Source: an uncultured Methanosarcinales archaeon (GTDB lineage: Archaea; Nanobdellota; Nanobdellia; Woesearchaeales; UBA583). From it: a stretch of DNA of 64,000 nt. How positions within the stretch are numbered: the first letter of the stretch is position 1; each line of letters opens with the position of its first letter. The notes below the pieces were generated by a model that was not told the origin of the DNA, made no database searches, and was given only the letters and a program-made list of their open reading frames with translations. This document shows positions 1 through 64,000 of this stretch, in pieces. A program made the translations under genes and the position numbers. The stretch is taken from positions 11,082-75,081 of the forward strand of contig CAZULG010000001.1 in NCBI GenBank assembly GCA_964621065.1. Reading direction: 5' to 3'.

Positions 1-783
1 ACGTTTTCTCTCTCTCACACATTACATTCAGGACAATTTTTCAATTATTTATATGATGAGAAGGATGAGAGTTATATTATAGTTGATGGAAAAAAAATTT
101 TCAAAGTTAAACAAGTAGAAAAAATACTCTATTATGAACATATTAATGAAGAATCATTAAAAGCATTTTTAGGACTTAATTTTAATATCAACACTATTAA
201 ACATTTTGAGGATGAGTATTTTCAACAAGCATTTTTAGCTTGCGAAGGAATTCGTGTTATGAAGTGCGATGTATTTCAAACTATAATTTCATTTATCTGC
301 TCAGCTGCTGCAAATATATCTAAGATAAAAAATAACGTAAAACTAATTTCACAAAATTTTGGAGAATATAGTTCTGAGTTTAATACATATTGCTTTCCTG
401 CTCCTGAAAAAATTAATGATTTAGAATTATTAAAAAAATGTAGAGTTGGGTATCGTGCAAAATATATTCTAGAAGTTTCACAATACTTTGCAAAACATCC
501 TTTTGCTCTTAAAGAATTAGAAGATATGAACTATTATGATGCAATGGGTTTTCTACAAACGCTCCTAGGAATTGGTTCAAAGATTGCAAATTGCATTTGC
601 TTATTTGCACTCAATCACTATGAAGCATTTCCTGTAGATACATGGATTGAGAAAATTTTAAAAGAAGAATATAAATTTGTGGGAAATAACAAACAACTTG
701 AATTTTTAGCAAAAGAATATTTTAAAGAGTATGCAGGATATTATCAACAATATTTATTTCATTATTCACGAACAAAAAAATAA
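1..783 (+). CDS. ogg: 8-oxoguanine DNA glycosylase / N-glycosylase-DNA lyase (Ogg, HhH-GPD superfamily); 5' end runs off the window
   Basis: Frame 1 is open from nt 1 (TFSLSHTLHSGQFFNYLYDE...) into the 259..783 ORF. It has the SGQxF N-terminal motif, an ISFICSAAANISKIKNN segment and a helix-hairpin-helix LLGIGSKIANCICLFAL...PVDTWIEKI with a catalytic-type Asp. Confidence 0.6.
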   Translation, partial: TFSLSHTLHSGQFFNYLYDEKDESYIIVDGKKIFKVKQVEKILYYEHINEESLKAFLGLNFNINTIKHFEDEYFQQAFLACEGIRVMKCDVFQTIISFICSAAANISKIKNNVKLISQNFGEYSSEFNTYCFPAPEKINDLELLKKCRVGYRAKYILEVSQYFAKHPFALKELEDMNYYDAMGFLQTLLGIGSKIANCICLFALNHYEAFPVDTWIEKILKEEYKFVGNNKQLEFLAKEYFKEYAGYYQQYLFHYSRTKK

Positions 784-819
784 GAATTCAAATTCATATA
801 TTTTTTTTAATTAATTTAA

Positions 820-1296
820 TTAATTCAACACATATAAACTCAAATTAAGTATTGTTGCAAACAAAACCCATAATACATATGGAACCCATAAATAAAAACT
901 AATTACATCGAGTTTGTAATACTTATACAAAATATAGAGTAAAGTTGTAAGTAATATTAATATGAGTATGAGAGCATATCCTACTTCTTGAAATAAAAAG
1001 AATAATGGAGTCCATAATGAATTAAGAATGAGTTGAAATCCATACAAAAAATACATCTGATATTTTTGAGAATCTTGAATTATTATTGAATTATAAATTC
1101 TAAAAATAGAAATTGCCATAAAGAGATACAAAGTAATCCAAACAGGACCAAATAGCCATGAGGGTGGATTGAAAAAAGGTTTTTCCAACGATTGAAACCA
1201 CTCAGAATTAGGATTTGAAAAAGGAGTCCAAATACCTCCTATGAATTGAGTAATTATAATTAAAGCAATTAAAATAGCAAAGGATTTTAAATTCAT
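820..1296 (-). CDS. tspO: TspO/MBR family tryptophan-rich sensory protein; the ORF extends to 1356 but the internal Met MNLKSF is the likelier start
   Basis: Five TM helices and the W-rich signature WFQSLEKPFFNPPSWLFGPVWITLY. Confidence 0.6.
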   Translation of the reverse strand: MNLKSFAILIALIIITQFIGGIWTPFSNPNSEWFQSLEKPFFNPPSWLFGPVWITLYLFMAISIFRIYNSIIIQDSQKYQMYFLYGFQLILNSLWTPLFFLFQEVGYALILILILLTTLLYILYKYYKLDVISFYLWVPYVLWVLFATILNLSLYVLN

Positions 1297-1399
1297 AATA
1301 ATCCTAGAACTTACATATTTATAAATTTTTATTATAATGTATTTAAAATATAACAAGTAAGAAAAATGTTTAGTAGATGTAAAGATAATAAAATAAAAA

Positions 1400-2211
1400 A
1401 TGAAACTTGCTATAATTAATGATATTCATTATGGAGATGAAAGAATTGATAATGGAGTTGTTAGAAAATTTAGTAAACAAACTGATACCCTAGTTTCTAA
1501 TTTTATCGATGATATGAATTCAAATATAAAACCTGAATTTATAATTATTCTTGGAGATTTAATAGAGTCAAAAAATCATAAAATAGATGTAAAAAATTTA
1601 AATTACATTAAATCAAAATTAGAAAATAATCTTAATTCTAATCTTTTTTATTGTATTGGAAATCATGAACAAAGAACATTAAAAAAAGAAGAAGTAAACA
1701 CAATTCTAAATTTAAAAAATCAATATTATTCATTTGATAACGAAGAATTACATTTTATTATTTTATATTCAATTGAAGTTAATTCCAAAAATTTTAAAGA
1801 TTCTTACAATTATATTGATGATAAGCAAATTAAATAGCTCAAGGAAGATTTACAAAATACAACTAAAAAAACAATTATATTTGTACATCACTCTTTAGCT
1901 GATCAAAATTTAGAGAGAAACCCTTATTTTAGTAATAGAGAGAATAATTGTCTAATTAAAAATAGAGAAGAAATTAGAAGAATTATAGAACAATCAAATA
2001 AGGTGGTTTGTATATATTTAATAGTCACATTCACTGGAATAACATTAATTATAATAACAACATTCCCTACATCACATTGCAATCGTTAGTTGAAAATGAG
2101 GAAAATAAAGGAATTCCTGCAGGCACATACACAATTGTAATTATTAAAAATAATGAGATAAATGTAGATATTAAAGGAAATTTTCCTCAAAAATATATAT
2201 TTAATATTTAA
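1400..2211 (+). pseudogene. Calcineurin-like metallophosphoesterase disrupted by an in-frame TAG (1835-1837) and a frameshift near 2000-2020
   Basis: Motifs in order: IHYGDE (DxH), ILGDLIE (GD), IGNHEQ (GNHE), then after the TAG the same frame continues LKEDLQNTTKKTIIFVHHSLAD... The GHxH-type motif FNSHIHW appears only after a shift to frame 1 (ORF 2008..2211). Confidence 0.5.
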
Positions 2212-2339
2212 AAAATATAATTTATGCTAACTATTATTAATCAAAAATAATATATATAATTGTTAAAAGTAATTAGCATTTATTTAAATATTTGCTTTTT
2301 TCCCATAAATTTTTGAGTGATATTTTTTAAACATAACAT

Positions 2340-2850
2340 AAACTAGCTATTTTTGATTAATATATTTAATAAAAATATAAAATTACGAACTATGATTTTT
2401 GATAGTTATTTTTAAGTTATTTTTTATAACTAGAAACGAAATTCAATTCACATCTTTAATTATGTAATTTAAAAAATTCTATTTTGATAGTTATTTTTAA
2501 AAAAAATATGAATAATAAATATCACATATTATTGTAATTACTAGTAATATTTAGATTTATTAGAATTAAATAAAATTAATTTTGATAGTTATTTTTAATA
2601 TAAAAAACAGATGAAAGATTATATATTCTTATAATTGACAATAGTTTTTAGAACAGTAAAATATTAAATAAAATTATTTTGATAAATATATTTAAAAAAT
2701 TAAAGCTTAAAATTAGTTAGCATAATTACAAATATTTTGAAAAAAATAATAATCAAAAATTATAATTAATGCTAATTATTTATTCTTATAAAGTTTTATA
2801 AGATAGCGATATAAATTTCACACTTTTTATCTCCTAATTTTGATAGAAAT
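2340..2850. repeat. Iteron-like direct repeats in a 680-bp non-coding AT-rich region
   Basis: Perfect 19-mer TTTTGATAGTTATTTTTAA at 2397-2415, 2482-2500 and 2580-2598. Degenerate copies near 2351, 2676 and 2838. Spacing is 85-98 bp. Inverted ATGCTAA/TTAGCAT motifs flank the block at ~2224/2273 and ~2716/2769. Confidence 0.55.
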
Positions 2851-2891
2851 TACAAAAAATTAAATAGATTAAGAATTTATTCATAAAAAGT

Positions 2892-3260
2892 ATGATGATC
2901 TTCAATATAGTATTTATTGTAACATTTATTATAACAAGATTACTAACATACTCTCTACACGATAAAAAAGATTATAATTCTAATACAATCACTGAGTACA
3001 TTAGAAAAAAAAGCAATTTTGAATTTCACCATATACATATAGGAATTTTATTGTTAGTAGTATTGACTATATTTACTCAATTCCTTCAAATTAATGAAAT
3101 TATTTATTACCTACTTCTAGCAATTTCTCTTTCTTTAATTGTAGATCAATTATTTCCCCTATTAAAAATATGTTGTTATTTTTCAAAATATTCATTAATT
3201 GCAGCAGTTGTACTTCACATATCAGTATTAATTATATTTAATGGCACACATTATTTCTAA
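2892..3260 (+). CDS. Hypothetical small membrane protein
   Basis: ORF with 3-4 predicted hydrophobic helices; no recognisable motif. Confidence 0.3.
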   Translation: MMIFNIVFIVTFIITRLLTYSLHDKKDYNSNTITEYIRKKSNFEFHHIHIGILLLVVLTIFTQFLQINEIIYYLLLAISLSLIVDQLFPLLKICCYFSKYSLIAAVVLHISVLIIFNGTHYF

Positions 3261-3439
3261 AAATCCTCAAAACACCCAAATTTAGCACTTCTGAGAACAA
3301 AAAGAAATGAAAACTAATATGAGAGAACTTTTTTATTTTTGTATACAAAAATACATTAAAAATCCTTAAAATTGGCTTAAATATTATTATTTTTAACTAT
3401 AAAAGTTCGTATAATATACATTATACGAACCATATTACA

Positions 3440-3811
3440 TCACCTTAGATATAAGCACAAGTAAAGAGAAAAAACAACCAAATATAATAAAATTATAAAT
3501 ATTGAACTAGAAATTTTAAATTTTTTATACTTAATTTCTATGATATATTTCTTCAAGATATTGGCTCCTAGGTATTCTCCTATTGTTCCAATAAGTGTAA
3601 CAAGAAGAATTGTGATAATGCTTGGAAAAATAATTAATTGAATTATTAAACTACTTATTGAAGTATTATTAATAATTTCAGTTGATATTAATATGACTAG
3701 AAACAGCAATAGTAATCTCACAGCTATTTTTTGAAGGAGTGTTTTCCTAATTGGTCGTTTATCATATTTATGTTTATATTTTTTAAATTTAATTGAAAAA
3801 TCTTTCATCAT
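3440..3811 (-). CDS. Hypothetical small membrane protein
   Basis: Lys-rich N-terminus followed by three hydrophobic helices. Confidence 0.3.
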   Translation of the reverse strand: MMKDFSIKFKKYKHKYDKRPIRKTLLQKIAVRLLLLFLVILISTEIINNTSISSLIIQLIIFPSIITILLVTLIGTIGEYLGANILKKYIIEIKYKKFKISSSIFIILLYLVVFSLYLCLYLR

Positions 3812-4096
3812 TTTATTATGTATTCAATATTTGATAAATCTAATGTTTTGATATATAATTTAGTACTAAAAGTGTGAATTTATTAGAACATATAATAAAA
3901 TTAATAATTGTCATCTTTGTTAGTAATATTTAAGCATAATGTGGCAAAACAATTACTATAATTAAATAGCATTGACAGAAATTTTTTAGCAATAACTATA
4001 CTTGATTTTTATATAAATATTAGTTTTTGACAATAATATTTAAGAAAATACTAATAAATTATTTGTTTGATTTTTTCTATCATTGCTAAATATAAT

Positions 4097-4500
4097 TAAT
4101 CTTTTTCAAATAAAATATATTCTATCATATCTTCTGTAATTGTTTCATCAATTCCTGCTTCAAGTGGAGAAATGATAGGACAATTTATCCATGGATTCAT
4201 CCATCCTTCTTTAATTCTTGTTAAGTAATGTCCATAAGGATATTTATTGGAAGATTTAATAAAGATAATCGTTCTAGGTTTTTTAAGTATTTTTGATACT
4301 TATTTGAATATTTTCTAAATGAATAATTATTTTTGTCATACAATTTAAGTAATTTTTTTAACTCAGGCATATAAAATCCAACTTCAAGAGCATCTTGAGG
4401 ATTTTTTGCATTTACTAAGAACATTATTATATGAATCTCCTACTACTGATGCAACACAAGCAATCCCACAGCCCATATTATGTCTTTGTTTTACAATCAT
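4097..4500 (-). pseudogene. Peptidase C39-like (papain-fold cysteine peptidase) gene broken into three reading frames
   Basis: Frame a from ATG at 4500 gives MIVKQRHNMGCGIACVASVVGDSYNNV (C39 catalytic Cys motif) then stops. Frame b is ORF 4221..4424. Frame c continues ...KYPYGHYLTRIKEGWMNPW...EAGIDET... to a stop at ~4097 (His region). The a/b junction lies in an A6 homopolymer. Confidence 0.35.
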
Positions 4501-4952
4501 AAAAAGTGTGAAAGTTATTTCTCTTTAACTATTTTTGTTACTGTTAAAACATAATTTTTATTAATTTAAATTTTTGTAAATTGTAATTTTTGATTAATAT
4601 TTTTTATCTAATTGTGATTGAATATTATTATCAAAATTAAAATATTATGTATTCACAGAAACAATTATTTTAATATTGAGAAAAATGTTATATCGAATTA
4701 TTAAATAAAATCTCTCAATTAAAAGTGTGAAAATTATTTCTCAATTGAATAAGAAATAATGAGTTTTTGATTGAAAATAACAAACAACGATGATTATTTT
4801 GATATTAAGTTTAATGAGAATCAAGATATTAATTTATAGAATAGTTAAAAGATAGTATTTTTAATAAAAAGTTATTATCAATAACCATAAAAAATCATAA
4901 AAAGTAGATAAAATCACGATAACTATATAAGTCCAGAAAACATACTACAAAT

Positions 4953-5165
4953 ATGATAAAAAAAGAACATATAAATCAAAAAAACATTTGGATTTTAGTA
5001 TTAACTATCATTGTAATAATTTTAGTTTGGGGAATTATTGGAGGAAATGTTGCACAATCTGTTGGTATAACATGTAATGCTGGTATTGGAGATGTGTTAT
5101 GTTGGTTTTGGGAGACAAATGCAATTGGAGATTTAGGTGATACAATAGATGAGATATTTAATTAG
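4953..5165 (+). CDS. Hypothetical small membrane/secreted protein
   Basis: ORF with an N-terminal hydrophobic helix. Confidence 0.25.
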   Translation: MIKKEHINQKNIWILVLTIIVIILVWGIIGGNVAQSVGITCNAGIGDVLCWFWETNAIGDLGDTIDEIFN

Positions 5166-5177
5166 TTAAATAAATAA

Positions 5178-5729
5178 TTAAAATCCCATCTCCTTTTTAA
5201 TCAATTTATGTGCCTTGTTAATTTGTTGAAATTCTTCCATACTTCCTCCTAAATCTGGATGATGTTTCCTTGCAAGTTTTTTATACGCTACATTAATTGT
5301 TTCAACATCTTGTTCATTTTCATCTAATTCAAGTAAGAGTTTAGCATCTTTTAAATCACTCTCTAATGATTTAACAGATTTGCTTGATTCTGTGAATAAT
5401 GAATAAAATTCTTGAATATCTTTTTTCCCATCAATAACTTCTCTTACTTCAATTTCAATGAGCTTTGAAATTAGATATAAATTATCAATAAACCGCTTTG
5501 CCATTGAATATGAATATCTACAATAATGCCTATCTAACCAAAATTCTAAAACTGCTGGCATATTCCTATTTGCAAGACTTGGAATTTTAATCTCAACATC
5601 ATCTCGTTGAATTCCAATTTTTTTCAAATCATTCACAATATTATTTACAAAAATAACTGCTTTTCGATTATATCCACTTTTTGTAATTTTGAGACTAATT
5701 TCGTGACCTTTTAGAGAATATGAGTTCAT
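5178..5729 (-). CDS. J-domain protein with a C-terminal DnaJ-type J domain
   Basis: C-terminal AYKKLARKHHPDLGGSMEEFQQINKAHKLI carries the canonical HPD motif; the N-terminal ~120 aa are unrecognised. Confidence 0.6.
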   Translation of the reverse strand: MNSYSLKGHEISLKITKSGYNRKAVIFVNNIVNDLKKIGIQRDDVEIKIPSLANRNMPAVLEFWLDRHYCRYSYSMAKRFIDNLYLISKLIEIEVREVIDGKKDIQEFYSLFTESSKSVKSLESDLKDAKLLLELDENEQDVETINVAYKKLARKHHPDLGGSMEEFQQINKAHKLIKKEMGF

Positions 5730-5870
5730 TTTTTAACTTATATATTATAAAATTATTCTTATATTTATAAATTAATGAGATTAAGATACTAATTTTTAGT
5801 ATAAAAACAATTTCTTAACTACTCATTTTTTAAAAAAATATATAAAGACAAGAAATATAAAAACAAACAA

Positions 5871-6053
5871 ATGAAACATCAACAAATTGAAGAAACTATT
5901 TTTCAAACACTAGTAATTTTAATAATGGTCATAATTTTTGGAGTTATAGGTTTTCTATTAGAGTATGTATGGTCACAATTTTTATTTTATGTTTTGGCTT
6001 TAACATTAATTTATTACTCTGGAAAGTTGATAATTATTAAACAAAATCTTTAG
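5871..6053 (+). CDS. Hypothetical 2-TM miniprotein
   Basis: ORF with two hydrophobic helices. Confidence 0.2.
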   Translation: MKHQQIEETIFQTLVILIMVIIFGVIGFLLEYVWSQFLFYVLALTLIYYSGKLIIIKQNL

Positions 6054-6129
6054 CAAAATAATGAATAGTTCCTAGATACTTTATTAATTTTAAGATTCAA
6101 AAAATTTTACTTTTATATTATTATTATTT

Positions 6130-7776
6130 TTATTTTTTGCTTACATATTTTGATTTGATATTATGTTGATCATCATAGTCAGTTCTTCCTTTCACTTGAG
6201 CCTTCAAATCATCTAAATTAGCTTCTTTTAAAGCAGTTAATGTGTAAAATTCAGTTTGTAATCCTTTCATCAAACTCCAACACATAACCACCAAAATTAA
6301 ACTAAATGGAATTGCCATTGTAATAACTGCAGTTTGAAGTGCAATTAATCCTCCTCCTATAAGTAATACAGCAGCTGTGAGTCCTTGCAAAATTGACCAA
6401 AATGCTCGTTGAGATTTTACTGAATATCCTTTTCCTCCTGAAGTTATGAGATCTATTACATATGAACCTGAATCTGAAGAAGTGACAAAAAATGTAATAA
6501 TTAAAATAACAGCTAAAAAACTAATTATCTCACCAAAAGGAAGTTGTTCAAGTAGTAAAAACATAGACATTGAAACATCTTCTTGAATGATTGAGGTGAT
6601 TTGTGCATTATCTCCAAGTAGATTAATTGCTGCATTTCCAAATATACTAAACCATAAAAATGTAAGAATTGCAGGTACAAATAATACTCCTCCTATAAAT
6701 TCTTTAATAGTTCTTCCTTTTGAAATTCTCGCAATAAACATTCCAACATACGGAGCCCATGAAATCCACCATGCCCAGTAGAACAGTGTCCACCCACTAA
6801 GCCACGTACTATCTATTGAAAATGTTTTCACAAGCGATAAATCAATAAAATCTTTAATATATACACCTGTGTTTAAAATAAATTGTGATAAAATATGTAG
6901 TGTTGGACCAAACACAAGCACGTAAATGAGTAAAAATGCACCTAATGCCATATTTATAATACTGAACCACTTAATTCCTTTTTTGACGCCTGAGACTACT
7001 GAGAATGTAGCAAGTGATGTAATGAGCAGAATTAATGATATTTTACTCGCAATACTGTCTTCTATACCAAATAAATAATTTAATCCAGTATTAATTTGAA
7101 TAACTCCAAGACCTAGCGAAGTTGCAACTCCAAAGAGCGTTGAGACAACTGCAAAAATATCTATTGCATGTCCTGGCCAACGGTAAACCCTATCTTTTAA
7201 TAATGGATAAAATGTGAAGCGAAACGAAAAAGGAAGTTCTCTTCTAAATCCAACATATGCTAGAGATAATCCTACAATTACATATGTTGCCCAAGCGTGT
7301 AACCCCCAATTTAAATATGTGTATTTCATCGCAATTGACTGATTTGAATCACCATCTACAACAGGAGGTTCTACATAATGCATCACAGGTTCTGCCACAC
7401 CATAAAACAAAATTCCAATTCCCATCCCCGCACTAAAGAGCATTGAGAGCCAAGTAATGTAGCTATATTCAGGTTTTGAATAATCTCCTCCAAGTTTTAT
7501 GACTCCAAATTTACTAAAATACAAATAAATAACAAGAACTAGAAATATTGTCATTGAAAAAATAATCAACCAATTAAATTGAATAATTATAAATTGATTT
7601 AATTCCAGTACAACTTTTTCAAATTGTTTAGAAAAGAAAAAACCAATAAATGCAAGAGAGAGTATGATAAATGCAGAAGTGAAAAATACGGGTGTATTAA
7701 TATGTTGTTCAATATAGTTTGAAATTGACTGTTTCATATCAGAATCCATTGAATATATAGAAAAATATAAATTCAA
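6130..7776 (-). CDS. BCCT family betaine/carnitine/choline transporter
   Basis: 12 TM helices and the BCCT signature GWTLFYWAWWISWAPYVGMFIARISKGRTIKEFI. Confidence 0.8.
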   Translation of the reverse strand: MNLYFSIYSMDSDMKQSISNYIEQHINTPVFFTSAFIILSLAFIGFFFSKQFEKVVLELNQFIIIQFNWLIIFSMTIFLVLVIYLYFSKFGVIKLGGDYSKPEYSYITWLSMLFSAGMGIGILFYGVAEPVMHYVEPPVVDGDSNQSIAMKYTYLNWGLHAWATYVIVGLSLAYVGFRRELPFSFRFTFYPLLKDRVYRWPGHAIDIFAVVSTLFGVATSLGLGVIQINTGLNYLFGIEDSIASKISLILLITSLATFSVVSGVKKGIKWFSIINMALGAFLLIYVLVFGPTLHILSQFILNTGVYIKDFIDLSLVKTFSIDSTWLSGWTLFYWAWWISWAPYVGMFIARISKGRTIKEFIGGVLFVPAILTFLWFSIFGNAAINLLGDNAQITSIIQEDVSMSMFLLLEQLPFGEIISFLAVILIITFFVTSSDSGSYVIDLITSGGKGYSVKSQRAFWSILQGLTAAVLLIGGGLIALQTAVITMAIPFSLILVVMCWSLMKGLQTEFYTLTALKEANLDDLKAQVKGRTDYDDQHNIKSKYVSKK

Positions 7777-7875
7777 TTTATAAATAATAAGAACTATGAG
7801 TAAGTGATATTCTCTATCAAATTATAGAGTTAATTATGTACAAAGTATATATTTAGAGAAAATCAATCTGAAAAA

Positions 7876-8529
7876 TTAATCATTTAAAAAATCTAAATTT
7901 ACTGAACAACTTGAGCCTGTGACACATGAACCATCCCCTTGGCTATCTCCTACATACCCTTCTGGAATTCTCTCTTTGCAAATGTTTGAGTCAATACATG
8001 CCTTATTAGTTACATTGTTAATATAGAATTCTTCTTCCTCTTGTGTATAGTCACCAACTAATATGAGGATTTGGTCTAAATCTTGAGCTATATACTTTTC
8101 ATATTCTTCATTTTCTTCTCCATTGACAAACATATTTATTGAACTTTGATTATTCTCACAATAAGATTTGTTCTCATCTGTAACAAAGCAACTCTCATTA
8201 AATTTCATATCTAAAGATGTGAAAAACTCTTCAAGACTTATATTTTCTTTATGAAAGTGTATCACATCACCATTTCCATCATGTAGATGCACATAACCAT
8301 GTTTGTTAGAGTGAAGACCACTCATATATTTATCTTGCGAAAAATTGAGAACTGTTCCATTGACAACAACTAAAAAATCTGCGTGTGTGTGAAATTCATC
8401 TGAGCTATGATCTGTTGGTTGATGAGTTGAATGTGCTGAAGTTGGATTAATATTTGAATATAGAGCAACACTCACACCAAGTGTAATAATTGCAATAATG
8501 AGTAAATATAATAGATAATTTCTATTCAT
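7876..8529 (-). CDS. Hypothetical membrane-anchored secreted protein, His-rich
   Basis: N-terminal TM/signal anchor, then HSTHQPTDHSSDEFHTHADF and HGYVHLHDGNGDVIHFH clusters and a Cys-rich acidic C-terminus. Confidence 0.35.
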   Translation of the reverse strand: MNRNYLLYLLIIAIITLGVSVALYSNINPTSAHSTHQPTDHSSDEFHTHADFLVVVNGTVLNFSQDKYMSGLHSNKHGYVHLHDGNGDVIHFHKENISLEEFFTSLDMKFNESCFVTDENKSYCENNQSSINMFVNGEENEEYEKYIAQDLDQILILVGDYTQEEEEFYINNVTNKACIDSNICKERIPEGYVGDSQGDGSCVTGSSCSVNLDFLND

Positions 8530-8563
8530 ATATTATAAAATATTGAAGATTTTATAAATATAG

Positions 8564-8977
8564 TTATTTTTTATTCATCAATTCTTTTAAATTTACAATA
8601 AAATCAATAACATTGTTTGGATCCAACTTCTCTTTATTATATTGAGAAAAAACTAAACTATTGTCATTATTATCTCTTCCAATTCTCATTATAATTTTTC
8701 CATTTATTCCATTTTTTAATTTGGCAACTGGTAATCCCAAAGAGTTTAATTTAGTTCCACTAGTTTCATCTGGATTTATATCTCTACTGCCATCTAATTT
8801 TAAAATTTTAAATTTTCTATGAGGTATTAAATGAGGTCTTCCTTGAAACAAAATTAGTATTAATTCATCTGATAAATTTTTAAATTCATCATTTAATATT
8901 TTGATAAATGATTTTTCGTTTTCAAAATTTCCTAATTTATAATAAATTTCACTATTAGAATCGAATACCTTAATCAT
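8564..8977 (-). CDS. Hypothetical protein
   Basis: ORF only. Confidence 0.3.
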   Translation of the reverse strand: MIKVFDSNSEIYYKLGNFENEKSFIKILNDEFKNLSDELILILFQGRPHLIPHRKFKILKLDGSRDINPDETSGTKLNSLGLPVAKLKNGINGKIIMRIGRDNNDNSLVFSQYNKEKLDPNNVIDFIVNLKELMNKK

Positions 8978-9066
8978 TGTTATATTTTTTATATCTCTAA
9001 ATATATAAACTTATCTTTATCAATTGAGTTATGTGTCAGAAAATATTTTCAGTTTTTGATAGAGGA

Positions 9067-9198
9067 ATGTACAAAGATGCTAAACATTGTTTAAACTGTG
9101 GTAGAGTGTTTACAAAACGAAGAAAGTGGAATGATTGTTTTAATGAAGTTAAATTTTGTTCACAGAAATGTAGAGAAGAACATAAAAGATTTAACTAA
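9067..9198 (+). CDS. Small zinc-ribbon protein (DUF2256-like), 43 aa, below the ORF-track cutoff
   Basis: MYKDAKHCLNCGRVFTKRRKWNDCFNEVKFCSQKCREEHKRFN has a CxxC...CxxxC pattern with a conserved RRKW; its 3' end overlaps the stop of the convergent gene 9191..9655. Confidence 0.4.
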   Translation: MYKDAKHCLNCGRVFTKRRKWNDCFNEVKFCSQKCREEHKRFN

Positions 9199-9655
9199 AA
9201 TCAAAATAATCTGTTACATCAAATTTAGGGCTTATGAGTCCTTTAGGTGAATATATAAATAATGAATTTCCTATAAACAAATCATAAGATGGAAATCCTC
9301 TTTCCTTTAATTCATCATAAAAACAACAAGGAATTGAACACCTTCCTTTACCATCAATTTTATAAGTCATTAGCGCTTTTCCACCTTCACTTAATAAATG
9401 CTTCCCAGATAATCCTAACAATACTGGTGAATACTCCTCGCTATTAAATACAATATATCCAACCTTACACTCTCCTTCTTTATTTTTATTATTTTTGTTG
9501 AAATTTGGATTTATTAAAATTCTTTTATTATCATCAACTTTTCTTGTTCTATGGAAGAAATCTTCATTTAATTTATCAAGAATATTTTCTAGTTTATCTA
9601 GAGGGAAGGTTGGAGTAGTTTGAGCAATATTGTTGAGTATTATATTTTTTTCCAT
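9191..9655 (-). CDS. Hypothetical protein
   Basis: ORF only; Cys-containing C-terminal half. Confidence 0.35.
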   Translation of the reverse strand: MEKNIILNNIAQTTPTFPLDKLENILDKLNEDFFHRTRKVDDNKRILINPNFNKNNKNKEGECKVGYIVFNSEEYSPVLLGLSGKHLLSEGGKALMTYKIDGKGRCSIPCCFYDELKERGFPSYDLFIGNSLFIYSPKGLISPKFDVTDYFDFS

Positions 9656-9812
9656 TTTACTTTAATATAGTAACAATTTAACATTTATAAAAATAATTTA
9701 AAATTTAGCTTAAATTTAGAAATTATTCTTTGTTAATGGTGATTATTCAATCTTGGTTTAATTATTTTAATGGAAGTTCTCTTTTTTGTTTAATTATGGA
9801 CGTAAATATTAA

Positions 9813-10385
9813 TTAAAATATTATAATCTCAAAGTAAACTAATAATATTGAAATTATTAAAAGATGAACGAGGTTACCAATACCTAGGGCTAATAAAGTT
9901 AACTTTGGACTATATTTAACAATTCCAGCACTTGCTGATATGAAATCAGTTGGAAGAGGAAGTGGAAGAGATTGAAAAAAAGTTATAATATAGAAAATCT
10001 TCCATTTTGAGTACTTATTTATGTATTTTTGAATATTTTTGAAATATTTACTATATTTAGTTTTATTTGTAATTTCACTTCCTATATATCCCAAATAATA
10101 AAAAAATGCATCTCCTATTGTGAGTCCAATTGCAGATAAAACTGAGAGAAGAATATAATTACTTCCTCCATATAAAAATAGTACAAATAATGCATAAAAT
10201 GAAGCGGAAGTGAGTGCTGATACACCTCCAAATGTTGCGATTAGAAATATGATTATATAAGAGTTATTGATCCCAATTTGAGAAACTATTGAGCTCGCTT
10301 CTAATTGAGAGACTATAATAATATAGATTGTAAAGAGTATCAAAATTAAAGAAAATTCAAGTATTTTTTTAGTATGTATTTTCAT
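9813..10385 (-). CDS. DedA/VTT (SNARE-associated) family membrane protein
   Basis: Multi-TM protein with glycine-containing helices and an FFQSLPLPLPTDFISASAG segment typical of the DedA re-entrant motif. Confidence 0.4.
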   Translation of the reverse strand: MKIHTKKILEFSLILILFTIYIIIVSQLEASSIVSQIGINNSYIIIFLIATFGGVSALTSASFYALFVLFLYGGSNYILLSVLSAIGLTIGDAFFYYLGYIGSEITNKTKYSKYFKNIQKYINKYSKWKIFYIITFFQSLPLPLPTDFISASAGIVKYSPKLTLLALGIGNLVHLLIISILLVYFEIIIF

Positions 10386-10396
10386 CTTACAATTAT

Positions 10397-11608
10397 TTAT
10401 CCTCTATGAAGCATTTGATCAACAATTTCTAAACTTTCAAAAAAATAATCAATTTCATCAATTGTATTATACATCGCAAAACTCACACGCAGTGTTGATT
10501 GAACTCCTAAAACTTCTAAAAGTGGTTGAGCGCAATGTGCTCCTTCACGAAGTGCAATTCCTCTCATATCCAAAAGCGTTGCTACGTCATAACAGTTGTA
10601 ATTTTTATACGTAAATGCAAAAATTGGACCTTTTTTTGAACTATTTGTTGTTCCATATAATTGTAATCCCTCAACTGTGTGTGCTTTTTTGAAAAAATGT
10701 TCAATAAGTTGTTGTTCATGATTTTGAATAGATTTCAAATTAGCTCCTTCAATAAATTCAATTGCTTTTGAAAATGCTATTGCTCCACAAATATCAGGTG
10801 TTCCTGCTTCAAATTTATGATAATTCGTTTGATATGTTGATTGATTAAACGTGACTTCTTCAATCATTCCTCCTCCATATTCATAAGGTTTCATAGTTTT
10901 GATGAACTTTTCTTGTGCAATAATTGCACCAACTCCTGTTGGACCATAACATTTATGCGCTGAGAAAGTAAGTGCGTGACATCCAAGTGTTTTAAAATCA
11001 ATTTGCTCATGTCCAACAATTTGCGCAGCATCATAAAATAAATACGCGTCTTCATAGTAACGTGCAACTTGTTTAATTTTTTGTGTATTTAATTTTTCTC
11101 CCAACACATTTGAAATCAATGGGAGTGCTATAATTTTTGTTTTCTCACTCACTAAGTTTTCAAATGCAATATAGTCAAATTCTTGTGTTTGAGTTAATGG
11201 AACAATTTTAAGTACTGCTCCTGTGTGTTTTGCAAGTTCTTGGTATACTACAAAATTACTATGATGCTCAACACATGATACAATAATTTCATCTCCTGGC
11301 TTAATTGTATGTTCAATTCCTCTCGCTAACATATTAATCCCATTTGTTGTTCCTCGTGTAAATATACACTCGCTGAGTTTTACTTGAAAGTGCTCAGCAA
11401 TTGTTGCTCTTGCGTTTTCAAAAAGAGTTGTTGCTTGCTGTGATAAAAAGTGTGCACCACGATGAACATTTGAATTTTGTGTTGAGTAATATTTAACAAT
11501 TGAGTTAATAACACTTTGTGGAGTTTGTGATGTTGCACCATTATCAAAGTAGACAAGTTGATTGCCATTGACTTTTTTAGTTAAAATAGGAAATTCATTT
11601 CTAAACAT
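10397..11608 (-). CDS. Cysteine desulfurase (class V aminotransferase, SufS/NifS-like)
   Basis: FDNGATSQTPQSVI, NVHRGAHFLS and the PLP-lysine region SFSAHKCYGPTGVGAI. Confidence 0.8.
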   Translation of the reverse strand: MFRNEFPILTKKVNGNQLVYFDNGATSQTPQSVINSIVKYYSTQNSNVHRGAHFLSQQATTLFENARATIAEHFQVKLSECIFTRGTTNGINMLARGIEHTIKPGDEIIVSCVEHHSNFVVYQELAKHTGAVLKIVPLTQTQEFDYIAFENLVSEKTKIIALPLISNVLGEKLNTQKIKQVARYYEDAYLFYDAAQIVGHEQIDFKTLGCHALTFSAHKCYGPTGVGAIIAQEKFIKTMKPYEYGGGMIEEVTFNQSTYQTNYHKFEAGTPDICGAIAFSKAIEFIEGANLKSIQNHEQQLIEHFFKKAHTVEGLQLYGTTNSSKKGPIFAFTYKNYNCYDVATLLDMRGIALREGAHCAQPLLEVLGVQSTLRVSFAMYNTIDEIDYFFESLEIVDQMLHRG

Positions 11609-11685
11609 AATTTATTAAATAGAGCGTTGTTTTTAATTCTTTTTCTCTCTTGAAGAGTTTGAAGAATTTTGAAGTGTAATTAAGT

Positions 11686-11967
11686 ATGAATGGAAACTTA
11701 TTTATATTAAAAAAGGTAGTGTTTAATATGAATAAAAATACTATTTTGAAAGTTATTGTAAGTGTTCTTCTCTTAATTGGACTCGTGATATTGCCATTTT
11801 ATATAAATTCTTATGAAAAATTTTCAATGGAAGGCGAGTCTTGTCAGCTGTATTATGCATCTTGCATTTGTTATGGGAGTTATTATGTTGGAGATTCGTA
11901 TCCTCCTAGCCACGTATGTGGAGGAATTGAGAGATGTTCTTCGATTAATAGAACAGTATGTAGATAA
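11686..11967 (+). CDS. Hypothetical small Cys-rich secreted protein
   Basis: Signal anchor then nine Cys in the C-terminal 50 aa. Confidence 0.3.
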   Translation: MNGNLFILKKVVFNMNKNTILKVIVSVLLLIGLVILPFYINSYEKFSMEGESCQLYYASCICYGSYYVGDSYPPSHVCGGIERCSSINRTVCR

Positions 11968-12004
11968 AAAATATATTTATAAATAATCATAACATATAAA
12001 TAAT

Positions 12005-12211
12005 ATGGTAACATCTAAAACTCTTCATGAAAATGATATTAGAAATATTGTAAGAGATGAAATTTCTCAGATAGTTCCTGAGTTTGAAATAATAACTGAG
12101 TCTCAATTATCATTAAGAGAAAAAAATTTGTGTTTAGAAGCTGAAGAAGAATACAAAAAGGGAGAAACAATATCTTTTGAGGAAGTGTATGATAAAATTT
12201 TAGATGAATAA
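12005..12211 (+). CDS. Putative antitoxin of a type II toxin-antitoxin pair
   Basis: 68-aa acidic protein whose stop lies 3 nt before the RelE-like toxin start. Confidence 0.4.
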   Translation: MVTSKTLHENDIRNIVRDEISQIVPEFEIITESQLSLREKNLCLEAEEEYKKGETISFEEVYDKILDE

Positions 12212-12213
12212 AA

Positions 12214-12474
12214 ATGTATGATATTCAATTTTCAAAAGAATCATTTAAATTTCTTGAAAAACTTAAAGATAAAGAGTTAAAGAGGAGATTGCTTAAATCA
12301 ATCTTTCTACTTAAACTGGAACCTTATCCTAAGAATAATTTTAAGCTTTTAGAACCCTACAAAGAAAAAATAAGAATTAGAGTTGGCAAATATAGAATTC
12401 TCTATACAGTGAAGGAAAAAGAATTAGTTATTTTAATTATTACTATTGATAAAAGAGGAAGAGTTTACAAATAA
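12214..12474 (+). CDS. RelE/ParE family toxin
   Basis: 86 aa ending ...VGKYRILYTVKEKELVILIITIDKRGRVYK, the RelE/ParE C-terminal pattern. Confidence 0.55.
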   Translation: MYDIQFSKESFKFLEKLKDKELKRRLLKSIFLLKLEPYPKNNFKLLEPYKEKIRIRVGKYRILYTVKEKELVILIITIDKRGRVYK

Positions 12475-12620
12475 TCTATTTCTCTTCAAATGCTTCTCTT
12501 AATACACTTTCCAGCAGTTTTTGTGCATATTCTTTTGAATTTTTGATCTCTTCTTCTAATTTATCACAATACCGCATCAATTCATCAACTTTTTGGGTTA
12601 TTCATTGTTGTTTCTATAAA

Positions 12621-15600
12621 TTATTCTCTTTTATTTTTATTTAACTTTTTTGAATCTTCAGCCATTGTAGGCAGACTTGAATTAGAAGGATAACTATAAC
12701 TTTTTATTTCATCAATTGGGTTTTGTATTTCATTTTCTATCTCAAAGTTGTCAGTTGTCTCCTTAACTTGAGCTAATACAATATCTATTGCATCTTTTTG
12801 GTCCTCAGGAGGATATTTGTATTTTGTCAGTAATCGTTTGATCATAACTCTCATTTTTGCTCTTGCAAATTCTCTTTTATCCCAATCAATAGTTTTGTTT
12901 TTTCTGATTTGAATTACTAGCTCTTTTGCAATTTCTTTTAAGACATCTTCGCCCATTACATCTTTTATTTCATCTTTATAACTTAGAGCATCATAAAATG
13001 CAATTTCATCATCACTTAATCCCATTGAATTTCTTCTGTTAAATTGTTCTTTGAAATGTTTTGCCAAATTAATCATTTCTTCAATAACTTTAGCAGTCTC
13101 AATAGTTCTATTTTCATACTTTAAAACAGTATTTTTTAGTATTTCAGAAAATTTTAACTCCATTGCCTTATTATGTTTTGATTTAGTTTTTATCTCATCA
13201 TTAATGAGTTTTTTTAATAATTCAAATGTCAAATTTTTATGCTCTTTATTTTTCAATTCATCTAAAAAATCATCTGAGAGTACTGAGAGTTCTGGTTTAT
13301 CAATTCCTGCTATTTGATAGATATCTACTACTTCTTTTCCTGTAATAGCATTATTGAGTAATTCGTTTAGTTTTGTATTATAATTTACTTCAGTAGTTTT
13401 ATGTTCTCTTGCATTTAATTTCAAAAGGGAAATTCTCACTGCTTGGAAATATTTAATGTCTAAAACTAAATCCCTTGCTTCTTGTGATTGAGGACATAAT
13501 GAATGAGCTTTAATTAATTCAAATGTTGTTTTCATAAATAATTCTTTCTTTTTTTCTCCTTGTGAGAGGATATGTTCCATTCCATCTTCAATTAGTCTTA
13601 TTCTTTTAAAGTATTCAACTGACTCATCTTTGAAATCTTCATAGTTAAAATGTTTAAATAATGAGCTCACGATTTCAAATTTATCTTTCATCACATCAAT
13701 TGCGTGTGAAATTTCTTTTCCAATTACTTCTTTGTCTGAGTCAGAGTAAAAGCTTACTGCTTGTTTTAAAAATTGACCAATTCCAATATAATCTACTACT
13801 AAACCTGAATCTTTGTCTTTGAATACTCTATTAACTCTTGAAATTGCTTGAATTAAGTTATGTCCTTTAATTGGTTTGTCAATATACATCGTGCTCACAC
13901 ACGGAACATCAAAACCTGTGAGCCACATATCACGAACGATTACAATTTCTAATTCATCCTCTTCATCTTTAAATCTTTGAGCAATTGCATCTTGTTCTTT
14001 TTTGCTTCTAATATGATCTTGAAGTTTTTGTTTATCTGATGAAGCACCACTAAATATTATCTTCATCTTTCCTTTAGAATCATCATCATCGTGTAAATCC
14101 GGTTGTAGAGCTTTTAGTATATTATAAAAATCGACACAAATTTCTCGAGACATACATACAAACATTGCTTTTGATTTGAAATTTGATTTTCTTGATTTGA
14201 AATGTTGCAAAAAATCTTTTGCAATTAATTCTAATCTATTTTTATTTCCAACTATTGCTTCAAGTTGTGCCCACTTTCGTTTTGCTTGATTTGATTTAGC
14301 TTCATCATTTTCAGTTATTTCTTCAAATTCTGAATCTAGTTGAGTCAAATATTGTTCTTCTAAACCAATTTTTGCAAGTCTTGATTCATAATAAATTGGA
14401 ACTGTTGTTTTATCTTCAACAGATTGTGCCATTGTGTATTTATCAATATAATCTCCAAATACTTCTGAAGTGTTCTTTCCATCTAATTCTAAAGGTGTCC
14501 CTGTAAATCCAATGAATTGAGCGTTTGGAAGAGAATCTCTCATATGTCTTGCATATCCTTTAATAAAATCATATTGACTTCTATGTGCTTCATCTGCAAT
14601 GATGAATATATTTTTCCTATTTGATAATTCATCTGCTTTTACTTTTTCTTTTTCAAGTAAGAATTTTTGAATTGTTGTAAATATAATCCCTCCTGATTCT
14701 CTGTGTTGTAATAATTCTTTGAGATGTTCTCTATTTTTTGCTTGATCAGGAACTTGTTTTAATATATCAACAGAACCTGAAAATGTTGAAAATAACTGGT
14801 CGTCTAAATCATTTCTATCAGTTAAAACAATAATTGTTGGATTGTTGAATTCATTGATGAGTTTTCCTGTATAGAATGTCATTGAAAATGATTTTCCACT
14901 TCCTGTTGAGTGCCAAATGACTCCTACTCTGTTTGAATTTGTAGTTACTGCTTGATGTGATTTTTCAATTGCTTTATTTACAGCAAAATATTGGTGATAT
15001 GAGGCTAAAATTTTAATTGTTTGTTTTTGTTTATTTTTTTGAATTGTTATGAAATTGTGAATGATATCTAAGAAATGTTCTTTTTTATACATTCCATTAA
15101 TTTGAGTTTCAATTTGAACAAAACTTTTATTGTGTCTTTTTCCATCTTCTGATTTCCATTGTACAAATCTATCAAATTCTGCTGTTATTGTTCCTGCTCT
15201 TGCTTCAAATCCATCTGATATAACTAAGAATGTGTTGTATGTGAATATGTTAGGTATTCTTCGTTGATATGTTTTTATTTGCTCATATGCACTCTCAATT
15301 GTTGTTTTCTCATCACTTGGATTTTTCAACTCAATTATTGAGAGAGGAATTCCATTAAGATATACTACTATGTCTAGGCGTTTTTGATTCTGATCTTGAA
15401 TAATAGTGAGTTGATTTGTTGCTAGAAAATTATTATTATGTATGTTGTGTTTATCAAATAAAAATACTTTTTCATATTTTTGAGTTTTCTCATTATATGT
15501 ATCTACTCCGTTTAAAATGTAATTGTGAAATTCGAGATTTGCTTCTTCTAATACAGGGTGTGTGATTGCTTGAATTTTTTTAACAGCTTCATCTATTTGT

Positions 15601-15779
15601 TTTTGAGTTTTATTTATGTTGATTTGTTTTAACTGAGCTTTTAATCTATTTGTGAGAATAATATTTGCATGGTTTTGTTCTCTCTCATTAATTAAATCGG
15701 GTCCAAATAAATATTCATATTTTAACGATTTGAATAATTCAAGCACTGCTTGTTCTAGAGAATCCTCATTAAACTTCAT
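12621..15779 (-). CDS. hsdR: Type I restriction enzyme R subunit HsdR
   Basis: 1052 aa with helicase motifs HSTGSGKSFS (Walker A) and IIADEAHRSQ (DEAH), and the N-terminal nuclease region. Confidence 0.9.
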   Translation of the reverse strand: MKFNEDSLEQAVLELFKSLKYEYLFGPDLINEREQNHANIILTNRLKAQLKQININKTQKQIDEAVKKIQAITHPVLEEANLEFHNYILNGVDTYNEKTQKYEKVFLFDKHNIHNNNFLATNQLTIIQDQNQKRLDIVVYLNGIPLSIIELKNPSDEKTTIESAYEQIKTYQRRIPNIFTYNTFLVISDGFEARAGTITAEFDRFVQWKSEDGKRHNKSFVQIETQINGMYKKEHFLDIIHNFITIQKNKQKQTIKILASYHQYFAVNKAIEKSHQAVTTNSNRVGVIWHSTGSGKSFSMTFYTGKLINEFNNPTIIVLTDRNDLDDQLFSTFSGSVDILKQVPDQAKNREHLKELLQHRESGGIIFTTIQKFLLEKEKVKADELSNRKNIFIIADEAHRSQYDFIKGYARHMRDSLPNAQFIGFTGTPLELDGKNTSEVFGDYIDKYTMAQSVEDKTTVPIYYESRLAKIGLEEQYLTQLDSEFEEITENDEAKSNQAKRKWAQLEAIVGNKNRLELIAKDFLQHFKSRKSNFKSKAMFVCMSREICVDFYNILKALQPDLHDDDDSKGKMKIIFSGASSDKQKLQDHIRSKKEQDAIAQRFKDEEDELEIVIVRDMWLTGFDVPCVSTMYIDKPIKGHNLIQAISRVNRVFKDKDSGLVVDYIGIGQFLKQAVSFYSDSDKEVIGKEISHAIDVMKDKFEIVSSLFKHFNYEDFKDESVEYFKRIRLIEDGMEHILSQGEKKKELFMKTTFELIKAHSLCPQSQEARDLVLDIKYFQAVRISLLKLNAREHKTTEVNYNTKLNELLNNAITGKEVVDIYQIAGIDKPELSVLSDDFLDELKNKEHKNLTFELLKKLINDEIKTKSKHNKAMELKFSEILKNTVLKYENRTIETAKVIEEMINLAKHFKEQFNRRNSMGLSDDEIAFYDALSYKDEIKDVMGEDVLKEIAKELVIQIRKNKTIDWDKREFARAKMRVMIKRLLTKYKYPPEDQKDAIDIVLAQVKETTDNFEIENEIQNPIDEIKSYSYPSNSSLPTMAEDSKKLNKNKRE

Positions 15780-15831
15780 TTATAAGAGAATTTAGTTGTT
15801 TTATATTTAAATAGTTACTGGTTTAGACTGA

Positions 15832-16350
15832 TTATTGTTTTATGATTTTAAAATTATTATATTTAAACAGGTATTGGGAGATATTAATATATTTTATTTG
15901 TTCGGCTTTACAAATTGTTGGAATTTTTAAAAACAAATTTTTATTATATTTCTCATTTGTAGTTTCGTTTGTTACAATTATAGGTGTTACATTTAATCTT
16001 GTCTTTTCTAAATGTTTTACTAATTCTATTAAATATAAATCTACATATTTATCAAGAAACTTTTTCTTTTCTGAATCAAAAACTCCATTAAATTTTGAAT
16101 TTTTATGTGCTAATTTTTCCAAAAAAAAAGTTTCTTCAACTTTTTGACTTAAAAAATTAGTATCTACTGACTTAATATTTTTCTTAAATGAATCATTTCC
16201 TACTAATTCTCCTTCTACTTTATCAATTACTACGACTTCTTCTGATTGAATTTTTTCTAATAAAAACGAGTACAACTCTTTATTATCATTAGAATAATAT
16301 TTAAAATAATCTATTAATGCACAGGTATCAAAAATAAATACAGGACTCAT
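15832..16350 (-). CDS. DUF4411-like PIN-like domain protein
   Basis: N-terminal VFIFDTCALIDYF acidic PIN-like motif; 172 aa; 4-nt overlap with the upstream ImmA-like gene. Confidence 0.45.
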   Translation of the reverse strand: MSPVFIFDTCALIDYFKYYSNDNKELYSFLLEKIQSEEVVVIDKVEGELVGNDSFKKNIKSVDTNFLSQKVEETFFLEKLAHKNSKFNGVFDSEKKKFLDKYVDLYLIELVKHLEKTRLNVTPIIVTNETTNEKYNKNLFLKIPTICKAEQIKYINISQYLFKYNNFKIIKQ

Positions 16351-17564
16351 TTTTTAGGTAATAACCTCTCAATTTCAAACTCTTTAATTAGTCCATTTTC
16401 ATAATTGATCATTAATATATCTTGAAAAAGTCTTGATTGTTTAGGTTTTGGTTTGGTATAAGGTATTTGTTTTTTGAATTCTTTAATATTTTCATCAGTA
16501 ATTTCAATCCCTTTTTTATTCATTTCAGACTTTATTTGAGATTCTCTTTCTTGTTTTTCTAGTTCTTTTTTTGTTTGAACATTTTTCTCTATTTCTTTGA
16601 GTTTATGCTCATATTCTTTATGAGAAATTATTTCTTGTTTTCTTAAATGAGTATAGAGAGCTGAATTACTTAAATATGTTTTTTGATATATCTCTTCTAC
16701 ATTTGTTTTAGTTAGATTTTCTTCAAAGAGTAAAAAATTAAATGCAAACTCATTACACCATTGCTCTACTTTATTAATTGAGATAATTGGGTACTCTATT
16801 TGTTCGACTTCTTCAATATCAAGTAAATGATGTCCTAATTCGTGAAGTAGAGTAAATATTTGTTTTCTAGGATAATCTTTTTCTCGTTTAACCACTATAC
16901 AATTTGGTTGTATATAACATCCGTTAAAATTAATATTTTGTTTGGAATTTGGTGAGTCTACATGTTCAAATACTATTACATTTAGCTCATCAAGTATTGT
17001 TATCATATTTTTAATGAATACTTCTTCATTGTTTGATTTTGTAGTGTTTAGTTTTTCGTTATTGAGTGTTTTTTTACTGATTTGTTTTGATTGTTTTAAT
17101 TGATGTTCTATTTCTTCACATTTTAATCTTATTGATGTTGCAACTTTTTTTGGATTATCTCTTATATTATAAGTATCTAATTTTCTTGATAAATCATAAT
17201 CAATATTTTTAGCTAAACTTTGAATTTCTTTTGATAATTGTTCGTAATTATCAATTACTTTTCTGCTATATAAGTCTAAATTAGTTTCAAATTGATTATT
17301 TTTTCTTAAAAATATTGAAGAGTTAGTATTTGTTATATCATCTCTTCTATAATAAAAACTTAGTCCTTGATTGAATACTTTATCTATTTTTTTAAGCGTT
17401 TGAATTTTCACAGGGTTTTGAAGATCTTTTTCTTTGATTTTTGTCAGTTCTATAAATTCTTTTTGCGTGAGATTAAATTTTTTAAGAAGAAAGTTTAGTC
17501 GATTATAATTGAGAGTAAATGTTGTATTATTACTCAAATTATTTAAAGAAGCTACAAGAGACAT
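16347..17564 (-). CDS. XRE-type HTH fused to an ImmA/IrrE family zinc metallopeptidase
   Basis: HTH-like LTQKEFIELTKIKEKDL near the N-terminus, central FTLLHELGHHLLD (HExxH), and a coiled-coil C-terminal extension. Confidence 0.55.
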   Translation of the reverse strand: MSLVASLNNLSNNTTFTLNYNRLNFLLKKFNLTQKEFIELTKIKEKDLQNPVKIQTLKKIDKVFNQGLSFYYRRDDITNTNSSIFLRKNNQFETNLDLYSRKVIDNYEQLSKEIQSLAKNIDYDLSRKLDTYNIRDNPKKVATSIRLKCEEIEHQLKQSKQISKKTLNNEKLNTTKSNNEEVFIKNMITILDELNVIVFEHVDSPNSKQNINFNGCYIQPNCIVVKREKDYPRKQIFTLLHELGHHLLDIEEVEQIEYPIISINKVEQWCNEFAFNFLLFEENLTKTNVEEIYQKTYLSNSALYTHLRKQEIISHKEYEHKLKEIEKNVQTKKELEKQERESQIKSEMNKKGIEITDENIKEFKKQIPYTKPKPKQSRLFQDILMINYENGLIKEFEIERLLPKK

Positions 17565-17622
17565 ATTTTCAAAGAGTTATTAAAACTTATAAATTTTTGT
17601 TATTATTTGAAGAAGAGGGGAA

Positions 17623-18588
17623 TTATTCTAAGTCTTCTTCATCAAATCCTTTTACATTACTTTGATTTAATAAATTTACTTTTGTGGACTCTATTTCATC
17701 TATTTCATCCTGAGATTTGTATTCCTTAACTTCATACTTAGGAGAACTGATAATTTTCAATTCTCCTGTGATTTTATTTTTATCAATTTCTCTCCCTGTA
17801 ATTTCATATTTTAAAATGACTTCTCCTTCCTTCTCACATTTAACATAAATTTCAGGAAATCTTGTTGGAAAATGTTGATCTGCTTCTTCACACCAGTACT
17901 GAATGCGATTATTTGAACTAAGAAATACATTTTCACTAGGCTCAATTTTAGAATAAGACTTAATTTCAGGAAATTGGTTTTTATAAATATTAGGATACTC
18001 TCTAATAAAATTAAGTTTGTTTGATATACTTTCAAAGGTGATTCTTACATCTTCAACTCTTATATTTCCTAAATTATTAAGTTTAATTTTAAAAGGTAGG
18101 AATTCTTCCTCAATTTCCTTCAAAGCTTCTTCTTCAATTTGAGTTGGACCTTGGAAGAAATTAAATTTTCCTGATATTATAGAAGATAGAGATGAGCTTG
18201 GAAGACTTATCTTTTTTAATTCCTCTTTTTCTTCTTGAGTTAAGTCATCTTCTTTTTCATCTTTTATGAGTTTTCGTTTAGTAATTGTTGAATTTATTTC
18301 TATTTCTTTCAAATCATTATCAAATACTACATCTAATTTTGGTTTATTATCTTCAAAATGTTTAATTTTGTCAAGTTCTTCCTTCCAAACCTTGTAGGAT
18401 GAATATATTAAAGCTAAAACAAAAAAAATGACTGTTATAATAAAAATATACTTATCTGAAAGATTTACTCCAATTTTTAATGAAAAATCAAAATATGTAT
18501 TAACTAAACCTAAAATAGTTGGTATAATACCTATAACAGTAACCCAATTAGAAAATATTTTCTTCAAATAATATATTAAATCATTCAT
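17623..18588 (-). CDS. Uncharacterised protein with two N-terminal TM helices and a long charged cytoplasmic domain
   Basis: TM1 WVTVIGIIPTILGLV and TM2 IFIITVIFFVLALIY; the rest is Glu/Lys-rich; the start overlaps the hsdS stop by 8 nt. Confidence 0.35.
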   Translation of the reverse strand: MNDLIYYLKKIFSNWVTVIGIIPTILGLVNTYFDFSLKIGVNLSDKYIFIITVIFFVLALIYSSYKVWKEELDKIKHFEDNKPKLDVVFDNDLKEIEINSTITKRKLIKDEKEDDLTQEEKEELKKISLPSSSLSSIISGKFNFFQGPTQIEEEALKEIEEEFLPFKIKLNNLGNIRVEDVRITFESISNKLNFIREYPNIYKNQFPEIKSYSKIEPSENVFLSSNNRIQYWCEEADQHFPTRFPEIYVKCEKEGEVILKYEITGREIDKNKITGELKIISSPKYEVKEYKSQDEIDEIESTKVNLLNQSNVKGFDEEDLE

Positions 18589-19915
18589 TCTTTACTCTAA
18601 TTTCTCCTCTCATTAATTTTGGAAGTAAAACATCCCTTGTATTTTGAAGATATTGAATTTCATTTAAGTTATCAATATAATTATTAAAAAAATTTGAATA
18701 TATCTTTTCAAATTCAATTAGTGTATTTTTATTAGAAATCAAAAGAGAGATATTTTCTATTTCAGTAGAACTGATATTTGGTTGTGCTGAACCAATTGCT
18801 TTGTCTCTTATTTTTTTCAAATATTCATTGGAGTTGAAAACAATATATGAGTATAATAATCCATAATCAAAAATTTGTTTAAACATTCCTACTCGTTGAT
18901 TTAATAATAGTTTATAATTTGATTTTTGAACAACTCCTATTTTCCCTATTTCTGCACCAGTCATTGCAATTAAAATATCTTTTTCTTTAATTATAAATTT
19001 TGAATCTAAGTTTTGAATTGAATTATCATCAATAAATCCAGAATCTGTTAGGTTTACAATTCCTCCTGAAATATTTTTTATTTTGATTAATCTACTCTTA
19101 CTATATTTAACAAAATCTTTACTCTTAAATGCATAACCACTCTGGATTTTTACTAATTCTCCTAATCTTCCGGCTCTCCATCCCTTTGGAATTTCTTTTC
19201 CTAATTCTTCACAAAACACCATTTCTCCTCCATTTGATTTATATTCTTCTCCATTTTCATTTGGAAATTCAAAATCAACAAACCACCTTTTAAAAAGTGT
19301 TTTTCCCATCTCTTCAAGTGTTTGATTAATGTGTTTATTCATTTCAATTTTTGAGTCTAAATCACTTAAGATTTTCGCAATAGATTTTTGTTCTTCAATG
19401 GTTGGAGGGAGAGGAATATTGACTTTTTCTAAAATACTAACATATAAGTTTTTTTGAACACTTCCAACTGCCTTTGATTTTAGTTCTTCTCGAATCAATT
19501 TCAAAAAATTTAATATATATTTAGTTTGATTTTTATCAATTGGATTAATATTAATGATTGCTCTGTTTCCACACATAAAATCCTTCAAAACTCCTAATTT
19601 TCCAATTGTCCCAGACTTACTTATTGCAATAGACTCAGGTTCAAACAACTTAGCACTCTTGCCTGCACTTTTGAAACCTTCTTTAGAAAGCTTTCTACTT
19701 GTGTCATAGATAAAAGTATCATTTAAATCATTAACTCTTAACCATTTAATTTCATCACCAAAAAAATTTGGATTCGTTTGAGAAGGATTTACATATCCTT
19801 CTTGGAATTTACAAAGTTCTCCTAACTCCTTAACTTCCCAATCATGAGGGATTTTTCCAATTTCAGTATCTTTAAATTCTGTTTCTTTGTAAGTGTTCAT
19901 TTTAAAATCCTCCAA
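18581..19915 (-). CDS. hsdS: Type I restriction-modification specificity subunit HsdS
   Basis: Two target-recognition halves, each followed by a conserved helical spacer (HINQTLEEMGKTLFKRWFVDFEFP; NTRDVLLPKLMRGEI). Confidence 0.8.
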   Translation of the reverse strand: MEDFKMNTYKETEFKDTEIGKIPHDWEVKELGELCKFQEGYVNPSQTNPNFFGDEIKWLRVNDLNDTFIYDTSRKLSKEGFKSAGKSAKLFEPESIAISKSGTIGKLGVLKDFMCGNRAIININPIDKNQTKYILNFLKLIREELKSKAVGSVQKNLYVSILEKVNIPLPPTIEEQKSIAKILSDLDSKIEMNKHINQTLEEMGKTLFKRWFVDFEFPNENGEEYKSNGGEMVFCEELGKEIPKGWRAGRLGELVKIQSGYAFKSKDFVKYSKSRLIKIKNISGGIVNLTDSGFIDDNSIQNLDSKFIIKEKDILIAMTGAEIGKIGVVQKSNYKLLLNQRVGMFKQIFDYGLLYSYIVFNSNEYLKKIRDKAIGSAQPNISSTEIENISLLISNKNTLIEFEKIYSNFFNNYIDNLNEIQYLQNTRDVLLPKLMRGEIRVKNE

Positions 19916-21363
19916 TATCCAGCTTTTGTTGAACCTTCTCGCTTAATTATTCCTCTATCAACTAATTGCTTCAAATTATATTTAATCCCATCTTCAGATA
20001 TTTTCTCAATTATTAAAGAAAGTTCTTTTCTTGTAATTTTAGGATTTTTCTTAATTTCAAGTACTATTTTTTTCTGAATATCACTTAATATTTCTTGGGT
20101 AGTTTCTTGGGTAGTTTCTTGGGTAGTTTCTTGGGTAGTTTCTAGGTCTTTTTCTAGGTCTTTTAATCCCTCATCTTCTTTAGTAGTACTTAAAAAAAAC
20201 TCAATAGTGTAATTATCAATATCATTTCTAACAACAGGCTCTTGTTTATACAAACTCAACCAACCATTAAACATTTTATCAAATCCATATCCAGCATTTT
20301 CAGCTAAATCAACAACTCTAAATATTTTAGTAATAATGGGATTTCTAGGAAGAGAAATATCACAACTCCTTAAAATTTCATATGGTTTTGGTAAAGAACC
20401 AGGGTTAAAAAATTCAAATCTATTTGAAAACACTCTAATTCTAGGCTTCATTGGTGAAAAATAATCACTATGAATTAACAAATTAACTAAAGCTTCTCTA
20501 ATTGCTTTAACCTGTGGTTGATTCTCAACTCTATGAGGTCCACTCATTTCAAAAGGAACATCAATTTTTTTAATAATCCTCTCATAAATAGCAAAAAAAT
20601 ATTCAAACAAATTTGAATGTTGTGAAAGTCTAAACTCATATCTACGAAGAGAATCACTATAACTTGTTCCCATAATTTCTAAATAATCAACTCTAAAATC
20701 AACAAAATATCTAGAAATTGAATCTTCACTTCCAAAAACTAATAAACCTCCCAATGTAACATGTAAATTTTCATCTAAAACTCTAAGTTTAGTTAAAAAA
20801 TCAATATCATTTAAAGTATTATATTGATGTTCAGGTTTTAGATTTAATAAATATTGACGAAACCTTGAAATTGTCTCTTTATTCAAATCATCAATTCTTA
20901 AATTTGTAATCTCTCTATCCTTAGTCCCATAAGATGAATTTCTATACAAAGAATCAATTTCTTCTTGAGTTAATCTCTGATCTCCTGAACCAGTTCTAAT
21001 AAATGTATTTTTTAAAGAATTAAAATAAATAGGTTTCTTTTCAGCTATTGGAATATAAAAACCTAATACAATGTTATCTTCAAATTCCCATTTTTCACAT
21101 TTTGGAATTATTTTTTGATTAAATTTACCAACTCTTAGAGCAGTTGTAAAATCTTGTTCAATTTTTTCAGGATGTTTAACTCCAGTAATTTCAAAATTTT
21201 TACCTTTTTCACTCACTCCAAAAATTAGCCAACCACCCGAAGTATTTGAAAATGCTGAAACAGTTTCCCAAGAAGATTTAGGAATTGAAGAATCACAAGT
21301 TTTAAACTCCAAATCCTCCCATTCAATCCCTTCTAGATGTTTAACTAATTCCTCTTTTTTCAT
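19897..21363 (-). CDS. AlbA_2/Schlafen-like ATPase-type DNA-binding regulator (COG2865-like)
   Basis: N-terminal DLEFKTCDSSIPKSSWETVSAFSNTSGGWLIFGV (AlbA_2 domain), and a C-terminal HTH-like ITRKELSLIIEKISEDGIKYNLKQLVDRGIIKR; it sits between hsdM and hsdS. Confidence 0.55.
   Translation of the reverse strand: MKKEELVKHLEGIEWEDLEFKTCDSSIPKSSWETVSAFSNTSGGWLIFGVSEKGKNFEITGVKHPEKIEQDFTTALRVGKFNQKIIPKCEKWEFEDNIVLGFYIPIAEKKPIYFNSLKNTFIRTGSGDQRLTQEEIDSLYRNSSYGTKDREITNLRIDDLNKETISRFRQYLLNLKPEHQYNTLNDIDFLTKLRVLDENLHVTLGGLLVFGSEDSISRYFVDFRVDYLEIMGTSYSDSLRRYEFRLSQHSNLFEYFFAIYERIIKKIDVPFEMSGPHRVENQPQVKAIREALVNLLIHSDYFSPMKPRIRVFSNRFEFFNPGSLPKPYEILRSCDISLPRNPIITKIFRVVDLAENAGYGFDKMFNGWLSLYKQEPVVRNDIDNYTIEFFLSTTKEDEGLKDLEKDLETTQETTQETTQETTQEILSDIQKKIVLEIKKNPKITRKELSLIIEKISEDGIKYNLKQLVDRGIIKREGSTKAGYWRILK
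20091..20162. repeat. In-frame 12-nt tandem repeat inside the regulator gene
   Basis: TTTCTTGGGTAG x4 (20091-20138) then TTTCTAGGTCTT x2 (20139-20162); on the coding strand this encodes (TTQE)x4 preceded by (KDLE)x2. Confidence 0.9.
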
Positions 21364-21444
21364 TTTTCTTATTAATATTTATTGCTTATTTTATTAGTAA
21401 CTGTTTTTCCTATTAATATAAAACACCATTCTTTATTAGTAAGA

Positions 21445-22944
21445 CTAAATTTTAAATCCCAATCCTTCTAGATTCTTCTTGATCTCTTCTTCTAACTCAT
21501 CAGATTTTTTAAACTGCTCAGATAACTCATTAACCAATCTCCTCATTTTATCTTCATATGGCTCACTATCCTCCTCTTCATCTTTTACACCAACATATCT
21601 TCCTGGGGTCAGTACAAAATCTTGCTTAGAAACTTCATCAATGCTCACTGATTTACAAAATCCTTTAATATCTTCATAGTCTTGTGAATTTTGCCAACTA
21701 TGCACCGTTTGAGAAATATAGGAAATCTCATCAGAAGACAACTCTCTTAATCTTCTATTAATCATCTCTCCCATATCACGACAATCTACAAAGAGTATCT
21801 CATTTGTTCTCTTCTTATCTCTATTCAAGAACCACAAACATGCAGGAATTCCTGTGTTATAAAATAACTTATCAGGCAATGCAACAATACACTCAACTAA
21901 ATCATCTTTAATGATTTTCTTTCTAATCTCACCTTCTCCAGCAGTATTTGAAGACATAGAACCATTTGATAATACAAAACCAGCTTTTCCTTTTTGAGAT
22001 AAATGATAAATAAAATGTTGAACCCACGCATAATTTGCATTTCCATTCGGAGGCATACCATACACCCATCGAGGATCCTCTTGTAATCTATTAGCCCCCC
22101 AATCTGAAATATTAAACGGAGGATTTGCAATAATAAAATCAGCTTTCAAAGACGAATGTTGATTAAAATGAAAACTATCATCAGCTCTCTCTCCTAAATC
22201 ATGATCTAATCCTCGAATTGCTAAATTCATTTTACACAATTTCCAAGTAGTAGGATTACTTTCTTGACCATATATTGACAAATCTCCAACTCTTCCACCA
22301 TGAGCCTCCACAAATTTCTCACTCATTACAAACATTCCTCCACTTCCACACGCAGGATCATAAATTTTCCCCTCATAGGGTTCTAAAATCTCAACTAAAA
22401 GTTGAACAACGCTATCAGGAGTATAAAACTCTCCTCCGCCCTTTCCCTCAGCTGATGCGAATTTTCCAATAAAGTATTCATAAATTCTTCCCAAAATATC
22501 TTTACTCTCTTCATACGATTTTCCAGAATCAATTGAATGAATCAAATCAACAACTTCTCCAAGAACAACCTTATTCAACTCAGGTCTTCCATAATTTCGA
22601 GGCAATACATTTCTAAGTGTCTTATTATCCTTCTCAATTGAAATCATAGCATTATCGATAACTTCTCCAATCTCAGGAGTTTTTGCCTTCTCAACAATAT
22701 TTGACCATCTCGCATCTTTAGGAACAAAAAAGACATGATGAGCGAGATACTCATCCTTATCTTCAGGATCTGCATATTCTTCAGTTTTAATTCTCTCATA
22801 AATATTCTCAAAGGAATCAGAAATAAATTTTAAAAATATTAAACCCAAAATAACATGCTTATACTCAGAAGCATCCATATTATTTCTCAACTTATCAGCT
22901 GCAGCCCATAATTTAGCTTCCAATTTTGAATTTTCTTCAACCAT
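21445..22944 (-). CDS. hsdM: Type I restriction-modification methyltransferase subunit HsdM
   Basis: N6-adenine MTase motifs DPACGSGGMF (motif I) and IANPPFN (motif IV), plus the HsdM N-terminal domain. Confidence 0.9.
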   Translation of the reverse strand: MVEENSKLEAKLWAAADKLRNNMDASEYKHVILGLIFLKFISDSFENIYERIKTEEYADPEDKDEYLAHHVFFVPKDARWSNIVEKAKTPEIGEVIDNAMISIEKDNKTLRNVLPRNYGRPELNKVVLGEVVDLIHSIDSGKSYEESKDILGRIYEYFIGKFASAEGKGGGEFYTPDSVVQLLVEILEPYEGKIYDPACGSGGMFVMSEKFVEAHGGRVGDLSIYGQESNPTTWKLCKMNLAIRGLDHDLGERADDSFHFNQHSSLKADFIIANPPFNISDWGANRLQEDPRWVYGMPPNGNANYAWVQHFIYHLSQKGKAGFVLSNGSMSSNTAGEGEIRKKIIKDDLVECIVALPDKLFYNTGIPACLWFLNRDKKRTNEILFVDCRDMGEMINRRLRELSSDEISYISQTVHSWQNSQDYEDIKGFCKSVSIDEVSKQDFVLTPGRYVGVKDEEEDSEPYEDKMRRLVNELSEQFKKSDELEEEIKKNLEGLGFKI

Positions 22945-22952
22945 ACAAAAAT

Positions 22953-22981
22953 CACAATAATTTTATTTATAAATTATTGTG
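22953..22981 (-). promoter_or_regulatory. Palindromic operator-like element over the TATA-like box just upstream of the hsdM start codon
   Basis: CACAATAAT-TTTATTTATAA-ATTATTGTG: 9-bp inverted arms flank an A/T box centred ~23 nt upstream of the ATG, suggesting a leaderless transcript. Confidence 0.35.
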
Positions 22982-23026
22982 TTAATAAAAATAGAATTAT
23001 TCAAAAATAAAAATTAAAAAATATAG

Positions 23027-23230
23027 CTAAAGTGTTAAATACTCTCTACTCCCTCTCATCCCAGCAGTATATACTGCCCTAGAATCAAAGTAATCAATCT
23101 GATTACTCCTTCTATTAACATTATACTGTACTGGTTGTCTATCTTCTAACATTCCAATAAAATAAATGTATGGACATAAATCGTTATTCTCAACTTCTGG
23201 TTTTAAATCTAATATTTTAATTAATGACAT
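23027..23230 (-). CDS. Hypothetical small protein
   Basis: ORF only. Confidence 0.2.
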   Translation of the reverse strand: MSLIKILDLKPEVENNDLCPYIYFIGMLEDRQPVQYNVNRRSNQIDYFDSRAVYTAGMRGSREYLTL

Positions 23231-23421
23231 AATTTATTAAGGAATACAATTTATATAAACATAAAGGTCAACAAGATTTGTAAATTTATATTTTTAAACC
23301 CTATATTTCTAAAATAATGACAAATTAATAGAAATATTATTCAAGAGCGTAGCTCTTAGACACTTCTACTCATCTCTTAAATTAGCGTTAATTTATTCAA
23401 AATTAATGCTCCCTTGAGAGA

Positions 23422-24618
23422 CTATTCGTCCCTCAAATTATCCGCAGGATTTACATTTGCAGCCAAATACGCAGGATATGCTCCAAAAAATCCTCCAAAC
23501 AAAACAGTTGCAATTACAGCTCCTAAAAAATACACCCAACTAAACACAACTGGGAATGAAAATCCAATGCTGTTTAACACAACATCACTCAAAATTTGAG
23601 CAACCCAAAATGAAGTTAAATAACCAATAATTGATCCAACAATACTCAAAATGACACTCTCAACAATATACATATACACAATTTGTGAATTTGTAGCGCC
23701 CATCGCCTTTTGAACTGAAATCTCATTAACTCGCTCCAATACATTAGAGTACATCGTATTCATCACATTAATTCCACCAACTACAAGAGCAATTCCTGCA
23801 ATCACACTAATGACAATATTGAGTGTGAAAAATATCGCATTAATTTGTTCAAGTGTTTGTTGTGGAGATGAAATCTCAATTTCTTTTGGTTGATTTGGTC
23901 GATTAAAATATGAATCAATCTTCTCCCGCTCTGCTTCAATATCTACTCCTTGAAAATAACTCACTCGCACATTTGTAAATGTATCTTGCCCAGATAAATC
24001 TTCAATATCAGAAAATGACATTCGCATTGATGAATCAATAAACAAATCATCCTTTGCTTCTAAAATCCCAACAACACGAAAACTCTTTCCATTAGTTGAA
24101 ATAGAATTTCCAACTCTGAGCTCTCGATTAAACGTATCTTGTGCAACTTTAGCACCCAATACAACAACTCCACTGTCTCCTTGACGAATATTTCTTCCTT
24201 GAGCAATTTCAACATTTAAATCCTCATAAATATCATTTAAATCTTCATCAGGATATGCTAAAGCTAAAATACTCTCCTCCTCACGTCCATACTCATAACG
24301 CGTAGAATAAAATATTGACCCACTAATATACTTATATCCATCTGCAATTCGCTTCAACTCTTCAATTGTCTTTTGCTCAACACCACCTCCTCCTGGTGGA
24401 CCATTTTGCTGTGAATTTTCAGGAGATGAAATTGTCAATACATTAAGTCCAAACGATGAAATTTGATTCTCAACACCTTGTGAGAGCCCTGTTCCTGCAA
24501 ACTGAAAAAAAGTAAATGTGAAAATTCCAATAAAAATACCAAATGTTGTCAAAAACACACGAAGCGGTTTTTCTTGTAAGGTTTTCAAAACTAATTTTGT
24601 TAAATCAAAAACTCCCAT
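23422..24618 (-). CDS. ABC transporter permease, FtsX/MacB-like
   Basis: N-terminal TM, ~230-aa extracytoplasmic domain, and a C-terminal 3-TM FtsX domain (LNIVISVIAGIALVVGGINVMNTMYSNVLER...); no cognate ATPase adjacent. Confidence 0.65.
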   Translation of the reverse strand: MGVFDLTKLVLKTLQEKPLRVFLTTFGIFIGIFTFTFFQFAGTGLSQGVENQISSFGLNVLTISSPENSQQNGPPGGGGVEQKTIEELKRIADGYKYISGSIFYSTRYEYGREEESILALAYPDEDLNDIYEDLNVEIAQGRNIRQGDSGVVVLGAKVAQDTFNRELRVGNSISTNGKSFRVVGILEAKDDLFIDSSMRMSFSDIEDLSGQDTFTNVRVSYFQGVDIEAEREKIDSYFNRPNQPKEIEISSPQQTLEQINAIFFTLNIVISVIAGIALVVGGINVMNTMYSNVLERVNEISVQKAMGATNSQIVYMYIVESVILSIVGSIIGYLTSFWVAQILSDVVLNSIGFSFPVVFSWVYFLGAVIATVLFGGFFGAYPAYLAANVNPADNLRDE

Positions 24619-24719
24619 TCTCTACATAAACAATAAATCAAATATTATTAAAACTATGTATTATCAAGCAAGTTAAGTTAAAAATTGAATAATATTATGA
24701 ATACATAAACGCTCAAATA

Positions 24720-25133
24720 TTAAAATTTAGGTAAATTCTCAATAGCGACACTTTCCTTTTCAAACACTTCTTGTAAGTCATCAACTTGAATAATTCCAAG
24801 GTGAAAATGCATAAGTGAGCGTGAGTTGTGCTCTCCTACTACATAAATTCTAATATTGTTATTCCTCATCCACTCACCTATCACAACTCCAAGCTCAATA
24901 AACATATCTGTCCCACCAACATCAGAAATTAAAACAAATACGTCTACATCTTTAAGAGCTGAGACAATTGAGTGGGCAATATGTAAGCACTGACTTGCAT
25001 TTTCAACATAAGGTTTTTGAACATCTAACTCAGACCAGTCGAATACAATTTCTTCACCTTGCATCTTGAGTTGCTTAGTAATAGATTGAATTTTTTCTTT
25101 ATGCCTCATTCGAGATGCAAAATACCATTTCAT
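24720..25133 (-). CDS. Hypothetical protein, nucleoside 2-deoxyribosyltransferase-like fold suggested
   Basis: WYFASRMRH N-terminus and VFVLISDVGGTDMFIELGVVIG resemble the Rossmann-like NDT/SLOG pattern. Confidence 0.3.
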   Translation of the reverse strand: MKWYFASRMRHKEKIQSITKQLKMQGEEIVFDWSELDVQKPYVENASQCLHIAHSIVSALKDVDVFVLISDVGGTDMFIELGVVIGEWMRNNNIRIYVVGEHNSRSLMHFHLGIIQVDDLQEVFEKESVAIENLPKF

Positions 25134-25255
25134 ACAAATAGTTCAAATACATTATTTATATAATTTTGTAACATTTTTTATATTTATAAAATATGGACTA
25201 ACTACTAAGAATAATGAAAGTATAATAAAAATATTCAAAAAATTAGTTAATTAAT

Positions 25256-25870
25256 TCAATTCTTCTTTTTCTTAAGTGGTTTCATTTGAACCTTATCTGA
25301 AATAATTGTAGAATTTCCAGTTTCATCTTTGAGTTTTAGAGTAATTTTTTTCTCTCCTGCAAACACTTCATCAATTCCCTTTAAAATATTTTTAACTTTT
25401 TTTCGTTGAGCTTTGTCCAAATCATCATCATTTTTCAATAACTCTACTTGATAACGAAACCGTGTTAATACTCCTTCAATATTTGTAATAAACCCCTCAG
25501 ACGCCATTGAGGAATCAACTGAAATTCTAAATGAAGGGATTTTAATCTCACACGCACCTGATTTAATTACTCGAATATTTAAATCTTCTTTTGATTCTAC
25601 ATCAATTGAATACTCAGCAGGAGTTCCTTCTTCAATAAATTCTAAATCTGAATTTTTGAACCCACACGCTGTGCATTTAATCGAAAAAATCGCAATTGGA
25701 CCTGTATATGGATCCTCCATTTCATATTCACTAAATGTTGCTTCATGCTTACCACACACAGGACATTGTTGTTTTTCAACAATAAAGATATCTGGATTTT
25801 GAGAACTTTGAACCATTATATAAAAAGTGAGAGAGTTGTTTAAAAATGTATTGATTAATTTGTCACTCAA
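25256..25870 (-). CDS. ZPR1-type C4 zinc-finger protein (COG1779-like)
   Basis: CPVCG...(28 aa)...CTACG zinc ribbon followed by a beta-rich domain; ~200 aa, typical of archaeal ZPR1 homologues. Confidence 0.45.
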   Translation of the reverse strand: MSDKLINTFLNNSLTFYIMVQSSQNPDIFIVEKQQCPVCGKHEATFSEYEMEDPYTGPIAIFSIKCTACGFKNSDLEFIEEGTPAEYSIDVESKEDLNIRVIKSGACEIKIPSFRISVDSSMASEGFITNIEGVLTRFRYQVELLKNDDDLDKAQRKKVKNILKGIDEVFAGEKKITLKLKDETGNSTIISDKVQMKPLKKKKN

Positions 25871-25890
25871 AACTAATTTGAATATTCAAA

Positions 25891-27357
25891 TCATTCTTTT
25901 TTGTAAATGATAAACCCATTAGCAAATCTTTTATCATCTTTTATAACAAATCCTTGTTGTTCGATTTTCTCTCGAATATCATCTGCCTTTGAAAAGTTCT
26001 TCTCCTCTTTTGCACTCTTCCTCTTCTGAGCAAGTTCTTGAATTTCTTGTGGGATTGAGGATGTAATTTTTGTCTCATCAATGAGTCCAAGAACTCTATC
26101 TATCGTATAAAAATACTCATACACTTTTTTAATATCATCTTGATGAATACTACCAAGTGAGTTTACAAATGAGATAATTGAATACACATTCTTCAATGCT
26201 TTTGCAGTGTTTAAATCATCACAAATCGACTCATTAAATTCCCTCAAATTCTTCTCAAGTTCTTTATGAAGAGATTCATTTTCTCTATCATTGAATGCTT
26301 TAAATTGTAGCTCATATAAAAAATAATGAATCTTATTCAAATTTTGCTGCGCAGCATCAAGTGCTTCAAATGAAATATCTCCTGATTTTCGATAATGTGA
26401 TTGCAATAGTAATAATCGATACGATAAAGCAGAATAGCCTTTTTCTTCTAGATCTGAGATTAAATATACATTTCCCAATGATTTAGACATTTTCTCTCCT
26501 GCAAATGTAATATGACCATTGTGCATCCAAAACGTAACATCTTTAATGCAATGTGAACATGCATTTTGTGCAATCTCATTTTCATGGTGAATCGGAATAT
26601 GATCAATACCTCCTGTGTGAATATCAATATACTCTCCTAAATATTTATACCCCATGGCTGAACACTCAATGTGCCATCCTGGAAATCCAACTCCCCATTT
26701 TGAATCCCATTTCATTGCGTGGTGTTCATGTTTACCACTTGCAAATTTCCACAGAGCAAAATCTTGAGGATTACGTTTTTCAGAATTCACATCAATTCTC
26801 ACACCTACTTCTTTTTCATCCAATTTTTGTCCACTTAATTGACCATAGTCTTTATACTTTGACACGTCAAAATACACACCATCACTTGTTGTATATGTCA
26901 CTCCCTCTACTTCAAGTTTTTCAATCATTTCAAGCTGTTCTTGAATGTGTTCAGTTGCTTTAGGCATAACACTTGGAAGTTGAATATGTAGTTTTTCTAA
27001 ATCTTGTAAATATACATTAGTATAGAACTGAGCAATTTCAAGAGGTGTTTTTTTCTCACTTTTTGCAGCTCTCATCATTTTATCATCCCCATCATCTCCC
27101 AATTCATCATCATCAGTTAAATGACCAACATCAGTAATATTTTGAACAGAGTATAAATTATATCCCGCGTATGTAATCACTCTTCTTAAAATATCCCAAC
27201 TCAGCGCTGCTTTTAAGTTTCCAATATGTTGATACGAATAAACAGTTGGTCCACACGAGTAAATTTTCACAAGTTCAGGATTATGAGGTTGAAATACTTC
27301 AACGCTTCGAGTTTTTGTATTATAAAATTGTAATTGTAATTTTGGTTGCTTTGTCAT
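25891..27357 (-). CDS. cysS: Cysteinyl-tRNA synthetase
   Basis: CGPTVYSYQHIGN (HIGH) and KMSKSLGN motifs; Cys-tRNA synthetase zinc ligands. Confidence 0.9.
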   Translation of the reverse strand: MTKQPKLQLQFYNTKTRSVEVFQPHNPELVKIYSCGPTVYSYQHIGNLKAALSWDILRRVITYAGYNLYSVQNITDVGHLTDDDELGDDGDDKMMRAAKSEKKTPLEIAQFYTNVYLQDLEKLHIQLPSVMPKATEHIQEQLEMIEKLEVEGVTYTTSDGVYFDVSKYKDYGQLSGQKLDEKEVGVRIDVNSEKRNPQDFALWKFASGKHEHHAMKWDSKWGVGFPGWHIECSAMGYKYLGEYIDIHTGGIDHIPIHHENEIAQNACSHCIKDVTFWMHNGHITFAGEKMSKSLGNVYLISDLEEKGYSALSYRLLLLQSHYRKSGDISFEALDAAQQNLNKIHYFLYELQFKAFNDRENESLHKELEKNLREFNESICDDLNTAKALKNVYSIISFVNSLGSIHQDDIKKVYEYFYTIDRVLGLIDETKITSSIPQEIQELAQKRKSAKEEKNFSKADDIREKIEQQGFVIKDDKRFANGFIIYKKE

Positions 27358-27638
27358 TTTTTATTATTTTTTTATTATGTGAAATCTCAAATTAAGATAT
27401 TAATATATTTATTTGTTATTTTTAATCAATCAAGTTATTTTATAACTAATTGATTAAGTTATCTTTTAAATTTTTATAGAGAAATAATAGTTACAAACAA
27501 AACGCTTTTGTGCTACCAATGTAGGAGATTTTACTTAATTGAGTAATCATATTCTAGTATGTTGTAAATTATTTAAAAAACTATGTGAAAAATTGAAACT
27601 ACAGATAAGTTTAATAATACCATATTTCATATAATTGT

Positions 27639-27836
27639 ATGGAACAAAGTAAAAAAGTTACAATTCTTTATACAAATTGGAAAGGAGAAACTGCTCAAAG
27701 AACAATTATTCCTCAATCAATTGAGTTTACTTCAAATCAGTGGCATACTCAAGAGCAATGGATTTTAACTGCATGGGATGTAGAAAAGAAAAATTATAGA
27801 CATTTTCCAATGAAGGATATCAAAAAATGGTCTTAA
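27639..27836 (+). CDS. Small WYL-like domain protein
   Basis: VTILYTNWKGETAQRTIIPQSIEF...WILTAWDVEKKNYRHFPMKDIKKW follows the WYL-domain beta-barrel consensus. Confidence 0.3.
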   Translation: MEQSKKVTILYTNWKGETAQRTIIPQSIEFTSNQWHTQEQWILTAWDVEKKNYRHFPMKDIKKWS

Positions 27837-27901
27837 TCAGTTTAATATTCTCAAAAAGCCTTTGATTTTTGTTGGATATAAAGAAGTGAAAATGAATCAA
27901 G

Positions 27902-28168
27902 TTAATATACTTTTCCTCTAAAATTAGCAGTTTTTACCCAAATTATGTTTTCTTTTTTGAGTAATTGAAAAATTACTCTTACATCTCCTATCCTTAAACG
28001 ATAAAATTCTTGATTCTTTTTTATATTTTGCATCTTTTTAATATCTAAATCTAATTTTTTTGAACTTTTAAAGTGTTTAAGTTGTTGAATTTTTAACTTA
28101 ATTTCATCGTAGTTTTCAAGAGTATATAAAAAATTATCTACGCTTTTCTTAACCTTTAGAATATACAT
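27902..28168 (-). CDS. RelE/ParE family toxin
   Basis: C-terminus YRLRIGDVRVIFQLLKKENIIWVKTANFRGKVY. Confidence 0.55.
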   Translation of the reverse strand: MYILKVKKSVDNFLYTLENYDEIKLKIQQLKHFKSSKKLDLDIKKMQNIKKNQEFYRLRIGDVRVIFQLLKKENIIWVKTANFRGKVY

Positions 28169-28176
28169 TTTTAGTA

Positions 28177-28350
28177 CTCTACACTATCTTGCTCATCAAA
28201 TTCTTCATACAAAGAGTCTTTATGTAGTTTTTCTAATTCTTCTTGTTCTTGAATAGAAATTTCTTCGTAGTCATTTAATTCCTCTCTCACTGCTTTTTTG
28301 ATAAGGGAGAATAATTCGTCTTTACTAATAGTAATCATCTCAGTTGTCAT
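28177..28350 (-). CDS. Putative antitoxin, ~57 aa, below the ORF-track cutoff
   Basis: MTTEMITISKDELFSLIKKAVREELNDYEE... lies immediately upstream of the toxin, separated by a few nt; acidic C-terminus. End coordinate approximate. Confidence 0.35.
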
Positions 28351-28480
28351 ATGTATTATAAGGATTTAAAATTTAAATACTTTTCTAAGATATATGCAAA
28401 AAATAACTATTAATACGCTCAAGACTACAAATACAGTCAATGAAAATGTAAATCAGCTTGAATGTAATGATATTTTTTTA

Positions 28481-28726
28481 TTATTTATCTTTGTGATATA
28501 TATCTAAAAACAAAATTATCAGTTCATCTTCAATATACTCGTAAGAAATTCTAAATGGTTTAGCATAGACTTCTCTAGTTCCTCTTCTAGAATATCTCAT
28601 TGGTTTTCCAATATGAGGATTTTCAATTATTTTGTTTATTTGTTTCAAGATTGCTTTTTGATTATTTGAGTCTAATTTTTGAAATATTTTATCAAACCTT
28701 TTATCATATTCTACATTAATCTTCAT
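28481..28726 (-). CDS. RelE/ParE (YoeB-like) family toxin
   Basis: GKPMRYSRRGTREVYAKPFRISYEYIEDELIILFLDIYHKDK. Confidence 0.5.
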   Translation of the reverse strand: MKINVEYDKRFDKIFQKLDSNNQKAILKQINKIIENPHIGKPMRYSRRGTREVYAKPFRISYEYIEDELIILFLDIYHKDK

Positions 28727-28973
28727 CTTTAATCATAGATTCTAAATGTTTAACAAACTCTTTTGCTCTCATTTTCGTGAACTCTCCTCTCCCATGTGCT
28801 TGATACGCTTTTTCAGTTCTCTGTGCAAATTCTAAATCTTCTTGTTCTTGTTCAATCATTTCCTTAATCATCTCCTTAATTGCAAGATTTTTGCTCTTTA
28901 TTCCTCGTTGAGCTTTAAATACATTAAGAAATTTATTTTCTTCTTCAGTTAAATTAATAATCGCTTGCACCAT
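28716..28973 (-). CDS. Antitoxin partner, overlapping the toxin start by 11 nt
   Basis: 85-aa charged protein directly upstream of and overlapping the RelE-like gene. Confidence 0.45.
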   Translation of the reverse strand: MVQAIINLTEEENKFLNVFKAQRGIKSKNLAIKEMIKEMIEQEQEDLEFAQRTEKAYQAHGRGEFTKMRAKEFVKHLESMIKDED

Positions 28974-29049
28974 TTTATAATAAAATATAATATTTTATAA
29001 TATATAAATGTATTGGAGGATTAAAGAATTGAAAAAAAATAGAGAAGGT

Positions 29050-30390
29050 TTAATTAATAATCTCAAAATTTTTGTAATTAGAGTAAACTATTGGAGAGGG
29101 TAAATTTGAGTAATTAAAGACTAGTTGGATTTCTTTTGCACTATTTGGTTGAATTGTAATATTGCTGACATTTTTTATCAATTTTTTCCCCGTAATAGAA
29201 TCAAATCCTATCCTCTGAGGATCACCTTCTGATACAAATAAAGAAAAGTTTGTGATTTGAATAGTTTCTGTATCATTAAAATTTTCTATGACAGATTTTG
29301 CAAGCCATGTAACATTTGTATCAATTGAATTAGGATTTGGAACACCTATAATTTGTTTTTCTACTTCTATCACAATAGAAGGATGTTTTGTATCTAAGAC
29401 CTTTTTTTTGGTTTCGTTAAATAACTCTTGTAAGTCACTTATTCTTTCATCAATAATGTTATTATCTGTTGGAATATCATCACAATAGGTTTGAGTGGAT
29501 TGTATTGAATTTTGTATATTGATTAGACTACTTGGATATAAAATAGAATTATTCAAGTTTATCTCTACGAAGTCTATTTTTGAAGAACAGTAATCTACCA
29601 TTTCTTGAATTTCTGCTTTTCTCTCTTTTTCTTTTTCTTCCTCAAGTAATTCTTCTTTTATCTCATCCTTTATGTCATTTTTAAGTTCGTCAATATCGAT
29701 ATTTTCACTTAGTTCTAATTTTTCATCAAGCATATTTTCTGTATTAATTGTAACATCACTGTAATCACGATAATCAGTATCAAACTTATTAGCACACTTT
29801 GATTTCACATCCTCTAAACTCTTAATATAATTTGTATAATCAGAGTTTGTAATGTTGTCTTCATTTTCAACATCAGAATTCAAATTTTCTATATCGTTTA
29901 TACAGCTACTTGAAATTGATTCATCAAGATTTAATTTTTCATCTTCTAATTTTATAATAATATCATCCACTCTTTCATCAAAATTGTCTGAATAACTATC
30001 AGTATTTTCAAAATCAGAATTAAACGAAGTCTCACAAGTATCTATAACTGAATTTATTTGAGATTCTATTTCTGAGATTTTTTCAAATTCATTATTGTTA
30101 ATTTTTTGATTTGACTTTAAAATTAAATTGTTGCAGACTTTTTCAAATATCATATATTCAATTTGTAGAGTATTTATTGTTTCTCCATTGTCATTATTAC
30201 TATCATTACTACTTATATTTAGATTATCAATTCTACTAGAAATATTTCTAATCTCTTGCATAAGTTCTTCATTTTCTCTCTCTAAGTAGTCGATATGTTC
30301 ATCCTGTGAAAAATTATCTGATAATGTTGAACATCCACTGAAAATAAAAATAAGAAAACTAAGAATTAAGATATTAAAAAACCTACTCAT
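29050..30390 (-). CDS. Secreted acidic coiled-coil protein, lipoprotein-like
   Basis: Signal peptide ending FIFSGCS (lipobox-like), then a highly acidic Asp/Glu/Asn-rich coiled-coil and a Cys-poor beta-rich C-terminus. Confidence 0.4.
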   Translation of the reverse strand: MSRFFNILILSFLIFIFSGCSTLSDNFSQDEHIDYLERENEELMQEIRNISSRIDNLNISSNDSNNDNGETINTLQIEYMIFEKVCNNLILKSNQKINNNEFEKISEIESQINSVIDTCETSFNSDFENTDSYSDNFDERVDDIIIKLEDEKLNLDESISSSCINDIENLNSDVENEDNITNSDYTNYIKSLEDVKSKCANKFDTDYRDYSDVTINTENMLDEKLELSENIDIDELKNDIKDEIKEELLEEEKEKERKAEIQEMVDYCSSKIDFVEINLNNSILYPSSLINIQNSIQSTQTYCDDIPTDNNIIDERISDLQELFNETKKKVLDTKHPSIVIEVEKQIIGVPNPNSIDTNVTWLAKSVIENFNDTETIQITNFSLFVSEGDPQRIGFDSITGKKLIKNVSNITIQPNSAKEIQLVFNYSNLPSPIVYSNYKNFEIIN

Positions 30391-30439
30391 ACGCTTTTAT
30401 AGTAATTCAAATTTTATAAACTTACTTGTAGCAAAATTA

Positions 30440-30821
30440 AGAAGTATTCTAGCAACTTCGTTGCTAGTATTAATTCAAGCTGCGAAGCAGCTTAGTCTAC
30501 GAATAATAATATACTTCCTCAGAAGTTATCACTTCCGAACCTTGTGAAAGGAGACATTCACTTTGTTCAATCTCCTGATTATTTTCAAGCTCCTAAGTTC
30601 AAGCTGCGAAGCAGCTTAGTCTACGAATAATAATATTCTACGGATTGTCTCTGCTCATTGTCTTTAACAGAGTGCTTCTTATTAATTCTCGGTCGTTTTG
30701 TATGTTCTTCTCATCCAGCTTTTTTTACACCGTTCGTTTTCAACTCACTCAAAAAAAGTTGTGCAAAAAAACTGCTCTCGCTACACTCAAGCCCCTAAGT
30801 TCAAGCAACGAAGTTGCTTAA
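30440..30821. repeat. Tandemly reiterated hairpin units downstream of ABCE1, including a duplicated copy of the ABCE1 3' coding end
   Basis: Hairpins with GAA/TTC triloops at 30450-30466, 30477-30493, 30601-30617 and 30804-30818. Segment 30474-30512 is near-identical to 30598-30636. Segment 30624-30712 is ~95% identical to the true ABCE1 end 30824-30913. Confidence 0.6.
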
Positions 30822-32576
30822 CTAAGAATAATAATATTCTCCGGATTGTCTCTGCTCATTGTCTTTAACAGAATGCTTCTTATTAATTCTCGGTCGTTTT
30901 GTATGCTCTTCACGCCTAAACGTAATATCAACTCCTTTTAAGAAATGATTCATCCCATCTCGCATCCCACTAGGAGAGTTAGCAACTCCTCTAATACTTG
31001 GCTCTCCATCAAATACCATCAATCTGTGTGACAAATAATCCATAAAAATTAAGTCATGATCAATCACAAAACACGCTTTCTCTTTAAGTTCAATAAAATT
31101 TTTAATCACTTTTGCAACCACAAGTCTATCCTCTACGTCTAAAAACGCAGTTGGTTCATCAAGTAAATACACCTGAGCGTCTTCCAATAAACACCGAGCA
31201 ATAGCAAAACGCTGTAACTCTCCCCCTGATAATTCATTAATTTGTTTCTCCTCTAAATTGTGGATTTTTAACGGGTCTAACACATACAATTTATAGAACG
31301 AATCAGTATAATTATTCATCGCACCCAGAACAGACATCACTAAATCATCTTGCTTCTCAATTAACTGCTCTTTATATGAAATCACTTTCCCATCAAGACC
31401 AACTTCATTAACATGCTTCATAAATGTTGATTTTCCAAGAGCATTTCTACCAATAATTCCAATAATCTCTCCTTTTGAAATATGACCTGCTTGAATCTCA
31501 ACTTGAAAATCTCCTCGCTTAACAATTTCTTGAGGCCAACTTACATATGCAGATCTTACTTGCTCATCTAACACACTCTCTTTATTAAACGAAATTGGTT
31601 TATCTCGAAACTGAATATTCTCATCTTTTGAGTACCCTTCTAAATACTCATTCATTCCCTGACGCGCATTTTTAATATTTGTCAACTTTCCATATACACT
31701 TGGCTGACCATACATTAAATGAATATTATCAATTAAAAAATCTAAAATTACCAAATCGTGCTCAACCACTAACGCTGATTTTTCGCCAACTACTTCTTTA
31801 ATAATTTGAGCAGTATTCAATCGCTCATACACATCCAAATAGTTTGTCACTTCATCTAATACATAAAAATTTGCATTCTCTTTCAATAAACACGCACAAA
31901 TTGCAACACGTTGCAGTTCTCCTCCAGACAAGTGTGAAATGTCACGCTCAAGTATTTGCTCAACATTTAAACTCTTCGCTCGCGCTTTAACTTTTTCTTC
32001 GTTACTCTCAACTCTGTGTAGTAAATTTTTTACAACTCCTTTAAATTTTTGAGGAATTTGAATGATTTGTTGTGGTTTAAACGCAACTGTAATATCTTGG
32101 TGCTGCAAAGATGTGAAATATTGTTGCATAATTGTTCCTTTATATTGACCAATAAGTGCTTTAAAATACTCTTCTTTTGTCTCATATGTATTTTCAACAT
32201 CTCCAAAATTTGCTTGAATAAGACCTGCTAAAATTGAAATCACTGTTGACTTTCCAATTCCATTTTTCCCCAAAATACCAACAATTTTGCCATCTTCAAC
32301 ATAAGGTAGATTAAACACACGAAACCCATTTTTACCATATTGATGAATAGGAGGAGTTTTATCTTCATCGGGTAAATTAATAATTGAAATCGCATGAGGG
32401 GCAGCTTTGACGCAAATCCCACACCCTATACATAATACTTCATCAATTAAAAGCTTCTCTCCTTCAAAATACATACAATCAGCTCCTCTACGATTTACAG
32501 GGCAGAGTGATTGAATATGTTTTTTTTCACTCATAACTTTTAATTTTTCATTATTTATAACAGCAAGTCTTGGCAT
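30822..32576 (-). CDS. abcE1: ABCE1 / RNase L inhibitor ribosome-recycling ATPase
   Basis: N-terminal 4Fe-4S cluster motifs (CPVNRRGADC...CIGCGICVKAAP) and two ABC ATPase domains (GKNGIGKST; LSGGELQRV x2). Confidence 0.9.
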   Translation of the reverse strand: MPRLAVINNEKLKVMSEKKHIQSLCPVNRRGADCMYFEGEKLLIDEVLCIGCGICVKAAPHAISIINLPDEDKTPPIHQYGKNGFRVFNLPYVEDGKIVGILGKNGIGKSTVISILAGLIQANFGDVENTYETKEEYFKALIGQYKGTIMQQYFTSLQHQDITVAFKPQQIIQIPQKFKGVVKNLLHRVESNEEKVKARAKSLNVEQILERDISHLSGGELQRVAICACLLKENANFYVLDEVTNYLDVYERLNTAQIIKEVVGEKSALVVEHDLVILDFLIDNIHLMYGQPSVYGKLTNIKNARQGMNEYLEGYSKDENIQFRDKPISFNKESVLDEQVRSAYVSWPQEIVKRGDFQVEIQAGHISKGEIIGIIGRNALGKSTFMKHVNEVGLDGKVISYKEQLIEKQDDLVMSVLGAMNNYTDSFYKLYVLDPLKIHNLEEKQINELSGGELQRFAIARCLLEDAQVYLLDEPTAFLDVEDRLVVAKVIKNFIELKEKACFVIDHDLIFMDYLSHRLMVFDGEPSIRGVANSPSGMRDGMNHFLKGVDITFRREEHTKRPRINKKHSVKDNEQRQSGEYYYS

Positions 32577-32667
32577 TTTTTATCTATTCAATTAAATAAT
32601 GAAGAATTAATAAATGTTTAGTAAAAAAATTTGATATATTTAATTAATCCTAATTATTTAGTTTTTA

Positions 32668-33150
32668 CTATTCTCCTTGCAATTTGCTCATTACTTTCTC
32701 CTTGACAACTCTAAGCTCCTCTTCATCACGCTCTTGACCTTCTAAATTCAAGTTCACATTATCTCCTTTATATCTTGGAATAAGATGAATTGCAAAATGT
32801 TGAATTTGTTGGCCTGCTGCTTGTCCGTTTGGAATAATAATTGTCACATCATCACTTTTTAAACTCTCTTGAAGCAGTTGAGCAATTTGTTTTGCGAGTA
32901 CTTGAGCTTGAGATAACACTTCATCTGGAACAAGAGACATCATTAAATAGTGTTCTTTTGGAATTAAAATTGTATGACCATTAGTAATGGGATTAATATC
33001 TAAAAACGCTAAAAAATTATCATCTTCATGAACAGTCTTGTTTGGAATTTCACCACGAATAATTTTACAAAAAATACAATTCTCTTTCATTAACTCAATT
33101 CGTTTTTGTAACTCTTCTTGTGAAATTTGAGATTGTTGTTCCTCTGACAT
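32668..33150 (-). CDS. HIT family hydrolase
   Basis: CIFCKII...NPITNGHTLIIP and the histidine triad QHFAIHLIPR. Confidence 0.75.
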   Translation of the reverse strand: MSEEQQSQISQEELQKRIELMKENCIFCKIIRGEIPNKTVHEDDNFLAFLDINPITNGHTILIPKEHYLMMSLVPDEVLSQAQVLAKQIAQLLQESLKSDDVTIIIPNGQAAGQQIQHFAIHLIPRYKGDNVNLNLEGQERDEEELRVVKEKVMSKLQGE

Positions 33151-33265
33151 TTATATTAATTATAATCATTAATCTTTAAAAAATTATGTGTTAACTCATC
33201 TTAGTAAAATTCACTAAACGAGGTTATAACATAACTTTAAAAGGAGAAAATGTGAATAAATAATA

Positions 33266-36200
33266 ATGAATTATCAATTTCTATTTTTAAAAAAATTGTA
33301 TCTTTTTTTTGCATTTTTTGTTCTCTTCTCAATCATCTTAGCGCCTCAGAGTTATGCTATTTGTGAAGTAACATCATTTATTAATCAAACTACTCCATCT
33401 CCTCAGGATAGATCTTGCTCTTCAGATGATGGGTATGTTATTACAGATATTACAGGAGATATTTACTGTAGTAATGACCCATTCAATCCTGGAGATTTTG
33501 AGTTTAAAAAAATAACAATTGAAAATTCAAATATTAACTTTATCAATTGTAACTTTAAATATGCAAGTGGAGCATCTGAAGAAATCGATATTTCAAATTC
33601 AACAATTGCTGGATATGGACTAAAGTTTGAATCACCATCTTCTATTGAAAATAATTTTATTTCAGAATTTACAAATGATTCAACAAATTCATATTATGGT
33701 TTTGAGAATAATTTATTCGATATTTACAAAGGAAATGACTCAACACAAGTGTTTGCTCAAGGTGTTGATATTAAAAGAGGTTTTTCAATTCAAAATACTT
33801 CAAGTGGAAATTTTACGAGTATTTCTAAATTTAATACATTAAAAACAATTCCCGATGTAATTGGAAGTGTTGATATGTATCATGTGTATGTGCCATTTCA
33901 ATCGATAACTAATAGTAGTGCAAATAATGATTTTGATAAATCATACAACATTGAATTTGATTTTGATAGTTCAATTGACTCATTGAATTTCTCTTATTCT
34001 AATTTTTCCTCCCTTGATGTTATTCAAGAAGTTCAGATTCCAAAAAACTATCCTCCAACACCCCTCATTGCTCAATATATGTATAATCCTACAACAAATT
34101 ATCAAGAAATTGAAATTAATTTTGATGAATATGTTCAATCGTTAAATATAACAATACTTGATTCAACAAATCAAGAAGTTTTTAATTATTCAGGTGGAGG
34201 ATTAAAAAATATCAGTTTAGAAAATCTTCCTTTTGATTTAAATGAGAGTGAAGAATATGAAGTTCAATTTGAATACATTGATTATTTTTCAAACGCAGAT
34301 TTGAAAAGTATTATTTTAAAATCACCAAGTATTAATAACACAGAGTTTGAAGATGAGTTTTCATTAAATTATATATTTAACCAATCATCAACTGCAACGT
34401 TAGATGCAACGCTGCAAATTGAACCAACAGCAATCTCAACTCCACTCTCCTCACTAGAATTCTCGTCAACTTCACTCTCAAGCCCATTATTTAATATTAC
34501 AAATTCAACTCAAATAACATTTAACTCAAGCTCAATATTTACAATTCCAACAAACTCAAGTTTCTATCAACCTCACAAAGGAGTTATTTCATCTTCTGCG
34601 TTTAATTCATCTCCTGTTGTACAACTCGATAATTCTTCATTTGCTCAATCAACACGTAATAGAGATGGAAATTTTCAATATTCAATTTCTACTCCTAGAA
34701 ATGTATTTGAGATTTTAAACAATACTAAAATCACACCTCAATTTCCTGAAGATATTTATTTTAATAAATCATTTACACTTGAAGCATTATATCTTCAAAC
34801 AAGTGATAATTCACTCATATCTCCCTCCTCGTGTACTATTTACTACAACACACTAACCCCAACACAAACCGTTCAAAATATGACCTTTCAACCATCTCTT
34901 TCAACATTTAATACTTCAATATTATTCAGAGAGTTTTACCCACTCCAACAACCCTTAACTATTCAATGTTCAAATGAACTTGGACTTGAGAATGTATCTA
35001 ATACATTTACAATTAATCAAACAACCCAACCAATTGATAATTTTACAAGTGATATCTCTTACAATCCTAAAAGCCCAGGATCATTTACAACAATTGAAAA
35101 AGAGCTCAATATTAGTATTTCATCTCAAGGTTCTCAAAATATTAACTCTAATTTTGATAATGAATACTCAGTTATGATTTCTCGAATTGAATATTTAAGA
35201 GAGGGATGGAATACGAGCAGAAATTTAACAAATTGGATCAATATTGGAAAAAATGAAGAAGCAAGATTTTCGCATAGCGATCTGAACTATTCTAAATCAA
35301 TTAGACTTGATTTAGAAAATTCTTCAACTCAACAATTAAATAATAGTTTCATATTTAGAGATATTAAAGATGAAAATGGAGATGCAATTTCTTTATTTGT
35401 TATTGTAAAATCTTGTGTACCACCGTATTCAAATGAAGCATGTGAATTTTTCTCTAACTCATCTCAATTTTATATCTTTCAAGACTCAACTCCTCCACTG
35501 CTTTATGATTTTGCGCTTAGAAATATGACCAATGATGATAATTTTTACATAAGAATTAATGTTGATGATTTAGAAAGTGATATTGAATACGCAAATATGA
35601 GATTTTCAAATGCACATAACACCTCAGACTCATTCTCCCTTCCACTCACAAATTACATTAGTGAAGAACTTGGAATTCAAAATGCACCATTAAATAGTAT
35701 CTCATCAATTGAAGAAGGAATTTTATATAATCTCTCAATTAATACTTCAAATAACAATAACATTGCAAATGAAAATCTTGATATTCAAAACCAACTGCTT
35801 CTTGATAACCAGCCGCCTAGTAATTCAAGTCTTCAATTACTCGATACATCTTTATACAATACTTCACATAATAGATTTTACACTAACAATGGAACTCAAG
35901 TTAAGTTTAATATAACATCTGGATTTGATAATTTTATTGGATATCAAAATAATAGTGGAATTAGTCACTACAATCTTACACTATATTCTATGTCAAATGA
36001 TTGCTCAATTCGAGAAAATCAATCAAACTCAATATCAAACAATATTAGTGATAATCAAACCCAAATTATAACTCTCAATATGACTCAAGACACGTGTAAT
36101 GAGCTTGAACTTGTTGTGTTTGATAACGCTGGAAATCAAGAAGTTGTGGATACACTTGAAATAGTTGTTGATACAACCCCTCCAACATTTAATAATGTAG

Positions 36201-39200
36201 ATGGACAACTCAAAATATCACCTATAGGCTCTAACAGCAAATTTTTTAACAGAGATAATCTCAACAAAGACTCAGTTTTATTTAGTTATCAATACGATAT
36301 AAGTGATGATTTAACACCTTTAAAGGAAATCACAGTTAATTTGTATGAGAAACTTAATACAACTGGAGCATCTTCTAATTTAGTTAAACAACTTAATGTC
36401 TCAACTGATTCAAAACAAATTGATTTTACGCTTAGTAATTATTCATTTAAAGATAATCGAAAGTATAAAATTGGAATTGTTGCAGAAAATTTTGCTCAAC
36501 TGCAAACTCCTCAAATTGAATCTTCTGAAATATTTCTAGGATTAACATCCTCTCTCAATATTACACCAAAAGGATTTTTACGAGAAGATGATAATTCATT
36601 TTATTACTCACCACAATTTCTCAATGGAGCTAATTATCCACTTGAATTTAATAATAATAATCAAGCAGATGTAAGTTGTTCTCTTAATACAATTATTCAA
36701 AATTATTCTCTAAGTGATACAAATCAATGCAGTTTAAGTCCAGATAGTTCAATTCTCTCTTGTCAAGCATCTCAAAGTGATATTGAGCAATACGAATACG
36801 TTATTGCAAATTGTTTCATCAGTAATGTTGAAGAAGATGTTCAAGAATATTTCTCTAAAAATATCTCATTTACAACTCTTAATCAAACAAGTAGAGCAGA
36901 TATTGATTTTCAAGTTATCCCAAATAGAACATTTTTCTTTGATAATGAGACAATTGGATTTAATTTTACAACAAAAAATGATAGAGATGATGCTACATAT
37001 TTATTAGAGCAAACACTCAACTCCCCCACAAATAATATTAGTTCAATGAAATTTAATCAAAAAGGACAAAATTTAACACGAGATAATTTGAGTAATTTTA
37101 ACACCTCAATCACACCAACTGCGTCTCAATCTTTTTTCATATTTAATAATTCATATAATAAAACTTCACCTGTGCTCAATTTTACATATAATGGACTCAT
37201 TCCAATATATGAATTTAAATTTAATAATTCTATAAATCAATCACAAATTAACTTGTTAATAGAAAATTTTTTAAGTGAAAATCAAAATGTTGAAGATAAA
37301 CTAACTACTAATTTAACAGTTAATCTCACAGCACCTATCACTAATAGTTTTACTCTTAACACTTCAAATTTTAATAGAAAATTAGACTTTGATACAAGCA
37401 TTATTGAACACGAATTTATGATTCCTAATTTGAATAATAATCAACTCACATTTGAAGCATTAATTGATCAGAGTAATAAATTTGAGGATATTTATTTGAA
37501 AAATTTAAGCACTTACACGTCTTACTTAAACTATAGCACTTCTAATACATTTAATTTTGAATTTTTTGATTATTTCTCATTTGATAATAATGTGACATTC
37601 TCATTCAATTCAACTGATGAGCCAGATGAGCTGCAACTAAACTCATCTCAAAGTTTTAATTTGACACTTGATCCAACTCAAATTAACAAAATTAATTTAT
37701 CTAAATTCATCATTAACAACAATACACAAATTCCTAGCAGTCTCTATTCTATCTCAACACAAATCTCAAATACTCCTTCAACGCTTGAATACAGTTTAAA
37801 CAATAATTCTAAAAATACAGTTGAAGAAGAGTTAATGCTCTATTTAAATGATGGAATAACTAATTCTGAGCAAACAATTGATGTAGTTATGAGTGATAAT
37901 TTTGGATCCTCAGTTTCATTTGAATTAAATTTAAATTGGAATTTAAGTCAAATTAATAGCAGTAGTTATGATATGTCTGAATTCAATACAAATATTTCAA
38001 ATTTCATTACAAAAAAGCAATCATCTTGGTACATTGATTTTGGTGTGGAGCAGAATATAATCTCTCAAATCTCATTTGAAATCGAAAATTCAACAGTTGA
38101 ATATCCTCTCAATATAGATGGTAAAGTGAATGATTCAATTTATACTCTTGCATTTACAAAACAAATTTATGATGAGCTCCATAACAAGTATTTCAATGAA
38201 GATGTTTATGAAGTAGATATCTCAACCACATACACAACTCCTTTTGATATTGAATTTACAGTTAATGATACAATAGAGTTTGATTTTGATGTGAATGAAA
38301 ATACTATTTCAGATAGATTTGACATAGATTTAGATAATAATGGTATTAATGATTTAATACAATCAATAATCTATAATAAAAGTCTTGTGTTCAATATTCC
38401 TACTTCAAATGTAGAAGAAACATTTAATCTTACAAATACGAGTTATTTTAATATCTCATCTGATGTATTTAATTCAAATATTATAATTTCATGGAATGAT
38501 AACAACTCAAATGTGTGGGACTTTTCTTCAACGTATGTGAATATAGAAGAAGTTGAAATTGAAAATTTTAATAAAGTTGGTTCAAGAATGAGCATTGATA
38601 AGTTCCCTAAATTTGATTCAAAAAAATCAATTCAAGTTCCAAAAATTTCTCAAAATAGTGAGTTACAATATTGTATAGGAAATAACGAAAATCTTCAAAC
38701 TTCTAGTAGTTGTAGCGGTAGTGATGAATATCTTGTTGAGAGTTGTGACTCATCAATTGGTGGAGGAATTGAATGTGTTGAAGAGTCTAATAGCTTGACA
38801 TTTACAAATCTCTCATTTACAACTATTGAGACCATTTGCAGTTCTTGTGAAGAAAGTAATGATGACTCCTCTGATGATTCTTCTGGAAATGATAATGATG
38901 GAAGTTCTGGAGGAGGTTCTAGCAGTGGTGGCTCTTCAAGTGGTGGAGGCGGAGGAAGTTCTGGAGGAGGATTTGTAACACAACCCGATATTGAAGAAAA
39001 TAAATCAGATGAGGATGAATCTCAACAAGATGAAGAAAATGGTAGCAATAATGAACCCGAAGAAGTAGAAGAAGTTGATGAAAATGATACTCAAACAACT
39101 GAAGATTCTGATAATGAAAACAATAACAATAATGAAGAAAATCAAACAACTACTTCTGAAGAAAATGAACAAGAAAATGCTCAAGATGAAGTTCCCACTA

Positions 39201-39790
39201 CACCTGAAGAAGAGTCTTCAATGTCTACAATATTAATAGCAGCAGTAATTATTTTGCTACTAATAGTTGCTATTGTTGGTGTTTATTTATATCAACAAAA
39301 GAAGAAAAAGAAAAGAACATCAGCTCTTAGTGTTAAAAATTATAAACAACAAAGTAGCCTATCTAACGAAAAAACACAAAGACCTTTAACTTCTCTAACA
39401 CTTAGAGAAAGAGAAGAATTTTTAACTAAAATTGGGCCATTAATCTATAAAAAAACTCCGTTAAGTGTAATTGCAAAGAAATATAATATTTCTACTAAAA
39501 AAGATATTCAAGAACTATTAAATATGATATATGTAGACACATTTATTGAAAACATTAAAAGAGAACTTGAGAAAAAAACATTTATGCTTACTCCTCAAAT
39601 TATCTCAGAGTTGAAAAATACAAAGTGGTTTAATTCTCTCAATCCATGCTCTGACAATTCTTCATATTTAAGAGATTTAGGCTTTTTCATATCTCAATAC
39701 AAAATAACTCATGTGTTCAACTCAAATGAATTAAAAGAAATAATTACTGATTCTATTTATGAAGAAATATCATCTCAAAATGAAAACTAA
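33266..39790 (+). CDS. Giant (2174 aa) cell-surface protein: signal peptide, huge N/S/T-rich ectodomain, Ser/Gly and acidic stalk, one TM anchor, ~150-aa cytoplasmic tail
   Basis: N-terminal LFFAFFVLFSIILAPQSYA signal and hundreds of N-x-S/T sequons. Near the C-terminus GSSGGGSSSGGSSSGGGGGSSGGG then a poly-acidic stretch. TM ILIAAVIILLLIVAIVGVYLY is followed by a KKKKKR stop-transfer and a tail containing TPLSVIAKKYNISTKKDIQELL. Confidence 0.6.
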   Translation: MNYQFLFLKKLYLFFAFFVLFSIILAPQSYAICEVTSFINQTTPSPQDRSCSSDDGYVITDITGDIYCSNDPFNPGDFEFKKITIENSNINFINCNFKYASGASEEIDISNSTIAGYGLKFESPSSIENNFISEFTNDSTNSYYGFENNLFDIYKGNDSTQVFAQGVDIKRGFSIQNTSSGNFTSISKFNTLKTIPDVIGSVDMYHVYVPFQSITNSSANNDFDKSYNIEFDFDSSIDSLNFSYSNFSSLDVIQEVQIPKNYPPTPLIAQYMYNPTTNYQEIEINFDEYVQSLNITILDSTNQEVFNYSGGGLKNISLENLPFDLNESEEYEVQFEYIDYFSNADLKSIILKSPSINNTEFEDEFSLNYIFNQSSTATLDATLQIEPTAISTPLSSLEFSSTSLSSPLFNITNSTQITFNSSSIFTIPTNSSFYQPHKGVISSSAFNSSPVVQLDNSSFAQSTRNRDGNFQYSISTPRNVFEILNNTKITPQFPEDIYFNKSFTLEALYLQTSDNSLISPSSCTIYYNTLTPTQTVQNMTFQPSLSTFNTSILFREFYPLQQPLTIQCSNELGLENVSNTFTINQTTQPIDNFTSDISYNPKSPGSFTTIEKELNISISSQGSQNINSNFDNEYSVMISRIEYLREGWNTSRNLTNWINIGKNEEARFSHSDLNYSKSIRLDLENSSTQQLNNSFIFRDIKDENGDAISLFVIVKSCVPPYSNEACEFFSNSSQFYIFQDSTPPLLYDFALRNMTNDDNFYIRINVDDLESDIEYANMRFSNAHNTSDSFSLPLTNYISEELGIQNAPLNSISSIEEGILYNLSINTSNNNNIANENLDIQNQLLLDNQPPSNSSLQLLDTSLYNTSHNRFYTNNGTQVKFNITSGFDNFIGYQNNSGISHYNLTLYSMSNDCSIRENQSNSISNNISDNQTQIITLNMTQDTCNELELVVFDNAGNQEVVDTLEIVVDTTPPTFNNVDGQLKISPIGSNSKFFNRDNLNKDSVLFSYQYDISDDLTPLKEITVNLYEKLNTTGASSNLVKQLNVSTDSKQIDFTLSNYSFKDNRKYKIGIVAENFAQLQTPQIESSEIFLGLTSSLNITPKGFLREDDNSFYYSPQFLNGANYPLEFNNNNQADVSCSLNTIIQNYSLSDTNQCSLSPDSSILSCQASQSDIEQYEYVIANCFISNVEEDVQEYFSKNISFTTLNQTSRADIDFQVIPNRTFFFDNETIGFNFTTKNDRDDATYLLEQTLNSPTNNISSMKFNQKGQNLTRDNLSNFNTSITPTASQSFFIFNNSYNKTSPVLNFTYNGLIPIYEFKFNNSINQSQINLLIENFLSENQNVEDKLTTNLTVNLTAPITNSFTLNTSNFNRKLDFDTSIIEHEFMIPNLNNNQLTFEALIDQSNKFEDIYLKNLSTYTSYLNYSTSNTFNFEFFDYFSFDNNVTFSFNSTDEPDELQLNSSQSFNLTLDPTQINKINLSKFIINNNTQIPSSLYSISTQISNTPSTLEYSLNNNSKNTVEEELMLYLNDGITNSEQTIDVVMSDNFGSSVSFELNLNWNLSQINSSSYDMSEFNTNISNFITKKQSSWYIDFGVEQNIISQISFEIENSTVEYPLNIDGKVNDSIYTLAFTKQIYDELHNKYFNEDVYEVDISTTYTTPFDIEFTVNDTIEFDFDVNENTISDRFDIDLDNNGINDLIQSIIYNKSLVFNIPTSNVEETFNLTNTSYFNISSDVFNSNIIISWNDNNSNVWDFSSTYVNIEEVEIENFNKVGSRMSIDKFPKFDSKKSIQVPKISQNSELQYCIGNNENLQTSSSCSGSDEYLVESCDSSIGGGIECVEESNSLTFTNLSFTTIETICSSCEESNDDSSDDSSGNDNDGSSGGGSSSGGSSSGGGGGSSGGGFVTQPDIEENKSDEDESQQDEENGSNNEPEEVEEVDENDTQTTEDSDNENNNNNEENQTTTSEENEQENAQDEVPTTPEEESSMSTILIAAVIILLLIVAIVGVYLYQQKKKKKRTSALSVKNYKQQSSLSNEKTQRPLTSLTLREREEFLTKIGPLIYKKTPLSVIAKKYNISTKKDIQELLNMIYVDTFIENIKRELEKKTFMLTPQIISELKNTKWFNSLNPCSDNSSYLRDLGFFISQYKITHVFNSNELKEIITDSIYEEISSQNEN

Positions 39791-39823
39791 TATTTATTAA
39801 ATTTTGTATTTCTTAATAAGAAT

Positions 39824-40291
39824 ATGAAAATACTATTTGGATGTGATCATGCAGGGTTTGAAAAAAAACATTTTGTATTTGAAGCGTTAGAATCTCTACA
39901 CTGTGAATATGAAGATATGGGTGTATATACCAAAGAGAAAGGTGATATGTATCCTAGAATTGCTAAAGATGTGTGCACAAGATATCTTAAAGATGATTCT
40001 ATGGATTTTGCAATATTAATGTGTGGAAGTGGGACTGGAATGGCAATTGCTGCGAATCGGATAAATGGTATTCGAGCAGTACTCTGTTACGATGAGTATT
40101 CTGCTAAAATGGCACGTTTAGACAATAATGCTAATGTGTTGTGTTTGCGCGCTCGAGAATTTGATAATAATTTATATTATCAAATTATTAAAAACTTTTT
40201 AGAAACAAATTTTAGTGAAGAAGAGAGACATAAAAAACGAGTTGAACAATTAGATATTGTCAACCACGAAGAATTTGATGAATTTAAGTAA
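39824..40291 (+). CDS. rpiB: Ribose-5-phosphate isomerase B (RpiB/LacAB family)
   Basis: MKILFGCDHAGFE..., MCGSGTGMAIAANR, NVLCLRAR. Confidence 0.8.
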   Translation: MKILFGCDHAGFEKKHFVFEALESLHCEYEDMGVYTKEKGDMYPRIAKDVCTRYLKDDSMDFAILMCGSGTGMAIAANRINGIRAVLCYDEYSAKMARLDNNANVLCLRAREFDNNLYYQIIKNFLETNFSEEERHKKRVEQLDIVNHEEFDEFK

Positions 40292-40342
40292 TTAATTTAA
40301 TGAATTATAATATTTGTTTTGTAATAAAAGATTAAAAAAATA

Positions 40343-41257
40343 TTAATTTTGTGGAGGACGTGGAGGCTCATTATTAAAACTACTTTCTGCTTGCTCCATA
40401 TTTTCTTGACTTGGAGTACTTGGTTGCTCACTTGAGAATCTCTTCATCGCGTCTTGTGTAGACATTCCTCGAATTTGTATATCTCGCAGCGCCTTTGTCA
40501 TTTCAATTGGTTCTTTATGTTGCCAAATATTTCTCCCAATTGCAAATCCAAACACACCACAATTATCTACTTCTTTAACTTGGTCTAAAAATTCTTGTGT
40601 TGTGTTTGTTTTATTTCCTCCTGCCATAAGCATTCTTGCTCGTCCACCACATCGAATTTGAGCTTTCATATCTTCAGGATTCCCATTATATTTCATCTTT
40701 AACATATCAGCTCCTAACTCAAGTCCAACTCGAGCTGAGTATTGCAGTGTTTGTGCATCAGTATCATTCTCTACAGCCTCTCCACGAGGATACATCCATG
40801 AAGTTACAGGAAGCCCATATTCATGTGCTTCTTCTTGAACATATCTAAAATCTTCAAAAATTTTAGCTTCGTGCTTGCTTCCAACAAAATTTGTAAATCC
40901 AATTGCACTAGCTCCCAACTCAACTGCTCGCTTTACAGAACACGTAAGAGGAGAGTAGGGATCATCATGCTTTCTCATCGCAGTTTTTCCATTCACTTTT
41001 AAAATTAAATTTGTCTTATAAGAATTTGCATATTTCTCAGCAAGTCCTTTTTGACAAATGAACCCATCAACTTCTCCTTTCTCAGCAACTGAGAATACGT
41101 GCTCTGGATTAATTGATGTTTCATCAAATTCATATACTCCATGCTCTAAACCTTGATCTTGAGCTAAGTATAACGCCTTATTATTTGTAGATAATTTCGT
41201 TGTAATTATCTTGTCAATTTCTTTTTGGTTATGAAATGAATATCCAAATAGTCCCAT
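40343..41257 (-). CDS. fba: Class I fructose-bisphosphate aldolase, archaeal DhnA type
   Basis: DhnA-family pattern including the Schiff-base lysine region LILKVNGKT and GADMLKMKY; the C-terminal ~40 aa is a low-complexity extension. Confidence 0.7.
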   Translation of the reverse strand: MGLFGYSFHNQKEIDKIITTKLSTNNKALYLAQDQGLEHGVYEFDETSINPEHVFSVAEKGEVDGFICQKGLAEKYANSYKTNLILKVNGKTAMRKHDDPYSPLTCSVKRAVELGASAIGFTNFVGSKHEAKIFEDFRYVQEEAHEYGLPVTSWMYPRGEAVENDTDAQTLQYSARVGLELGADMLKMKYNGNPEDMKAQIRCGGRARMLMAGGNKTNTTQEFLDQVKEVDNCGVFGFAIGRNIWQHKEPIEMTKALRDIQIRGMSTQDAMKRFSSEQPSTPSQENMEQAESSFNNEPPRPPQN

Positions 41258-41397
41258 ATTAATATATATTACAAAATTGTGAGATATTAATACTTTACAA
41301 CTATTATGTAGAGATAACTTATGAATTAGTAATAACTAAGAATTTGCATTTATTCTACAAATTTAATTAATTCAATTTAATTCTTATTAATTCATTA

Positions 41398-42210
41398 TTA
41401 ATTCATTATAAACATTGAAATATATTGTGGATAAAATGTGAATATGTATAAGAGTAGAGAGTATTTAATCGCTCTTGCAATTCCAACAAAATACAGATAT
41501 TTTAAAATTGGGTATTTTGAAGTTCCATAAATAATTGATATAAACTCAATTGGAGAAGGTAAAATATTTCCAAGAATTAAAATAATTCCTCCCCACCTAT
41601 TAACAATTTGTTCGTATTTGTAGAATTTTTGCTTGAGCCATAATTGTAATAATTTTCTTCCTAAAATTAACCCAATAATATAATTTACAAACATTGCAAC
41701 ACAATTTGCAATCACTAAGAGTAATACAATTAAAATAATATAATTATCAGACATTACATATTGTAAAAATAATAATTCTGAAGGAATTGATACAAAAAAA
41801 AGTGTCGATAAAAATCCGATAAATAACAATCCCCTAAGTGTCTTTAAATGCCACTCCCTTAAGACTTCTGAGAATAATGAAGCAAGAGGAGGGTATTGAT
41901 ATAAAATACTATAAAACAAAGATACAAGCGGTTGATGAAATACGTATAATAAAAGTAATATAAAACATAAAATTAAGAGTTTAAAAGAAAATAGTGTGAA
42001 AAATTTATTATAGATGTATTGCAAAAATGATTTATAATTTGTTGAATATGTCGTATGTTTAGAATTTCTTCTCGATGAATTATAGTGATTGTTATAAGAC
42101 TTCTTAGAGTTACGCAATCGATAAGAGTTATCTAAATTATTTGAATCTTCAATTTCATAATATGTATTTGTGTTCCTCTTCCACTTTGAAAATAAAGATT
42201 TTAATTTCAT
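41398..42210 (-). CDS. Hypothetical multi-TM membrane protein, possibly DedA/VTT-like
   Basis: Basic N-terminus then five or six TM helices; WGGIILILGNILPSPIEFISIIYG resembles the VTT-domain motif. Confidence 0.35.
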   Translation of the reverse strand: MKLKSLFSKWKRNTNTYYEIEDSNNLDNSYRLRNSKKSYNNHYNSSRRNSKHTTYSTNYKSFLQYIYNKFFTLFSFKLLILCFILLLLYVFHQPLVSLFYSILYQYPPLASLFSEVLREWHLKTLRGLLFIGFLSTLFFVSIPSELLFLQYVMSDNYIILIVLLLVIANCVAMFVNYIIGLILGRKLLQLWLKQKFYKYEQIVNRWGGIILILGNILPSPIEFISIIYGTSKYPILKYLYFVGIARAIKYSLLLYIFTFYPQYISMFIMN

Positions 42211-42263
42211 CTACTCTTTTATGAGTGAATTAAATTTATAAACTTTAATGTTCTTAAGATTTT

Positions 42264-43004
42264 ATGAAGTATCATATTTATTCTGATGATGTAGTTGATA
42301 GACCTCAAGAGGAACCATCTCCAAGAAGAACATCTCAAAATAGAATTCGCTACGAAGATATTGATCAATCGCGATATTCTCGAAGTAATTTTGGTGATGA
42401 CCCACAACCTCCAAGTCGTACAAGAAGATTCATCATATTTTTACACGTTGTTCTTATTTTAGGAGTGCTATTGTTGATTTACTTTGTTATTGTCTCTCCA
42501 TTTATTTTTGAAGATGATAATGATTTTCAACTTACAGGAGAACTCTCTAATTTTACTACTTCTTTGAATCAAACAATTGAATTAAACGCTCAAGAATACG
42601 AATTAGATATAGATAATAGAACAAATCTTGCAGGAAGTAAAGAGAGGTTTATTTTTTATAATTTCACAGGAGATTTATTTTTACAAAATAATACACTCAC
42701 GCTTATAGGTTCAACCCCTCTCATTCAAACTCAATCAAGCAAAATTAACGCAAAAAACCAACAAATTACGCTCTCATTTAGAAAAGGAGGAGTCCAATTA
42801 TTTTTAGAAACTATTTCAATGACTATTTCTAATAAACTAGATATTACCTACTCACCTGATTTATTATATTCAACAAATGAAGAAACCCAAATTTTAATAT
42901 CTAATTTTAGTGGAACATTCTCTCAAGACACACTCATAGGGCTTCGAGGGAATATAGGTTCATTTTCAATTGAAAATAATAATTCAAAATTGGAATTTGA
43001 GTAA
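42264..43004 (+). CDS. Hypothetical single-pass membrane protein
   Basis: Disordered Pro/Arg/Ser-rich cytoplasmic N-terminus, TM FIIFLHVVLILGVLLLIYFVIV, beta-rich ectodomain. Confidence 0.3.
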   Translation: MKYHIYSDDVVDRPQEEPSPRRTSQNRIRYEDIDQSRYSRSNFGDDPQPPSRTRRFIIFLHVVLILGVLLLIYFVIVSPFIFEDDNDFQLTGELSNFTTSLNQTIELNAQEYELDIDNRTNLAGSKERFIFYNFTGDLFLQNNTLTLIGSTPLIQTQSSKINAKNQQITLSFRKGGVQLFLETISMTISNKLDITYSPDLLYSTNEETQILISNFSGTFSQDTLIGLRGNIGSFSIENNNSKLEFE

Positions 43005-43032
43005 TTATTCATAATAAAAACTAACATCTATC

Positions 43033-43680
43033 TTAACTATCCTCAAATAATCTTGCATTAAATTCAAGATACCCAAGATTACCTACTCTTTCAACTAATT
43101 CATTAGCTTGTTCATAGTTAAGTCCTCTCTCACCACCCAATGAAAATATAACTTTTCCATGAAATGGATTAAAAAAACCTTCTAAATCTTCTGAAAGTCT
43201 TGAAATTTGCTCTAATGTAATTAAATCATCAAGATACACAGCTTTTTTTCCGTTTTTTTTTGTATTTGCACTCAATTCTTGTAATTGTAATTCTTGCTGT
43301 CGAGTGTCTTGAAAGTATCTAAAAGGATACCACATATTGGGAGAACCTTCTATAGCTCTTGATGTTTCAGGAATTGTTGAAACATTATCTCTAAAAAAAA
43401 ATGGTGGTATAGTAGAACCTTTATGAAAGGGAGAAGCTAGTAATAGATAATGTGCGAACATATCAACTCCAGATTCTTCGGTTGATAAACCAATATAAGG
43501 TCGAGGCTCTCCACTATGATAACTTGAATTTCTTAGTCTAGTCAATGACCCTAGAAGTTGTCCTATTCTCTTCGATTCAGTAGAAGCAATTAAAATATCA
43601 CCTGCCTCTGATTCATTTGGATTTACTTGACAATCATCATTAACTTTTAATCCTAAATTTTCAATCATAATAGAATTCAA
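43033..43680 (-). CDS. Hypothetical protein
   Basis: ORF only; co-directional with and downstream of orc1. Confidence 0.3.
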   Translation of the reverse strand: MNSIMIENLGLKVNDDCQVNPNESEAGDILIASTESKRIGQLLGSLTRLRNSSYHSGEPRPYIGLSTEESGVDMFAHYLLLASPFHKGSTIPPFFFRDNVSTIPETSRAIEGSPNMWYPFRYFQDTRQQELQLQELSANTKKNGKKAVYLDDLITLEQISRLSEDLEGFFNPFHGKVIFSLGGERGLNYEQANELVERVGNLGYLEFNARLFEDS

Positions 43681-43741
43681 AAAAATCAGAATTTATAAAT
43701 ATTTACTTTTTAGTAATGAATTTATGGTCTCATATCTATTA

Positions 43742-44302
43742 TTATATAGAAACTAGTAAATCTTCTAATTTATTTCTTCTGCGTTCATCTTTGGGTTCTG
43801 CTAAATATTTTATTAATCCATTAGTTTTATCTAAACCATATAATGTAGGATTCCATACAAAAATATTAAATTCATTATTTGTTCTTTGAAATTTTTTTCT
43901 TATTCGTGCAATTTGAGATTCATCTTCTTTAGAATTAGCTTTTTCTATATCTATTAATTTCACACCTTTTAAATCAACAATTCGATGATTGTCAATCTCT
44001 AGTAATTGTGAGATACTATCCTGTTCTGAATAACCACTTAATGTGAGTATTGAAACTAGACCTATTCCTCTATTCATCATAACACTCCTTGAATCACTCT
44101 GCCTATGTAATCGAAGCAGAGTATCTTGATTACTTCTTAAAATATTTATATCTTCAATTCCTTGTGTTGAATAGTGTGCAGAAGCCAGAGTAAGTCCACC
44201 GTACTGGATTCCTAAAATACAATCATTACAATTTCTATCAAACTTTTTTTTAACATCTTCAAGATTAGAATTTATTAATACTGGAGCATATTTCCCTTTC
44301 AT
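43742..44302 (-). CDS. Hypothetical protein
   Basis: ORF only; immediately downstream of orc1 on the same strand. Confidence 0.3.
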   Translation of the reverse strand: MKGKYAPVLINSNLEDVKKKFDRNCNDCILGIQYGGLTLASAHYSTQGIEDINILRSNQDTLLRLHRQSDSRSVMMNRGIGLVSILTLSGYSEQDSISQLLEIDNHRIVDLKGVKLIDIEKANSKEDESQIARIRKKFQRTNNEFNIFVWNPTLYGLDKTNGLIKYLAEPKDERRRNKLEDLLVSI

Positions 44303-44354
44303 AAGATAATTAATTAAATCAAATTTTTAAATGTTACTACTAACATTAAAAACT

Positions 44355-45689
44355 CTATCCAACACACAAATCTTCTTTTAATATTTCAAGAACTTCTTTA
44401 TGCATTGATTTAGGCAAACCTATTGAAATATATCGCGTTCTTCCATATCGTCCTTTGGAAACAACTTTTTCATTCACAATTCCTAAAACATCTAATTCGA
44501 CAACAATATCAGAAATTCTCCTCAATGTTAAAGATTGTATTCTCAAATCTTTTGTCAACTTATTATAAAAGTCAAACACTGAACCTGTTGTTGTTGGCTC
44601 AATCACTTGAGATTTTTTATTAGTAACTAAGTTATGCTTTTCTTTCATAGAGGTTTTAACAATTGAATATAATACCAATTGATAATGTTTTGGTTGTGAT
44701 TTAATAATGTCAATGATTCTATTTTTCTCACTCTTTTTATCAGCTTTATCAATATGGAGTGGAACAACATATGCACTCCCTTCTCGCTCTGCAATCTCGC
44801 CTGCATACTTTAATAATTCAAGTGCACGTCTTACATCTCCATGTTCTCTTGCCATGTATGCTGAGCATCGTGGAATAACTTCACTATCTAACACATTTTC
44901 TCTAAATGCTAAGTGTGCTCTATCGTTTAAAATATCTTGAATTTGTGTTGCATTATATGGTACAAATACGAGCTCTTCTTCGTTCAATGACGACTTAACA
45001 CGAGCATCCACACTATCCATAACAGTTAAATCATTTGTAATCCCAACTAAACACACTTCTGAACTTTTTAAATCAGGATTCAAACGAGTTAAATTATATA
45101 ACACATCGTCTCCTGCCTTTTTAATAAGAGCGTCTATTTCATCAAGAACTAAAATAATTGTTTGCTTCTCACTATCAAGTGCACGATATAAATCTTTATA
45201 TAACTCATTTGTAGAGTGACCGGTGTCTTTTCTCTCAACTCCAAACATTTTTAATATTTCAAGAAGCATTCTGTATTCAGTATCAGCCACTCGCTTTAAT
45301 TTGCAATTAATATTTAAGATTTTAAGAGGAATTTCTCGAGAATTTGCAACATTTCTCATTTTATTAAGCACATGATTGATACATAATGTTTTTCCTGTTC
45401 CTGTTTTTCCATATACAAATACATTAGAAGGTTTTTCATTTCTCAACGCAGGTGCGAGCATTTTCGCTAACTCATTTAAATATTCACTTCTGTGTTGAAT
45501 TCTTGGAGGCTGAAAATTAGACTGCAGAATTGATTTATCTTTAAAAATTGGTTTTGATGACATAAATTCCTCAAAATAATTATCCAGATCATCTTTAATT
45601 TCTTCTTGAATATTTGTATTTTTTTCATCAATATATGTGTTAGAAAAAGTTGTCAAGTCACTTGATTGTTCCATAAGAAATATAAACAT
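44355..45689 (-). CDS. orc1: Orc1/Cdc6 replication initiator
   Basis: AAA+ Walker A VFVYGKTGTGKT, Walker B ILVLDEIDAL, sensor motifs and a C-terminal winged helix. Confidence 0.85.
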   Translation of the reverse strand: MFIFLMEQSSDLTTFSNTYIDEKNTNIQEEIKDDLDNYFEEFMSSKPIFKDKSILQSNFQPPRIQHRSEYLNELAKMLAPALRNEKPSNVFVYGKTGTGKTLCINHVLNKMRNVANSREIPLKILNINCKLKRVADTEYRMLLEILKMFGVERKDTGHSTNELYKDLYRALDSEKQTIILVLDEIDALIKKAGDDVLYNLTRLNPDLKSSEVCLVGITNDLTVMDSVDARVKSSLNEEELVFVPYNATQIQDILNDRAHLAFRENVLDSEVIPRCSAYMAREHGDVRRALELLKYAGEIAEREGSAYVVPLHIDKADKKSEKNRIIDIIKSQPKHYQLVLYSIVKTSMKEKHNLVTNKKSQVIEPTTTGSVFDFYNKLTKDLRIQSLTLRRISDIVVELDVLGIVNEKVVSKGRYGRTRYISIGLPKSMHKEVLEILKEDLCVG

Positions 45690-45859
45690 TTCTACTGTTT
45701 ATAAAACTTTCTTGTTTCATTTAATTGTATCAAAAATGATTATAACTAATAGTTATTATTTTACAATTTTGTATATAAAAATTCAGATGTTTTTAATAAT
45801 GAGTGTTTTAACTTGACAACAGATGAAAATACTTATAAAATAATAAATCTATATATTTT

Positions 45860-46390
45860 GTGATGGAATCAAATAATAACTTTGAATCAACACTTAAAAA
45901 GTCTAAACAAAGAGCTAGAAAAGCCCTTCAGTCTCAAAACTTCACAGAGTTTTTTGTACTCAATGATAGGAGAAGAGTGATTGAATTCTTAGTTACTTCA
46001 AAAAATACAACGTTACTTGAATATTACTTTTTAGAATTACTCCCTCAAGAACTTAGAGAATTTGCAAAACTTGAGATAGTTAATGAGTCTGATGAAAAAA
46101 TTACTCACTGGTATTACACTGAAGAGTTAATTACACTCATATTTAAAATGAATTGGGGAAATGGTGCACAAGAAACAAGCATTGAAATTGATAGTGAACA
46201 GTTTGAATTTTTAATAACAAATACATCTTCAATAGGAATTCAAATGTTTAACTATAAATTATGCAGTACATTTTTAAAAAATATTGTAGAAACACAAGTA
46301 GATTTAATTACGAAAACATATCAAGATATTAAAGAAGAAAATTTTAAATATAACTCAAAGAATAAAAAATTAACACAATTTTTACAATAA
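45860..46390 (+). CDS. Hypothetical protein
   Basis: ORF only; divergent from orc1. Confidence 0.3.
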   Translation: MMESNNNFESTLKKSKQRARKALQSQNFTEFFVLNDRRRVIEFLVTSKNTTLLEYYFLELLPQELREFAKLEIVNESDEKITHWYYTEELITLIFKMNWGNGAQETSIEIDSEQFEFLITNTSSIGIQMFNYKLCSTFLKNIVETQVDLITKTYQDIKEENFKYNSKNKKLTQFLQ

Positions 46391-46493
46391 CTAGTCAAAA
46401 AACATAAAATAATGAAAAAATAATTCTAATAATTTTTTTTGTTTCATTAATTTTAGATAAAAAGTATAAATGATAATAATAAAATTTAAAAAA

Positions 46494-47057
46494 TTATTTA
46501 TATGATTTTACATCATATTTTTTGAACACTGTAATTAAATTTTTAATTGCAATATGGACATCTTTATCAGTTTTTGTACCCGTACATACAATTTTTCCAT
46601 TTCCAAAAATTAAAAATGTTGCACCAGTTTCATCATTGATTTTAAACACAAGTCCTGGAAATTGTTCAGGTTCATATTCTACATTTGTAAGTTTCACTGC
46701 AATTTCATTCAAATCAAGTTTCATATCAATATCACTTGAAGCAACCACATTTTCAACACGAATAACTGGTTTTACTGTAATTGTCACGTCTACTTTTGCC
46801 ATATACTCTATGAGTCTCTCAAGAGCCAAATCTACTTCTTCAAGTGACTTTGTACCTGTACACACTACTTTTCCTGAGCTAAAAATTAAAAAACTCGCTT
46901 TAGGTTCTCGAATTTTCATGATTAGACCTGGAAATTGTTCAGGATTATATTCTGTATTTGGTAAATCCATAATCAATCTCTCTAGAGGAATTTTGTGTTC
47001 AAGAGATGTTGATATTACAATATTTACAATTTTTGTGTTTGCATTTATACTTTCCAT
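46494..47057 (-). CDS. tbp: TATA-box binding protein
   Basis: Two imperfect direct repeats, each with EQFPGLIMKI.../EQFPGLVFKI... and ...LIFSSGKVVCTGTKS/LIFGNGKIVCTGTKT. Confidence 0.9.
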   Translation of the reverse strand: MESINANTKIVNIVISTSLEHKIPLERLIMDLPNTEYNPEQFPGLIMKIREPKASFLIFSSGKVVCTGTKSLEEVDLALERLIEYMAKVDVTITVKPVIRVENVVASSDIDMKLDLNEIAVKLTNVEYEPEQFPGLVFKINDETGATFLIFGNGKIVCTGTKTDKDVHIAIKNLITVFKKYDVKSYK

Positions 47058-47094
47058 TTTTTTATTATTATTTATAATTTACGATTTGAAGAAT

Positions 47095-47367
47095 TTATAA
47101 TCTATCCATTTTCAATAGATTAACTTCTCCTGCGATTTCAATTTCAGCGAGTTTATTTTCTAACTCTTCAGAACCAAGTGTTTCATTTAACTCAACTTCT
47201 ACTCTCACAGCTTGAAGTCCAAAACCTACATTTTGAGCTTCAATTGCTTTTACTTTTAAAGATTCATCATAGTTTTCTACAACATATTTTACACTATCTT
47301 CAAGATTCTGGTATTCAGTCTCCCCATCTTCGGGCATTACTCGAAATTCTAATATCATATTCGCCAT
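47095..47367 (-). CDS. ef1b: Translation elongation factor aEF-1 beta
   Basis: 90 aa; ILEFRVMPEDGETEY...AIEAQNVGFGLQAVRVEV is the archaeal EF-1beta pattern. Confidence 0.8.
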   Translation of the reverse strand: MANMILEFRVMPEDGETEYQNLEDSVKYVVENYDESLKVKAIEAQNVGFGLQAVRVEVELNETLGSEELENKLAEIEIAGEVNLLKMDRL

Positions 47368-47439
47368 TATAATAATATTTATAAATGAGTATTTATAAAG
47401 GTTGCGTAATTATTATAAATAAATTGAATACTTTATAAA

Positions 47440-47591
47440 CAGCTTTTCAAAAAAACAAGGTCGCTCTTTTCAATCGTTCGTTGTATTAATCTTAAGATGA
47501 ATATTTGTGCAAAAAAATTGTTTTCGCTAAGCTCAAACTCCTAATTCTAGTAGCGAAACTACTAATATCTACTTCAAGTAACGAAGTTACT
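47440..47591. repeat. Conserved 3'-flanking element shared with the ABCE1 downstream region (30711-30820)
   Basis: ...CGTTCGTT...TTGTGCAAAAAAAYTGYTYTCGCTA..CTCAA.C.CCTAA.TTC...AGYAACGAAGTTRCT is shared; the terminal hairpin 47577-47591 spans the DP2 stop codon; a second hairpin TAGTAGCGAAACTACTA lies at ~47550-47566. Confidence 0.5.
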
Positions 47592-49854
47592 TTCCAAAAT
47601 AATCTCCAAGTCCTTTTTGTTTCTCAAGCTCCTTTCCAAATACTCCTTCCATTCTCAAATTTACAAGTTCTAAACTCTCAACAATGTATGGATCAACTCG
47701 AAAATCTTTTGTGATTTTAAATGATGGAGCTAAATATTTTTTAATTGAACCTTCATGAATTGTGAAATTAATAGAAGTTGAATAACAATTAGAACATCTC
47801 CCATTCAATGGAGGCCTTCTGTAAATAGTATTACAACTTGTACATCGAAAACTCTGCATTCCAAATTTTCTCAAATTTCCTTTAATGTCTTTCATAAAAT
47901 GCTTATCAATCACTAGCTCTCCCACTTTATTCTCATCAACAGCTCGAATTTTTCGCCCAATTTCTAATTGTTCTGATAATTTTTCTGCCATTGAAGGAAG
48001 TGTTTTATATGAAGAACACAAAATCGTATCATTCATATCATCAGTATCATGCGTAAAAAAATATCCTAAATATTCCTCATCTTTAATTTCTTTCCCTATT
48101 CTATTCTCAACATGCTCAATTTTTACACTTTTAGGAGGAGCGTATTCTCTACAAGCTTTATAAAAATTAAGAGGATAAAATGGAACAATATCCATCCCAT
48201 GAACCTCATCATCAATCTGATCCAAATACAAATGAGAAGTTAATACTAATGATACATCCATTGTCTTAGAACCTCTTCTATTTGGTAAAAATTCACGTGA
48301 CCCGTTTAATAACCCATCTAATAAAAGCATCACTCCGTTCTCATCTCCATCTAAATTACGCCTCTGAGCAGCGTGCCAAACAGGGTGAGAAAAACAACCT
48401 TGAGATTTTGAATATCCAATAATTCTCCCCGTAATACCTGCAGAAGTATGAGGAGCAAGCCCAATTATTATATGCCCAATTGTATCTTCTTTTGATTTAA
48501 AATTATAGTATGGTTGTTCTAAATAAATTTTCTCAAGCAACTCATCAATGAATTGTCCTGTTTTTACAATAATATCACTTGCTTTTTCTTCAAACCCTTC
48601 ATCACAATCAGGAAGTATAACATCTTGAGGAAAAATTTCAACAATTTGATTCTCATCTGTAAGTTCCTCTCCTTTGTAATCATGTGTGTATCCCATCTCT
48701 TTGAGTTTATCAATTGATGTTAAAATTTCTTTTGGCTTAAAGTGCGTAATTCCCATCTCAATCATATCATATCGAATCGTACCATCTTTATTGACATACA
48801 AATCATACTTCTCTCTCAAAAACGCTTTTTCTAAAATTTCAATTGATTTATGCTCATTTGCAGTTCCACGGATTCCTTTCACTATTTTAGGAAGTTGAGT
48901 AAGTTTCAAATTCTCTCTCACTTGTTTAATATAAGGCTCTAAATCTAAAGACATACGTTTGTATTGAACTGCTAATTCATCCTCTTTATTTACTCGAGCA
49001 CCTGTGTATCTATTAAAATATTGAGGAGTACATACTCCTCCACAATATACACATTTTGGATATACACATTCCTCCCCGCAACTCTGACACTCCATTAATC
49101 GAAATTCTCCACTGACCTCACCACCTTCATACGCCTCAATAATATTTCTCATTCGATTTTGTATAACATCTGAGCTGATTTCATCATCTCCAAATCGTCT
49201 TTCAATTTGAACTGACTTACCATTTCCAATTGTAAATAATCCTTGTGGACGACCATCTAGTTTTCTCAATTTTGCCTTCTCAGGACGCCCCATTCTTGCA
49301 CCAATATATGTTCCTGCTTTATCACGAATCTCAATTGATGAATACACATTAATAATTTCAAGCATGGACTTATTCAAATGTTCTCTACATAATTGCTCAA
49401 TATTTGAAAAGTGTGATATATATTTCTCAACTAATGATTGACTTTTAATTTCTCTCTCATCCTTAACATCAATCCACTCTAAAATACCACAATTAGATAT
49501 AAAAGCTAGAAATGAGTTGTCTTGAAACAAAATGGTATCAACTCCCTCTTCTTTTCCCATCCATTTGTGCTCAATTCCTAAATGCTCAAATTTATCTTTA
49601 TTACGTGTTTTAATTCCAAATAACTTTAACTCCTTATCAACATACAAATTTTGAAGTTCTCCAAACACATCAACCCCACGTTGAGGACTTAACTCATTAA
49701 AATAAAAAATATAGTGTGGATGCAGGGATACATCAAATTTTTGTGAGAGCATAATTGCATCCTTTAAAGATGGTTTAGAATAGAGAGGATTAGAAACATA
49801 CTGCTCGTATTTACTTTTGAGCGTTGAATTCAAAATGTAAAAAGAAAAATCCAT
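47587..49854 (-). CDS. DNA polymerase II (PolD) large subunit DP2, central and C-terminal portion only
   Basis: IGARMGRPEKAKLRKL, zinc fingers CQSCGEECVYPKCVYCGG and CTSCNTIYRRPPLNGRCSNC, catalytic region GLAPHTSAGITGRIIG...AAQRRNLDGDENGVMLLLDGLLN. At 755 aa it is far shorter than canonical DP2, and a stop codon lies 2 codons upstream of the ATG. Confidence 0.85.
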   Translation of the reverse strand: MDFSFYILNSTLKSKYEQYVSNPLYSKPSLKDAIMLSQKFDVSLHPHYIFYFNELSPQRGVDVFGELQNLYVDKELKLFGIKTRNKDKFEHLGIEHKWMGKEEGVDTILFQDNSFLAFISNCGILEWIDVKDEREIKSQSLVEKYISHFSNIEQLCREHLNKSMLEIINVYSSIEIRDKAGTYIGARMGRPEKAKLRKLDGRPQGLFTIGNGKSVQIERRFGDDEISSDVIQNRMRNIIEAYEGGEVSGEFRLMECQSCGEECVYPKCVYCGGVCTPQYFNRYTGARVNKEDELAVQYKRMSLDLEPYIKQVRENLKLTQLPKIVKGIRGTANEHKSIEILEKAFLREKYDLYVNKDGTIRYDMIEMGITHFKPKEILTSIDKLKEMGYTHDYKGEELTDENQIVEIFPQDVILPDCDEGFEEKASDIIVKTGQFIDELLEKIYLEQPYYNFKSKEDTIGHIIIGLAPHTSAGITGRIIGYSKSQGCFSHPVWHAAQRRNLDGDENGVMLLLDGLLNGSREFLPNRRGSKTMDVSLVLTSHLYLDQIDDEVHGMDIVPFYPLNFYKACREYAPPKSVKIEHVENRIGKEIKDEEYLGYFFTHDTDDMNDTILCSSYKTLPSMAEKLSEQLEIGRKIRAVDENKVGELVIDKHFMKDIKGNLRKFGMQSFRCTSCNTIYRRPPLNGRCSNCYSTSINFTIHEGSIKKYLAPSFKITKDFRVDPYIVESLELVNLRMEGVFGKELEKQKGLGDYFGK

Positions 49855-49898
49855 ACTCTACACAAATAAAAAAGACTATATAAAAATATCGTATCTGT

Positions 49899-50807
49899 TC
49901 AACTCAGTGCTTTTTCTTTTAATAATTTAGAAATTTCTTGAAGTTTAAGCTCAACTCTGTGCAGATAATTTAAAATCATCATATGAGAGCCAAATTCTTG
50001 TGTTTTAGTTTTTTTATATAACTCTTTTTTAAACATTTGTTGCAATTCTTCAATTTCTTCAATACTCTTCTCAGTTTTTAGATTTTGAGAAGATTTAATC
50101 TTTCTACCACCACTAATTGTGAATTTTTCAGATTCAAACTCACTAAACTCCTTTCCCAATAATTGAATTTTTTTATTTAACACATCAATATGTTTATTAT
50201 GCTCAATTTGCAGAACAGATCCCTCGTATTTTTCTTTTAAAAAATCTTGCAATTGTTCATGGTACCACTTATACAATCCTGTTTCTAATTGTAAAATTGT
50301 CTCAATTGAGTTGTATTCAAGCAAAGACTTTGGAAATTTAAATTTTGTTGAAAAATACTTTAGAGCTTCTTCATATGAAAATCCTACTGCTTTAATACAA
50401 TGCTCTTTTTGAATTGTATTTCCTATTAAATATAATCGTACTTCGTCTTGAAATCCTCCTGCAATGCAGCGAAGAGTAGCTATAATATTGTGAATTTGAT
50501 ATTTTAAATAATATGTATATAATAATTCCTTTAACTCAGAATTTGCAGCTTTATACACCTTTTCATAAATAAGTGTTGCATACGAATTTGTAAAATGTTC
50601 AACAATTCCAATAGAGTCTTTTTTAATATTTTGTGAATTAATTGAAGAATCAATTGTAAGTTTGGTTGTACCTTTCTCAAGCATAGAAAGTGCCTCTGAA
50701 AACGATGCACGTTGAATTTGAGGGGATGAACACAGCTCATCTAATTCTTGAAATATTACACTAAGTTTTGTTGCAACATACATATCTTTTTGAAATTCTC
50801 TACCCAT
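49899..50807 (-). CDS. Putative A-type ATP synthase subunit C (V-type d-like); assignment by synteny and size only
   Basis: 302-aa helical protein two genes downstream of atpK, in the K-E-C order expected for archaeal atp operons. Confidence 0.35.
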   Translation of the reverse strand: MGREFQKDMYVATKLSVIFQELDELCSSPQIQRASFSEALSMLEKGTTKLTIDSSINSQNIKKDSIGIVEHFTNSYATLIYEKVYKAANSELKELLYTYYLKYQIHNIIATLRCIAGGFQDEVRLYLIGNTIQKEHCIKAVGFSYEEALKYFSTKFKFPKSLLEYNSIETILQLETGLYKWYHEQLQDFLKEKYEGSVLQIEHNKHIDVLNKKIQLLGKEFSEFESEKFTISGGRKIKSSQNLKTEKSIEEIEELQQMFKKELYKKTKTQEFGSHMMILNYLHRVELKLQEISKLLKEKALS

Positions 50808-50876
50808 TTTTTTATTTATTATTTTGTATATGTTTAATTATACATGTTTACTATTTTACTAACTTATCCTATCTTC

Positions 50877-51443
50877 TCAATTACTCACTTGTAAACTACC
50901 TTGAACATCTTCACTAATAATGGAGTATAATTCATCTTTTATATTACATCTCACAATTAAATGTTCTTTTCTGCAAACGATTTCATATTTTTGTATCATT
51001 GAACTGGTTTCAACTGAATTCTTAACAAATGTTTTTTTAAGTTGGGAAATAATTGATTGTGAGAGCATAGATGAAATTGTAAGTTGTAGTTCTTTTTCTT
51101 CTACATTTAATATTTGAGAAGCTCTTGACATAAATACTTTTACAGTTTCAAGAAATCTGCTCTCTATAGATTTACACACTTTTTCTACAACTCTTGAAAT
51201 CTCTTCTTGTTGAGCAGTTTGAATAATATTTTTTGCTTGTTTTTTAGCAGAAGATATTCTTTGTTGTTTATAATGTTCAATATCTAATTCAAACTTCTTT
51301 TTCATTACTTCTTCAAACTCAAAAACACTTTTACTACACTCTTCTCTATACAATTCAAGATTTTTATCAAACTCTTCTTTAAGTTGAGACATTGTAGCAT
51401 CTCTATATTCGTAGAGTTGTTGTTGTAGTGCTGAAGATTTCAT
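50877..51443 (-). CDS. Putative A-type ATP synthase subunit E
   Basis: 188 aa with an N-terminal long coiled-coil and a C-terminal globular domain, directly downstream of atpK. Confidence 0.4.
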   Translation of the reverse strand: MKSSALQQQLYEYRDATMSQLKEEFDKNLELYREECSKSVFEFEEVMKKKFELDIEHYKQQRISSAKKQAKNIIQTAQQEEISRVVEKVCKSIESRFLETVKVFMSRASQILNVEEKELQLTISSMLSQSIISQLKKTFVKNSVETSSMIQKYEIVCRKEHLIVRCNIKDELYSIISEDVQGSLQVSN

Positions 51444-51580
51444 TTTGTCTAAGCTATATAATTGATTCTATATATTGTTCTTTGTATTTCATTGAATGCA
51501 ACTTTTATTAAACTCATTAACTAATACGAATAATTCAAGATTAATAAAAATTGTAAATGTAGATAATTGAGGTTCCTCAA

Positions 51581-51814
51581 CTACATTCCCATAATTAAAA
51601 ATGCAATAACGAATCCAAAAATTAAAATTGTCTCTGGTAAAACTGCAAATAAAATTGCTCGTCCCATAAGACTTGGATTTTCACTAACTGCTCCAATTGC
51701 TGCACTTAATGTGTTCTTTTGACCCATTCCTGTTCCAATTGCTGCAAGTCCTAATGCTAGTCCTGCTCCAATTGCTTTCAATCCTAATTCACTCATAATC
51801 ATATGTTCTGCCAT
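51581..51814 (-). CDS. atpK: A-type ATP synthase proteolipid subunit K (c subunit)
   Basis: 77-aa two-helix hairpin with a Gly-rich helix 1 (GAGLALGLAAIGTGMG) and a helix 2 PET motif with the conserved ion-binding Glu. Confidence 0.8.
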   Translation of the reverse strand: MAEHMIMSELGLKAIGAGLALGLAAIGTGMGQKNTLSAAIGAVSENPSLMGRAILFAVLPETILIFGFVIAFLIMGM

Positions 51815-52097
51815 ATAACCAACTTTAATGAATAACCCTTTTTAAATCTTTTGTAGATTTGGCTCTCTTTGAGAACTGAGAAGAAATAAACTTCGAATGA
51901 TTTTTTTCTATAAATTTTAATAATTAAAAACTTTAATTCAATAATTTGAATAATAAAAAGATTATGTTAGCAATTTTTATTCTCAAATTATACAAAAATA
52001 TACTCAAATCTATTTATTTCTTCTTTATAATATTATTTTTTGAACTTAAGTTTCTTTTACACACTCTCTTAAATGCTAAGAAAGCACTTTCAACATT

Positions 52098-52110
52098 ATC
52101 TCGAAGAGAT
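52098..52110 (-). terminator. Stop-proximal hairpin with UUC triloop immediately 3' of thrS
   Basis: ATCTC-GAA-GAGAT lies 6 nt downstream of the thrS stop, followed on the sense strand by a U-rich tract. Confidence 0.3.
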
Positions 52111-52115
52111 TTTAA

Positions 52116-54080
52116 TTAATTCTTTATTTCTCTCTTCTCTCGCTCTTCTTCAATTTGTGCTATAAACTCATCAAGAGTTGTTGTAAACTCTTCATTTTTC
52201 CCATTAACAATTTTTCGAGTTCTCACTGAAATTGTACTATTTTCAATGTCTTTATCTCCTAAAATGAGCATATAATTTGGCATCTCGCTCTCAAGAGCCA
52301 TTGCAATTTTTTTACCAACTCCTTCGTGTGAATAATCTCTCTCAACTCTAAATCCCCTCTTGAACAACTCATCATACACACTATTTGAATACTTTTGGTG
52401 CCTATCAGCCACAGGAATAATTTTTATTTGATTAGGTGATAACCACAGAGGGAATTTTCCAGCAAAATGTTCAATCATAATTGCCATAAAGCGCTCAACA
52501 CTTCCCAAAACTGCTCTGTGAATCATCACAGGCCTCTCACTATGACCTTCTTTATTCTCAAATGTCAAATCAAATCTCTCGGGCAAATTAAAATCAAGTT
52601 GAATGGTCGCAGTTTGATGCACTCTTCCCAGACAATCTTTAATTCTAAAGTCAATTTTTGGACCATAAAAAGCACCATCTCCTTCACAAATCTCATACGT
52701 TTTATTATTTCTCTTAATTGCATCAGCCAATGATTTCTCAGCTAAATCCCAAATCTCATCACTCCCTAGTTTTTCATCAGGTCGAGTTGATAATTCGATT
52801 TCATAACTCATATCAAATGTGTTATAAATATATTCTACAAGTTGAAGCGCTTTGTCAATCTCATCTACTATTTGTTCTTTTGTACAGAAAATATGAGCAT
52901 CATCTTGACAAAACTTACGAACTCTTGTGAGTCCACTTAAAGCACCCGATAATTCATTTCGATGAAGTGCTCCAAAATCAGCAATCCTTAGTGGTAAATC
53001 TCGATATGATTTAAACTCGTTTTTAAATATTAAACAATGAGATGGACAATTCATCGGTTTGAGAGAATATTCTTGTTCTTCAATTTTCATAATAAACATA
53101 TCCTCTTTATAATGTTCCCAATGACCTGATGTTTCCCATAATTTTTTATTGAACATATTTGGAGTCATCACTTCTCTAAAATCATGCTCTCGATACTGTT
53201 CTCGAACAAAATTTTGAAGCTCTTTATAAATTGTAAATCCTTTTGGTAAAAAAAATGCCATTCCAGGAGCATATTCATGATTCATAAATAAATGTAATTT
53301 TCTACCTACAACTCGATGATCTCGCTTTTTTGCTTCTTCAATCATAGCATAGTATTCGTCCATCTCACTCTTTTTCCAAAACGCAGCTCCATACACACGA
53401 GTGAGTTGTTTATTTTCACTATTTCCTCTCCAATATGCACGAGTGAGCTTTTCAAGTTTAAACGCTTTAATAAGTCCTGTTCGTGGAAGATGTGGACCTT
53501 TGCATAAATCTGAAAACTCACCTTGAGTGTAGAATTGTAATTTTCCATGCTCAACTGCTCCTTCAAGTTGCTCATCTTCATTTAATGAGTGAGAGATAAT
53601 TCCTTGAATAATCTCAAGCTTGTAGGGATTGTCTTTGAAAAGTGCTTGTGCTTCATCAATTGTTTTATACTCTTTTGTAATTTCAAGATTTTCCTTGATA
53701 ATTTTTCGCATCTCCTCTTCAATCATTGAAAGGTCGCTCTCTTTCAAATCATCGCAATCAACATCATACCAAAATCCTCTCTCAATTGGAGGACCAATTG
53801 TAATTTTAGTGTGAGGGAATAATCTGAGTAGTGCTTGAGCAAACACGTGCGCAGTTGTGTGATTGAGAATTCCTTTAGACTCACTATCTTTAGATGTTAG
53901 AATTTGAAGTGTTGAATCACTCGTGATGGTGGTCGTTAAATCAACTAATTTTTCATTGTTTAACTTTCCTGCAATTGCTTGTCTTGCAAGACCTTCACTA
54001 ATATGCTTTGCAACATCAAACACACTAGGAGCATGTTCAAATTGCAATGTTTTACCATCACTAAGTGTAATTTCAACCAT
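52116..54080 (-). CDS. thrS: Threonyl-tRNA synthetase
   Basis: N-terminal TGS domain, editing-domain HTTAHVFAQAL motif, and class II catalytic core with the ThrRS zinc site (FRNELSGALSGLTRVRKFCQDDAHIFC; HRAVLGSVERF). Confidence 0.9.
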   Translation of the reverse strand: MVEITLSDGKTLQFEHAPSVFDVAKHISEGLARQAIAGKLNNEKLVDLTTTITSDSTLQILTSKDSESKGILNHTTAHVFAQALLRLFPHTKITIGPPIERGFWYDVDCDDLKESDLSMIEEEMRKIIKENLEITKEYKTIDEAQALFKDNPYKLEIIQGIISHSLNEDEQLEGAVEHGKLQFYTQGEFSDLCKGPHLPRTGLIKAFKLEKLTRAYWRGNSENKQLTRVYGAAFWKKSEMDEYYAMIEEAKKRDHRVVGRKLHLFMNHEYAPGMAFFLPKGFTIYKELQNFVREQYREHDFREVMTPNMFNKKLWETSGHWEHYKEDMFIMKIEEQEYSLKPMNCPSHCLIFKNEFKSYRDLPLRIADFGALHRNELSGALSGLTRVRKFCQDDAHIFCTKEQIVDEIDKALQLVEYIYNTFDMSYEIELSTRPDEKLGSDEIWDLAEKSLADAIKRNNKTYEICEGDGAFYGPKIDFRIKDCLGRVHQTATIQLDFNLPERFDLTFENKEGHSERPVMIHRAVLGSVERFMAIMIEHFAGKFPLWLSPNQIKIIPVADRHQKYSNSVYDELFKRGFRVERDYSHEGVGKKIAMALESEMPNYMLILGDKDIENSTISVRTRKIVNGKNEEFTTTLDEFIAQIEEEREKREIKN

Positions 54081-54164
54081 AGTAATAGATATAATATAAA
54101 ATGCTTTTATATAATTTTGGATTAGAAGAAGAATACTTATAAATATACAACTTTACAAAGTATT

Positions 54165-54689
54165 ATGAATTTGAAAAAATTAAATATTAAGAAAGTAATG
54201 TATATTATATTTTTTATTTTAACTCTGATAATTATTATTCCTGTTGCCATATTTTTCTTATCAGCTTTTTTATACCATTTAGCAGATAACGATCCTTATT
54301 CAAGTAAAGATGGTAGTTCCCAAGTATTAAGTCCCGGGTGTCCTGCATTAACAGAACCTAATGGAAGTGATTTTGAATGGAATAAGATTAAATCAGATCA
54401 AATGCTAGAAAATTGTATGTTTGAACTAGCTTATAATTTAGAAACACCTAGAGAAATGGTAAATTGGTTGGAAGAAGAAAGATTTGATGTTGTTTATACT
54501 AGTTCGACTGTACCTGAAAGAAAGTTAGTTTTTGCTACGTGGAATCCTGAAAATCAAAATACTTCACGACCATATACAACTTCATATTCTATATTTTATG
54601 ATTTGTTGTTTACATTTCCATACAATATTTATGTAGTTTATGAGGAGGGTAGTGTTTCAGAATCAGGTGTAGGTTTAAGAACTAAATAA
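54165..54689 (+). CDS. Hypothetical membrane-anchored protein
   Basis: N-terminal TM anchor; no recognisable domain. Confidence 0.3.
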   Translation: MNLKKLNIKKVMYIIFFILTLIIIIPVAIFFLSAFLYHLADNDPYSSKDGSSQVLSPGCPALTEPNGSDFEWNKIKSDQMLENCMFELAYNLETPREMVNWLEEERFDVVYTSSTVPERKLVFATWNPENQNTSRPYTTSYSIFYDLLFTFPYNIYVVYEEGSVSESGVGLRTK

Positions 54690-54711
54690 TGAGTTTTATA
54701 TTTACTATGAA

Positions 54712-55629
54712 TTATATCACTTGTATCAACAATATTCCTCCTATCATTAATACAATAGCAATTCCTCTTCTCAGTATTTGATACAATGATAAATCTTCTT
54801 GAATAAATGATGGGAAGAGTAATGTAAATATAATTCCAAGTAAATATGCAAATATGAATTGAATATTTGCAATAGCTGAGACAATTGTCACACTTGGAGC
54901 TAGAGAAATGATATAGTAATATAATATGTCTGCAGTCTCAGTTACCAAATTTGCAAAAATGAGTAAGAAAATATACAATTTACTTGAAATGATTATCTTA
55001 AATGTTTTTTTAATATATTCTCGATTCTTTTTTTTGAGTAATAATGAGAGAACTCCAATGTATCCTCCGATTAACAAATAAAGTGTAATTGTAGAGAAAT
55101 TGTAATATTGCAAATAATAAGAGAGTAACGTGAAACTTATTGCAAGTAAAAATGTTAAGACAATCATATAATACAAAGAGAGTCTTGGTTTAAACATCTT
55201 TATTGAGAGTTGAGAAGTTGTCAAAAGCAGTGAAGAGAGAACAATTCCTCCAATTCCAATATAATCATAAATACTCAAAACAACTCCTAAAAAAATAAAT
55301 TCTAAAAACACTAAAAATAATGTGATAAGTCCAAATAATGAGCCAATATGAGAACCATTATCATGTTGAAGAGCTTTTCCATATAATGTGAAAATGTACA
55401 CTAAAGCAAATCCTTGCAATAGTAACAATACTATAATATGCCACTCAAGCATTTCAATAGGTGCGAGTATTACAATTAGTATTGCAAATATTGGAATAAA
55501 TTGGTTTGAAAAAAATATGAACGAAACAGAAGATAAAGTTACTCTCTCAACTAAAACCTTATCATAAAAATTTGAAAGTGCCCACAAAAATGTAGGAATT
55601 AATAAAATAAGCACCCATAAATCAATCAT
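54712..55629 (-). CDS. Multi-TM membrane protein, possibly an EamA/DMT-like transporter
   Basis: About 10 TM helices arranged as two halves; no Cys; C-terminal RRGIAIVLMIGGILLI is a typical EamA terminal helix. Confidence 0.35.
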   Translation of the reverse strand: MIDLWVLILLIPTFLWALSNFYDKVLVERVTLSSVSFIFFSNQFIPIFAILIVILAPIEMLEWHIIVLLLLQGFALVYIFTLYGKALQHDNGSHIGSLFGLITLFLVFLEFIFLGVVLSIYDYIGIGGIVLSSLLLTTSQLSIKMFKPRLSLYYMIVLTFLLAISFTLLSYYLQYYNFSTITLYLLIGGYIGVLSLLLKKKNREYIKKTFKIIISSKLYIFLLIFANLVTETADILYYYIISLAPSVTIVSAIANIQFIFAYLLGIIFTLLFPSFIQEDLSLYQILRRGIAIVLMIGGILLIQVI

Positions 55630-55671
55630 TTATTATATTTTAATGTAACATTATTTAAATATTGCTATTAT

Positions 55672-56349
55672 TTATGCTGCTCTTTTTATGTTATCTTTTT
55701 TTCGAGAATTTTCAATGCTTCTTCGTATCTTCTCATACATCTCAGGCATTTGTTCTTCAATTTCTTTAACTCCAAAATGCTCTTTTGCGTGAGATAATGA
55801 ATATTTTAGACCATCAATTTTTATAAAAGGTGATTTTCTAATATATTGTAAAACATGTAGAGGAGATGAACCAAAATCTCTTTGAGCTTCTTCTCCAACT
55901 TCAATACTTGCTTTATCTCTTAGTGGAGTATAACAAGTAGTGTGAGGTTCATCTAGAAGTAATCTTCTATACGAATCTTCATTAAAATCTCTTCCTAGTA
56001 TATATCTAGCAAATGGTTCTTTATCTCTAATTATTCTTGAATGAGAAGAGCGTAAAAAATGAGGTTGTTTCAATGTTGCCTCAATAATTATTCTTCTATT
56101 TTTTGAGCCATATACCTCTTGAGCCCTATGTAGACGTTCTTCAAAGTCTGTATATAAAAATCTACTATCCATTATATAGCACTTTTTTACTCTTTGAAAT
56201 GGAACTTCAAATAAATCAGCAACTTCTTGAAGTTTCATAACTGAGTCCAATAGTATTGAGTTCATATTACTATTAGTAGAAAATCTTTTACTTAACTTCT
56301 CTATTTCTCTAAAAGTGAAATATTTTCCTACAATACCATCTAAACTCAT
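55672..56349 (-). CDS. Hypothetical protein
   Basis: ORF only, basic. Confidence 0.3.
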   Translation of the reverse strand: MSLDGIVGKYFTFREIEKLSKRFSTNSNMNSILLDSVMKLQEVADLFEVPFQRVKKCYIMDSRFLYTDFEERLHRAQEVYGSKNRRIIIEATLKQPHFLRSSHSRIIRDKEPFARYILGRDFNEDSYRRLLLDEPHTTCYTPLRDKASIEVGEEAQRDFGSSPLHVLQYIRKSPFIKIDGLKYSLSHAKEHFGVKEIEEQMPEMYEKIRRSIENSRKKDNIKRAA

Positions 56350-56385
56350 TCTCTAGTATTACTAACTAGTACTTATTTTTAAATC

Positions 56386-57066
56386 CTACTTCAAAATGTT
56401 TTGTGCCTCTTCAATAAGTAACTCTAAAACTTTAGATTGCTCATGGTAGTGAATAATAACACTACACACCCTCAAACTCTCAATTTCATTAATTGAATGA
56501 ATAAGTTCTAACTCTTTGAGTTCATCAAATGTAGTATAATTAGAAAAATTCAGCTGCCTTCCTGTATCCATCTCCTCATTTTCAATAAAATGAATTGTTG
56601 TCAAAAACTTATGCTCATCTCTAAATTGTCGCTTCCACGCGTGTAGACCGCTATATTTCATATTATTATTCTCATCAACAATTCGTAAATCTCCATGATG
56701 AATATTTATAATTTTTGTAAGTGAATTTCTAAAATTAACAAATTCAGTAAAACTCTTTGGAAGCAGTTTATAATAATTTGAGCAAATAATTAAATCAGGT
56801 TCATAGTCTAAAAGTTGCATTGCAAGCATATCAAAATATTGGTTTTTATTCTTCTCAAACACTCTATCTTTATCAAAATAGTGAACATAAAAATTTCCAA
56901 GCATCTCTTCTTCAACATCAAGAGGAATCTTCCTATCAACAATTAAAAACACTTCAAACTGAGGAGATTGAGCAGCAAATTCATATGCTATATTTGTAGC
57001 AGTTGATGATAAAAAAACAACAACTGGTTTAATTAACTCTAACTCTCCTTTTAGTACCATATTCAA
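56386..57066 (-). CDS. Formyltransferase-fold protein (PurN/Fmt-like)
   Basis: IINIHHGDLRI...YSGLHAWKRQF...TTIHFIENEEMDTGRQL matches the formyl-transferase N-domain core (NiHpSLLP...Tih...DtG). Confidence 0.45.
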   Translation of the reverse strand: MNMVLKGELELIKPVVVFLSSTATNIAYEFAAQSPQFEVFLIVDRKIPLDVEEEMLGNFYVHYFDKDRVFEKNKNQYFDMLAMQLLDYEPDLIICSNYYKLLPKSFTEFVNFRNSLTKIINIHHGDLRIVDENNNMKYSGLHAWKRQFRDEHKFLTTIHFIENEEMDTGRQLNFSNYTTFDELKELELIHSINEIESLRVCSVIIHYHEQSKVLELLIEEAQNILK

Positions 57067-57131
57067 ATAAATAAAAGCTTGTTTTTAACATTTAGCATTT
57101 AAAAGAAAATTGACTACTCGAAATAAACCAC

Positions 57132-57860
57132 TTAATTAAAAATTTTATTTAGTAGTTCTTCTTTAGAAATGTATTGATATGAACCCAAAGGCAAAATCGT
57201 ATCATCTAGATAAAAATTTCCAATTCCTATTCGTTTTAAATTCACAACTCTATATCCACATGATTGAAACATTCTTCGAATAATGTGCTTCTTCCCTTCT
57301 TTAATAATAATTTTATATACAAACGATTGAGATTTAGTGTTCACTGCTTTAATTGATTGTATAAATGATAATGAATTATCTATCTCCACTCCTTCTTCAA
57401 TCAATTGTTTCTTATCTTTTCCCCTTAGCTCTCTATTTAATTCAACTTCATAGGTTTTAGAGATATTAGAAGATGGGTGTATAATTGTATTTGCAACTGC
57501 TCCATTTGTTGTTAAAATCAAAAGCCCAGTTGTTTGAGCGTCTAAGCGCCCAACATATTGCAACGAAGGATGTTTAGGTACTTCATCAAATATTGAGACA
57601 TAAGAGCGCGTTATTACCTTTTTTGAACATTCAACTCCTTTTTTTTTATTGTGCACAATATAAACATCTTCAACAACATCATTTGAAATCTTGTTCCCAT
57701 CAATTTCAATATCACAATCAAATGAGACTAATTGACCAATATGTGCGGGTTCGTTATCAACATTCACAACTCCTTTTGCAATCAGCTCTTCTGCTTTTCG
57801 AGTTGAGCAATATCCTCGCTTTGCAATGAGTTTGTGTATTTTAATTCGCTCCTTCTCCAA
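57132..57860 (-). CDS. RsuA/RluB-family pseudouridine synthase with an N-terminal S4 domain
   Basis: S4-like IHKLIAKRGYCSTRKAEELIAKGVV, catalytic GRLDAQTTGLLILTTNG, and the conserved C-terminal KKHIIRRMFQSCGYRVVNLKRIGIG. Confidence 0.7.
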   Translation of the reverse strand: MEKERIKIHKLIAKRGYCSTRKAEELIAKGVVNVDNEPAHIGQLVSFDCDIEIDGNKISNDVVEDVYIVHNKKKGVECSKKVITRSYVSIFDEVPKHPSLQYVGRLDAQTTGLLILTTNGAVANTIIHPSSNISKTYEVELNRELRGKDKKQLIEEGVEIDNSLSFIQSIKAVNTKSQSFVYKIIIKEGKKHIIRRMFQSCGYRVVNLKRIGIGNFYLDDTILPLGSYQYISKEELLNKIFN

Positions 57861-58015
57861 TTTACCTATATTAAAAATAGATTATTTATTAATATTAGTA
57901 TTAAATAAATAAATAAATAAAAATTTTATGAAATTAAATGCATAAATGTGTGAATAAATTGTCATTGTAATACATAGTTATGAAAATTAATAAATGAGTA
58001 AATTGTATTTAACAC

Positions 58016-58708
58016 ATGAAGTCAAAAAATGATGAAACATACCAATTATTTGAAAACTACTTACGTAACTCTAAAGAGCATATCCAATCTCTTCTCAACT
58101 GCATACAACAAGAACAATTCCAATCAGAACTTGAAATCTGTGAGAGTGATGAGAAAAATATTTGTGAATTATACGAAGTAGGTGCAAACTCTCCTCTTAT
58201 ATATATATTCTCATCAACAAAATATATTCAAGAAATTGAAGAACACAGATTTAAACAACTACTCATTTCAAGTGCAAAAACCATAAAGCTAATGCAAGCT
58301 GTGAAAAAAGCACGTGAGAAAAATAATTCTCTTAAGCTCTCAATTTCTCAAATCACAAATGAGTTAGACATTCACTCAATTCAAGAACAACACAAATATG
58401 TTTCTCACTTACTCTCTCTCACACACTACTTAGATTGGGATATTGAAAAGCACCAACAAGATATTGAAAACGAATCTTATATATTATTCCCACATACATT
58501 TTTATTAGAACTCAAAGAGAGATTTAATTTAACAAATATCTTCTCAATTTATGAAGATGAGAAAATTGCAATCTTTTTAAATGCAAGGCATGAAATAATC
58601 TCATTTTTCAAAGATAAATCTGTATTCACAAACAATGACATTAAAACAATCATACTACCTGCTCTTAAACAATCATTAAATTTTAAAGAAATTTCATTAA
58701 AAGAATAA
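58016..58708 (+). CDS. Hypothetical protein
   Basis: ORF only; 12 nt upstream of the DUF45-like gene. Confidence 0.3.
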   Translation: MKSKNDETYQLFENYLRNSKEHIQSLLNCIQQEQFQSELEICESDEKNICELYEVGANSPLIYIFSSTKYIQEIEEHRFKQLLISSAKTIKLMQAVKKAREKNNSLKLSISQITNELDIHSIQEQHKYVSHLLSLTHYLDWDIEKHQQDIENESYILFPHTFLLELKERFNLTNIFSIYEDEKIAIFLNARHEIISFFKDKSVFTNNDIKTIILPALKQSLNFKEISLKE

Positions 58709-58720
58709 ATTGTCATAAAA

Positions 58721-59695
58721 ATGTTAACTTCTCTTTTTTCCAAAAAACAAAAAAAAAACATTAACTCTTATGAAGAAAACAATGTATCAAACTCAACTTC
58801 TTTAAAGGATTCAAGTAACAATTCTTCTCAAAGTATAATTGAAAATAAGTTGTCCCAAGAATTTAATGTAAGTGTTTCAATTATCTATTGCGATAAAAAG
58901 CACTCATCTGGTTCAATAAAGAATAACTCAATTATTCTTCGAATTTCAAATAGACTCAAAAAAACAACTCAACACCAACATGCATACGAACTAGCTAAGA
59001 AATTATCAAAAATATTACAAACTCAGCCTGAGCGATTTAATCAAAAACATATAAAAACTCAATACTTTTTAAAAGCCATTGAACAGGGTTATTGTTATGT
59101 GAACAATTATAAAATAATTCTAACATTAAATTCCACTAAAACAACTATTAAAAAAGAAAAACAAACAATAAATCGAAAACCTCCTGTAACTCTACTCAAC
59201 ATTGAAAACATTGTATCTCACAGTAATAGTATAAGTAATTCTACTGATATAAATAAAGAGAGTGATGATAATAATAGTATTATAATTTCAATTCCCAATA
59301 AAAACTATTCTCAATTAGACATAAAAGAAGTTGAAAAGATTGAGAGAAAAGTTGCAAAACTATTATGCTCAGAATTTAACTATTTACTTAAAAAAAAAGT
59401 TCATGAACTCAATTCGCAAACTCTACAATCAAAATTACAAGATATTTACTTTGATTATACATCTTCAAAATGGGGTCATTGTTCATATCACAACAATATC
59501 ATGATTCACATCTCCCTTCTCAACTCACCACAAGAAGTATTTGAGTATGTTATTTATCACGAACTTGCACACACCATTGTTAAAAATCACTCTTCTAAAT
59601 ATTGGAAAGTTTGTAATTCTCTTACTCCTCATACAAAGTTTGCAAAACACTATTTGAAGAAGAACCCTCCTATATTGTGGCAATTAGAAAAATAA
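58721..59695 (+). CDS. YgjP/DUF45-like (M48-like) zinc metallohydrolase with a long N-terminal extension
   Basis: C-terminal KWGHCSYHNNIMIHISLLNSPQEVFEYVIYHELAHTIVKNHSSKYWKV has the DUF45 WGxCS...HELxH...HS..FW signature. Confidence 0.55.
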   Translation: MLTSLFSKKQKKNINSYEENNVSNSTSLKDSSNNSSQSIIENKLSQEFNVSVSIIYCDKKHSSGSIKNNSIILRISNRLKKTTQHQHAYELAKKLSKILQTQPERFNQKHIKTQYFLKAIEQGYCYVNNYKIILTLNSTKTTIKKEKQTINRKPPVTLLNIENIVSHSNSISNSTDINKESDDNNSIIISIPNKNYSQLDIKEVEKIERKVAKLLCSEFNYLLKKKVHELNSQTLQSKLQDIYFDYTSSKWGHCSYHNNIMIHISLLNSPQEVFEYVIYHELAHTIVKNHSSKYWKVCNSLTPHTKFAKHYLKKNPPILWQLEK

Positions 59696-59762
59696 TTACA
59701 CTCGCTAATTATTTAAAAGCTACTTATATTCACAAACTATTTAAAAACTCATCTCAATTTAT

Positions 59763-60317
59763 ATGTATAATATGAGTAAGCATAATGAATTGAAAACTCC
59801 TAAATTTGAAAAAAAATCATTTATTGAGAACATTTCAAATAATCTCTATATTACGTATCAAGATTTTTTACACATAGAGTCTGAACGTGATAATCAAATA
59901 TTAATATTTGATACAAATTTTTTATTCGTGCCATTTGAGTTTAGAGTTGAGATTATGAGTGAAATTAAACGAATACTTGGAACAAAAATAACGTTTGCAA
60001 TTGTAGAAGAAACACTCAAAGAATTAGAATCAATTGAACAAAAGAAAACAAAGAATAAAAAATTTCTGCCCCTCATTGCTACATTTTTGAAAACTTATAA
60101 TGTCTCAATTATTACAAACACTCAAAATAATAGTAATAAATCCTCTTCAATACCAGACACTTCTCTTCCTCTAACGCACTATGTAGATGATATTTTACTT
60201 CAACTTCCAACAAAGTGGATTATTGCAACAAATGATAAAGAATTAAAACAAACATTATGGAAGATTCCACGAAGAGTCATATTTATGAGGCAAAAATCTT
60301 ACTTAGATATAAAATAA
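59763..60317 (+). CDS. Fcf1/Utp24-like PIN-domain nuclease (rRNA processing)
   Basis: ILIFDTNFLFVPFEF at the N-terminus and C-terminal IATNDKELKQTLWKIPRRVIFM resemble archaeal Fcf1 homologues. Confidence 0.5.
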   Translation: MYNMSKHNELKTPKFEKKSFIENISNNLYITYQDFLHIESERDNQILIFDTNFLFVPFEFRVEIMSEIKRILGTKITFAIVEETLKELESIEQKKTKNKKFLPLIATFLKTYNVSIITNTQNNSNKSSSIPDTSLPLTHYVDDILLQLPTKWIIATNDKELKQTLWKIPRRVIFMRQKSYLDIK

Positions 60318-60323
60318 TTATAT

Positions 60324-61988
60324 CTATAACAACTGCTTTAATATATCAAATACTTTTTCTTGGTGAATTTGTCGAGGGACAATTATATAATCTGCTCCTA
60401 ACTCATACAAATCATTTGCAATTTCAACATCACTTGCTTGCAAAATAATATATGCTTTAGGATTTTCCTTTCGAATACTCTCAACTATAGTGTATGCAGT
60501 CTCATCATCATTTTTAAAACTTACAAATGCTTTAAAATCAGTAATATTGAATTGTTGTAATAATTCAGGATTTGTTAAATCTCCTCGAATAGTTGGGATT
60601 TGCTTTGATTGAAGTTGTTTTATCTTTCGGGGTTCTTCTTCAATAACTGCGTAGGAGTATTTTGAATTGTGAAGATAGAATAAATGATTTTGTTGATCTG
60701 AATCGAGTCCATGCAGAAGTACTTGAACTGAGTGTTGAGTTGTAGCATTTGGATTTTTAGTGTATGAGTTAAATCGCTTCAAAAAAGGTTTTAATCTTGT
60801 ATAATATGTGTCTGAGTGATAATATAAATATGAAGATACCATCATTGTGATGAGCATTACAAATGTGAGAATTGAAATCTCTGTATTGGTAATGAGCCCT
60901 TTATTGAGCGCTAAAAGACCAATAATTAATGAGAACTCAGAAATTTGTGATACTGCAAGCCCTGCATTGAATGAAACTTTGGGAGTATAGCGAAGCGTTG
61001 ATAATAACAAAAAAACAATAATTGGATTTCCAATAAGAATAAGTAATGTGAGAGGGATAATTAAAGGAAGTAGATCTACGATTTCAGTACCTATTTTTTC
61101 AAGAATTTGAGAAGTATCATCAGTTGTTGTGTCAAATGAAGAAGAAAACATTTGTGAACCTAATACGATGAAAAACATAATAAGGAAGAAATCTCGAAGT
61201 GGTTTTATTTTAGCTGAAATTTCATGATGCATATTTGTTGAAGCTAGAGCAATTCCTGCAATTAATGAACCAATCTCAAGTGAAAATCCTAAAAAATTAA
61301 ACAAAGCAGCAATTCCTAAACACCATGAAACAGAATAGATTAATAATAATTCTGAATTGTGACCTGATGAAAAGAAAAAATCAACTACATATTTTGCACC
61401 AAAAATGAGAGCAATTGATATAAATATTGTTAATATGATTGTTGTTAAAATTTGAAAAAGTGGAACTCCTGTTGAATATTGAACAAATGATTCAATTCCA
61501 ATAAGTGCAAATACTGCAACAAAGTCTTGAACAAGTAAAAAACCTAGTGATATCTTTCCAGCCAATGTGTCAAGTGCATTTTTATCACTTAAAATTTTAA
61601 CAATTACAATTGTTGATGAAAACGCAATTGCAACTGATAAAATAAGTGCAGCTGTGAAATTATACCCTAAGAGCATAATCATTATAATTGCAATTGTAAC
61701 TGTAAAGATAATTTGTCCAACACCTGTTATAACTGCGGGGGCTCCAACTTCTTTAATAAGGCGAGGGTTGAGATGAAGACCAACTATGAAGAGTAGAAAT
61801 GCAACTCCTATGTGTGAGAATAACTCATAATACCCACTTTGTGATAATACGTTAAAAAATATTGGACCAAGTAATACTCCTCCTAGAATATATGCGATAA
61901 GAGTTGGTTGCTTTAAGTATGTTATAATAAAGGATAAAATAAAAATAATTAGAAAAACAAGTGCAAATTCATTAAACATTGAAACCAT
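60324..61988 (-). CDS. Cation:proton antiporter (CPA2/Kef-type) with a C-terminal RCK/TrkA-N domain
   Basis: ~12 TM Na+/H+ exchanger-like N-terminal half; C-terminal Rossmann HSVQVLLHGLDSD... and ...ADYIIVP. Confidence 0.65.
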   Translation of the reverse strand: MVSMFNEFALVFLIIFILSFIITYLKQPTLIAYILGGVLLGPIFFNVLSQSGYYELFSHIGVAFLLFIVGLHLNPRLIKEVGAPAVITGVGQIIFTVTIAIIMIMLLGYNFTAALILSVAIAFSSTIVIVKILSDKNALDTLAGKISLGFLLVQDFVAVFALIGIESFVQYSTGVPLFQILTTIILTIFISIALIFGAKYVVDFFFSSGHNSELLLIYSVSWCLGIAALFNFLGFSLEIGSLIAGIALASTNMHHEISAKIKPLRDFFLIMFFIVLGSQMFSSSFDTTTDDTSQILEKIGTEIVDLLPLIIPLTLLILIGNPIIVFLLLSTLRYTPKVSFNAGLAVSQISEFSLIIGLLALNKGLITNTEISILTFVMLITMMVSSYLYYHSDTYYTRLKPFLKRFNSYTKNPNATTQHSVQVLLHGLDSDQQNHLFYLHNSKYSYAVIEEEPRKIKQLQSKQIPTIRGDLTNPELLQQFNITDFKAFVSFKNDDETAYTIVESIRKENPKAYIILQASDVEIANDLYELGADYIIVPRQIHQEKVFDILKQLL

Positions 61989-62254
61989 ATATTATTTAAA
62001 AATTTCAAATTTAATTTATAAATTTAAAGAATTACTCTAAAGAAAAAAATACATACGTTTTAGAGAAAAATACCAAAAAAATCAATAGACAAAACACGAG
62101 TAAATATCTCAATTGATACTCAATTAAACGATATTTTTGAACAAGAAAAATTTAAATAAATCTGCCCTTATAGAGTCTCTACTCTACAAATATTTAACTT
62201 TAGCACAGAATAAAACTCAAGTCTCAAGTCCCCAAACTCAACACCCTAAAGAAG

Positions 62255-62328
62255 TGATCCGCCCCAGACTCGAACTGGGGACCACACGATTATCAGTCGT
62301 GCATTCTAACCTACTGAACTAGCGGATC
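62255..62328 (-). tRNA. tRNA-Ile (anticodon GAU)
   Basis: Hand-folded cloverleaf: acceptor GATCCGC/GCGGATC, D stem GTTC/GAAT, anticodon stem CACGA/TCGTG with loop CTGATAA, T arm CCCAG-TTCGAGT-CTGGG, discriminator A; no encoded CCA. Confidence 0.8.
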
Positions 62329-62350
62329 AAGAATTGCTAGAATAACAAAG

Positions 62351-62423
62351 CGCCTCATGCAGGACTCGAACCTGCGACAACATGGTTAACAGCCATGTGC
62401 TCTACCTACTGAGCTAATGAGGC
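62351..62423 (-). tRNA. tRNA-Asn (anticodon GUU)
   Basis: Hand-folded cloverleaf: acceptor GCCTCAT/ATGAGGC, D stem GCTC/GAGC, anticodon stem CATGG/CCATG with loop CTGTTAA, T arm GCAGG-TTCGAGT-CCTGC, discriminator G. Confidence 0.8.
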
Positions 62424-62439
62424 ATACTATTGATAATTT

Positions 62440-62458
62440 ATGAGGCATTTATAAATAT
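62440..62458 (-). promoter_or_regulatory. Candidate TATA box for the tRNA-Asn/tRNA-Ile transcription unit
   Basis: Sense-strand TTTATAAAT is centred ~27 nt upstream of the tRNA-Asn 5' end. Confidence 0.3.
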
Positions 62459-62545
62459 TTTGTTATTAATCCAAATTAGATTATAGACCATATTCATTTA
62501 TTAATTGTAATTACAAAAAAGATTTATATACTCTCAATTTAAATA

Positions 62546-63610
62546 ATGACTATGTCAATTTATAAACACTCTCAAAAAAAAGGACTTCCTCCTGGGAGTT
62601 TAGTGTTTGTTGGATATCAAAAAGTCGAACACAGTAGTATTTCTCTAATTTCATATTCTAAACATACACACAAAATACAAAAAAATGTTAAAGTGACAGA
62701 TTTATCTCAATTGTCTAAAGATGAAGTTCACTGGATAAACATTAATGGAATTCACGACACACAACTTGTTAATTCAGTAGGAGAATTGTTTTCTATTCAC
62801 TCTTTAACACTTGAAGATATTCTCAATACCAATCAACGACCTAAAATTGAATTGTTTGAAAAATATTATTACACAACAATAAAAATGCTCTCATATAACA
62901 AAAAGAGTAAATCCATTCAAGTTGAACAAATCAGCTGTATTTTAATTGATAATTATGTATTACTCTTTCAAGAAACAAAAGAAGATATATTTGAACCAAT
63001 TCGAAAACGAATCGCAATTCCTGATTCACGAATTAGAAGTAGAGGAGCAGATTATCTTCTCTACATATTACTAGATATCATTGTTGATCAATATTTTGAA
63101 ATATTAGAACATTTAGGAAATGATTTAGAACAACATGAAGAAGAATTATTATTAGACAATAATAGAGATATTCTCAATAATATATATCAACTCAAAAGAG
63201 AAATTATTTTTTTAAGACGAAATATTTGGCCACTTCGAGAAGCGATTGCAAAGCTTGAGAAACAAGAAGAACATATATTTATTCAAGACTCAACTCTTCC
63301 ATATTTGAGAGATCTATATGACCATGTCATACAAGTAATTGACACAATAGAAAATAATCGAGAATTAAGCTCAGCTCTATTAGAATTATATGTTTCAAAT
63401 GTCAATACACGACTTAATGAAGTGATGAAAACACTCACAATATTTGCAGCAATTTTTATACCTTTAACATTTATTGTCGGAATTTATGGGATGAATTTTG
63501 AGAATATGCCTGAATTAACATGGAAATATGGATATTATGGTATTTTAGGGTTTATGGGTGTGCTTGTTGTTGTTTTATTATCTTTTTTCAAATATCGAAA
63601 ATGGATTTAA
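62546..63610 (+). CDS. corA: CorA magnesium/cobalt transporter
   Basis: C-terminal two TM helices with the YGMNFENMPEL (GMN) signature. Confidence 0.85.
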   Translation: MTMSIYKHSQKKGLPPGSLVFVGYQKVEHSSISLISYSKHTHKIQKNVKVTDLSQLSKDEVHWININGIHDTQLVNSVGELFSIHSLTLEDILNTNQRPKIELFEKYYYTTIKMLSYNKKSKSIQVEQISCILIDNYVLLFQETKEDIFEPIRKRIAIPDSRIRSRGADYLLYILLDIIVDQYFEILEHLGNDLEQHEEELLLDNNRDILNNIYQLKREIIFLRRNIWPLREAIAKLEKQEEHIFIQDSTLPYLRDLYDHVIQVIDTIENNRELSSALLELYVSNVNTRLNEVMKTLTIFAAIFIPLTFIVGIYGMNFENMPELTWKYGYYGILGFMGVLVVVLLSFFKYRKWI

Positions 63611-63696
63611 ATTATTTACATAACAATTATTATAAATTATAATAATAACAAATTAACTTCAAAAAATATTTAAACATTGAATTACTATAGAGATAT

Positions 63697-63897
63697 ATGA
63701 AAAATATTTCAAAAATAACCTTAGTAATAGTCATCCTATCATCACTCATGTTTGCTGGATGTGAAGGAGTTGAAGATGTTGTAGAACAATCTGAAGAAAA
63801 TAATATGTTTGAAATGAATAGTTCTCAAAACAATCAAGTGAATGAAGAACCGGCAATACCACCAACTGGTCAAGACGTTTCAATACCAACTGGTTAA
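63697..63897 (+). CDS. Small secreted/lipoprotein-like acidic protein
   Basis: Signal peptide with lipobox-like LMFAGC, then an acidic Gln/Asn-rich tail. Confidence 0.3.
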   Translation: MKNISKITLVIVILSSLMFAGCEGVEDVVEQSEENNMFEMNSSQNNQVNEEPAIPPTGQDVSIPTG

Positions 63898-64000
63898 ATC
63901 CGAATTATATAAAACAAAACAGTAAATTTTGAGTTAATTAGGTTATTTTAAATTTTTACTCCAAAAAAAGTAAATTACTGTTAAATAAGAGTTGCTGTAT

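Follow-up and report, generated by a model that had tools for sequence, protein, structure and literature searches.

Archaeal regulators of the Lrp type bind cooperatively to clusters of several imperfect sites that lie at regular intervals, and they wrap the DNA; ahead of the promoters that it targets, Ptr2, for instance, uses a regularly spaced pair of sites (PMC2995911). A different kind of repeat, the origin recognition box (ORB), has the consensus GTTCCAGTGGAAAC...GGGGG with invariant TTCC/GAA cores (PMC1868953, PMC1904270). In Pyrococcus, ORB clusters are spread over 5 kb (PMC1904270), and the repeats of some proven Haloferax origins are unlike the ORB consensus (PMC1868953).

The locus analyzed here lies in the window, by which we mean the whole 64,000-nucleotide stretch of DNA under study, and it can be compared with each of these systems as well as with plasmid repeats and CRISPR arrays. 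With CRISPR arrays it shares short repeats split by unrelated sequence of similar length. Unlike in CRISPR arrays, the repeats are degenerate and tied to candidate promoters, the 'spacers' are kept between genomes, the repeat spacing is 45–98 bp and no cas genes were found in the window. The earlier rejection of a CRISPR array is thus upheld. As in plasmid iterons and in sopC of the F plasmid, which consists of twelve 43-bp units, there are tandem direct, putatively protein-binding repeats of ~20 bp with a fixed period (45 bp here). Unlike an iteron replicon or sopC, the locus has runs of 2–4 units and a chromosomal, syntenic setting; Pfam and NCBIfam scans of its neighbors revealed neither a rep or par gene nor a mobile-element context, and a blastn search of the locus against plasmids and phages gave no match. 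The long AT-rich intergenic DNA, the roughly ten repeats, some of them in inverted pairs, and the low duplex stability are all reminiscent of an archaeal ORB-type oriC. In contrast to the latter, there is no ORB sequence and no adjacent initiator gene, the genes are convergent, and the repeats are interleaved with genes and candidate promoter cores. Finally, the arrangement of several imperfect boxes with regular spacing, upstream of or overlapping BRE/TATA, is similar to Lrp/FFRP operators and upstream activating sequences such as those of Ss-LrpB, Ptr2 and FL11 (PMC2995911). Lrp-type boxes are 13–15-bp palindromes located 2–3 helical turns apart and numbering 2–4 per promoter, whereas the boxes described here are ~25 bp long, asymmetric, at least 45 bp apart, 10–14 per locus and mostly in one chromosomal orientation. 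Moreover, no Lrp-like gene is found near the locus, and the binder is putative.

A family of 25-nt boxes confined to one locus

The sequence-only reading had drawn attention to the longest ORF-free gap of the window (680 bp). Our analysis agrees with this assignment and gives the gap a GC content of 13.5%. The gap (control region A, Table 1) is also the most AT-rich one. It has the lowest duplex stability in the 64 kb at the scales of 100, 300 and 600 bp, and control regions B and C are likewise among the five least stable segments. Three perfect copies of TTTTGATAGTTATTTTTAA, reported earlier, are present on the forward strand at 2397–2415, 2482–2500 and 2580–2598 (steps of 85 and 98 bp). They are accompanied by a copy with three mismatches at 2677 and by the more degenerate copies at 2351 (four mismatches), 2311 (four) and 2838 (five). 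When up to three mismatches are allowed, the window contains four matches against 0.8 expected, and this number was reached in none of 100 shuffles. The second and third perfect copies, together with the degenerate one at 2677, reside within a 97-bp tandem repeat, so their perfect identity results partly from a recent local duplication. The inverted ATGCTAA/TTAGCAT pairs previously noticed at both edges of the gap are also real (2224–2231 with 2274–2280, and 2716–2722 with 2769–2775). They represent a TTGCTAA-type variant of the same 25-nt box family to which the 19-mers belong. This family extends well past position 2890, occupying two further intergenic gaps up to ~4640.

To describe the family, we used a position weight matrix trained solely on three relatives (L007, L010 and L014). 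The box consensus is ~25 nt long, tA-TTTTTG[A/C]TAAnAATaTTTAA[T/G]CA, and the frame common to seven genomes consists of an invariant G and the conserved TTG.TAA...TTTAA. The box is asymmetric and its palindromic character is weak. At a threshold of at least 9 bits the window has 11 matches, all located in 2219–4639 and none in the other 61 kb, compared with Markov-shuffle expectations of 2.0 for the whole window and 0.14 for this segment. The contrast is stronger for the seven loci taken together: 72 boxes scoring at least 11 bits in 17,067 bp versus none in 90,219 bp of flanks from the same contigs, even though these flanks are equally AT-rich. The loci that did not contribute to training score equally well at the same threshold (10 boxes in the window, 7 in L001, 10 in L017 and 10 in L023). 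The motif is therefore conserved across seven genomes, with the three-genome model recovering boxes in the other four. As would be expected of a regulator array, it is both over-represented and confined to intergenic control regions. The 240 kb of control DNA produced four box matches, all on viral contigs picked for the exact 19-mer. That 19-mer has five matches in viral contigs, four of them inside apparent coding sequence and three of these in one virus; we consider them to be chance occurrences.

Each locus carries 10–14 boxes across 2.7 kb, distributed over three consecutive intergenic gaps. The boxes are phased. Adjacent boxes are 44–46 bp apart in 18 cases among the seven loci, and the eight distances of 30–32 bp are each followed by one of 57–61 bp (a 30+60 pattern). 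In control region B of the window the steps are 55, 55 and 56 bp. Tandem runs are short, 2–4 units. Most boxes (58 of 72, or 80%) point in the same chromosomal direction, even beside a candidate promoter on the opposite strand. In pairwise alignments of close relatives, the identity of box columns is only slightly higher than that of spacer columns (0.91 versus 0.84, and 0.98 versus 0.89). In distant pairs the two are alike, but the alignment of such AT-rich, two-letter-like DNA is unreliable.

Table 1. Features of the locus, with positions in the window and box scores against the family model
Feature	Position	Strand	Details
Control region A	2212–2891		gap between metallophosphoesterase pseudogene and 122-aa membrane-protein gene
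Box, TTGCTAA-type (AATTTATGCTAACTATTATTAATCA)	2219–2243	+	12.8 bits; includes left-hand ATGCTAAC of the sequence-only reading
Box (TATTTTTGATTAATATATTTAATAA)	2348–2372	+	17.2 bits
Box	2394–2418	+	12.1 bits; includes perfect 19-mer copy 1; orthologous to boxes in L007, L010 and L014
Degenerate candidate promoter core TTCACATCTTT	2447–2457	+	box centre 50 nt upstream
Box	2479–2503	+	3.4 bits only; includes perfect 19-mer copy 2
Tandem repeat, 97 bp	2480–2699	+	2.3 copies, 75% identity
Box	2577–2601	+	15.5 bits; includes perfect 19-mer copy 3
Degenerate box	2674–2698	+	8.2 bits; 19-mer with 3 mismatches at 2677–2695
Inverted box, TTGCTAA-type	2704–2728	-	9.3 bits; includes right-hand TTAGCAT of the sequence-only reading
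Candidate promoter core TTCACACTTTT before 122-aa gene	2817–2827	+	TATA-like TTTATAAGAT starts 33 nt before element end
TM122, 122-aa membrane-protein gene	2892–3260	+	no family assignment; sole gene common to all seven loci
Perfect palindrome, 26 nt, GTTCGTATAAT-ATAC-ATTATACGAAC	3405–3430		between convergent TM122 and TM123; kept in relatives
TM123, 123-aa membrane-protein gene	3440–3811	-	in 6 of 7 loci
Candidate promoter core TTCACACTTTT before TM123	3868–3878	-	upstream of TM123
Control region B, four boxes	3912–4102	+	starts 3912, 3967, 4022, 4078; 17.6, 20.4, 22.5, 14.9 bits
Papain-like cysteine peptidase gene (135–141 aa), decayed copy	4080–4500	-	three ORF fragments
Candidate promoter core TTCACACTTTT of peptidase gene	4502–4512	-	abuts ATG; TATA-like sequence starts 28 nt upstream
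Control region C, convergent box pair	4585–4639		4585–4609 (+, 13.5 bits), 4615–4639 (-, 19.7 bits)
Orphan duplicate of peptidase-type candidate promoter core	4721–4731	-	25 nt, 92% identical to 4499–4523; no ORF after

Gene order and candidate promoters

Six other DPANN (Nanoarchaeota/Pacearchaeota-like) contigs carry the locus in a syntenic setting, giving seven loci in all. The gene order is metallophosphoesterase, gap A, TM122, palindrome, TM123, gap B, protease, gap C and BCCT transporter, and in the relatives that share it the flanking protein is 60–75% identical. The boxes of gap A occupy orthologous positions in relatives. The sequence between boxes can be aligned between genomes and is not conserved between distant relatives. 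Signs of gene decay are evident in two genomes. In the window, pseudogenes include the upstream 'gene' at 1400–2211, which is a metallophosphoesterase pseudogene; L010 shows a split TM122 and, in addition, an in-frame TGA.

Proteins of the window had no hit in exact-sequence look-ups. Searching genome contigs with TM122 identified one contig, L001, labeled 'Bacilli bacterium'. The TM122 peptide patterns had no match in the metagenome scan, and both the TM122 alignment and the palindrome were absent from the viral contigs searched. Distant TM122 homologs (38–43% identity; L015, L016 and L018–L022) are not associated with boxes, indicating that the array is specific to a narrow clade rather than being a property of the TM122 gene. 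None of the seven contigs has a candidate regulator gene in or beside the locus, and no conserved small ORF that might be a hidden regulator was found in the gaps.

Downstream of each box cluster there is a second conserved element, TAGAAAAGAA-N6-TTCACACTTTT, hereafter referred to by its TTCACAC core. The exact form AAAGTGTGAA occurs four times in the window, always inside the locus. Of the 27 TTCACAC elements in the seven loci, 25 are preceded by a box at no more than 110 nt, and in 17 the nearest box is centered 49–68 nt upstream of the predicted transcription start. The boxes thus keep a fixed position relative to these putative core promoters. Ordinary genes of the source genome have TTTATAAAAT starting ~29–32 nt before the ATG, which points to leaderless transcripts. 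At the protease gene, in five genomes, TTTAAAGAGA starts 28 nt before the end of TTCACAC and is followed by TTCACACTTT(T/C) and then by the ATG. Located between a well-placed TATA box and a leaderless start codon, the element looks like a specialized promoter. The TATA-like sequences of the TM122-type elements score poorly, and some elements have no downstream ORF (2447 and 4721 in the window, 8207 in L017). In L017 a cassette consisting of a box and then TTAGAAAAGAAAAnAAnTTCACACTTTT is present four times in 2.8 kb before different genes, three of the copies being nearly identical; this fits a portable regulatory cassette. A metagenome scan with the promoter pattern AGAAARGAANNNNNNTTCACACYTTT gave 24 lone chance matches, none with boxes, and these were taken as a negative control. 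A sigma-70 promoter scan, irrelevant to an archaeon, remained at the chance level.

Proposed regulator-binding array and alternative explanations

The reading that we favor, with a probability of roughly 0.55, is that the boxes form a cooperative regulator-binding array controlling the two membrane-protein genes and the papain-like protease gene. The sequence-only reading had proposed either a replication origin or an array of regulator sites. Its regulator half is supported by boxes that are conserved in seven genomes, confined to the locus and set at a constant distance upstream of promoter-like elements, whereas its origin half fares poorly in the specific tests (ORB, initiator gene, skew and gene polarity) considered below.

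In the proposed model the asymmetric ~25-bp box would be the recognition site of a putative sequence-specific DNA-binding protein. The phased runs, with steps of 45 or 55 bp or with plus/minus pairs at 30+60 bp, would each end just upstream of a specialized promoter. This promoter would combine a TATA element that is weak or atypical (TAGAAAAGAA or TTTAAAGAGA) with TTCACACTTTT at a distance of six or seven bases, and transcription is predicted to start one or two bases past TTCACACTTTT. The protein would first bind cooperatively along the array. The proximal box, centered near -50 to -65, would then abut BRE/TATA, so that the bound protein could control recruitment of TBP, TFB and RNA polymerase. 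The TTCACAC core between TATA and the start site may serve as a second control point, acting either as operator or in the manner of an initiator. Under control would be the genes of the two small membrane proteins and the stand-alone papain-like protease and, in one relative, also a ParE toxin–antitoxin pair and a DEAD-box helicase. Protein binding to the boxes, promoter activity of TTCACAC and the direction of regulation are the parts of the model that we infer.

Several observations do not sit easily with the regulatory model. Box orientation, with 80% of boxes pointing one way, follows the chromosome rather than the promoters; a simple activator model would not lead one to expect this. With three to five small genes to serve, the 10–14 sites in 2.7 kb greatly exceed what archaeal control regions typically contain. 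In addition, the 45-bp period corresponds to ~4.3 helical turns, as opposed to 2–3 turns for Lrp-type sites (PMC2995911). The poor TATA-like scores of the TM122-type elements, the elements that no ORF follows, the negative search for a neighboring regulator gene and the small margin of box over spacer identity also weigh against the model.

If the array is regulatory, its size, phasing and polarity would be unusual among archaeal site clusters, and the controlled membrane-protein/papain-like-protease cluster may have a role on the cell surface or in conflicts between cells. DPANN archaea are uncultivated or grown in co-culture only, and to our knowledge nothing has been established experimentally about their cis-regulatory or replication signals. 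The locus provides a defined, conserved 25-bp box together with the promoter signature that accompanies it, TAGAAAAGAA-N6-TTCACACTTTT. These could be synthesized as baits for a binder among MAG-encoded proteins and could aid the reading of metatranscriptomes.

A possible, though rather doubtful, alternative is that the array is a chromosome-maintenance site bound by a protein outside the Orc1–ORB system, with the TTCACAC promoters being accessory. Such a site might be a non-ORB origin away from cdc6. It might also be a centromere or a polar fork barrier/terminus, two options suggested by the single polarity of the boxes combined with the convergent gene orientation. Should the array prove to be an origin, terminus or centromere, DPANN would gain its first defined element of this kind, and one that does not depend on the ORB paradigm.

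We regard as unlikely the idea of a chromosomal origin in which the boxes are non-canonical sites for an initiator (Orc1/Cdc6 or another) around easily melted DNA, with the promoters assisting the opening. The number and layout of the repeats, 10–14 with some inverted pairs over 1–3 kb, correspond to those of archaeal origins, and the Haloferax origins mentioned above offer a precedent for repeats that depart from ORB. As far as is visible, the locus is single and stably placed in each genome. The 170-bp gap beside cdc6 lacks a cluster of repeats and is thus no obvious place for the origin. No other gap of the 64 kb is as long, as AT-rich or as unstable as region A, and B and C are in the bottom five for stability. 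AT-richness is equally expected of promoter regions, and together with low stability it lends generic support only. The least stable DNA does include inverted TTGCTAA-type pairs, but the majority of boxes form direct repeats. Nothing in the box corresponds to the ORB consensus or its TTCC/GAA cores, and ORB-like TTCCANTGGAAA sites are as frequent in the window as expected (44 versus 41.6) and do not cluster in the locus. A possible resemblance to the 13-bp mini-ORB of Methanothermobacter carries no evidential weight here. In the seven contigs, the locus has no initiator or replication gene as a neighbor (2–9 kb of flank in the relatives). In the window the nearest orc1, as stated earlier, is 42 kb away (a Cdc6/Orc1 gene at 44355–45689). 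Genes usually diverge from an origin. Here they converge on the locus, those on the right (5–33 kb) being almost all on the minus strand and those on the left mostly on the plus strand, although the left side spans 2–9 kb only and makes this a weak test. GC skew, which had been suggested as a check, mirrors the coding strand whether taken by window or by gene and has no independent or informative switch. An origin would also leave unexplained the fixed distance between boxes and promoters and the duplication of the cassette before unrelated genes in L017. Taken together, an origin role is not supported.

Quite improbable is a maintenance site of another kind, namely a sopC-like centromere, a polar fork barrier/terminus or a silencing locus nucleated by a chromatin protein. 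Its tandem runs would have a period close to the 43-bp sopC unit, and the asymmetric boxes keep one orientation in 80% of cases regardless of gene direction, like polar barrier sites. Gene orientation converges on the locus, and the embedded genes are decaying in two genomes, which would fit a site valued for something other than these genes. On the other hand, no ParA/ParB/SegAB-like or Tus/RTP-like gene is present nearby, the runs have only 2–4 units, and the fixed geometry with the promoter cores is not accounted for. Furthermore, we know of no fork barrier or sop-type centromere on archaeal chromosomes.

Still less probable is that the repeats are evolutionary debris, i.e. tandem duplications in decaying, low-constraint DNA with no sequence-specific function. 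The 97-bp duplication does account for two of the three perfect copies, flanking genes are pseudogenes, and pairwise alignments give box columns hardly any more conservation than spacers. Neutral AT-rich DNA, however, would have lost a motif that persists in seven genomes, at orthologous positions in gap A and with flanking proteins only 58–75% identical, while being absent from 90 kb of AT-rich flanks. By this cross-genome conservation the debris reading is largely refuted.

The least probable explanation, to which we give very little credence, is a cluster of small non-coding RNA genes or a structured RNA with the boxes as repeated segments. In its favor, the right half of the box (AATATTTAA) is TATA-like, the 45-bp runs have a conserved T-A before the next box, ~27 nt further on and at the expected position of a transcript start, and TTCACACTTTT ends with an oligo-T tract, an archaeal termination signal. 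Against it, the gaps have no Rfam match at the gathering threshold or even at E <= 1, and the inter-box sequence is not conserved between distant relatives. A tRNA scan found nothing. The folding excess of the gaps is weak (z = -1.5 and -2.5, the latter for the minus strand of region A), modest at 13.5% GC, and originates from the inverted box pairs.

Repeats and the box family

The sequence-only reading had reported three perfect copies of the 19-bp repeat TTTTGATAGTTATTTTTAA; these lie at 2397, 2482 and 2580, accompanied by a copy with three mismatches at 2677 and weaker copies at 2311, 2351 and 2838. Matches with at most three mismatches number four versus 0.8 expected, a count reached in none of 100 shuffles. 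The gap that holds them (2212-2891; 680 bp, 13.5% GC) is indeed, as had been stated, the longest ORF-free stretch of the window, and at all scales tried it has the window's lowest duplex stability. Since a 97-bp tandem repeat (2.3 copies, 75% identity) spans 2480-2699, the 'perfection' of the repeats is in part due to recent duplication. The inverted ATGCTAA/TTAGCAT pairs are present as well, and represent a TTGCTAA-type variant of a repeated motif of about 25 bp, the box. The repeat feature is genuine: it stands up statistically, is conserved, and extends beyond what had been seen initially.

With the flanking gene and the downstream 122-aa protein as starting points, contigs encoding their orthologues were collected. 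The locus is also found in six further genomes, represented by L007 (an NCBI MAG), L008-L013 (Logan assemblies of one genome), L014, L001, L017 and L023. Its order is metallophosphoesterase, gap A, TM122 (+), a 26-nt palindrome, TM123 (-), gap B, a 135-141-aa protein (-), gap C and a BCCT transporter, where TM122 and TM123 denote genes for membrane proteins of 122 and 123 aa. Copies of the box (consensus tA-TTTTTG[A/C]TAAnAATaTTTAA[T/G]CA, its G invariant in 38 of 38 instances) occur in all gaps. One of these contigs, L001 (SKJH01000101.1), is titled as a 'Bacilli bacterium' MAG and carries the DPANN locus (TM122, TM123, peptidase, BCCT transporter and 7-8 boxes); it is probably mis-binned.

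A box matrix trained solely on L007, L010 and L014 yields, at ≥9 bits, 11 sites in the 64-kb window, all within 2219-4639, and none in the other 61 kb (Markov shuffles predict 2.0 across the 64 kb and 0.14 in that segment). At ≥11 bits the seven loci together contain 72 boxes in 17,067 bp and their flanks none in 90,219 bp; each of the four loci outside the training set has 7-10 boxes. Unrelated control DNA (240 kb) gave four matches, all on viral contigs preselected for the exact 19-mer. The spacing is phased: 18 gaps measure 44-46 bp, the members of eight +/- pairs are 30-32 bp apart, with an interval of 57-61 bp after each pair, and region B of the window shows intervals of 55, 55 and 56 bp. 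The matrix is only weakly self-complementary, and with respect to the chromosome 58 of the 72 boxes have a common orientation.

Promoter-like cores and a putative regulatory array

A second element, the TTCACAC core, occurs in its exact form AAAGTGTGAA (other strand, TTCACACTTT) four times in the window, always within the locus, and in every genome it belongs to a two-part motif, TAGAAAAGAA-N6-TTCACACTTTT or TTTAAAGAGAA-N6/7-TTCACACTTT. In ordinary genes of this genome TTTATAAAAT begins 29-32 nt 5' of the ATG, which is the signature of leaderless transcripts. For the 135-141-aa gene, in five genomes, TTTAAAGAGA begins 28 nt 5' of the point where the TTCACAC element ends, with 0-1 nt between that element and the ATG; therefore, TTCACACTTT would span roughly -12 to -2 of a predicted, well-formed promoter. 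TM122 and TM123, too, are preceded at 60-95 nt by the core, which has a weak TATA-like partner in the TM122 type; orphan copies exist as well. A box lies at most 110 nt upstream of 25 of the 27 cores; in 17 of the 27 the predicted start lies 49-68 nt from the closest box centre, a distance at which a 25-bp box would adjoin BRE/TATA. In L017, the cassette of box plus core is present four times in 2.8 kb (5929-8772), preceding an antitoxin/ParE pair, a DEAD-box helicase, an antisense position and TM122; three of the four copies are nearly identical, and the other 5.9 kb of the contig has none. One of the cassettes faces a convergent DUF2196 gene and points into its 3' end.

The motif is conserved, limited to control regions, phased and directly upstream of promoter cores, and in one relative other genes have acquired the cassette; these observations best support an array of putative sites for a sequence-specific DNA-binding protein acting on specialised promoters. 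Such a protein would occupy the boxes, the TTCACAC cores would fire as promoters, and the bound protein might either activate or repress them. Archaeal Lrp-type regulators and Ptr2 bind cooperatively to clustered imperfect, regularly spaced sites and wrap DNA (PMC2995911); the box array is likewise clustered, imperfect and regularly spaced. Several features do not agree with a simple activator: box orientation tracks the chromosome rather than the promoter, sites are very numerous and recur at 45 bp, and near the locus there is no regulator gene.

Replication and other alternatives

Origin or regulator array had been offered as alternatives; the array part has gained from conservation, phasing and placement upstream of cores, while each specific test of the origin part failed or was uninformative. 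A replication origin would agree with generic properties of the locus (the AT-richest, least stable DNA and about ten repeats, some as inverted pairs), with the non-ORB repeats of some proven Haloferax origins (PMC1868953) and with the gap beside cdc6 lacking a repeat cluster. However, we consider it unlikely: the box has no similarity to ORB repeats, genes converge on the locus rather than diverge, GC skew, proposed earlier as a check, mirrors only the coding strand, and, in line with the doubt already raised from the distant orc1, in none of the seven genomes does an initiator gene adjoin the locus. The gap upstream of cdc6 (45632-45837 region), only 170 bp long, is bracketed by a 10-bp perfect inverted repeat, GTTGTCAAGT/ACTTGACAAC.

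Another chromosome-maintenance role (centromere, polar fork barrier or silencing nucleation) would account for the single polarity of the boxes, the 45-bp period and the convergent genes, and seems to us very unlikely. An RNA explanation of the repeats is unsupported, their conservation across genomes contradicts the idea of mere debris from duplication, and a CRISPR array, dismissed from the outset, is excluded. A mobile-element origin was likewise excluded.

Judged from sequence, the locus is thus a phased, putatively protein-binding repeat array coupled to predicted promoters. To our knowledge, no cis-elements have been characterised so far in this DPANN lineage. Evidence of a role in replication or segregation, from read depth or binding, would make the array far more significant.

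Genes of the locus and other sites in the window

The window is archaeal (28% GC). The closest relative of a gene adjoining the array (75% identity) comes from a MAG labelled 'Nanoarchaeota archaeon', and a homologue of another locus gene is annotated 'Candidatus Pacearchaeota archaeon', which places the source among the DPANN archaea. TM122 and TM123 received no family assignment, and no conserved small ORF was found in the gaps of the locus. The 135-141-aa family comprises only 10 sequences in 5.8 billion, with conserved Gln, Cys, His and GWMNPW motifs. Its AlphaFold model (pLDDT 87.6) matches papain-like peptidases, namely the C39 peptidase domains of ComA and PCAT1 and papain-like toxins of CDI systems (TM about 0.6, Foldseek probability 1.0), and the protein is predicted to be a stand-alone papain-like/C39-like cysteine peptidase.

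Metallophosphoesterase orthologues in relatives are intact (269-271 aa). In L010, TM122 is split into two ORFs (1418-1794) and the peptidase gene (2768-3082) has an in-frame TGA where all others have TGG (Trp). Together with the pseudogenes of the window, this suggests that the box array is retained even as the genes of the locus decay time and again. Where TM122 and TM123 converge, all relatives keep the perfect 11+4+11 palindrome GTTCGTATAAT-ATAC-ATTATACGAAC, which might act as a terminator hairpin in both directions or as a palindromic site for a protein. Its four central nucleotides read ATAC in L014 and the window and the reverse complement, GTAT, in L007 and L010, so that the element looks as if flipped between relatives.

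Coordinates of genes and the palindrome
Feature	Contig	Position	Strand	Remarks
Metallophosphoesterase pseudogene	window	1400-2211		TGG->TAG at 1835-1837 (conserved Trp codon); frameshift near 2000
Palindrome	window	3405-3430		
Palindrome	L007	about 10677-10702		
Palindrome	L010	about 1931-1956		
Palindrome	L014	about 4287-4312		
Peptidase gene	window	4080-4500	-	decayed into three fragments
Cdc6/Orc1 gene	window	44355-45689		
PolD large subunit	window	47587-50807		two ORFs, 755 + 302 aa

Two other repeats were observed in the window. A 12-nt tandem repeat, TTTCTTGGGTAG, occurs about five times at 20079-20158 inside an ORF (19897-21363) of a type I restriction-modification gene cluster. A 431-bp gap with an unusually high GC content (36%) holds direct repeats of 124 and 201 bp (30391-30911; 96-98% identical), through which the 3' end of an ABC-ATPase gene (30822-32576) is duplicated along with a GC-rich hairpin, AAGCTGCGAAGCAGCTT.

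Follow-up and report, generated by a model that had tools for sequence, protein, structure and literature searches.

Three genes lie between hsdS and hsdR in the intact type I restriction-modification (RM) locus of a Candidatus Nanoarchaeia MAG, a DPANN archaeon, and they probably do not form one system: an ImmA-DUF4411 gene pair and a gene for a transmembrane (TM) protein appear to be independent passengers at a site already known as an insertion hotspot. Descriptions of the two-gene pair exist in the literature. We consider it likely that this RM locus has collected three independent, separately recurring cargoes, namely an AlbA_2/HATPase_c_4 gene, a TM beta-sandwich gene and ImmA-DUF4411. 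The defence repertoire of DPANN archaea is poorly charted, and the locus, contained in a 64,000-nucleotide stretch of DNA (the window), extends to these archaea both an M78 peptidase and DUF4411 PIN-like pair of the described toxin-antitoxin/defence kind and the habit of type I RM loci of gathering embedded cargo.

All genes of the locus are on the minus strand. Those for the methyltransferase (hsdM, 21445..22944; Pfam N6_Mtase E 8e-113, HsdM_N E 5.5e-27), the specificity subunit with two target-recognition domains (hsdS, 18581..19915; Methylase_S E 8e-40, two stretches) and the restriction/translocase subunit (hsdR, 12621..15779; HSDR_N, SWI2_SNF2, T1R_D3-like and T1RH-like_C, E 5e-103 to 2e-24) are all complete in one locus, with Pfam E values of 8e-40 to 8e-113. 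Between hsdM and hsdS lies a gene (19897..21363), previously noted as a regulator, that combines Schlafen/AlbA_2 (SLFN_AlbA_2 E 2.6e-19), HATPase_c_4 (E 2.5e-12) and winged-HTH (HTH_24 E 8e-5) domains by Pfam and overlaps hsdS by 19 nt; matches of its product to Argonaute-associated PADLOC models were judged to reflect shared domains only. The three ORFs downstream of hsdS encode a membrane-anchored beta-sandwich protein of a small uncharacterised family (the TM protein, 321 aa; 17623..18588), an ImmA/IrrE (M78) zinc-metallopeptidase that is a predicted RmrA-like antitoxin and sensor (405 aa; 16347..17564), and a DUF4411 PIN-like protein that is a predicted toxin/nuclease (172 aa; 15832..16350). 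Since all three have homologues, none is a chance ORF. The preliminary description correctly placed them in the same direction between hsdS and hsdR, but had all of them overlapping one another; the 8-nt overlap in fact joins the start of the TM gene to the stop of hsdS, the 4-nt overlap (ATGA) joins ImmA to DUF4411, and the TM and ImmA genes are separated by a 58-nt gap (17565..17622), with a further 52 nt between DUF4411 and hsdR. In GC, GC3 and codon usage the cargo is not distinguishable from the hsd genes or from the rest of the window.

The 58-nt gap contains the predicted promoter of an ImmA-DUF4411 unit, where TTTATA (17588-17593) precedes the ImmA ATG by 29 nt. The same hexamer is found 29 nt upstream of the hsdM ATG (22968-22973), and TTTAAA lies at position −32 of hsdR (15806-15811), while the AlbA_2, hsdS, TM and DUF4411 genes have no TATA box at the −32 to −29 position. 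Among the 45 larger ORFs of the window TTTAWA is enriched about 8-fold at −32 to −29, and the promoter predictions depend on this short motif in DNA of 28% GC. With its placement 29-32 nt ahead of start codons the TATA box gives a clear promoter signature, useful for parsing operons in this lineage, and implies leaderless mRNAs. From the boxes before hsdM, ImmA and hsdR, three transcription units are predicted, probably hsdM-AlbA_2-hsdS-TM, ImmA-DUF4411 and hsdR, and the single operon from hsdM to hsdR that had been proposed earlier is correspondingly weakened. In such AT-rich archaeal DNA a scan for sigma-70 promoters and terminators told little, with 71 sites against 69 expected; no terminator-like site was found between the genes, and read-through from hsdS may occur.

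The ImmA protein has 110 homologues. Its HExxH motif (H241, E242, H245) is invariant in the family alignment, as are E267, which lies downstream and is a candidate third zinc ligand, and C270. Pfam Peptidase_M78 (PF06114) matches the window protein at E 2.4e-6 and all of the 22 family members searched. Among the PADLOC models the protein matches RmrA (PDLC03944, E 7.9e-8), three further RmrA models and capP (E 8e-7), and it also matches phrog_2439 (E 3.4e-21). Its reading as a fusion of an XRE-HTH domain to an HExxH metallopeptidase is borne out for the peptidase; the HTH is unsupported by sequence, as Pfam HTH_19 gives E 0.084 in one of the 22 members and a comparison with four XRE HTH domains by hhalign yields a probability of 0.6%. 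A relative in PDB 9vzy is named as an HTH protein, but its alignment with the ImmA family leaves the N-terminus uncovered.

The DUF4411 protein was recognized as such by the preliminary description, and this identity is borne out by a match to PF14367 above the gathering score (E 2.5e-14) and by four retained acidic PIN residues: across 28 aligned DUF4411 partners D104 and E129 are invariant, and D8 and E48 occur in at least 90%. The protein also matches phrog_11126 (E 2.4e-7). No PADLOC RmrT model matched it or the 27 partners aligned with it, and the sole PADLOC match in this set of 28 is one PDC-S11, not RmrT; standard tools would therefore not call RosmerTA at this locus.

The ImmA and DUF4411 genes, in that order, form a conserved unit. 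When ImmA loci were counted as distinct at 95% identity, 49 were obtained, and the partner is kept in almost all of them: a DUF4411 ORF of 180-194 aa follows ImmA in 23 of 26 GTDB loci, usually with a 4-nt overlap, and DUF4411 likewise follows in nearly all metagenomic and IMG/VR loci, the latter placing the pair on viral contigs. The preliminary description took such pairings for recurrent defence-island cargo, and the distribution supports a recurrent cargo of the defence-island or toxin-antitoxin kind. It lies within type I RM loci in six of the 49 (the window, L005, L010, L065, L072 and L074), and 41 (~84%) have no RM genes in the flanks examined. Among homologues with long flanks, the closest three (L001, L002 and L004) carry the pair on its own, without hsd genes or a TM homologue. 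In L072 it is inserted between hsdR and hsdS-hsdM in inverted orientation relative to the hsd genes, which argues that the pair is autonomous.

The combination of an HTH-DUF955 protein (ImmA, COG2856) with DUF4411.1 has been predicted to be a three-component toxin-antitoxin system, with archaeal members already counted at 13 of 643 (Matelska et al. 2017, PMC5499597), and an association of COG2856 with PIN and RelE toxins has been reported (Makarova et al. 2009, PMC2701414). The window pair shares with that system the two Pfam families, the order of the genes, peptidase first and DUF4411 immediately downstream, and the conserved acidic PIN residues; it differs in that no XRE HTH can be recognized from sequence in the N-terminal domain of its peptidase, and in that its host is a DPANN archaeon and its site a type I RM locus. 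RosmerTA consists of a Zn-peptidase antitoxin with diverse toxins (Millman et al. 2022, 10.1101/2022.05.11.491447; Ernits et al. 2023, PMC10440598). The four RmrA matches and the layout of two genes, a peptidase antitoxin and an adjacent variable toxin, are the same here, whereas the putative DUF4411 toxin is outside the PADLOC RmrT models. A structural counterpart is provided by PDB 9vzy/9vzz, in which a 393-aa 'HTH cro/C1-type domain-containing protein' is in complex with a 'DUF4411 family protein' (162-174 aa); a literature search found no paper accompanying 9vzy. The architecture is the same and the lengths are similar, and the ImmA family profile aligns with 9vzy_A through the peptidase and the following helical region (E 2.3e-5), but the relationship is distant: the window ImmA alone scores E 0.29 and the DUF4411 family profile E 0.26, and the window DUF4411 protein itself gave no match to 9vzy/9vzz.

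The conserved pairing with its 4-nt overlap, the intact HExxH and acidic PIN residues and the TATA box make it probable, in our reading, that ImmA-DUF4411 is transcribed from a promoter of its own and works like RosmerTA, as a type II toxin-antitoxin or abortive-infection pair. By analogy with the two protein families, the M78 protein would bind and silence the PIN-like nuclease and would probably repress its own promoter. A cue from infection or DNA damage would then activate the peptidase to cut itself or its linker, and the PIN-like nuclease, once released, could degrade RNA and so arrest the infected cell.

The TM protein is of a different nature. Two hydrophobic helices stand at its N-terminus, and 36% of the residues in its C-terminal part are charged, in keeping with the preliminary description; this soluble part, which may be cytoplasmic, is not a mere charged tail but a folded beta-sandwich. 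An AlphaFold model built from an alignment of 11 sequences was usable (the single-sequence model, with pLDDT 41, was useless) and predicts a TM hairpin joined to a non-enzymatic Ig-like sandwich of generic fold; the protein has no conserved catalytic residues. We infer that it could act as a non-enzymatic membrane-tethered binding module. It would then be an accessory of the RM complex or, as a single gene, a factor of defence or exclusion at the level of the membrane. A word-indexed homology search returned only the protein itself, and a search of metagenome contigs for loci related to the single protein found nothing; exhaustive searching yielded a family of ~12 members on low-GC, DPANN-like contigs. 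Eight genomic contexts are available, mostly on very short contigs (several <3 kb), which makes the absence of ImmA beside the family provisional. The family is RM-linked in three of the eight and directly adjoins hsdS in the two that are fully resolved, the window and L093 (order hsdR-SduA_C-TM-hsdS-x-hsdM, with an 8-nt overlap). The ends of the TM gene overlap or abut its neighbours in all three linked contexts: hsdS in the window, SduA_C and hsdS in L093, and an N6_Mtase gene in L049. The other five contexts show no RM genes; an archaeal MCM fragment, a T4SS pilin gene and a transposase with PIN genes are among their neighbours. In L049 the ORF that follows the TM homologue appeared HsdS-like by eye, an assignment unsupported by Pfam or by BLASTP against the L093 HsdS, and a 63-aa ORF upstream of the homologue in L050 that appeared AbrB-like had no Pfam match.

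The preliminary description had joined the three genes into an undescribed tripartite module, a reading that the neighbourhood data largely refute. Searches with the TM-family HMM and tblastn matched no ImmA locus other than that of the window's own genome, leaving the TM family in none of the 48 other distinct loci, and neither ImmA nor DUF4411 was seen in any of the seven other TM contexts, most of them very short contigs; the three-gene co-occurrence sought in related loci was not seen, and the pair recurs without TM. Within the locus the TM gene is coupled translationally to hsdS, not to ImmA, from which it is parted by the gap with its promoter-like box, and elsewhere its family recurs in RM loci that lack the pair. 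We thus regard it as very unlikely that TM, ImmA and DUF4411 constitute one abortive-infection or toxin-antitoxin module, or that TM is a second, 'toxin-first' membrane toxin under the same ImmA antitoxin, despite several points that favour such a unit: the three genes are adjacent and in the same direction, antitoxins of the RosmerTA type pair with toxins on either side (toxin-first in 58%), and a validated RmrT depolarises membranes (PMC10440598). That protein, from Gordonia phage Kita, has a C-terminal region by which it is predicted to localise to the membrane (PMC10440598); the window TM protein likewise has predicted TM helices and a defence-island context, but it bears no sequence or specific fold relation to Kita RmrT, its helices being N-terminal and its soluble domain a generic Ig-like sandwich. 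A further point in favour of the unit is a different small TM/coiled-coil ORF that adjoins the pair in L005, the pair's closest relative, on a contig that is cut inside ImmA and so hides the upstream gene.

Two further readings would tie the cargo to restriction rather than treat it as independent. The adjacency to hsdS and the overlapping or abutting gene ends, together with the modelled non-enzymatic binding fold, would suit a TM protein working as an accessory to the type I enzyme, either a membrane tether of the HsdS complex or a guardian sensing RM inhibition by the logic of PrrC, which provides a precedent for an RM-embedded guardian (PMC12707154). The generic fold, the five contexts without RM genes and the lack of the ABC-ATPase and anticodon-nuclease domains of a PrrC/RloC-type guardian, which Pfam and PADLOC found in none of the three proteins, make this role improbable. 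A somewhat wider proposal, that the protein founds an undescribed family specifically tied to type I RM, whether as an HsdS-partnered membrane tether or guardian or as a new single-gene membrane-level defence beside hsdS, is put forward tentatively, and we hold it to be possible but doubtful. As for the pair, its position directly upstream of hsdR in the window, L005, L010 and L074, along with the action of ImmA/IrrE and CapP-type proteases by repressor cleavage (PMC2701414; PMC10440598), might suggest a regulator of the restriction locus that controls hsdR expression during establishment. We find this very unlikely, given the large majority of loci without RM genes in the flanks examined, the inversion in L072, the pair's presence on viral contigs and the retention by DUF4411 of PIN-type acidic residues typical of nucleases.

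Independence of the cargoes, the reading we favour, accords with the common embedding of genes in type I RM loci (Payne et al., 'guilt-by-embedding', 10.1101/2024.01.29.577857; PMC11411939; PrrC, PMC12707154). As with PrrC, Campylobacter RloF and Vibrio TgvAB (PMC11411939), the window cargo sits between hsdS/hsdM and hsdR; here it comprises a toxin-antitoxin-like pair and an uncharacterised membrane protein, and whereas PrrC is functionally coupled to restriction, any such coupling of the window genes would be hypothetical. By the logic of 'guilt-by-embedding', the small membrane-protein family to which TM belongs, with restriction genes around or beside it in three of its eight contexts, becomes a candidate, open to testing, for a role in defence or as an RM accessory; it is a useful by-product of the analysis and a modest new lead. 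The same RM hotspot in L010, L074 and L093 holds GmrSD, Shedu-like, PD-(D/E)XK and AlbA_2 genes, and the type I RM locus of L074 embeds a 488-aa gene with AlbA_2 and HATPase_c_4 domains.

The type I restriction-modification (RM) locus lies on the minus strand of the window and is composed of hsdM (21445-22944), a gene with AlbA_2, HATPase_c_4 and winged-HTH domains (19897-21363), hsdS (18581-19915), a 321-aa ORF encoding a membrane-anchored protein (TM gene, 17623-18588), a 405-aa ORF (ImmA gene, 16347-17564), a 172-aa ORF (DUF4411 gene, 15832-16350) and hsdR (12621-15779); the hsd genes contain full domain sets. The minus-strand ORF map bears out the coordinates and gene order that a preliminary description gave for the three ORFs preceding hsdR, but not its account of their overlaps: the 8-nt overlap joins hsdS to the 321-aa gene and the 4-nt overlap (ATGA) joins the 405-aa and 172-aa genes, while 58 nt separate the 321-aa and 405-aa genes. 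A further 52 nt lie between the 172-aa gene and hsdR. Identical 321-aa and 172-aa proteins are recorded from a DPANN archaeon, in an NCBI MAG assigned to Candidatus Nanoarchaeia.

The motif TTTAWA was counted in the 80-nt upstream regions of the 45 window ORFs of at least 150 aa. Twelve matches fell within the four positions −32 to −29 relative to the start codon, at about 8 times the density found elsewhere upstream, a clustering that fits archaeal TATA boxes and mostly leaderless mRNAs in this genome. Such boxes precede hsdM (−29), the ImmA gene (−29, within the 58-nt gap) and hsdR (−32), and none is present at −32 to −29 of the AlbA_2, hsdS, TM and DUF4411 genes. This distribution is best read as three predicted transcription units, hsdM-AlbA_2-hsdS-TM, ImmA-DUF4411 and hsdR, with read-through possible, instead of the single operon originally claimed.

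The ImmA-DUF4411 two-gene unit is already in the literature. A link between COG2856 and PIN was pointed out by Makarova et al. 2009 (PMC2701414), DUF4411.1 downstream of fused DUF955-HTH genes was predicted to form a three-component toxin-antitoxin system (Matelska et al. 2017, PMC5499597), and RosmerTA was defined as a Zn-peptidase antitoxin with diverse toxins (Millman et al. 2022, 10.1101/2022.05.11.491447; Ernits et al. 2023, PMC10440598). The PDB entry 9vzy combines a 393-aa 'HTH cro/C1-type domain-containing protein' with a 'DUF4411 family protein', and its chain A is matched by the ImmA family profile (E 2.3e-5).

For the 405-aa protein, which matches phrog_2439 (E 3.4e-21), 110 homologues about 385 aa long were retrieved; 22 of them were aligned, and all retain H241, E242, H245, E267 and C270. 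The protein had been described as an XRE-HTH/peptidase fusion; the peptidase part stands (Peptidase_M78, E 2.4e-6), whereas an XRE HTH is not demonstrable from sequence in this ImmA subfamily, as HTH_19 matched the N-terminal domain in one of 22 members (E 0.084) and hhalign gave a probability of 0.6%. The DUF4411 match of the 172-aa protein has an E-value of 2.5e-14. Across 28 aligned DUF4411 partners, D104 and E129 never vary and D8 and E48 rarely do; a PIN-like site is expected to carry these four acidic residues. The ImmA protein matches PADLOC RmrA models (best E 7.9e-8); no PADLOC RmrT model matched the DUF4411 protein or its aligned partners.

Related loci were collected through exact-protein look-ups and from one genome per GTDB species, IMG/VR and JGI metagenomes; ORF calling and profile searches yielded 49 ImmA loci that are distinct at the 95% identity level. 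In almost all of these a DUF4411 ORF of 180-194 aa lies directly downstream of ImmA, usually with the same 4-nt overlap, and the pair is therefore a conserved, mobile unit. The few loci without DUF4411 are contig ends, degraded copies, and L007 and L066, where no partner was detected downstream of ImmA despite the space there. The closest relative of the window pair is in locus L005 (ImmA 61%, DUF4411 65% identical). The ImmA homologue with the best E-value in the protein search, P0002 (L001, 7630-8855), is apparently split, residues 1-102 and 82-405 matching in two different frames because of a frameshift or an assembly error; the DUF4411 protein paired with it, at 149 aa, is short as well.

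The proposed recurrence of an ImmA and PIN-like pairing holds, and 6 of the 49 loci have the pair embedded among type I RM genes (the window, L005, L010, L065, L072 and L074). In L005 the pair is followed by a small TM ORF and hsdR; L010 reads hsdM-hsdS-SNF2 helicase-GmrSD-x-pair-hsdR; in L065 the pair lies between an hsdR-like gene and an hsdM/S fusion; in L072 it is inverted between hsdR and hsdS-hsdM; and L074 reads hsdM-PDDEXK_3-hsdS-AlbA_2/HATPase_c_4-pair-hsdR. In two further loci (L007, L031) hsd genes occur within 10 kb. By a rough, uncontrolled estimate, this association is far above the level for a random gene. Defence-island cargo would be expected to show it, since genes embedded in type I RM loci have been described before: PrrC (PMC12707154), RloF, TgvAB (PMC11411939) and a 'guilt-by-embedding' survey (10.1101/2024.01.29.577857). 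That the pair is autonomous is shown by its inversion in L072 and by its many stand-alone copies. The small L005 ORF (1743-2150) encodes a 135-aa protein that has a coiled coil as well as TM segments and is unrelated to the window TM protein. The window AlbA_2 gene product is a 488-aa Schlafen/AlbA_2, HATPase_c_4 and winged-HTH protein between hsdM and hsdS; in L074, an unrelated type I RM locus, a 488-aa AlbA_2 and HATPase_c_4 protein (6180-7646) is embedded between hsdS and the pair, which makes this protein a third recurrent cargo.

The 321-aa TM protein has no match in Pfam, PADLOC, NCBIfam or PHROGs. An exhaustive HMMER search of 1.8 billion cluster representatives returned 13 other proteins at E ≤ 0.001, about 10 of them full-length and 24-29% identical by BLASTP. 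When the family profile was run against all ImmA loci, it matched only in the window's own genome, and neither ImmA nor DUF4411 was found in the seven other TM-family contexts. The interpretation of the three genes as an undescribed tripartite module is not supported; of the preliminary description, the observation survives in part. The TM family has its own restriction link, separate from the pair: it is RM-linked in 3 of 8 contexts, window included, and directly adjoins hsdS in both fully resolved RM contexts. One is the window and the other L093 (hsdR-SduA_C-TM homologue-hsdS-x-hsdM), where the start of the homologue lies in an 8-nt overlap; the third RM-linked context is L049, where the end of an N6_Mtase gene abuts the homologue. 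The remaining contexts, among which L092 is uninformative, include an archaeal MCM fragment, a T4SS pilin gene, and a transposase with a DUF3368 PIN gene, and point in part to archaea and mobile DNA. The best-supported reading makes the protein a binding module without enzymatic activity that is tethered to the membrane and co-expressed with HsdS; it could serve as an RM accessory or as a membrane-level defence in its own right, and the family is a modest new lead. The SduA_C gene of L093 (3353-4261, E 1.2e-16) encodes a Shedu-type nuclease and is embedded with the TM homologue between hsdR and hsdS. In L050 (3596-7456) the homologue lies near several unassigned ORFs, a DDE transposase gene and a DUF3368 (COG2405 PIN-like) gene, directly downstream of a 63-aa ORF that is AbrB-like by eye and has no Pfam match.

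The locus is, then, a new archaeal example both of a known type I RM locus with embedded cargo and of a known ImmA-DUF4411 toxin-antitoxin or defence pair. The two genes of the pair are coupled, their active-site residues are intact, and the unit has its own promoter-like TATA box. By analogy with RosmerTA, ImmA/IrrE and CapP biology, the M78 protein would keep the PIN-like nuclease inactive until an infection or DNA-damage cue switched on its proteolysis; the freed nuclease would then degrade RNA, and growth of the infected cell would stop.

A small two-gene unit convergent with hsdR (12005-12474, plus strand) is probably a further toxin-antitoxin module beside the RM locus: its first ORF (68 aa) has no Pfam match, and 2 nt after it comes an 86-aa ParE/RelE-family toxin (PF05016, E 7.4e-8). 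A short open stretch lying just downstream of hsdR (12476-12601, minus strand; translation '...ELMRYCDKLEEEIKNSKEYAQKLLESVLREAFEEK*') resembles by eye the conserved C-terminal helix of HsdS and may have been left behind by an older specificity gene. Elsewhere in the window, a very large ORF of 2174 aa occupies 33266-39790 on the plus strand.

Follow-up and report, generated by a model that had tools for sequence, protein, structure and literature searches.

The spacer downstream of the ABCE1 (RLI) gene in the window, i.e., the whole 64,000-nt stretch of DNA analyzed here, carries additional copies of the 3' end of this gene, interspersed with hairpins and non-coding modules. We favor the reading that the spacer is a stack of displaced ABCE1 ends, which would stem from repeated one-sided recombination with DNA of relatives beside a hypervariable island, and we hold it about equally probable that this reading is right or wrong. 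The spacer looks like neither a new gene nor a cargo-bearing element. That a gene terminus here bears the footprint of recombination had been proposed by a first-pass annotation of this DNA and is accepted.

The ABCE1 gene (30822..32576, minus strand, ORF of 584 aa) encodes a product 100% identical to the ribosome biogenesis/translation initiation ATPase RLI of a Candidatus Nanoarchaeia MAG. Its stop (30822) is separated by 431 bp from the start (30390) of the next gene (29050..30390, minus strand), which encodes an acidic protein of 446 aa with an N-terminal hydrophobic segment and is the first gene of a variable interval between ABCE1 and CysRS. The repeats have as their template the final 90 nt of ABCE1 (30822-30911, stop included). 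Read in the sense of ABCE1, the modules follow each other in the order unit A, Y, unit B, X, unit C, and hairpin D. Unit A (30787..30911, minus strand) consists of the live gene end with its stop, hairpin hpA (30803-30819, AAGCAAC-UUC-GUUGCUU) and the tail TTAGGGGCTTGA (30787-30798). The Y element, present here in a short form of 76 nt (30711..30786, minus strand), contains two T7 runs, as a direct reading of the sequence reveals, ACGAACG, and then A7-GCTGG. Unit B (126 nt, 30585..30710, minus strand) is a displaced gene-end copy composed of the last 29 codons and the stop of ABCE1 (30621-30710), hairpin hpB (30601-30617, AAGCUGC-UUC-GCAGCUU) and the tail TTAGGAGCTTGA (30585-30596). It is followed by the motif X of 70 nt, in which UUUCACAAGG connects two hairpins (30514..30583, minus strand), and by unit C (42 nt, 30474..30517, minus strand), a short third gene-end copy of about 19 nt plus stop, whose hairpin hpC (30477-30493) is identical to hpB. 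Hairpin D (30443..30467) lies on the plus strand and represents an inverted A-type end, TATTCT followed by AGCAAC-TTC-GTTGCT.

Repeats and four triloop hairpins had been described for this spacer in the first pass, and their coordinates and identities are confirmed. The end of ABCE1 is truly duplicated: units A and B match at 96% over 90 nt (30822-30911 versus 30621-30710), and the match extends to 126 nt at 91% (30787-30911 versus 30585-30710). Units B and C match at 98% over 42 nt (30598-30639 versus 30474-30515) and are identical (100%) across 40 nt. No cargo separates the copies, as had also been claimed; only Y (76 nt) and X (70 nt) are found between them. An internal stop that had been read into copy B, on the other hand, was an error, as the change in question is GGA to GTA (Gly to Val) and the TAG is out of frame. 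All four hairpins are perfect, with GAA/TTC triloops and stems of 7-8 bp (30449-30467, 30477-30493, 30601-30617, and 30803-30819). Stems of at least 5 bp with such loops number 14 in the window versus 5.5 ± 2 in shuffles, and neither the 22-nt hairpin unit nor the 21-nt gene-end motif had a single chance match in 100 shuffles. The post-stop part of A and B is more diverged (7/36 differences) than the coding part (4/90; Fisher p=0.012), and the stems of hpA and hpB differ by two compensated changes, which together suggests a mosaic origin of the two units. Hairpins A and D are complementary in their arms (30804-30818 and 30451-30465, 15/15), and the resulting helix is present as a long-range pairing in the centroid fold of the spacer. 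The modules thereby form a nested A[B..C]D symmetry with D inverted, for which no model accounts. CTTGA closes every module junction. The possibility that X itself is a very old gene-end copy was rejected, since only its last 19-24 nt, belonging to unit C, match the gene end and the rest matches no better than shuffles. No tRNA or tmRNA was found in the spacer.

The window belongs to a DPANN archaeon of the Nanoarchaeota/Woesearchaeota type. Seven related species, which are Nanoarchaeota/Woesearchaeota, have an ABCE1 78-85% identical to that of the window and share the gene order giant protein, HIT, ABCE1, variable interval, CysRS. A neighbor-joining tree of ABCE1 has the topology ((L022,(L024,L023)),((L015,window),(L018,L002,L001))). 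The first-pass annotation had named a uniform single-copy arrangement in related genomes as an observation that would speak against it; the relatives compared reveal instead a patchwork of single-copy and independently duplicated states, in which each duplication-bearing genome has close relatives without a duplication. The arrangement is absent from the close relatives L001, L023, and L024, and a Y element followed by an ABCE1-end copy occurs in three genomes (window, L002, and L022). Copy B of the window begins at position -90, the L002 copy reaches from -135 to -51 and matches the resident gene at 98%, and in L022 two complete units are arranged in tandem, A-Y1-B-Y2 (155 nt at 74%, period 171). 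That the L002 copy continues in diverged form past -51 was considered and rejected as not significant. X, which is followed by the short C copy, was detected by nhmmer, among the window and the relatives compared, only in the window, L015-17, and L018-21; its matches are confined to ABCE1 3' flanks, it is kept in two species besides that of the window, and L015 and L018 have X plus C only. The C copies carry the Ser and stop codons of their own genome (TCG TAG, TCC TGA, and AGT TGA). The Y family comprises five copies according to nhmmer, two in the window (30705-30800 and 47441-47546), one in L002 and two in L022. They fall into two subfamilies that follow neither the host tree nor the locus: the Y of L002, located at ABCE1, is 70% identical to the second Y of the window, located at the gene for DNA polymerase PolD, versus 55% to the window's Y at ABCE1. 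In the window and the relatives compared, gene-end copies are the only near-identical local non-coding duplications. More distant ABCE1 loci, of about 60% identity, lack the modules and have a convergent gene directly adjoining the stop. L002 contains a 1042-nt tandem duplication (8162-9202 and 9198-10238, 90% identity) downstream of ABCE1.

The same modules recur in the window at PolD. Downstream of the DP2 gene (47587-49854, minus strand, 755 aa) a second module locus (47440..47592, minus strand) consists of a stop-embedded hairpin (47576-47592, AAGUAAC-UUC-GUUACUU), a second hairpin (47547-47565), TTAGGAGTTTGA (47533-47544) and a long-form Y (47440-47546), and it is devoid of a gene-end copy. 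Such a copy does exist in an L018-like species. There, a 13-nt stump of the PolD end comes first after the gene; a spacer of 83 nt, in which T7, a T-run, and A7 occur, separates it from a 45-nt PolD-end copy with its stop, and two extra genes lie beyond. This duplication is identical in six separate Logan assemblies (L031-L036). The likeness of the 83-nt spacer to Y is one of layout only, as a Y profile built without the L032 PolD spacer fails to detect it. The same layout with different boundaries is found in L002, L022, the window, and PolD of the L018-like species, with the joint directly after Y at ABCE1 and directly after the T/A-run spacer at PolD.

Several further observations concern these loci. 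The two extra genes of L031-L036 (231 and 394 aa, about 4920-6920 in L032 coordinates) lie between the PolD-end copy and EF-1beta, have no Pfam matches and are absent from the window and from L030. The PolD hairpin of L030 has a different, fully compensated stem (AAGCAGC-TTC-GCTGCTT). A C-UUC-G-loop hairpin is also located at or just past the stop of ThrRS (52116-54080; hairpin 52098-52110). Since this hairpin type follows PolD and ThrRS as well, it is not specific for ABCE1 and may be a genome-wide 3'-end signal. The DP2 of 755 aa comprises the central and catalytic domains, its closest relatives have 750-765 aa, and more distant Woesearchaeota have a DP2 of about 1180 aa with an N-terminal PF03833 domain. 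The gene upstream of DP2 encodes a V-ATPase AC39 subunit; DP2 thus seems to be split in this clade, with its N-terminal part elsewhere.

The divergence between resident and copied gene ends is of a coding type. Copies A and B of the window differ by three synonymous changes and one non-synonymous change with the frame intact, and copy B reads ...QRQSVEYYYS*, its frame being closed by a TGA directly upstream of the copy. The copy in L002 reveals one synonymous and no non-synonymous difference, the PolD copy three and one, and the L022 copy 17 and five (pS about 1, pN 0.08). In total, 24 of 31 differences over the four pairs are synonymous, which deviates from the neutral expectation of 0.20 (p=1e-11) and from the expectation of 0.40 for one constrained and one free copy (p=2.5e-5); this signal comes mainly from L022, the window's own pair contributing four differences. 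The reading frame is kept in all four copies, the peptides of copies A and B differ by 0-3 residues, and no gene lies between them. The second end of L022 has DNA only 72% identical to the resident end, but it encodes an intact 26-codon C-terminus whose peptide is identical in 25 of 26 residues to the live end in L024. Mostly synonymous divergence and intact frames indicate that the copies were working gene ends until recently, be it here or in a donor genome. For the present 3' ends, the signs of a foreign origin are only suggestive. In sliding windows, the last 90 nt of ABCE1 in L022 are closest to L001/L018 rather than to the sister L023, with a gap of about 6 nt, and the last 90 nt in L002 shift as well, both shifts being a matter of few nucleotides.

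Small ORFs and read-through translation of the spacer were rejected as explanations, given that the +1 frame through X is closed in L015 and the window and that an in-frame TGA precedes copy B. In L018 (5753-5864) a +1 frame starting within the ABCE1 stop (UCU UGA A) runs without interruption over 36 codons, crossing X and ending at the C-copy stop. This frame is probably due to chance, since it is closed in L015 and the window.

Slippage had been offered in the first pass as one origin of the repeats, and we consider such an origin unlikely, also in the wider form of a local tandem duplication that arises by slippage or unequal crossing-over within a terminator region rich in hairpins and is combined with gene conversion and deletion between copies. 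In its favor, L022 has a clean two-unit tandem array, the 40-nt identity of B and C and the C copies with codons of their own genome in L015 and L018 resemble concerted evolution, and loss of Y-B by recombination between A and B would yield exactly the arrangement of L015 and L018. However, the pattern of the window is U-Y-U-X and not U-Y-U-Y, and full units occur in L022 only; the L002 copy differs in its left boundary and in the subfamily of its Y. An untranslated copy should gather non-synonymous changes and frame breaks. The synonymous majority among the differences contradicts this, as does the second end of L022, which is without frame breaks at 28% divergence, a distance over which gene conversion is unable to act.

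The mechanism and the order of events that we infer for the displacement of gene ends would be as follows. DNA of a related strain would recombine with the resident chromosome such that one end is anchored by homology inside the conserved ABCE1 gene, while an illegitimate joint, a few dozen bases ahead of the resident stop codon, connects the other end. This would be an insertion-duplication by homology-facilitated illegitimate recombination, also termed 'C-terminal displacement'. Each event would install a new working end together with its own 3' flank, i.e., the stop-codon hairpin followed by Y or X, and would push the old end downstream, where its translation is lost. For the window at least two events would be required, leaving A as the working end, B as a young displaced end of 29 codons and C as an older stump of about six codons. 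The hairpins and T-runs would be the normal 3'-end signals of these genes, the former as RNA hairpins that include or abut the stop codon, the latter as archaeal oligo-T terminators. Archaeal RNA polymerase terminates at oligo-T tracts. Judging from its T-runs, Y probably holds the ABCE1 terminator; ABCE1 transcripts would thus end in Y, and B, X, and C would be relics beyond the transcript end.

Recombination of this type would explain why the distribution is patchy, why the boundaries vary, why the copies diverge as alleles do and why they lie next to variable islands, and it would likewise account for the lack of integrase, transposase, or reverse transcriptase domains and of viral, phage, or plasmid matches in the searches reported below. 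Some observations fit less smoothly. Hairpin D and the identity of B and C need extra steps such as inversion and gene conversion, and X, although conserved and structured, is without a role in the displacement of gene ends. Joints placed at random would not cluster directly behind Y, which may therefore be actively involved, and CTTGA at the junctions could be a recombination core instead of microhomology. To our knowledge, neither natural DNA uptake nor illegitimate recombination of the proposed type is documented for DPANN archaea.

Homology-facilitated illegitimate recombination is the proposed origin of the 'orphan' 3' ends of Rhs, CDI, and T6SS loci (PMC5361080, which cites Jackson et al. 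2009 and de Vries & Wackernagel 2002). As in these arrays, a full-length gene is followed by displaced 3' fragments in the same orientation that keep a conserved upstream stretch, the newest end is nearest to the gene, the fragments bear the mark of their former function, and the recombination hot spot adjoins variable genes. Along this line, the displaced fragments described here combine an intact frame with a synonymous excess, as past purifying selection predicts. Unlike in these arrays, a housekeeping gene is concerned, the peptides encoded by new and old ends are almost identical, and neither toxin/immunity cargo nor a new functional domain is present. Furthermore, the fragments are very small, with 6-45 codons, the host organisms are DPANN archaea and the mechanism is inferred.

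We also give a low probability to a tiny non-autonomous element, composed of Y and a gene-end copy serving as att site, that is moved in trans by a recombinase encoded elsewhere, with A and B as attL and attR and the single-copy relatives as empty sites. Integrative elements that target the 3' ends of tRNA or protein genes generate attL/attR duplications, and their integrase-less remnants are known as CIME-type elements. In the present case, likewise, att-type direct repeats containing the 3' end of the target gene flank inserted DNA (A/B and B/C) and regenerate the gene end, arrays form after successive events, and single-copy 'empty' sites exist in relatives. Direct repeats of a gene 3' end around a short insert are the classic attL/attR picture. 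The independence of the Y subfamilies from host tree and locus, the joint that is always at the Y end and the CTTGA recurring at junctions point in the same direction, and the coding-type divergence of the copies fits such an element as well as it fits displacement by recombination. On the other side, two unrelated target genes, ABCE1 and PolD, would demand two attachment specificities, the repeat length is highly variable (45, 85, and 90-126 nt), the 'element' would measure a mere 76-145 nt, with 67-145 nt of non-coding DNA between the repeats, and the L032 PolD spacer escapes the Y profile that was built without it.

Searches for a recombinase or a mobile relative were negative. None of the 51 window ORFs compared with Pfam (43 of them ≥120 aa; the scan left out three large ORFs at 33266-39790, 60324-61988, and 62546-63610) has an integrase, transposase, or reverse transcriptase domain. 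IMG/VR contains no ABCE1 C-terminal fragment, X core, or Y core, and phage and plasmid collections gave no match, all of these collections being poor in DPANN elements; no free or viral copy of Y, X, or an ABCE1-end fragment was found. On the far side of the island, near CysRS, no third att copy was detected with up to three mismatches allowed. The scar of an excised element, the other origin put forward in the first pass, is likewise not supported: no integrase domain occurs in the scanned ORFs, no relative has cargo between the repeats, and site-specific excision leaves one copy, not three. In a test for MITE-type elements, the T7 and A7 arms of Y can pair but fold no better than shuffles (z -0.1 to -1.2), the flanking repeats are variable (45-126 nt), and Y has two copies in 64 kb.

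Two further candidates were rejected. A diversity-generating retroelement has no RT domain in the scanned ORFs, and only one of the four A/B mismatches fits an A-to-N exchange; integron attC sites or a cassette array in the toxin-antitoxin-rich interval would require attC-like inverted repeats, and none were found between the genes. REP/BIME-type sequences are dispersed extragenic palindromes of bacteria. They share with the present case small covarying hairpins and modules in several 3' flanks per genome, sometimes in both orientations; unlike them, only five to six hairpins and two Y copies are present in 64 kb, the hairpin overlaps the stop, and no associated transposase was seen.

A rather improbable variant is that Y and the stop hairpin form an undescribed, cargo-less, non-coding '3'-end cassette' of DPANN archaea. 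Such a unit of 100-250 nt would contain a replacement for the last 15-45 codons of a conserved essential gene together with a terminator, and it would spread between genomes and genes by recombination, displacing the resident end each time. The proposal is based on the Y subfamilies that ignore host and locus, on the joints at the end of Y and on the common layout at ABCE1 and PolD.

It is very improbable that the copies are kept for a function as RNA, be it as decoy or antisense partner of the ABCE1 mRNA end or as a 3'UTR structure, formed by hairpin and X, that senses stalled ribosomes and mediates feedback. The stop-proximal hairpin covaries strongly. In its family (window A, B/C, and D, the PolD flank of the window, L001, and L018) 98% of the positions are paired, both sides are changed in four of seven pairs, none of 500 shuffles reached this value, and one G-U pair fits the sense strand. 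X keeps two stems by means of compensatory changes, helix 1 being 100% paired with three covarying pairs, and its G-U pairs agree with the sense strand of ABCE1. Taken as a whole, the spacer is better folded than its shuffles (z = -2.9), and as ABCE1 is a ribosome recycling factor, a sensor at its own stop is conceivable. However, the copies diverge in the manner of codons and not of an RNA, B, X, and C of the window lie beyond two T7 runs as seen from ABCE1, and the arrangement is missing in the close relatives L001, L023, and L024. Rfam 15 identifies only two tRNAs in the window, with best spacer matches at E about 1, and the hairpin type also occurs after PolD and ThrRS. Inspection by eye of the window, L002, and L022 revealed no conserved promoter-like sequence next to the copies on either strand; an antisense RNA against ABCE1, for which the TATA-like reverse complement of the EYYYS codons could have served, was rejected on this ground.

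An artefact of metagenome assembly, in which two strain alleles of the ABCE1 3' region were joined in tandem, is scarcely credible: the window and all relatives are indeed metagenome assemblies and A and B differ as alleles do, but structures of this type occur in four species from different projects and assemblers, comparable structures in the independent assemblies L002, L022, and L031-L036 (the PolD case being identical in six of them) make an assembly error unlikely, and no shared k-mer would cause a join from the end of Y into ABCE1 position -90.

If the displacement of gene ends by recombination is true, conserved housekeeping genes in small DPANN genomes would act as homology anchors for the entry of foreign DNA, and stacked gene ends would constitute a readable record of such entry events. 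The stacks would also be sequence-level evidence for frequent recombination among related, uncultured, episymbiotic archaea that feeds their variable islands. The kind of scar would be a known one, located here at housekeeping genes of DPANN archaea; the pattern is recurrent within a clade. In addition, the three conserved non-coding modules, i.e., the C-UUC-G-loop stop-codon hairpin, X, and Y, can now be searched for elsewhere and be tested as archaeal 3'-end signals.

The intervals downstream of both loci are variable. The content between ABCE1 and CysRS differs in every relative and consists of ParE toxin-antitoxin pairs, a WYL gene, a DDE transposase, or nothing, and the interval between PolD and EF1beta contains zero or two extra genes depending on the genome. 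In the window (25891-30390) the former comprises the 446-aa acidic protein, one ParE-type toxin pair, a WYL gene and a second pair of small adjacent ORFs without Pfam matches; in L015, L018, L023, and L024 it comprises other small genes, a DDE transposase, or nothing.

Elsewhere in the window, type I restriction-modification genes are found within 12621-22944 on the minus strand (HsdR 12621-15779, HsdS 18581-19915, and HsdM 21445-22944), interleaved with a DUF4411 gene, an M78 peptidase-like gene and a Schlafen/AlbA_2 gene, the latter containing the 12-nt tandem repeat TTTCTTGGGTAG five times (20079-20158). Four intergenic sites within 1.6 kb share a repeat of about 40 nt that has TTTTGATAGTTATTTTTAA as its core (2378-2415, 2466-2506, 2561-2604, and 3896-3933). 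The strongest hairpin of the window, a perfect 11-bp stem GTTCGTATAAT-ATAC-ATTATACGAAC (3405-3430), is located just past the ORF 3440-3811. An Orc1/Cdc6 gene (44355-45689, minus strand) lies about 2 kb from the cluster of TBP, EF-1beta, and PolD, and a replication origin may be located near it.

Follow-up and report, generated by a model that had tools for sequence, protein, structure and literature searches.

The largest open reading frame in the window, by which we mean the whole 64-kb stretch of DNA analysed, runs on the forward strand from an ATG at 33266 to 39790 and encodes a protein of 2174 aa; the runner-up encodes 1052 aa. According to annotation within the window, a HIT gene lies upstream and an RpiB gene downstream. 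These flanking genes are housekeeping genes, and no functionally linked neighbours were found beside the giant gene. The window also contains the archaeal markers ABCE1, PolD DP2 and Cdc6. The database self-match of the giant protein is annotated as "Candidatus Nanoarchaeia archaeon", and one relative comes from a Nanoarchaeota MAG. Together, these markers and annotations place the giant gene in a Nanoarchaeia (DPANN) MAG. The original prediction had pointed to small-genome episymbiotic archaea, in line with the DPANN source, and had ranked this gene as the largest in the window.

A conserved locus and a fast-evolving gene

We found six relatives of the giant protein, giving a family of seven members with the window protein included. 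The order HIT, giant gene, RpiB is kept in all seven, and the giant gene is single-copy in each. A full-length search returned three proteins, every one from this family. The giant protein shares 35–48% identity with its relatives. In the comparison with the neighbouring genes, its 35–40% stands against 59–83% for their products; hence, the giant gene evolves much faster than its surroundings. This divergence is uneven along the protein. For one pair of relatives (P0002 versus P0004), dN/dS is 0.42 for aa 30–600, 0.16 for the conserved core, 0.17 for the membrane-proximal module, 0.94 for the juxtamembrane linker and 0.155 for the cytoplasmic tail, values that are rough because dS (0.5–1.4) is near saturation. 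On this scale the tail value is as low as that of the conserved ectodomain core. One relative, P0005, is only 1706 aa long and lacks the region corresponding to aa 1214–1705; an identical copy was recovered from at least three samples. The features of the window protein are listed in Table 1.

Table 1. Features of the giant protein, with amino acid and window coordinates
Feature	aa	Window position	Strand	Remarks
Signal peptide	1–31	33266..33358	+	cleavage after S-Y-A predicted
Membrane-distal N-terminal region	32–260	33359..34045	+	short, regularly spaced β-strands
Seven-strand β-sandwich (Ig/FN3-like)	~265–350	34058..34315	+	AF2 and Foldseek
Conserved ectodomain core	600–1200	35063..36865	+	identity, dN/dS, AF2
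Variable, dispensable ectodomain region	1214–1705	36905..38380	+	missing in P0005
Conserved membrane-proximal Cys-rich module	~1715–1865	38408..38860	+	identity 0.53, dN/dS 0.17 (rough)
Low-complexity stalk	1866–1985	38861..39220	+	Ser/Gly-rich, then acidic
Single transmembrane helix	1986–2009 (start 1986/7)	39221..39292	+	
Basic juxtamembrane linker	2010–2036	39293..39373	+	KKKKKR at 2012–2017
Cytoplasmic all-α domain	2037–2174	39374..39787	+	eight helices
"HTH-like" segment TPLSVIAKKYNISTKKDIQELL	2064–2085	39455..39520	+	helix 2, 5-residue loop, helix 3

Ectodomain, stalk and membrane anchor

The N-terminus, MNYQFLFLKKLYLFFAFFVLFSIILAPQSYA, is followed at the expected processing point by ICEV. 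Its n-region carries KK, its hydrophobic core shows as a Kyte-Doolittle peak at residues 5–25, and its c-region follows the pattern S-[YF]-A, as do those of orthologues. From this sequence we infer cleavage at S-Y-A. The ectodomain of ~1830 aa is acidic, with a pI of 4.05–4.24 across the six full-length family members. Serine, asparagine and threonine make up 13.5%, 12.6% and 8.0% of the whole protein, which contains 98 N-x-S/T sequons. There are 92 sequons in the ectodomain against 52.0±6.2 expected from shuffles (z=6.5) and two in the tail against 2.4 expected (z=-0.3); pooling the remaining 45 ORFs of the window gives 125, where 108 are expected. Self-BLASTP, TRF and tiled profile-profile hhalign (best probability 5.8%) all failed to reveal internal repeats.

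Foldseek comparison of the ectodomain model with the PDB gave 214 matches at E≤1e-3. Each of the best 50 is a β-sandwich protein with several domains, in most cases a tandem Ig/FN3/MG chain; the matches listed include the bacterial adhesin MpIBP (4p99, 5irb) and RbmA. The AF2 model has a mean pLDDT of 46.6 and leaves out residues 355–870 and 1200–1870, so that the β-sandwich assignment spans roughly one quarter of the ectodomain. Within that quarter, the confidently modelled parts are predicted to be tandem Ig/FN3-like β-sandwiches. At the sequence level, no Ig, FN3 or Big model in Pfam matched the giant protein, and neither Pfam nor NCBIfam identified a known adhesin, lectin or S-layer domain in it.

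The membrane-distal N-terminal region, which sits inside the fastest-evolving part of the protein, has four invariant cysteines (33, 51, 68 and 95) and no Pfam match. Its strand pattern in the AF2 model (pLDDT 55–79) is possibly that of a β-solenoid cap. In the β-sandwich that follows (model residues 237–323, pLDDT 62–78), the Foldseek matches are Ig/FN3/MG chains. Pairwise identity averages 0.52 in the conserved core, where D-x-[TQ]-P-P junctions occur at aa 740–744, 847–851 and 969–973 and tandem β-sandwiches are predicted at aa ~899–1189 (AF2, pLDDT ~55–78). The dispensable region has an identity of 0.35 among relatives. The membrane-proximal module contains six invariant cysteines (C1803, C1816, C1827, C1837, C1858 and C1861). 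A sub-threshold TSP1-like module is present in five of the six relatives and, by comparison with them, missing in the window protein. PF19030 (TSP1) matched all four segments from relatives that were compared with it (13.7–17.5 bits, E 0.005–0.08), none of which reached the Pfam gathering score of 23.8 bits.

The stalk of ~120 aa contains 37 Ser and Gly residues, then 39 Asp and Glu residues against a single Lys or Arg, and its sequence and length differ among relatives. It leads into the highest hydropathy peak of the whole protein (3.33), and all six full-length family members have a hydrophobic stretch here, 21–29 aa long. Every relative has a Lys/Arg cluster behind the transmembrane helix, although the linker itself is poorly conserved, with an identity of 0.23. 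This basic cluster and the enrichment of sequons outside the tail argue for a topology of signal peptide, ectodomain, transmembrane helix and cytoplasmic tail. Indeed, the original prediction had described this topology, together with the signal peptide, the Asn/Ser/Thr-rich and sequon-rich ectodomain without obvious repeats, the Ser/Gly-rich then poly-acidic stalk and the single helix with its KKKKKR cluster, and our analysis bears out each of these elements.

A folded cytoplasmic domain

The tail that follows the transmembrane helix is 165 aa long (2010–2174), slightly longer than the ~150 aa first supposed. Its folded part, ~135 aa, was modelled by AF2 with a pLDDT of 91.6 and a pTM of 0.85, and an invariant pattern, W-F...Y..DLGFFI...F....L.EI..D, extends across the last four helices. 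Retention in orthologues had been set beforehand as the test of the tail. The tail is kept in all six relatives, and thus in all seven family members; it is under purifying selection and has a confidently predicted fold. Foldseek found no match for this fold in the PDB or BFVD (best PDB E=2, TM≤0.28), and no Pfam match to the tail was significant. An exhaustive HMM search over 1.84 billion (1.84e9) representatives recovered this family alone. By these models and searches, the tail is a conserved fold without known relative.

What is this domain? It had been read as looking like a helix-turn-helix, with a hint of signalling or of a cleaved tail that acts in the cytoplasm. On this reading, the tail is a membrane-tethered module that would signal contact by binding DNA, whether still anchored or once freed by proteolysis. 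We consider this very unlikely. There is some sub-threshold local similarity. The first three tail helices (16, 7 and 10 residues) carry [GK]-x-[ST]-[LI]-S-x-I-[AC]-K-x-x-x-I, and the HTH-like segment corresponds to the helices at residues 30–36 and 42–51 of the AF2 tail model. Like the small tri-helical HTHs of serine recombinases and LuxR/GerE, it has a helix, Gly/Lys, "S-L-S-x-I-A-K", a loop and an amphipathic helix. The best PDB sequence match of the N-terminal half of the tail is the Bin3 resolvase HTH (E=0.015), and Pfam Sf6_terminase matches two of the seven tails weakly (E 0.069). Against a LuxR/GerE alignment that was entered by hand and picked after the sequence had been viewed, hhalign gave a probability of 43% and a score of 23.3, as compared with 8.5±1.8 for column shuffles, none of which (0/200) reached 23.3. 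However, the non-HTH GatB C-terminal helical domain matches the tail equally well (E=0.029), and the tails gained no more than 2.3 bits from a LuxR-type HMM, within the background of unrelated window proteins. No HTH family in Pfam was significant, with the window tail searched at E≤1 and all seven tails at E≤10, and there were no HTH proteins among the Foldseek matches. Helices 2 and 3 are joined by five residues, a longer turn than in the small tri-helical HTHs, and hhalign to the LuxR type needs a 3-residue gap there. Hydrophobic residues of the putative recognition helix follow an i/i+3/i+4 pattern, and alignment columns 41–51 contain no invariant basic residue. The domain as a whole is neutral to acidic (net charge 0 to -5, pI 5.0–7.3 in the six full-length members), and the segment is set in an eight-helix, membrane-tethered domain without the basic surface of those HTHs. 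Hence, the tail domain is probably not a DNA-binding HTH, and neither that label nor the signalling role is supported.

Possible functions of the giant protein

We propose that the giant protein belongs to the cell envelope as a type I membrane glycoprotein, an elongated, stalked adhesion rod whose tail binds a cytoplasmic partner; we give this explanation an even chance of being correct. Sec would export the protein, which would be cut behind SYA and carry many N-glycans. The stalk would lift the ectodomain off the membrane as an elongated β-sandwich rod, its scaffold being formed by the conserved core together with the proximal Cys-rich module. The fastest-evolving distal third would make the outward contact, most likely with the surface of a host cell or of a neighbour. 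On the inner side, the cytoplasmic domain may be a protein-protein interaction module that links the surface protein to a putative intracellular partner, and this link could serve positioning, clustering or outside-in coupling. A surface protein and candidate for host attachment or an S-layer-like role is also what was originally suggested, and the tandem β-sandwich matches fit a surface or adhesion role.

An alternative explanation, which we regard as a lesser but serious possibility, is that the giant protein is the S-layer protein of its lineage, either the main or the membrane-anchoring subunit. Glycosylated, acidic β-sandwiches would then form the lattice, the stalk and transmembrane helix would anchor it, and the tail would set spacing or the site of assembly. 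Synteny and single copy in all seven family members, the acidic, sequon-rich, Ig-like ectodomain, and weak conservation, which is typical of S-layer proteins, are consistent with this. So is the Ser/Gly/acidic region next to the C-terminal transmembrane helix; the Haloferax S-layer glycoprotein has a similar region beside its C-terminal anchor. More broadly, archaeal S-layer glycoproteins resemble the giant protein in being acidic, N-glycosylated (by prediction in the giant) and Ig-like, with a low-complexity stalk and a C-terminal anchor, and C-terminally anchored examples include Haloferax volcanii csg, Sulfolobales SlaB and tetrabrachion. However, the giant protein is larger than these and tolerates a 490-aa internal deletion in P0005, which fits poorly with a lattice subunit, and its distal third shows the weakest constraint. 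It also has a structured cytoplasmic domain, which known S-layer proteins, to our knowledge, do not have. The S-layer families S_layer_N/C, DUF1608, halobacterial SLG and SlaA/SlaB had no Pfam or NCBIfam match in P0001, P0003 or P0006, although S-layer proteins are often orphans and the missing family match is thus compatible with an S-layer function. In DPANN archaea, S-layer-like proteins with a C-terminal transmembrane helix have been proposed for Nanobdella, and the candidate MJ1_0160 has 1000 aa, well short of the 2174 aa of the giant protein (bioRxiv 10.1101/2023.10.27.564410). It is far less probable, indeed barely credible, that the C-terminal hydrophobic segment is an archaeosortase sorting signal of the PGF-CTERM kind, or that the protein is shed, which would leave the tail functionless in the mature protein. 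Many archaeal surface glycoproteins are processed by archaeosortases at a C-terminal transmembrane segment. However, sorting signals typically stop a few residues past that segment, whereas here 165 residues trail the helix and include a domain whose fold is predicted with confidence and which is under purifying selection. The PGF motif is missing before the helix, and the PGF-CTERM model in NCBIfam gave no match.

The proposed adhesion rod has close parallels in other DPANN archaea. The Nanobdella aerobiophila surface proteins MJ1_0299, MJ1_0309, MJ1_0707 and MJ1_0076 (bioRxiv 10.1101/2023.10.27.564410) share with it a signal peptide, many sequons, Ig-like β-sandwiches, a transmembrane helix and orphan sequences. 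No sequence relation between them was detected; the full-length search recovered the giant's own family alone. As described, the N. aerobiophila proteins end at the C-terminal transmembrane helix, with no mention of a cytoplasmic domain, whereas the giant protein adds the folded cytoplasmic domain. This kind of DPANN surface protein is thus already known, and what is new is the conserved, folded orphan tail. The SPEARE giants of Nanohaloarchaeota (SVXNc_0300, BNXNv_0298; PMC10266531), for which host contact has been proposed, have a Sec signal peptide, an Ig-like ectodomain, one transmembrane segment and a cytoplasmic C-terminus, all of which are found here. They differ in having 8880–9409 aa with a recognisable tandem array of ~75 Ig-like repeats, a VirB4/TraG-like ATPase on the cytoplasmic side and a second ATPase gene adjacent (PMC10266531). 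In contrast, the giant protein is much shorter, has no detected repeats and carries an orphan α-helical tail; Pfam and NCBIfam gave no ATPase or P-loop family in it, and its neighbours are the housekeeping genes HIT and RpiB.

A bolder version of the adhesion rod, which we consider improbable, is an adhesion receptor that passes host contact from the fast-evolving distal ectodomain through the transmembrane helix to the orphan domain. Eukaryotic type I adhesion receptors such as cadherins and integrin subunits have a large β-sandwich ectodomain, one transmembrane helix and a cytoplasmic tail that binds partners or, in integrin subunits, is short and structured or partner-binding. The likeness is one of analogy alone and not of homology. 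The giant protein shares the logic of a modular β-sandwich ectodomain (with the TSP1-like module in most relatives), a single transmembrane helix and a conserved tail with a presumed partner. If this reading is true, a partner inside the cell would be recruited or let go by the tail domain; in the extreme form, an HTH-derived tri-helical unit would act on DNA, at the membrane or once cleaved. Either way, cadherin-, integrin- or ToxR-like logic would then operate in a DPANN symbiont on a cytoplasmic fold of its own.

Layout and topology of the giant protein

The giant ORF is unbroken and is the largest in the window, the next largest encoding a 1052-aa type I restriction subunit. The sequence features described in the original prediction are all present: the size, a signal peptide with n-, h- and c-regions (MNYQFLFLKKLYLFFAFFVLFSIILAPQSYA, followed by ICEV), an abundance of Ser (13.5%), Asn (12.6%) and Thr (8.0%), the stalk, the transmembrane (TM) helix and the KKKKKR sequence. 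The coordinates of these and other features are collected in the table.

Features of the giant protein and of the window. dN/dS values (Nei-Gojobori, P0002 vs P0004 genes, both from relatives of the window protein) are rough since dS is near saturation, but their ranking is clear.
Feature	Position	dN/dS	Description
Giant ORF	nt 33266-39790 (+)		ATG start; 2174 aa
N-terminal region	aa 30-600	0.42
Short strands	aa ~50-140		regular spacing
Seven-strand sandwich	aa ~265-350
Unmodelled segment	aa ~355-870
Conserved ectodomain core	aa 600-1200	0.16
D-x-[TQ]-P-P motifs	aa 740, 847, 969
Sandwiches in series	aa ~899-1189
Region without counterpart in P0005	aa 1214-1705 (nt 36905-38380)		~490 aa
Membrane-proximal Cys-rich module	aa ~1715-1865	0.17
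Place of TSP1-like module	after aa ~1860 (nt ~38850)		deletion in window protein
TSP1-like module of relatives	L001, L002/L003, L004, L005, L009 (P0002-P0005)		~40 aa, just upstream of Gly/Ser stalk
Stalk	aa 1866-1985		37 Ser+Gly, then 39 Asp+Glu vs 1 Lys/Arg
TM helix	aa 1986/7-2009		top hydrophobic segment of whole protein
Juxtamembrane linker		0.94
KKKKKR	aa 2012-2017		after TM helix; 165-aa tail beyond
Tail domain	aa 2037-2174	0.155
HTH-like segment	aa 2064-2085		TPLSVIAKKYNISTKKDIQELL
Defence island	nt 12621-22944 (-)		HsdR (1052 aa), HsdS, HsdM
M78 peptidase protein	nt 16347-17564		IrrE-like
Schlafen protein	nt 19897-21363		Schlafen/AlbA_2-HATPase_c_4-wHTH
42-nt repeat	nt 30474-30515, 30598-30639
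ABCE1, last 90 nt	nt 30822-30911 (-)		duplicated at 30621-30710, 96% identity
PolD large subunit (DP2)	nt 47587-49854 (-)		755 aa only
BCCT transporter	nt 6130-7776		betaine/choline
Na+/H+ exchanger	nt 60324-61988		with TrkA-N domain
CorA transporter	nt 62546-63610		Mg2+

The ectodomain has 92 N-x-S/T sequons, whereas shuffles that preserve its composition give 52.0±6.2 (z=6.5). In the tail there are two (2.4 expected), and the remaining 45 window ORFs, pooled, have 125 (108 expected). Of the 98 sequons in the window protein, 31 are shared with at least three other members, and eleven sequon columns are common to every one of the six full-length members. All relatives have a Lys/Arg cluster after the TM helix. 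Together, the limitation of the sequon excess to the ectodomain and the Lys/Arg cluster support a type I topology, N-out and C-in, with selection for what is probably N-glycosylation. The pI of 4 is not explained by halophile-type acidity of the proteome: the median pI of window ORFs is 6.1, and the acidity is therefore particular to the giant protein.

We found no internal repeats by self-BLASTP, Tandem Repeats Finder or tiled profile-profile hhalign (best probability 5.8%), and no paralogue of the giant gene within the window. Tandem repeats and a diversity-generating retroelement were considered as sources of variability and rejected, since the window holds no template-like direct repeat of the giant gene and the gene has no tandem repeats.

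The protein family and its ectodomain

An identical protein is on record, annotated as hypothetical, from a MAG labelled ‘Candidatus Nanoarchaeia archaeon’. The window has a G+C content of 19-34% and encodes the archaeal markers ABCE1 (with its Fe-S domain), PolD DP2 and Cdc6/Orc1, and of the GTDB species representatives only one, a Nanoarchaeota MAG, gives a match. The record, the markers and this relative bear out the assignment to a small-genome DPANN archaeon.

A full-length search recovered two relatives, P0002 and P0003, that are 35-37% identical to the window protein. When 1.84 billion cluster representatives were searched exhaustively with a tail-profile HMM, the matches were confined to the giant-protein family: the window protein itself (P0001) and P0003, P0004, P0005, P0006 and P0007, of which P0004 comes from a Nanoarchaeota MAG (locus L004) and P0006 is 48% identical to the window protein. 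The scan of GTDB genomes yielded one relative. JGI metagenome contigs, scanned once for patterns of the ectodomain and once for the tail pattern DLGFFI[TS][KQ][YFS], yielded none. Samples in which the family occurs include SRR32456828/869/900 and ERZ10759711/12. In all seven members, a divergent HIT-family gene, the giant gene and a co-directional RpiB gene lie in that order. The members are true orthologues, and they diverge faster than their neighbours: the giant proteins are only 35-40% identical, whereas products of the neighbouring genes are 59-83% identical.

Two of the tail matches need qualification. P0007, a 176-aa protein with a TM helix and tail, was rejected as a stand-alone tail protein because a run of N at positions 2560-2640 of its locus (L005) splits a full-length orthologue; the public gene calls there, an 874-aa fragment and P0007, are annotation artefacts of the scaffold gap, and the latter could be taken for an independent tail gene. 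P0008 (924 aa) was rejected as a family member because its similarity to the tail is limited to the final two helices (profile positions 107-130, E 2e-6) and lies in a ~29-aa unit, ITNFLILKIFNQKELKEILYESIEAKKES, that is repeated in tandem at least 13 times. Elsewhere in P0008, the N-terminus resembles UvrD-helicase-C, one stretch is ankyrin-like, and hydrophobic segments lie at the C-terminus.

Neither Pfam nor NCBIfam has a family that matches the giant protein. Matches to RIFIN, ASFV_J13L and Orf78 (Pfam) and to PknB_PASTA_kin, MacP, FtsH and others (NCBIfam) lie over the low-complexity stalk and TM helix, are far under cutoffs, and were rejected as compositional. A search of PDB sequences with an ectodomain profile gave nothing at E<=10. 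AlphaFold2 modelled aa 30-1200 (six sequences) poorly overall, with a mean pLDDT of 46.6. Three parts are moderately confident, namely the regularly spaced short strands, which in the model are possibly a β-solenoid cap, the seven-strand sandwich and the sandwiches in series. Foldseek comparison of this model with the PDB gave 214 matches at E<=1e-3. Each of the 50 listed is a β-sandwich protein with several domains, in most cases a chain of tandem Ig/FN3/macroglobulin domains; the matches listed include cytokine receptors, TEP1, complement C3, titin-like chains, a Marinomonas ice-binding adhesin and Vibrio RbmA. The D-x-[TQ]-P-P motifs look like inter-domain junctions.

Two segments of the ectodomain vary in their presence. 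P0005 (loci L009-L011), whose assembly is identical in at least three samples, is a naturally shorter orthologue of 1706 aa that has no counterpart of aa 1214-1705, and this region is thus dispensable. Conversely, five of six relatives, but neither the window protein nor P0006, have a Trp/Cys module, W-x-x-G-[SA]-W-S-x-C-x-x-G-x-Q-T-R-T-V-T-A-x-H-N-C-G...R-S-C, that consistently matches the TSP1 model PF19030 (Pfam TSP1_ADAMTS), albeit sub-threshold (E 0.005-0.08). A thrombospondin-type-1-like repeat on an archaeal surface protein would be unusual.

The cytoplasmic tail and the proposed role

The TM helix, basic linker and tail are kept by all relatives, and the tail thus withstands the refuting condition set in the original prediction. 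The predicted surface protein, its topology and its conserved tail hold up. Identity along the tail is uneven, at 0.23 in the juxtamembrane linker and 0.42-0.48 in the last ~135 residues, which have the invariant pattern W-F...Y..D-L-G-F-F-I...F....L.E-I..D. AlphaFold2, with only three sequences, predicted a single compact domain of eight helices (pLDDT 91.6, pTM 0.85). Foldseek found no match for this model in the PDB (best E=2, TM<=0.28) or BFVD (best E=1.5). No relative of the domain could be detected by sequence or by fold outside the seven known proteins that have it, and, judged from the model, it is apparently a new fold.

Is the tail a helix-turn-helix (HTH) module that acts in signalling, as originally suggested? 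Helices 1-3 have fitting lengths (16, 7 and 10 residues), and the top PDB sequence match for the N-terminal half of the tail (seven-sequence profile) is the HTH of the Bin3 serine recombinase (E=0.015, 24 residues), but an equally good second match (E=0.029) is to the non-HTH helical domain at the C-terminus of GatB. Alignment by hhalign to a LuxR/GerE-type alignment, which was compiled by hand and picked once the motif was known, gave a probability of 43% and a score of 23.3, against 8.5±1.8 in column-shuffled controls (0 of 200 reached 23.3); an HMM of the LuxR alignment, however, scored the tails at 2.3 bits or less, not above unrelated window proteins. Pfam assigned no HTH family to any of the seven tails, just as the structural search returned none. 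The loop ahead of the would-be recognition helix has five residues, where the profile alignment requires a 3-residue gap, and the helix itself has a hydrophobic heptad-like face without an invariant basic residue. With a net charge of 0 to -5, the folded domain ranges from neutral to acidic. We conclude that the resemblance to the motif is real, yet weak and non-specific. While it is conceivable that the tail contains an HTH-derived sub-fold, DNA binding is unlikely, and a signalling HTH is very improbable.

The analysis establishes how the protein is laid out, how far this layout is conserved, how constraint is distributed along it and that part of the ectodomain is built of β-sandwiches. What is the function of the giant protein? 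We give an even chance to a glycosylated envelope or adhesion protein with a cytoplasmic coupling domain. Such a protein would be exported by Sec, cleaved after SYA and densely N-glycosylated; its ectodomain would be displayed on a flexible, negatively charged stalk, the fast-evolving distal third would recognise an external partner, and the tail would bind a putative cytoplasmic partner. The main alternative, which we consider rather unlikely, is that the protein is the S-layer protein of its clade, or an anchoring subunit thereof. This would be in keeping with its acidity, predicted glycosylation, Ig-like folds, C-terminal anchor and poor conservation, and less so with its size, with the 490-aa deletion that is tolerated, with a distal third under relaxed constraint and with the presence of a cytoplasmic domain. 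An archaeosortase-like step that removes the C-terminus seems extremely improbable, given the lack of a PGF motif and the constrained domain past the TM helix.

To our knowledge, how DPANN archaea recognise and attach to host cells is mostly unknown. Their genomes are rich in orphan surface proteins, which sequence alone cannot rank. The giant family is tractable: one gene, in a syntenic place, encodes a protein whose parts have clearly separate tasks, with a tip that evolves fast, a β-sandwich core under constraint, a middle that can be dispensed with and an intracellular domain under strong constraint. In Nanobdella aerobiophila, several orphan surface proteins start with a signal peptide, contain Ig-like folds and numerous N-glycosylation sites, and have a TM helix at the C-terminus; the species also encodes pectin-lyase-like β-helix proteins (bioRxiv 10.1101/2023.10.27.564410). 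The nanohaloarchaeal “SPEARE” giants combine a signal peptide, ~75 Ig-like domains and a TM segment with a cytoplasmic VirB4/TraG-like ATPase (PMC10266531). Both follow the same logic as the giant family, but we detected no sequence relationship to either, and, unlike SPEARE, the giant family has no ATPase or recognisable repeats and has housekeeping neighbours. Hence, the family is outside both groups, although this type of surface protein is already known in DPANN. What is new here is the small, strongly constrained cytoplasmic domain. One more orphan DPANN surface protein would not surprise a specialist; the conserved orphan tail is a concrete handle for experiments on the coupling of surface proteins to the cell interior and, if it binds a cytoplasmic partner, on the machinery beneath contact sites. 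If the giant protein is simply the S-layer protein of its clade, the result has annotation value and is no surprise.

Other features of the window

The 3ʹ end of ABCE1 is duplicated and accompanied by a 42-nt repeat, and the gene content of the CysRS-ABCE1 interval differs among related genomes; positions 30474-30911 look like an integration scar or variable island. A defence island encodes a type I restriction-modification system, with the Schlafen and M78 peptidase proteins interleaved. The DP2 ORF covers the catalytic domain and, from profile position 147 on, the central domain, and the N-terminal part is missing from this ORF. This may reflect a split gene or a mis-called start; split genes are known for some Nanoarchaeota genes. 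Lastly, the BCCT, Na+/H+ exchanger and CorA trio hints at an osmotically demanding habitat, in a window whose proteome (median pI 6.1) is not halophile-acidic.
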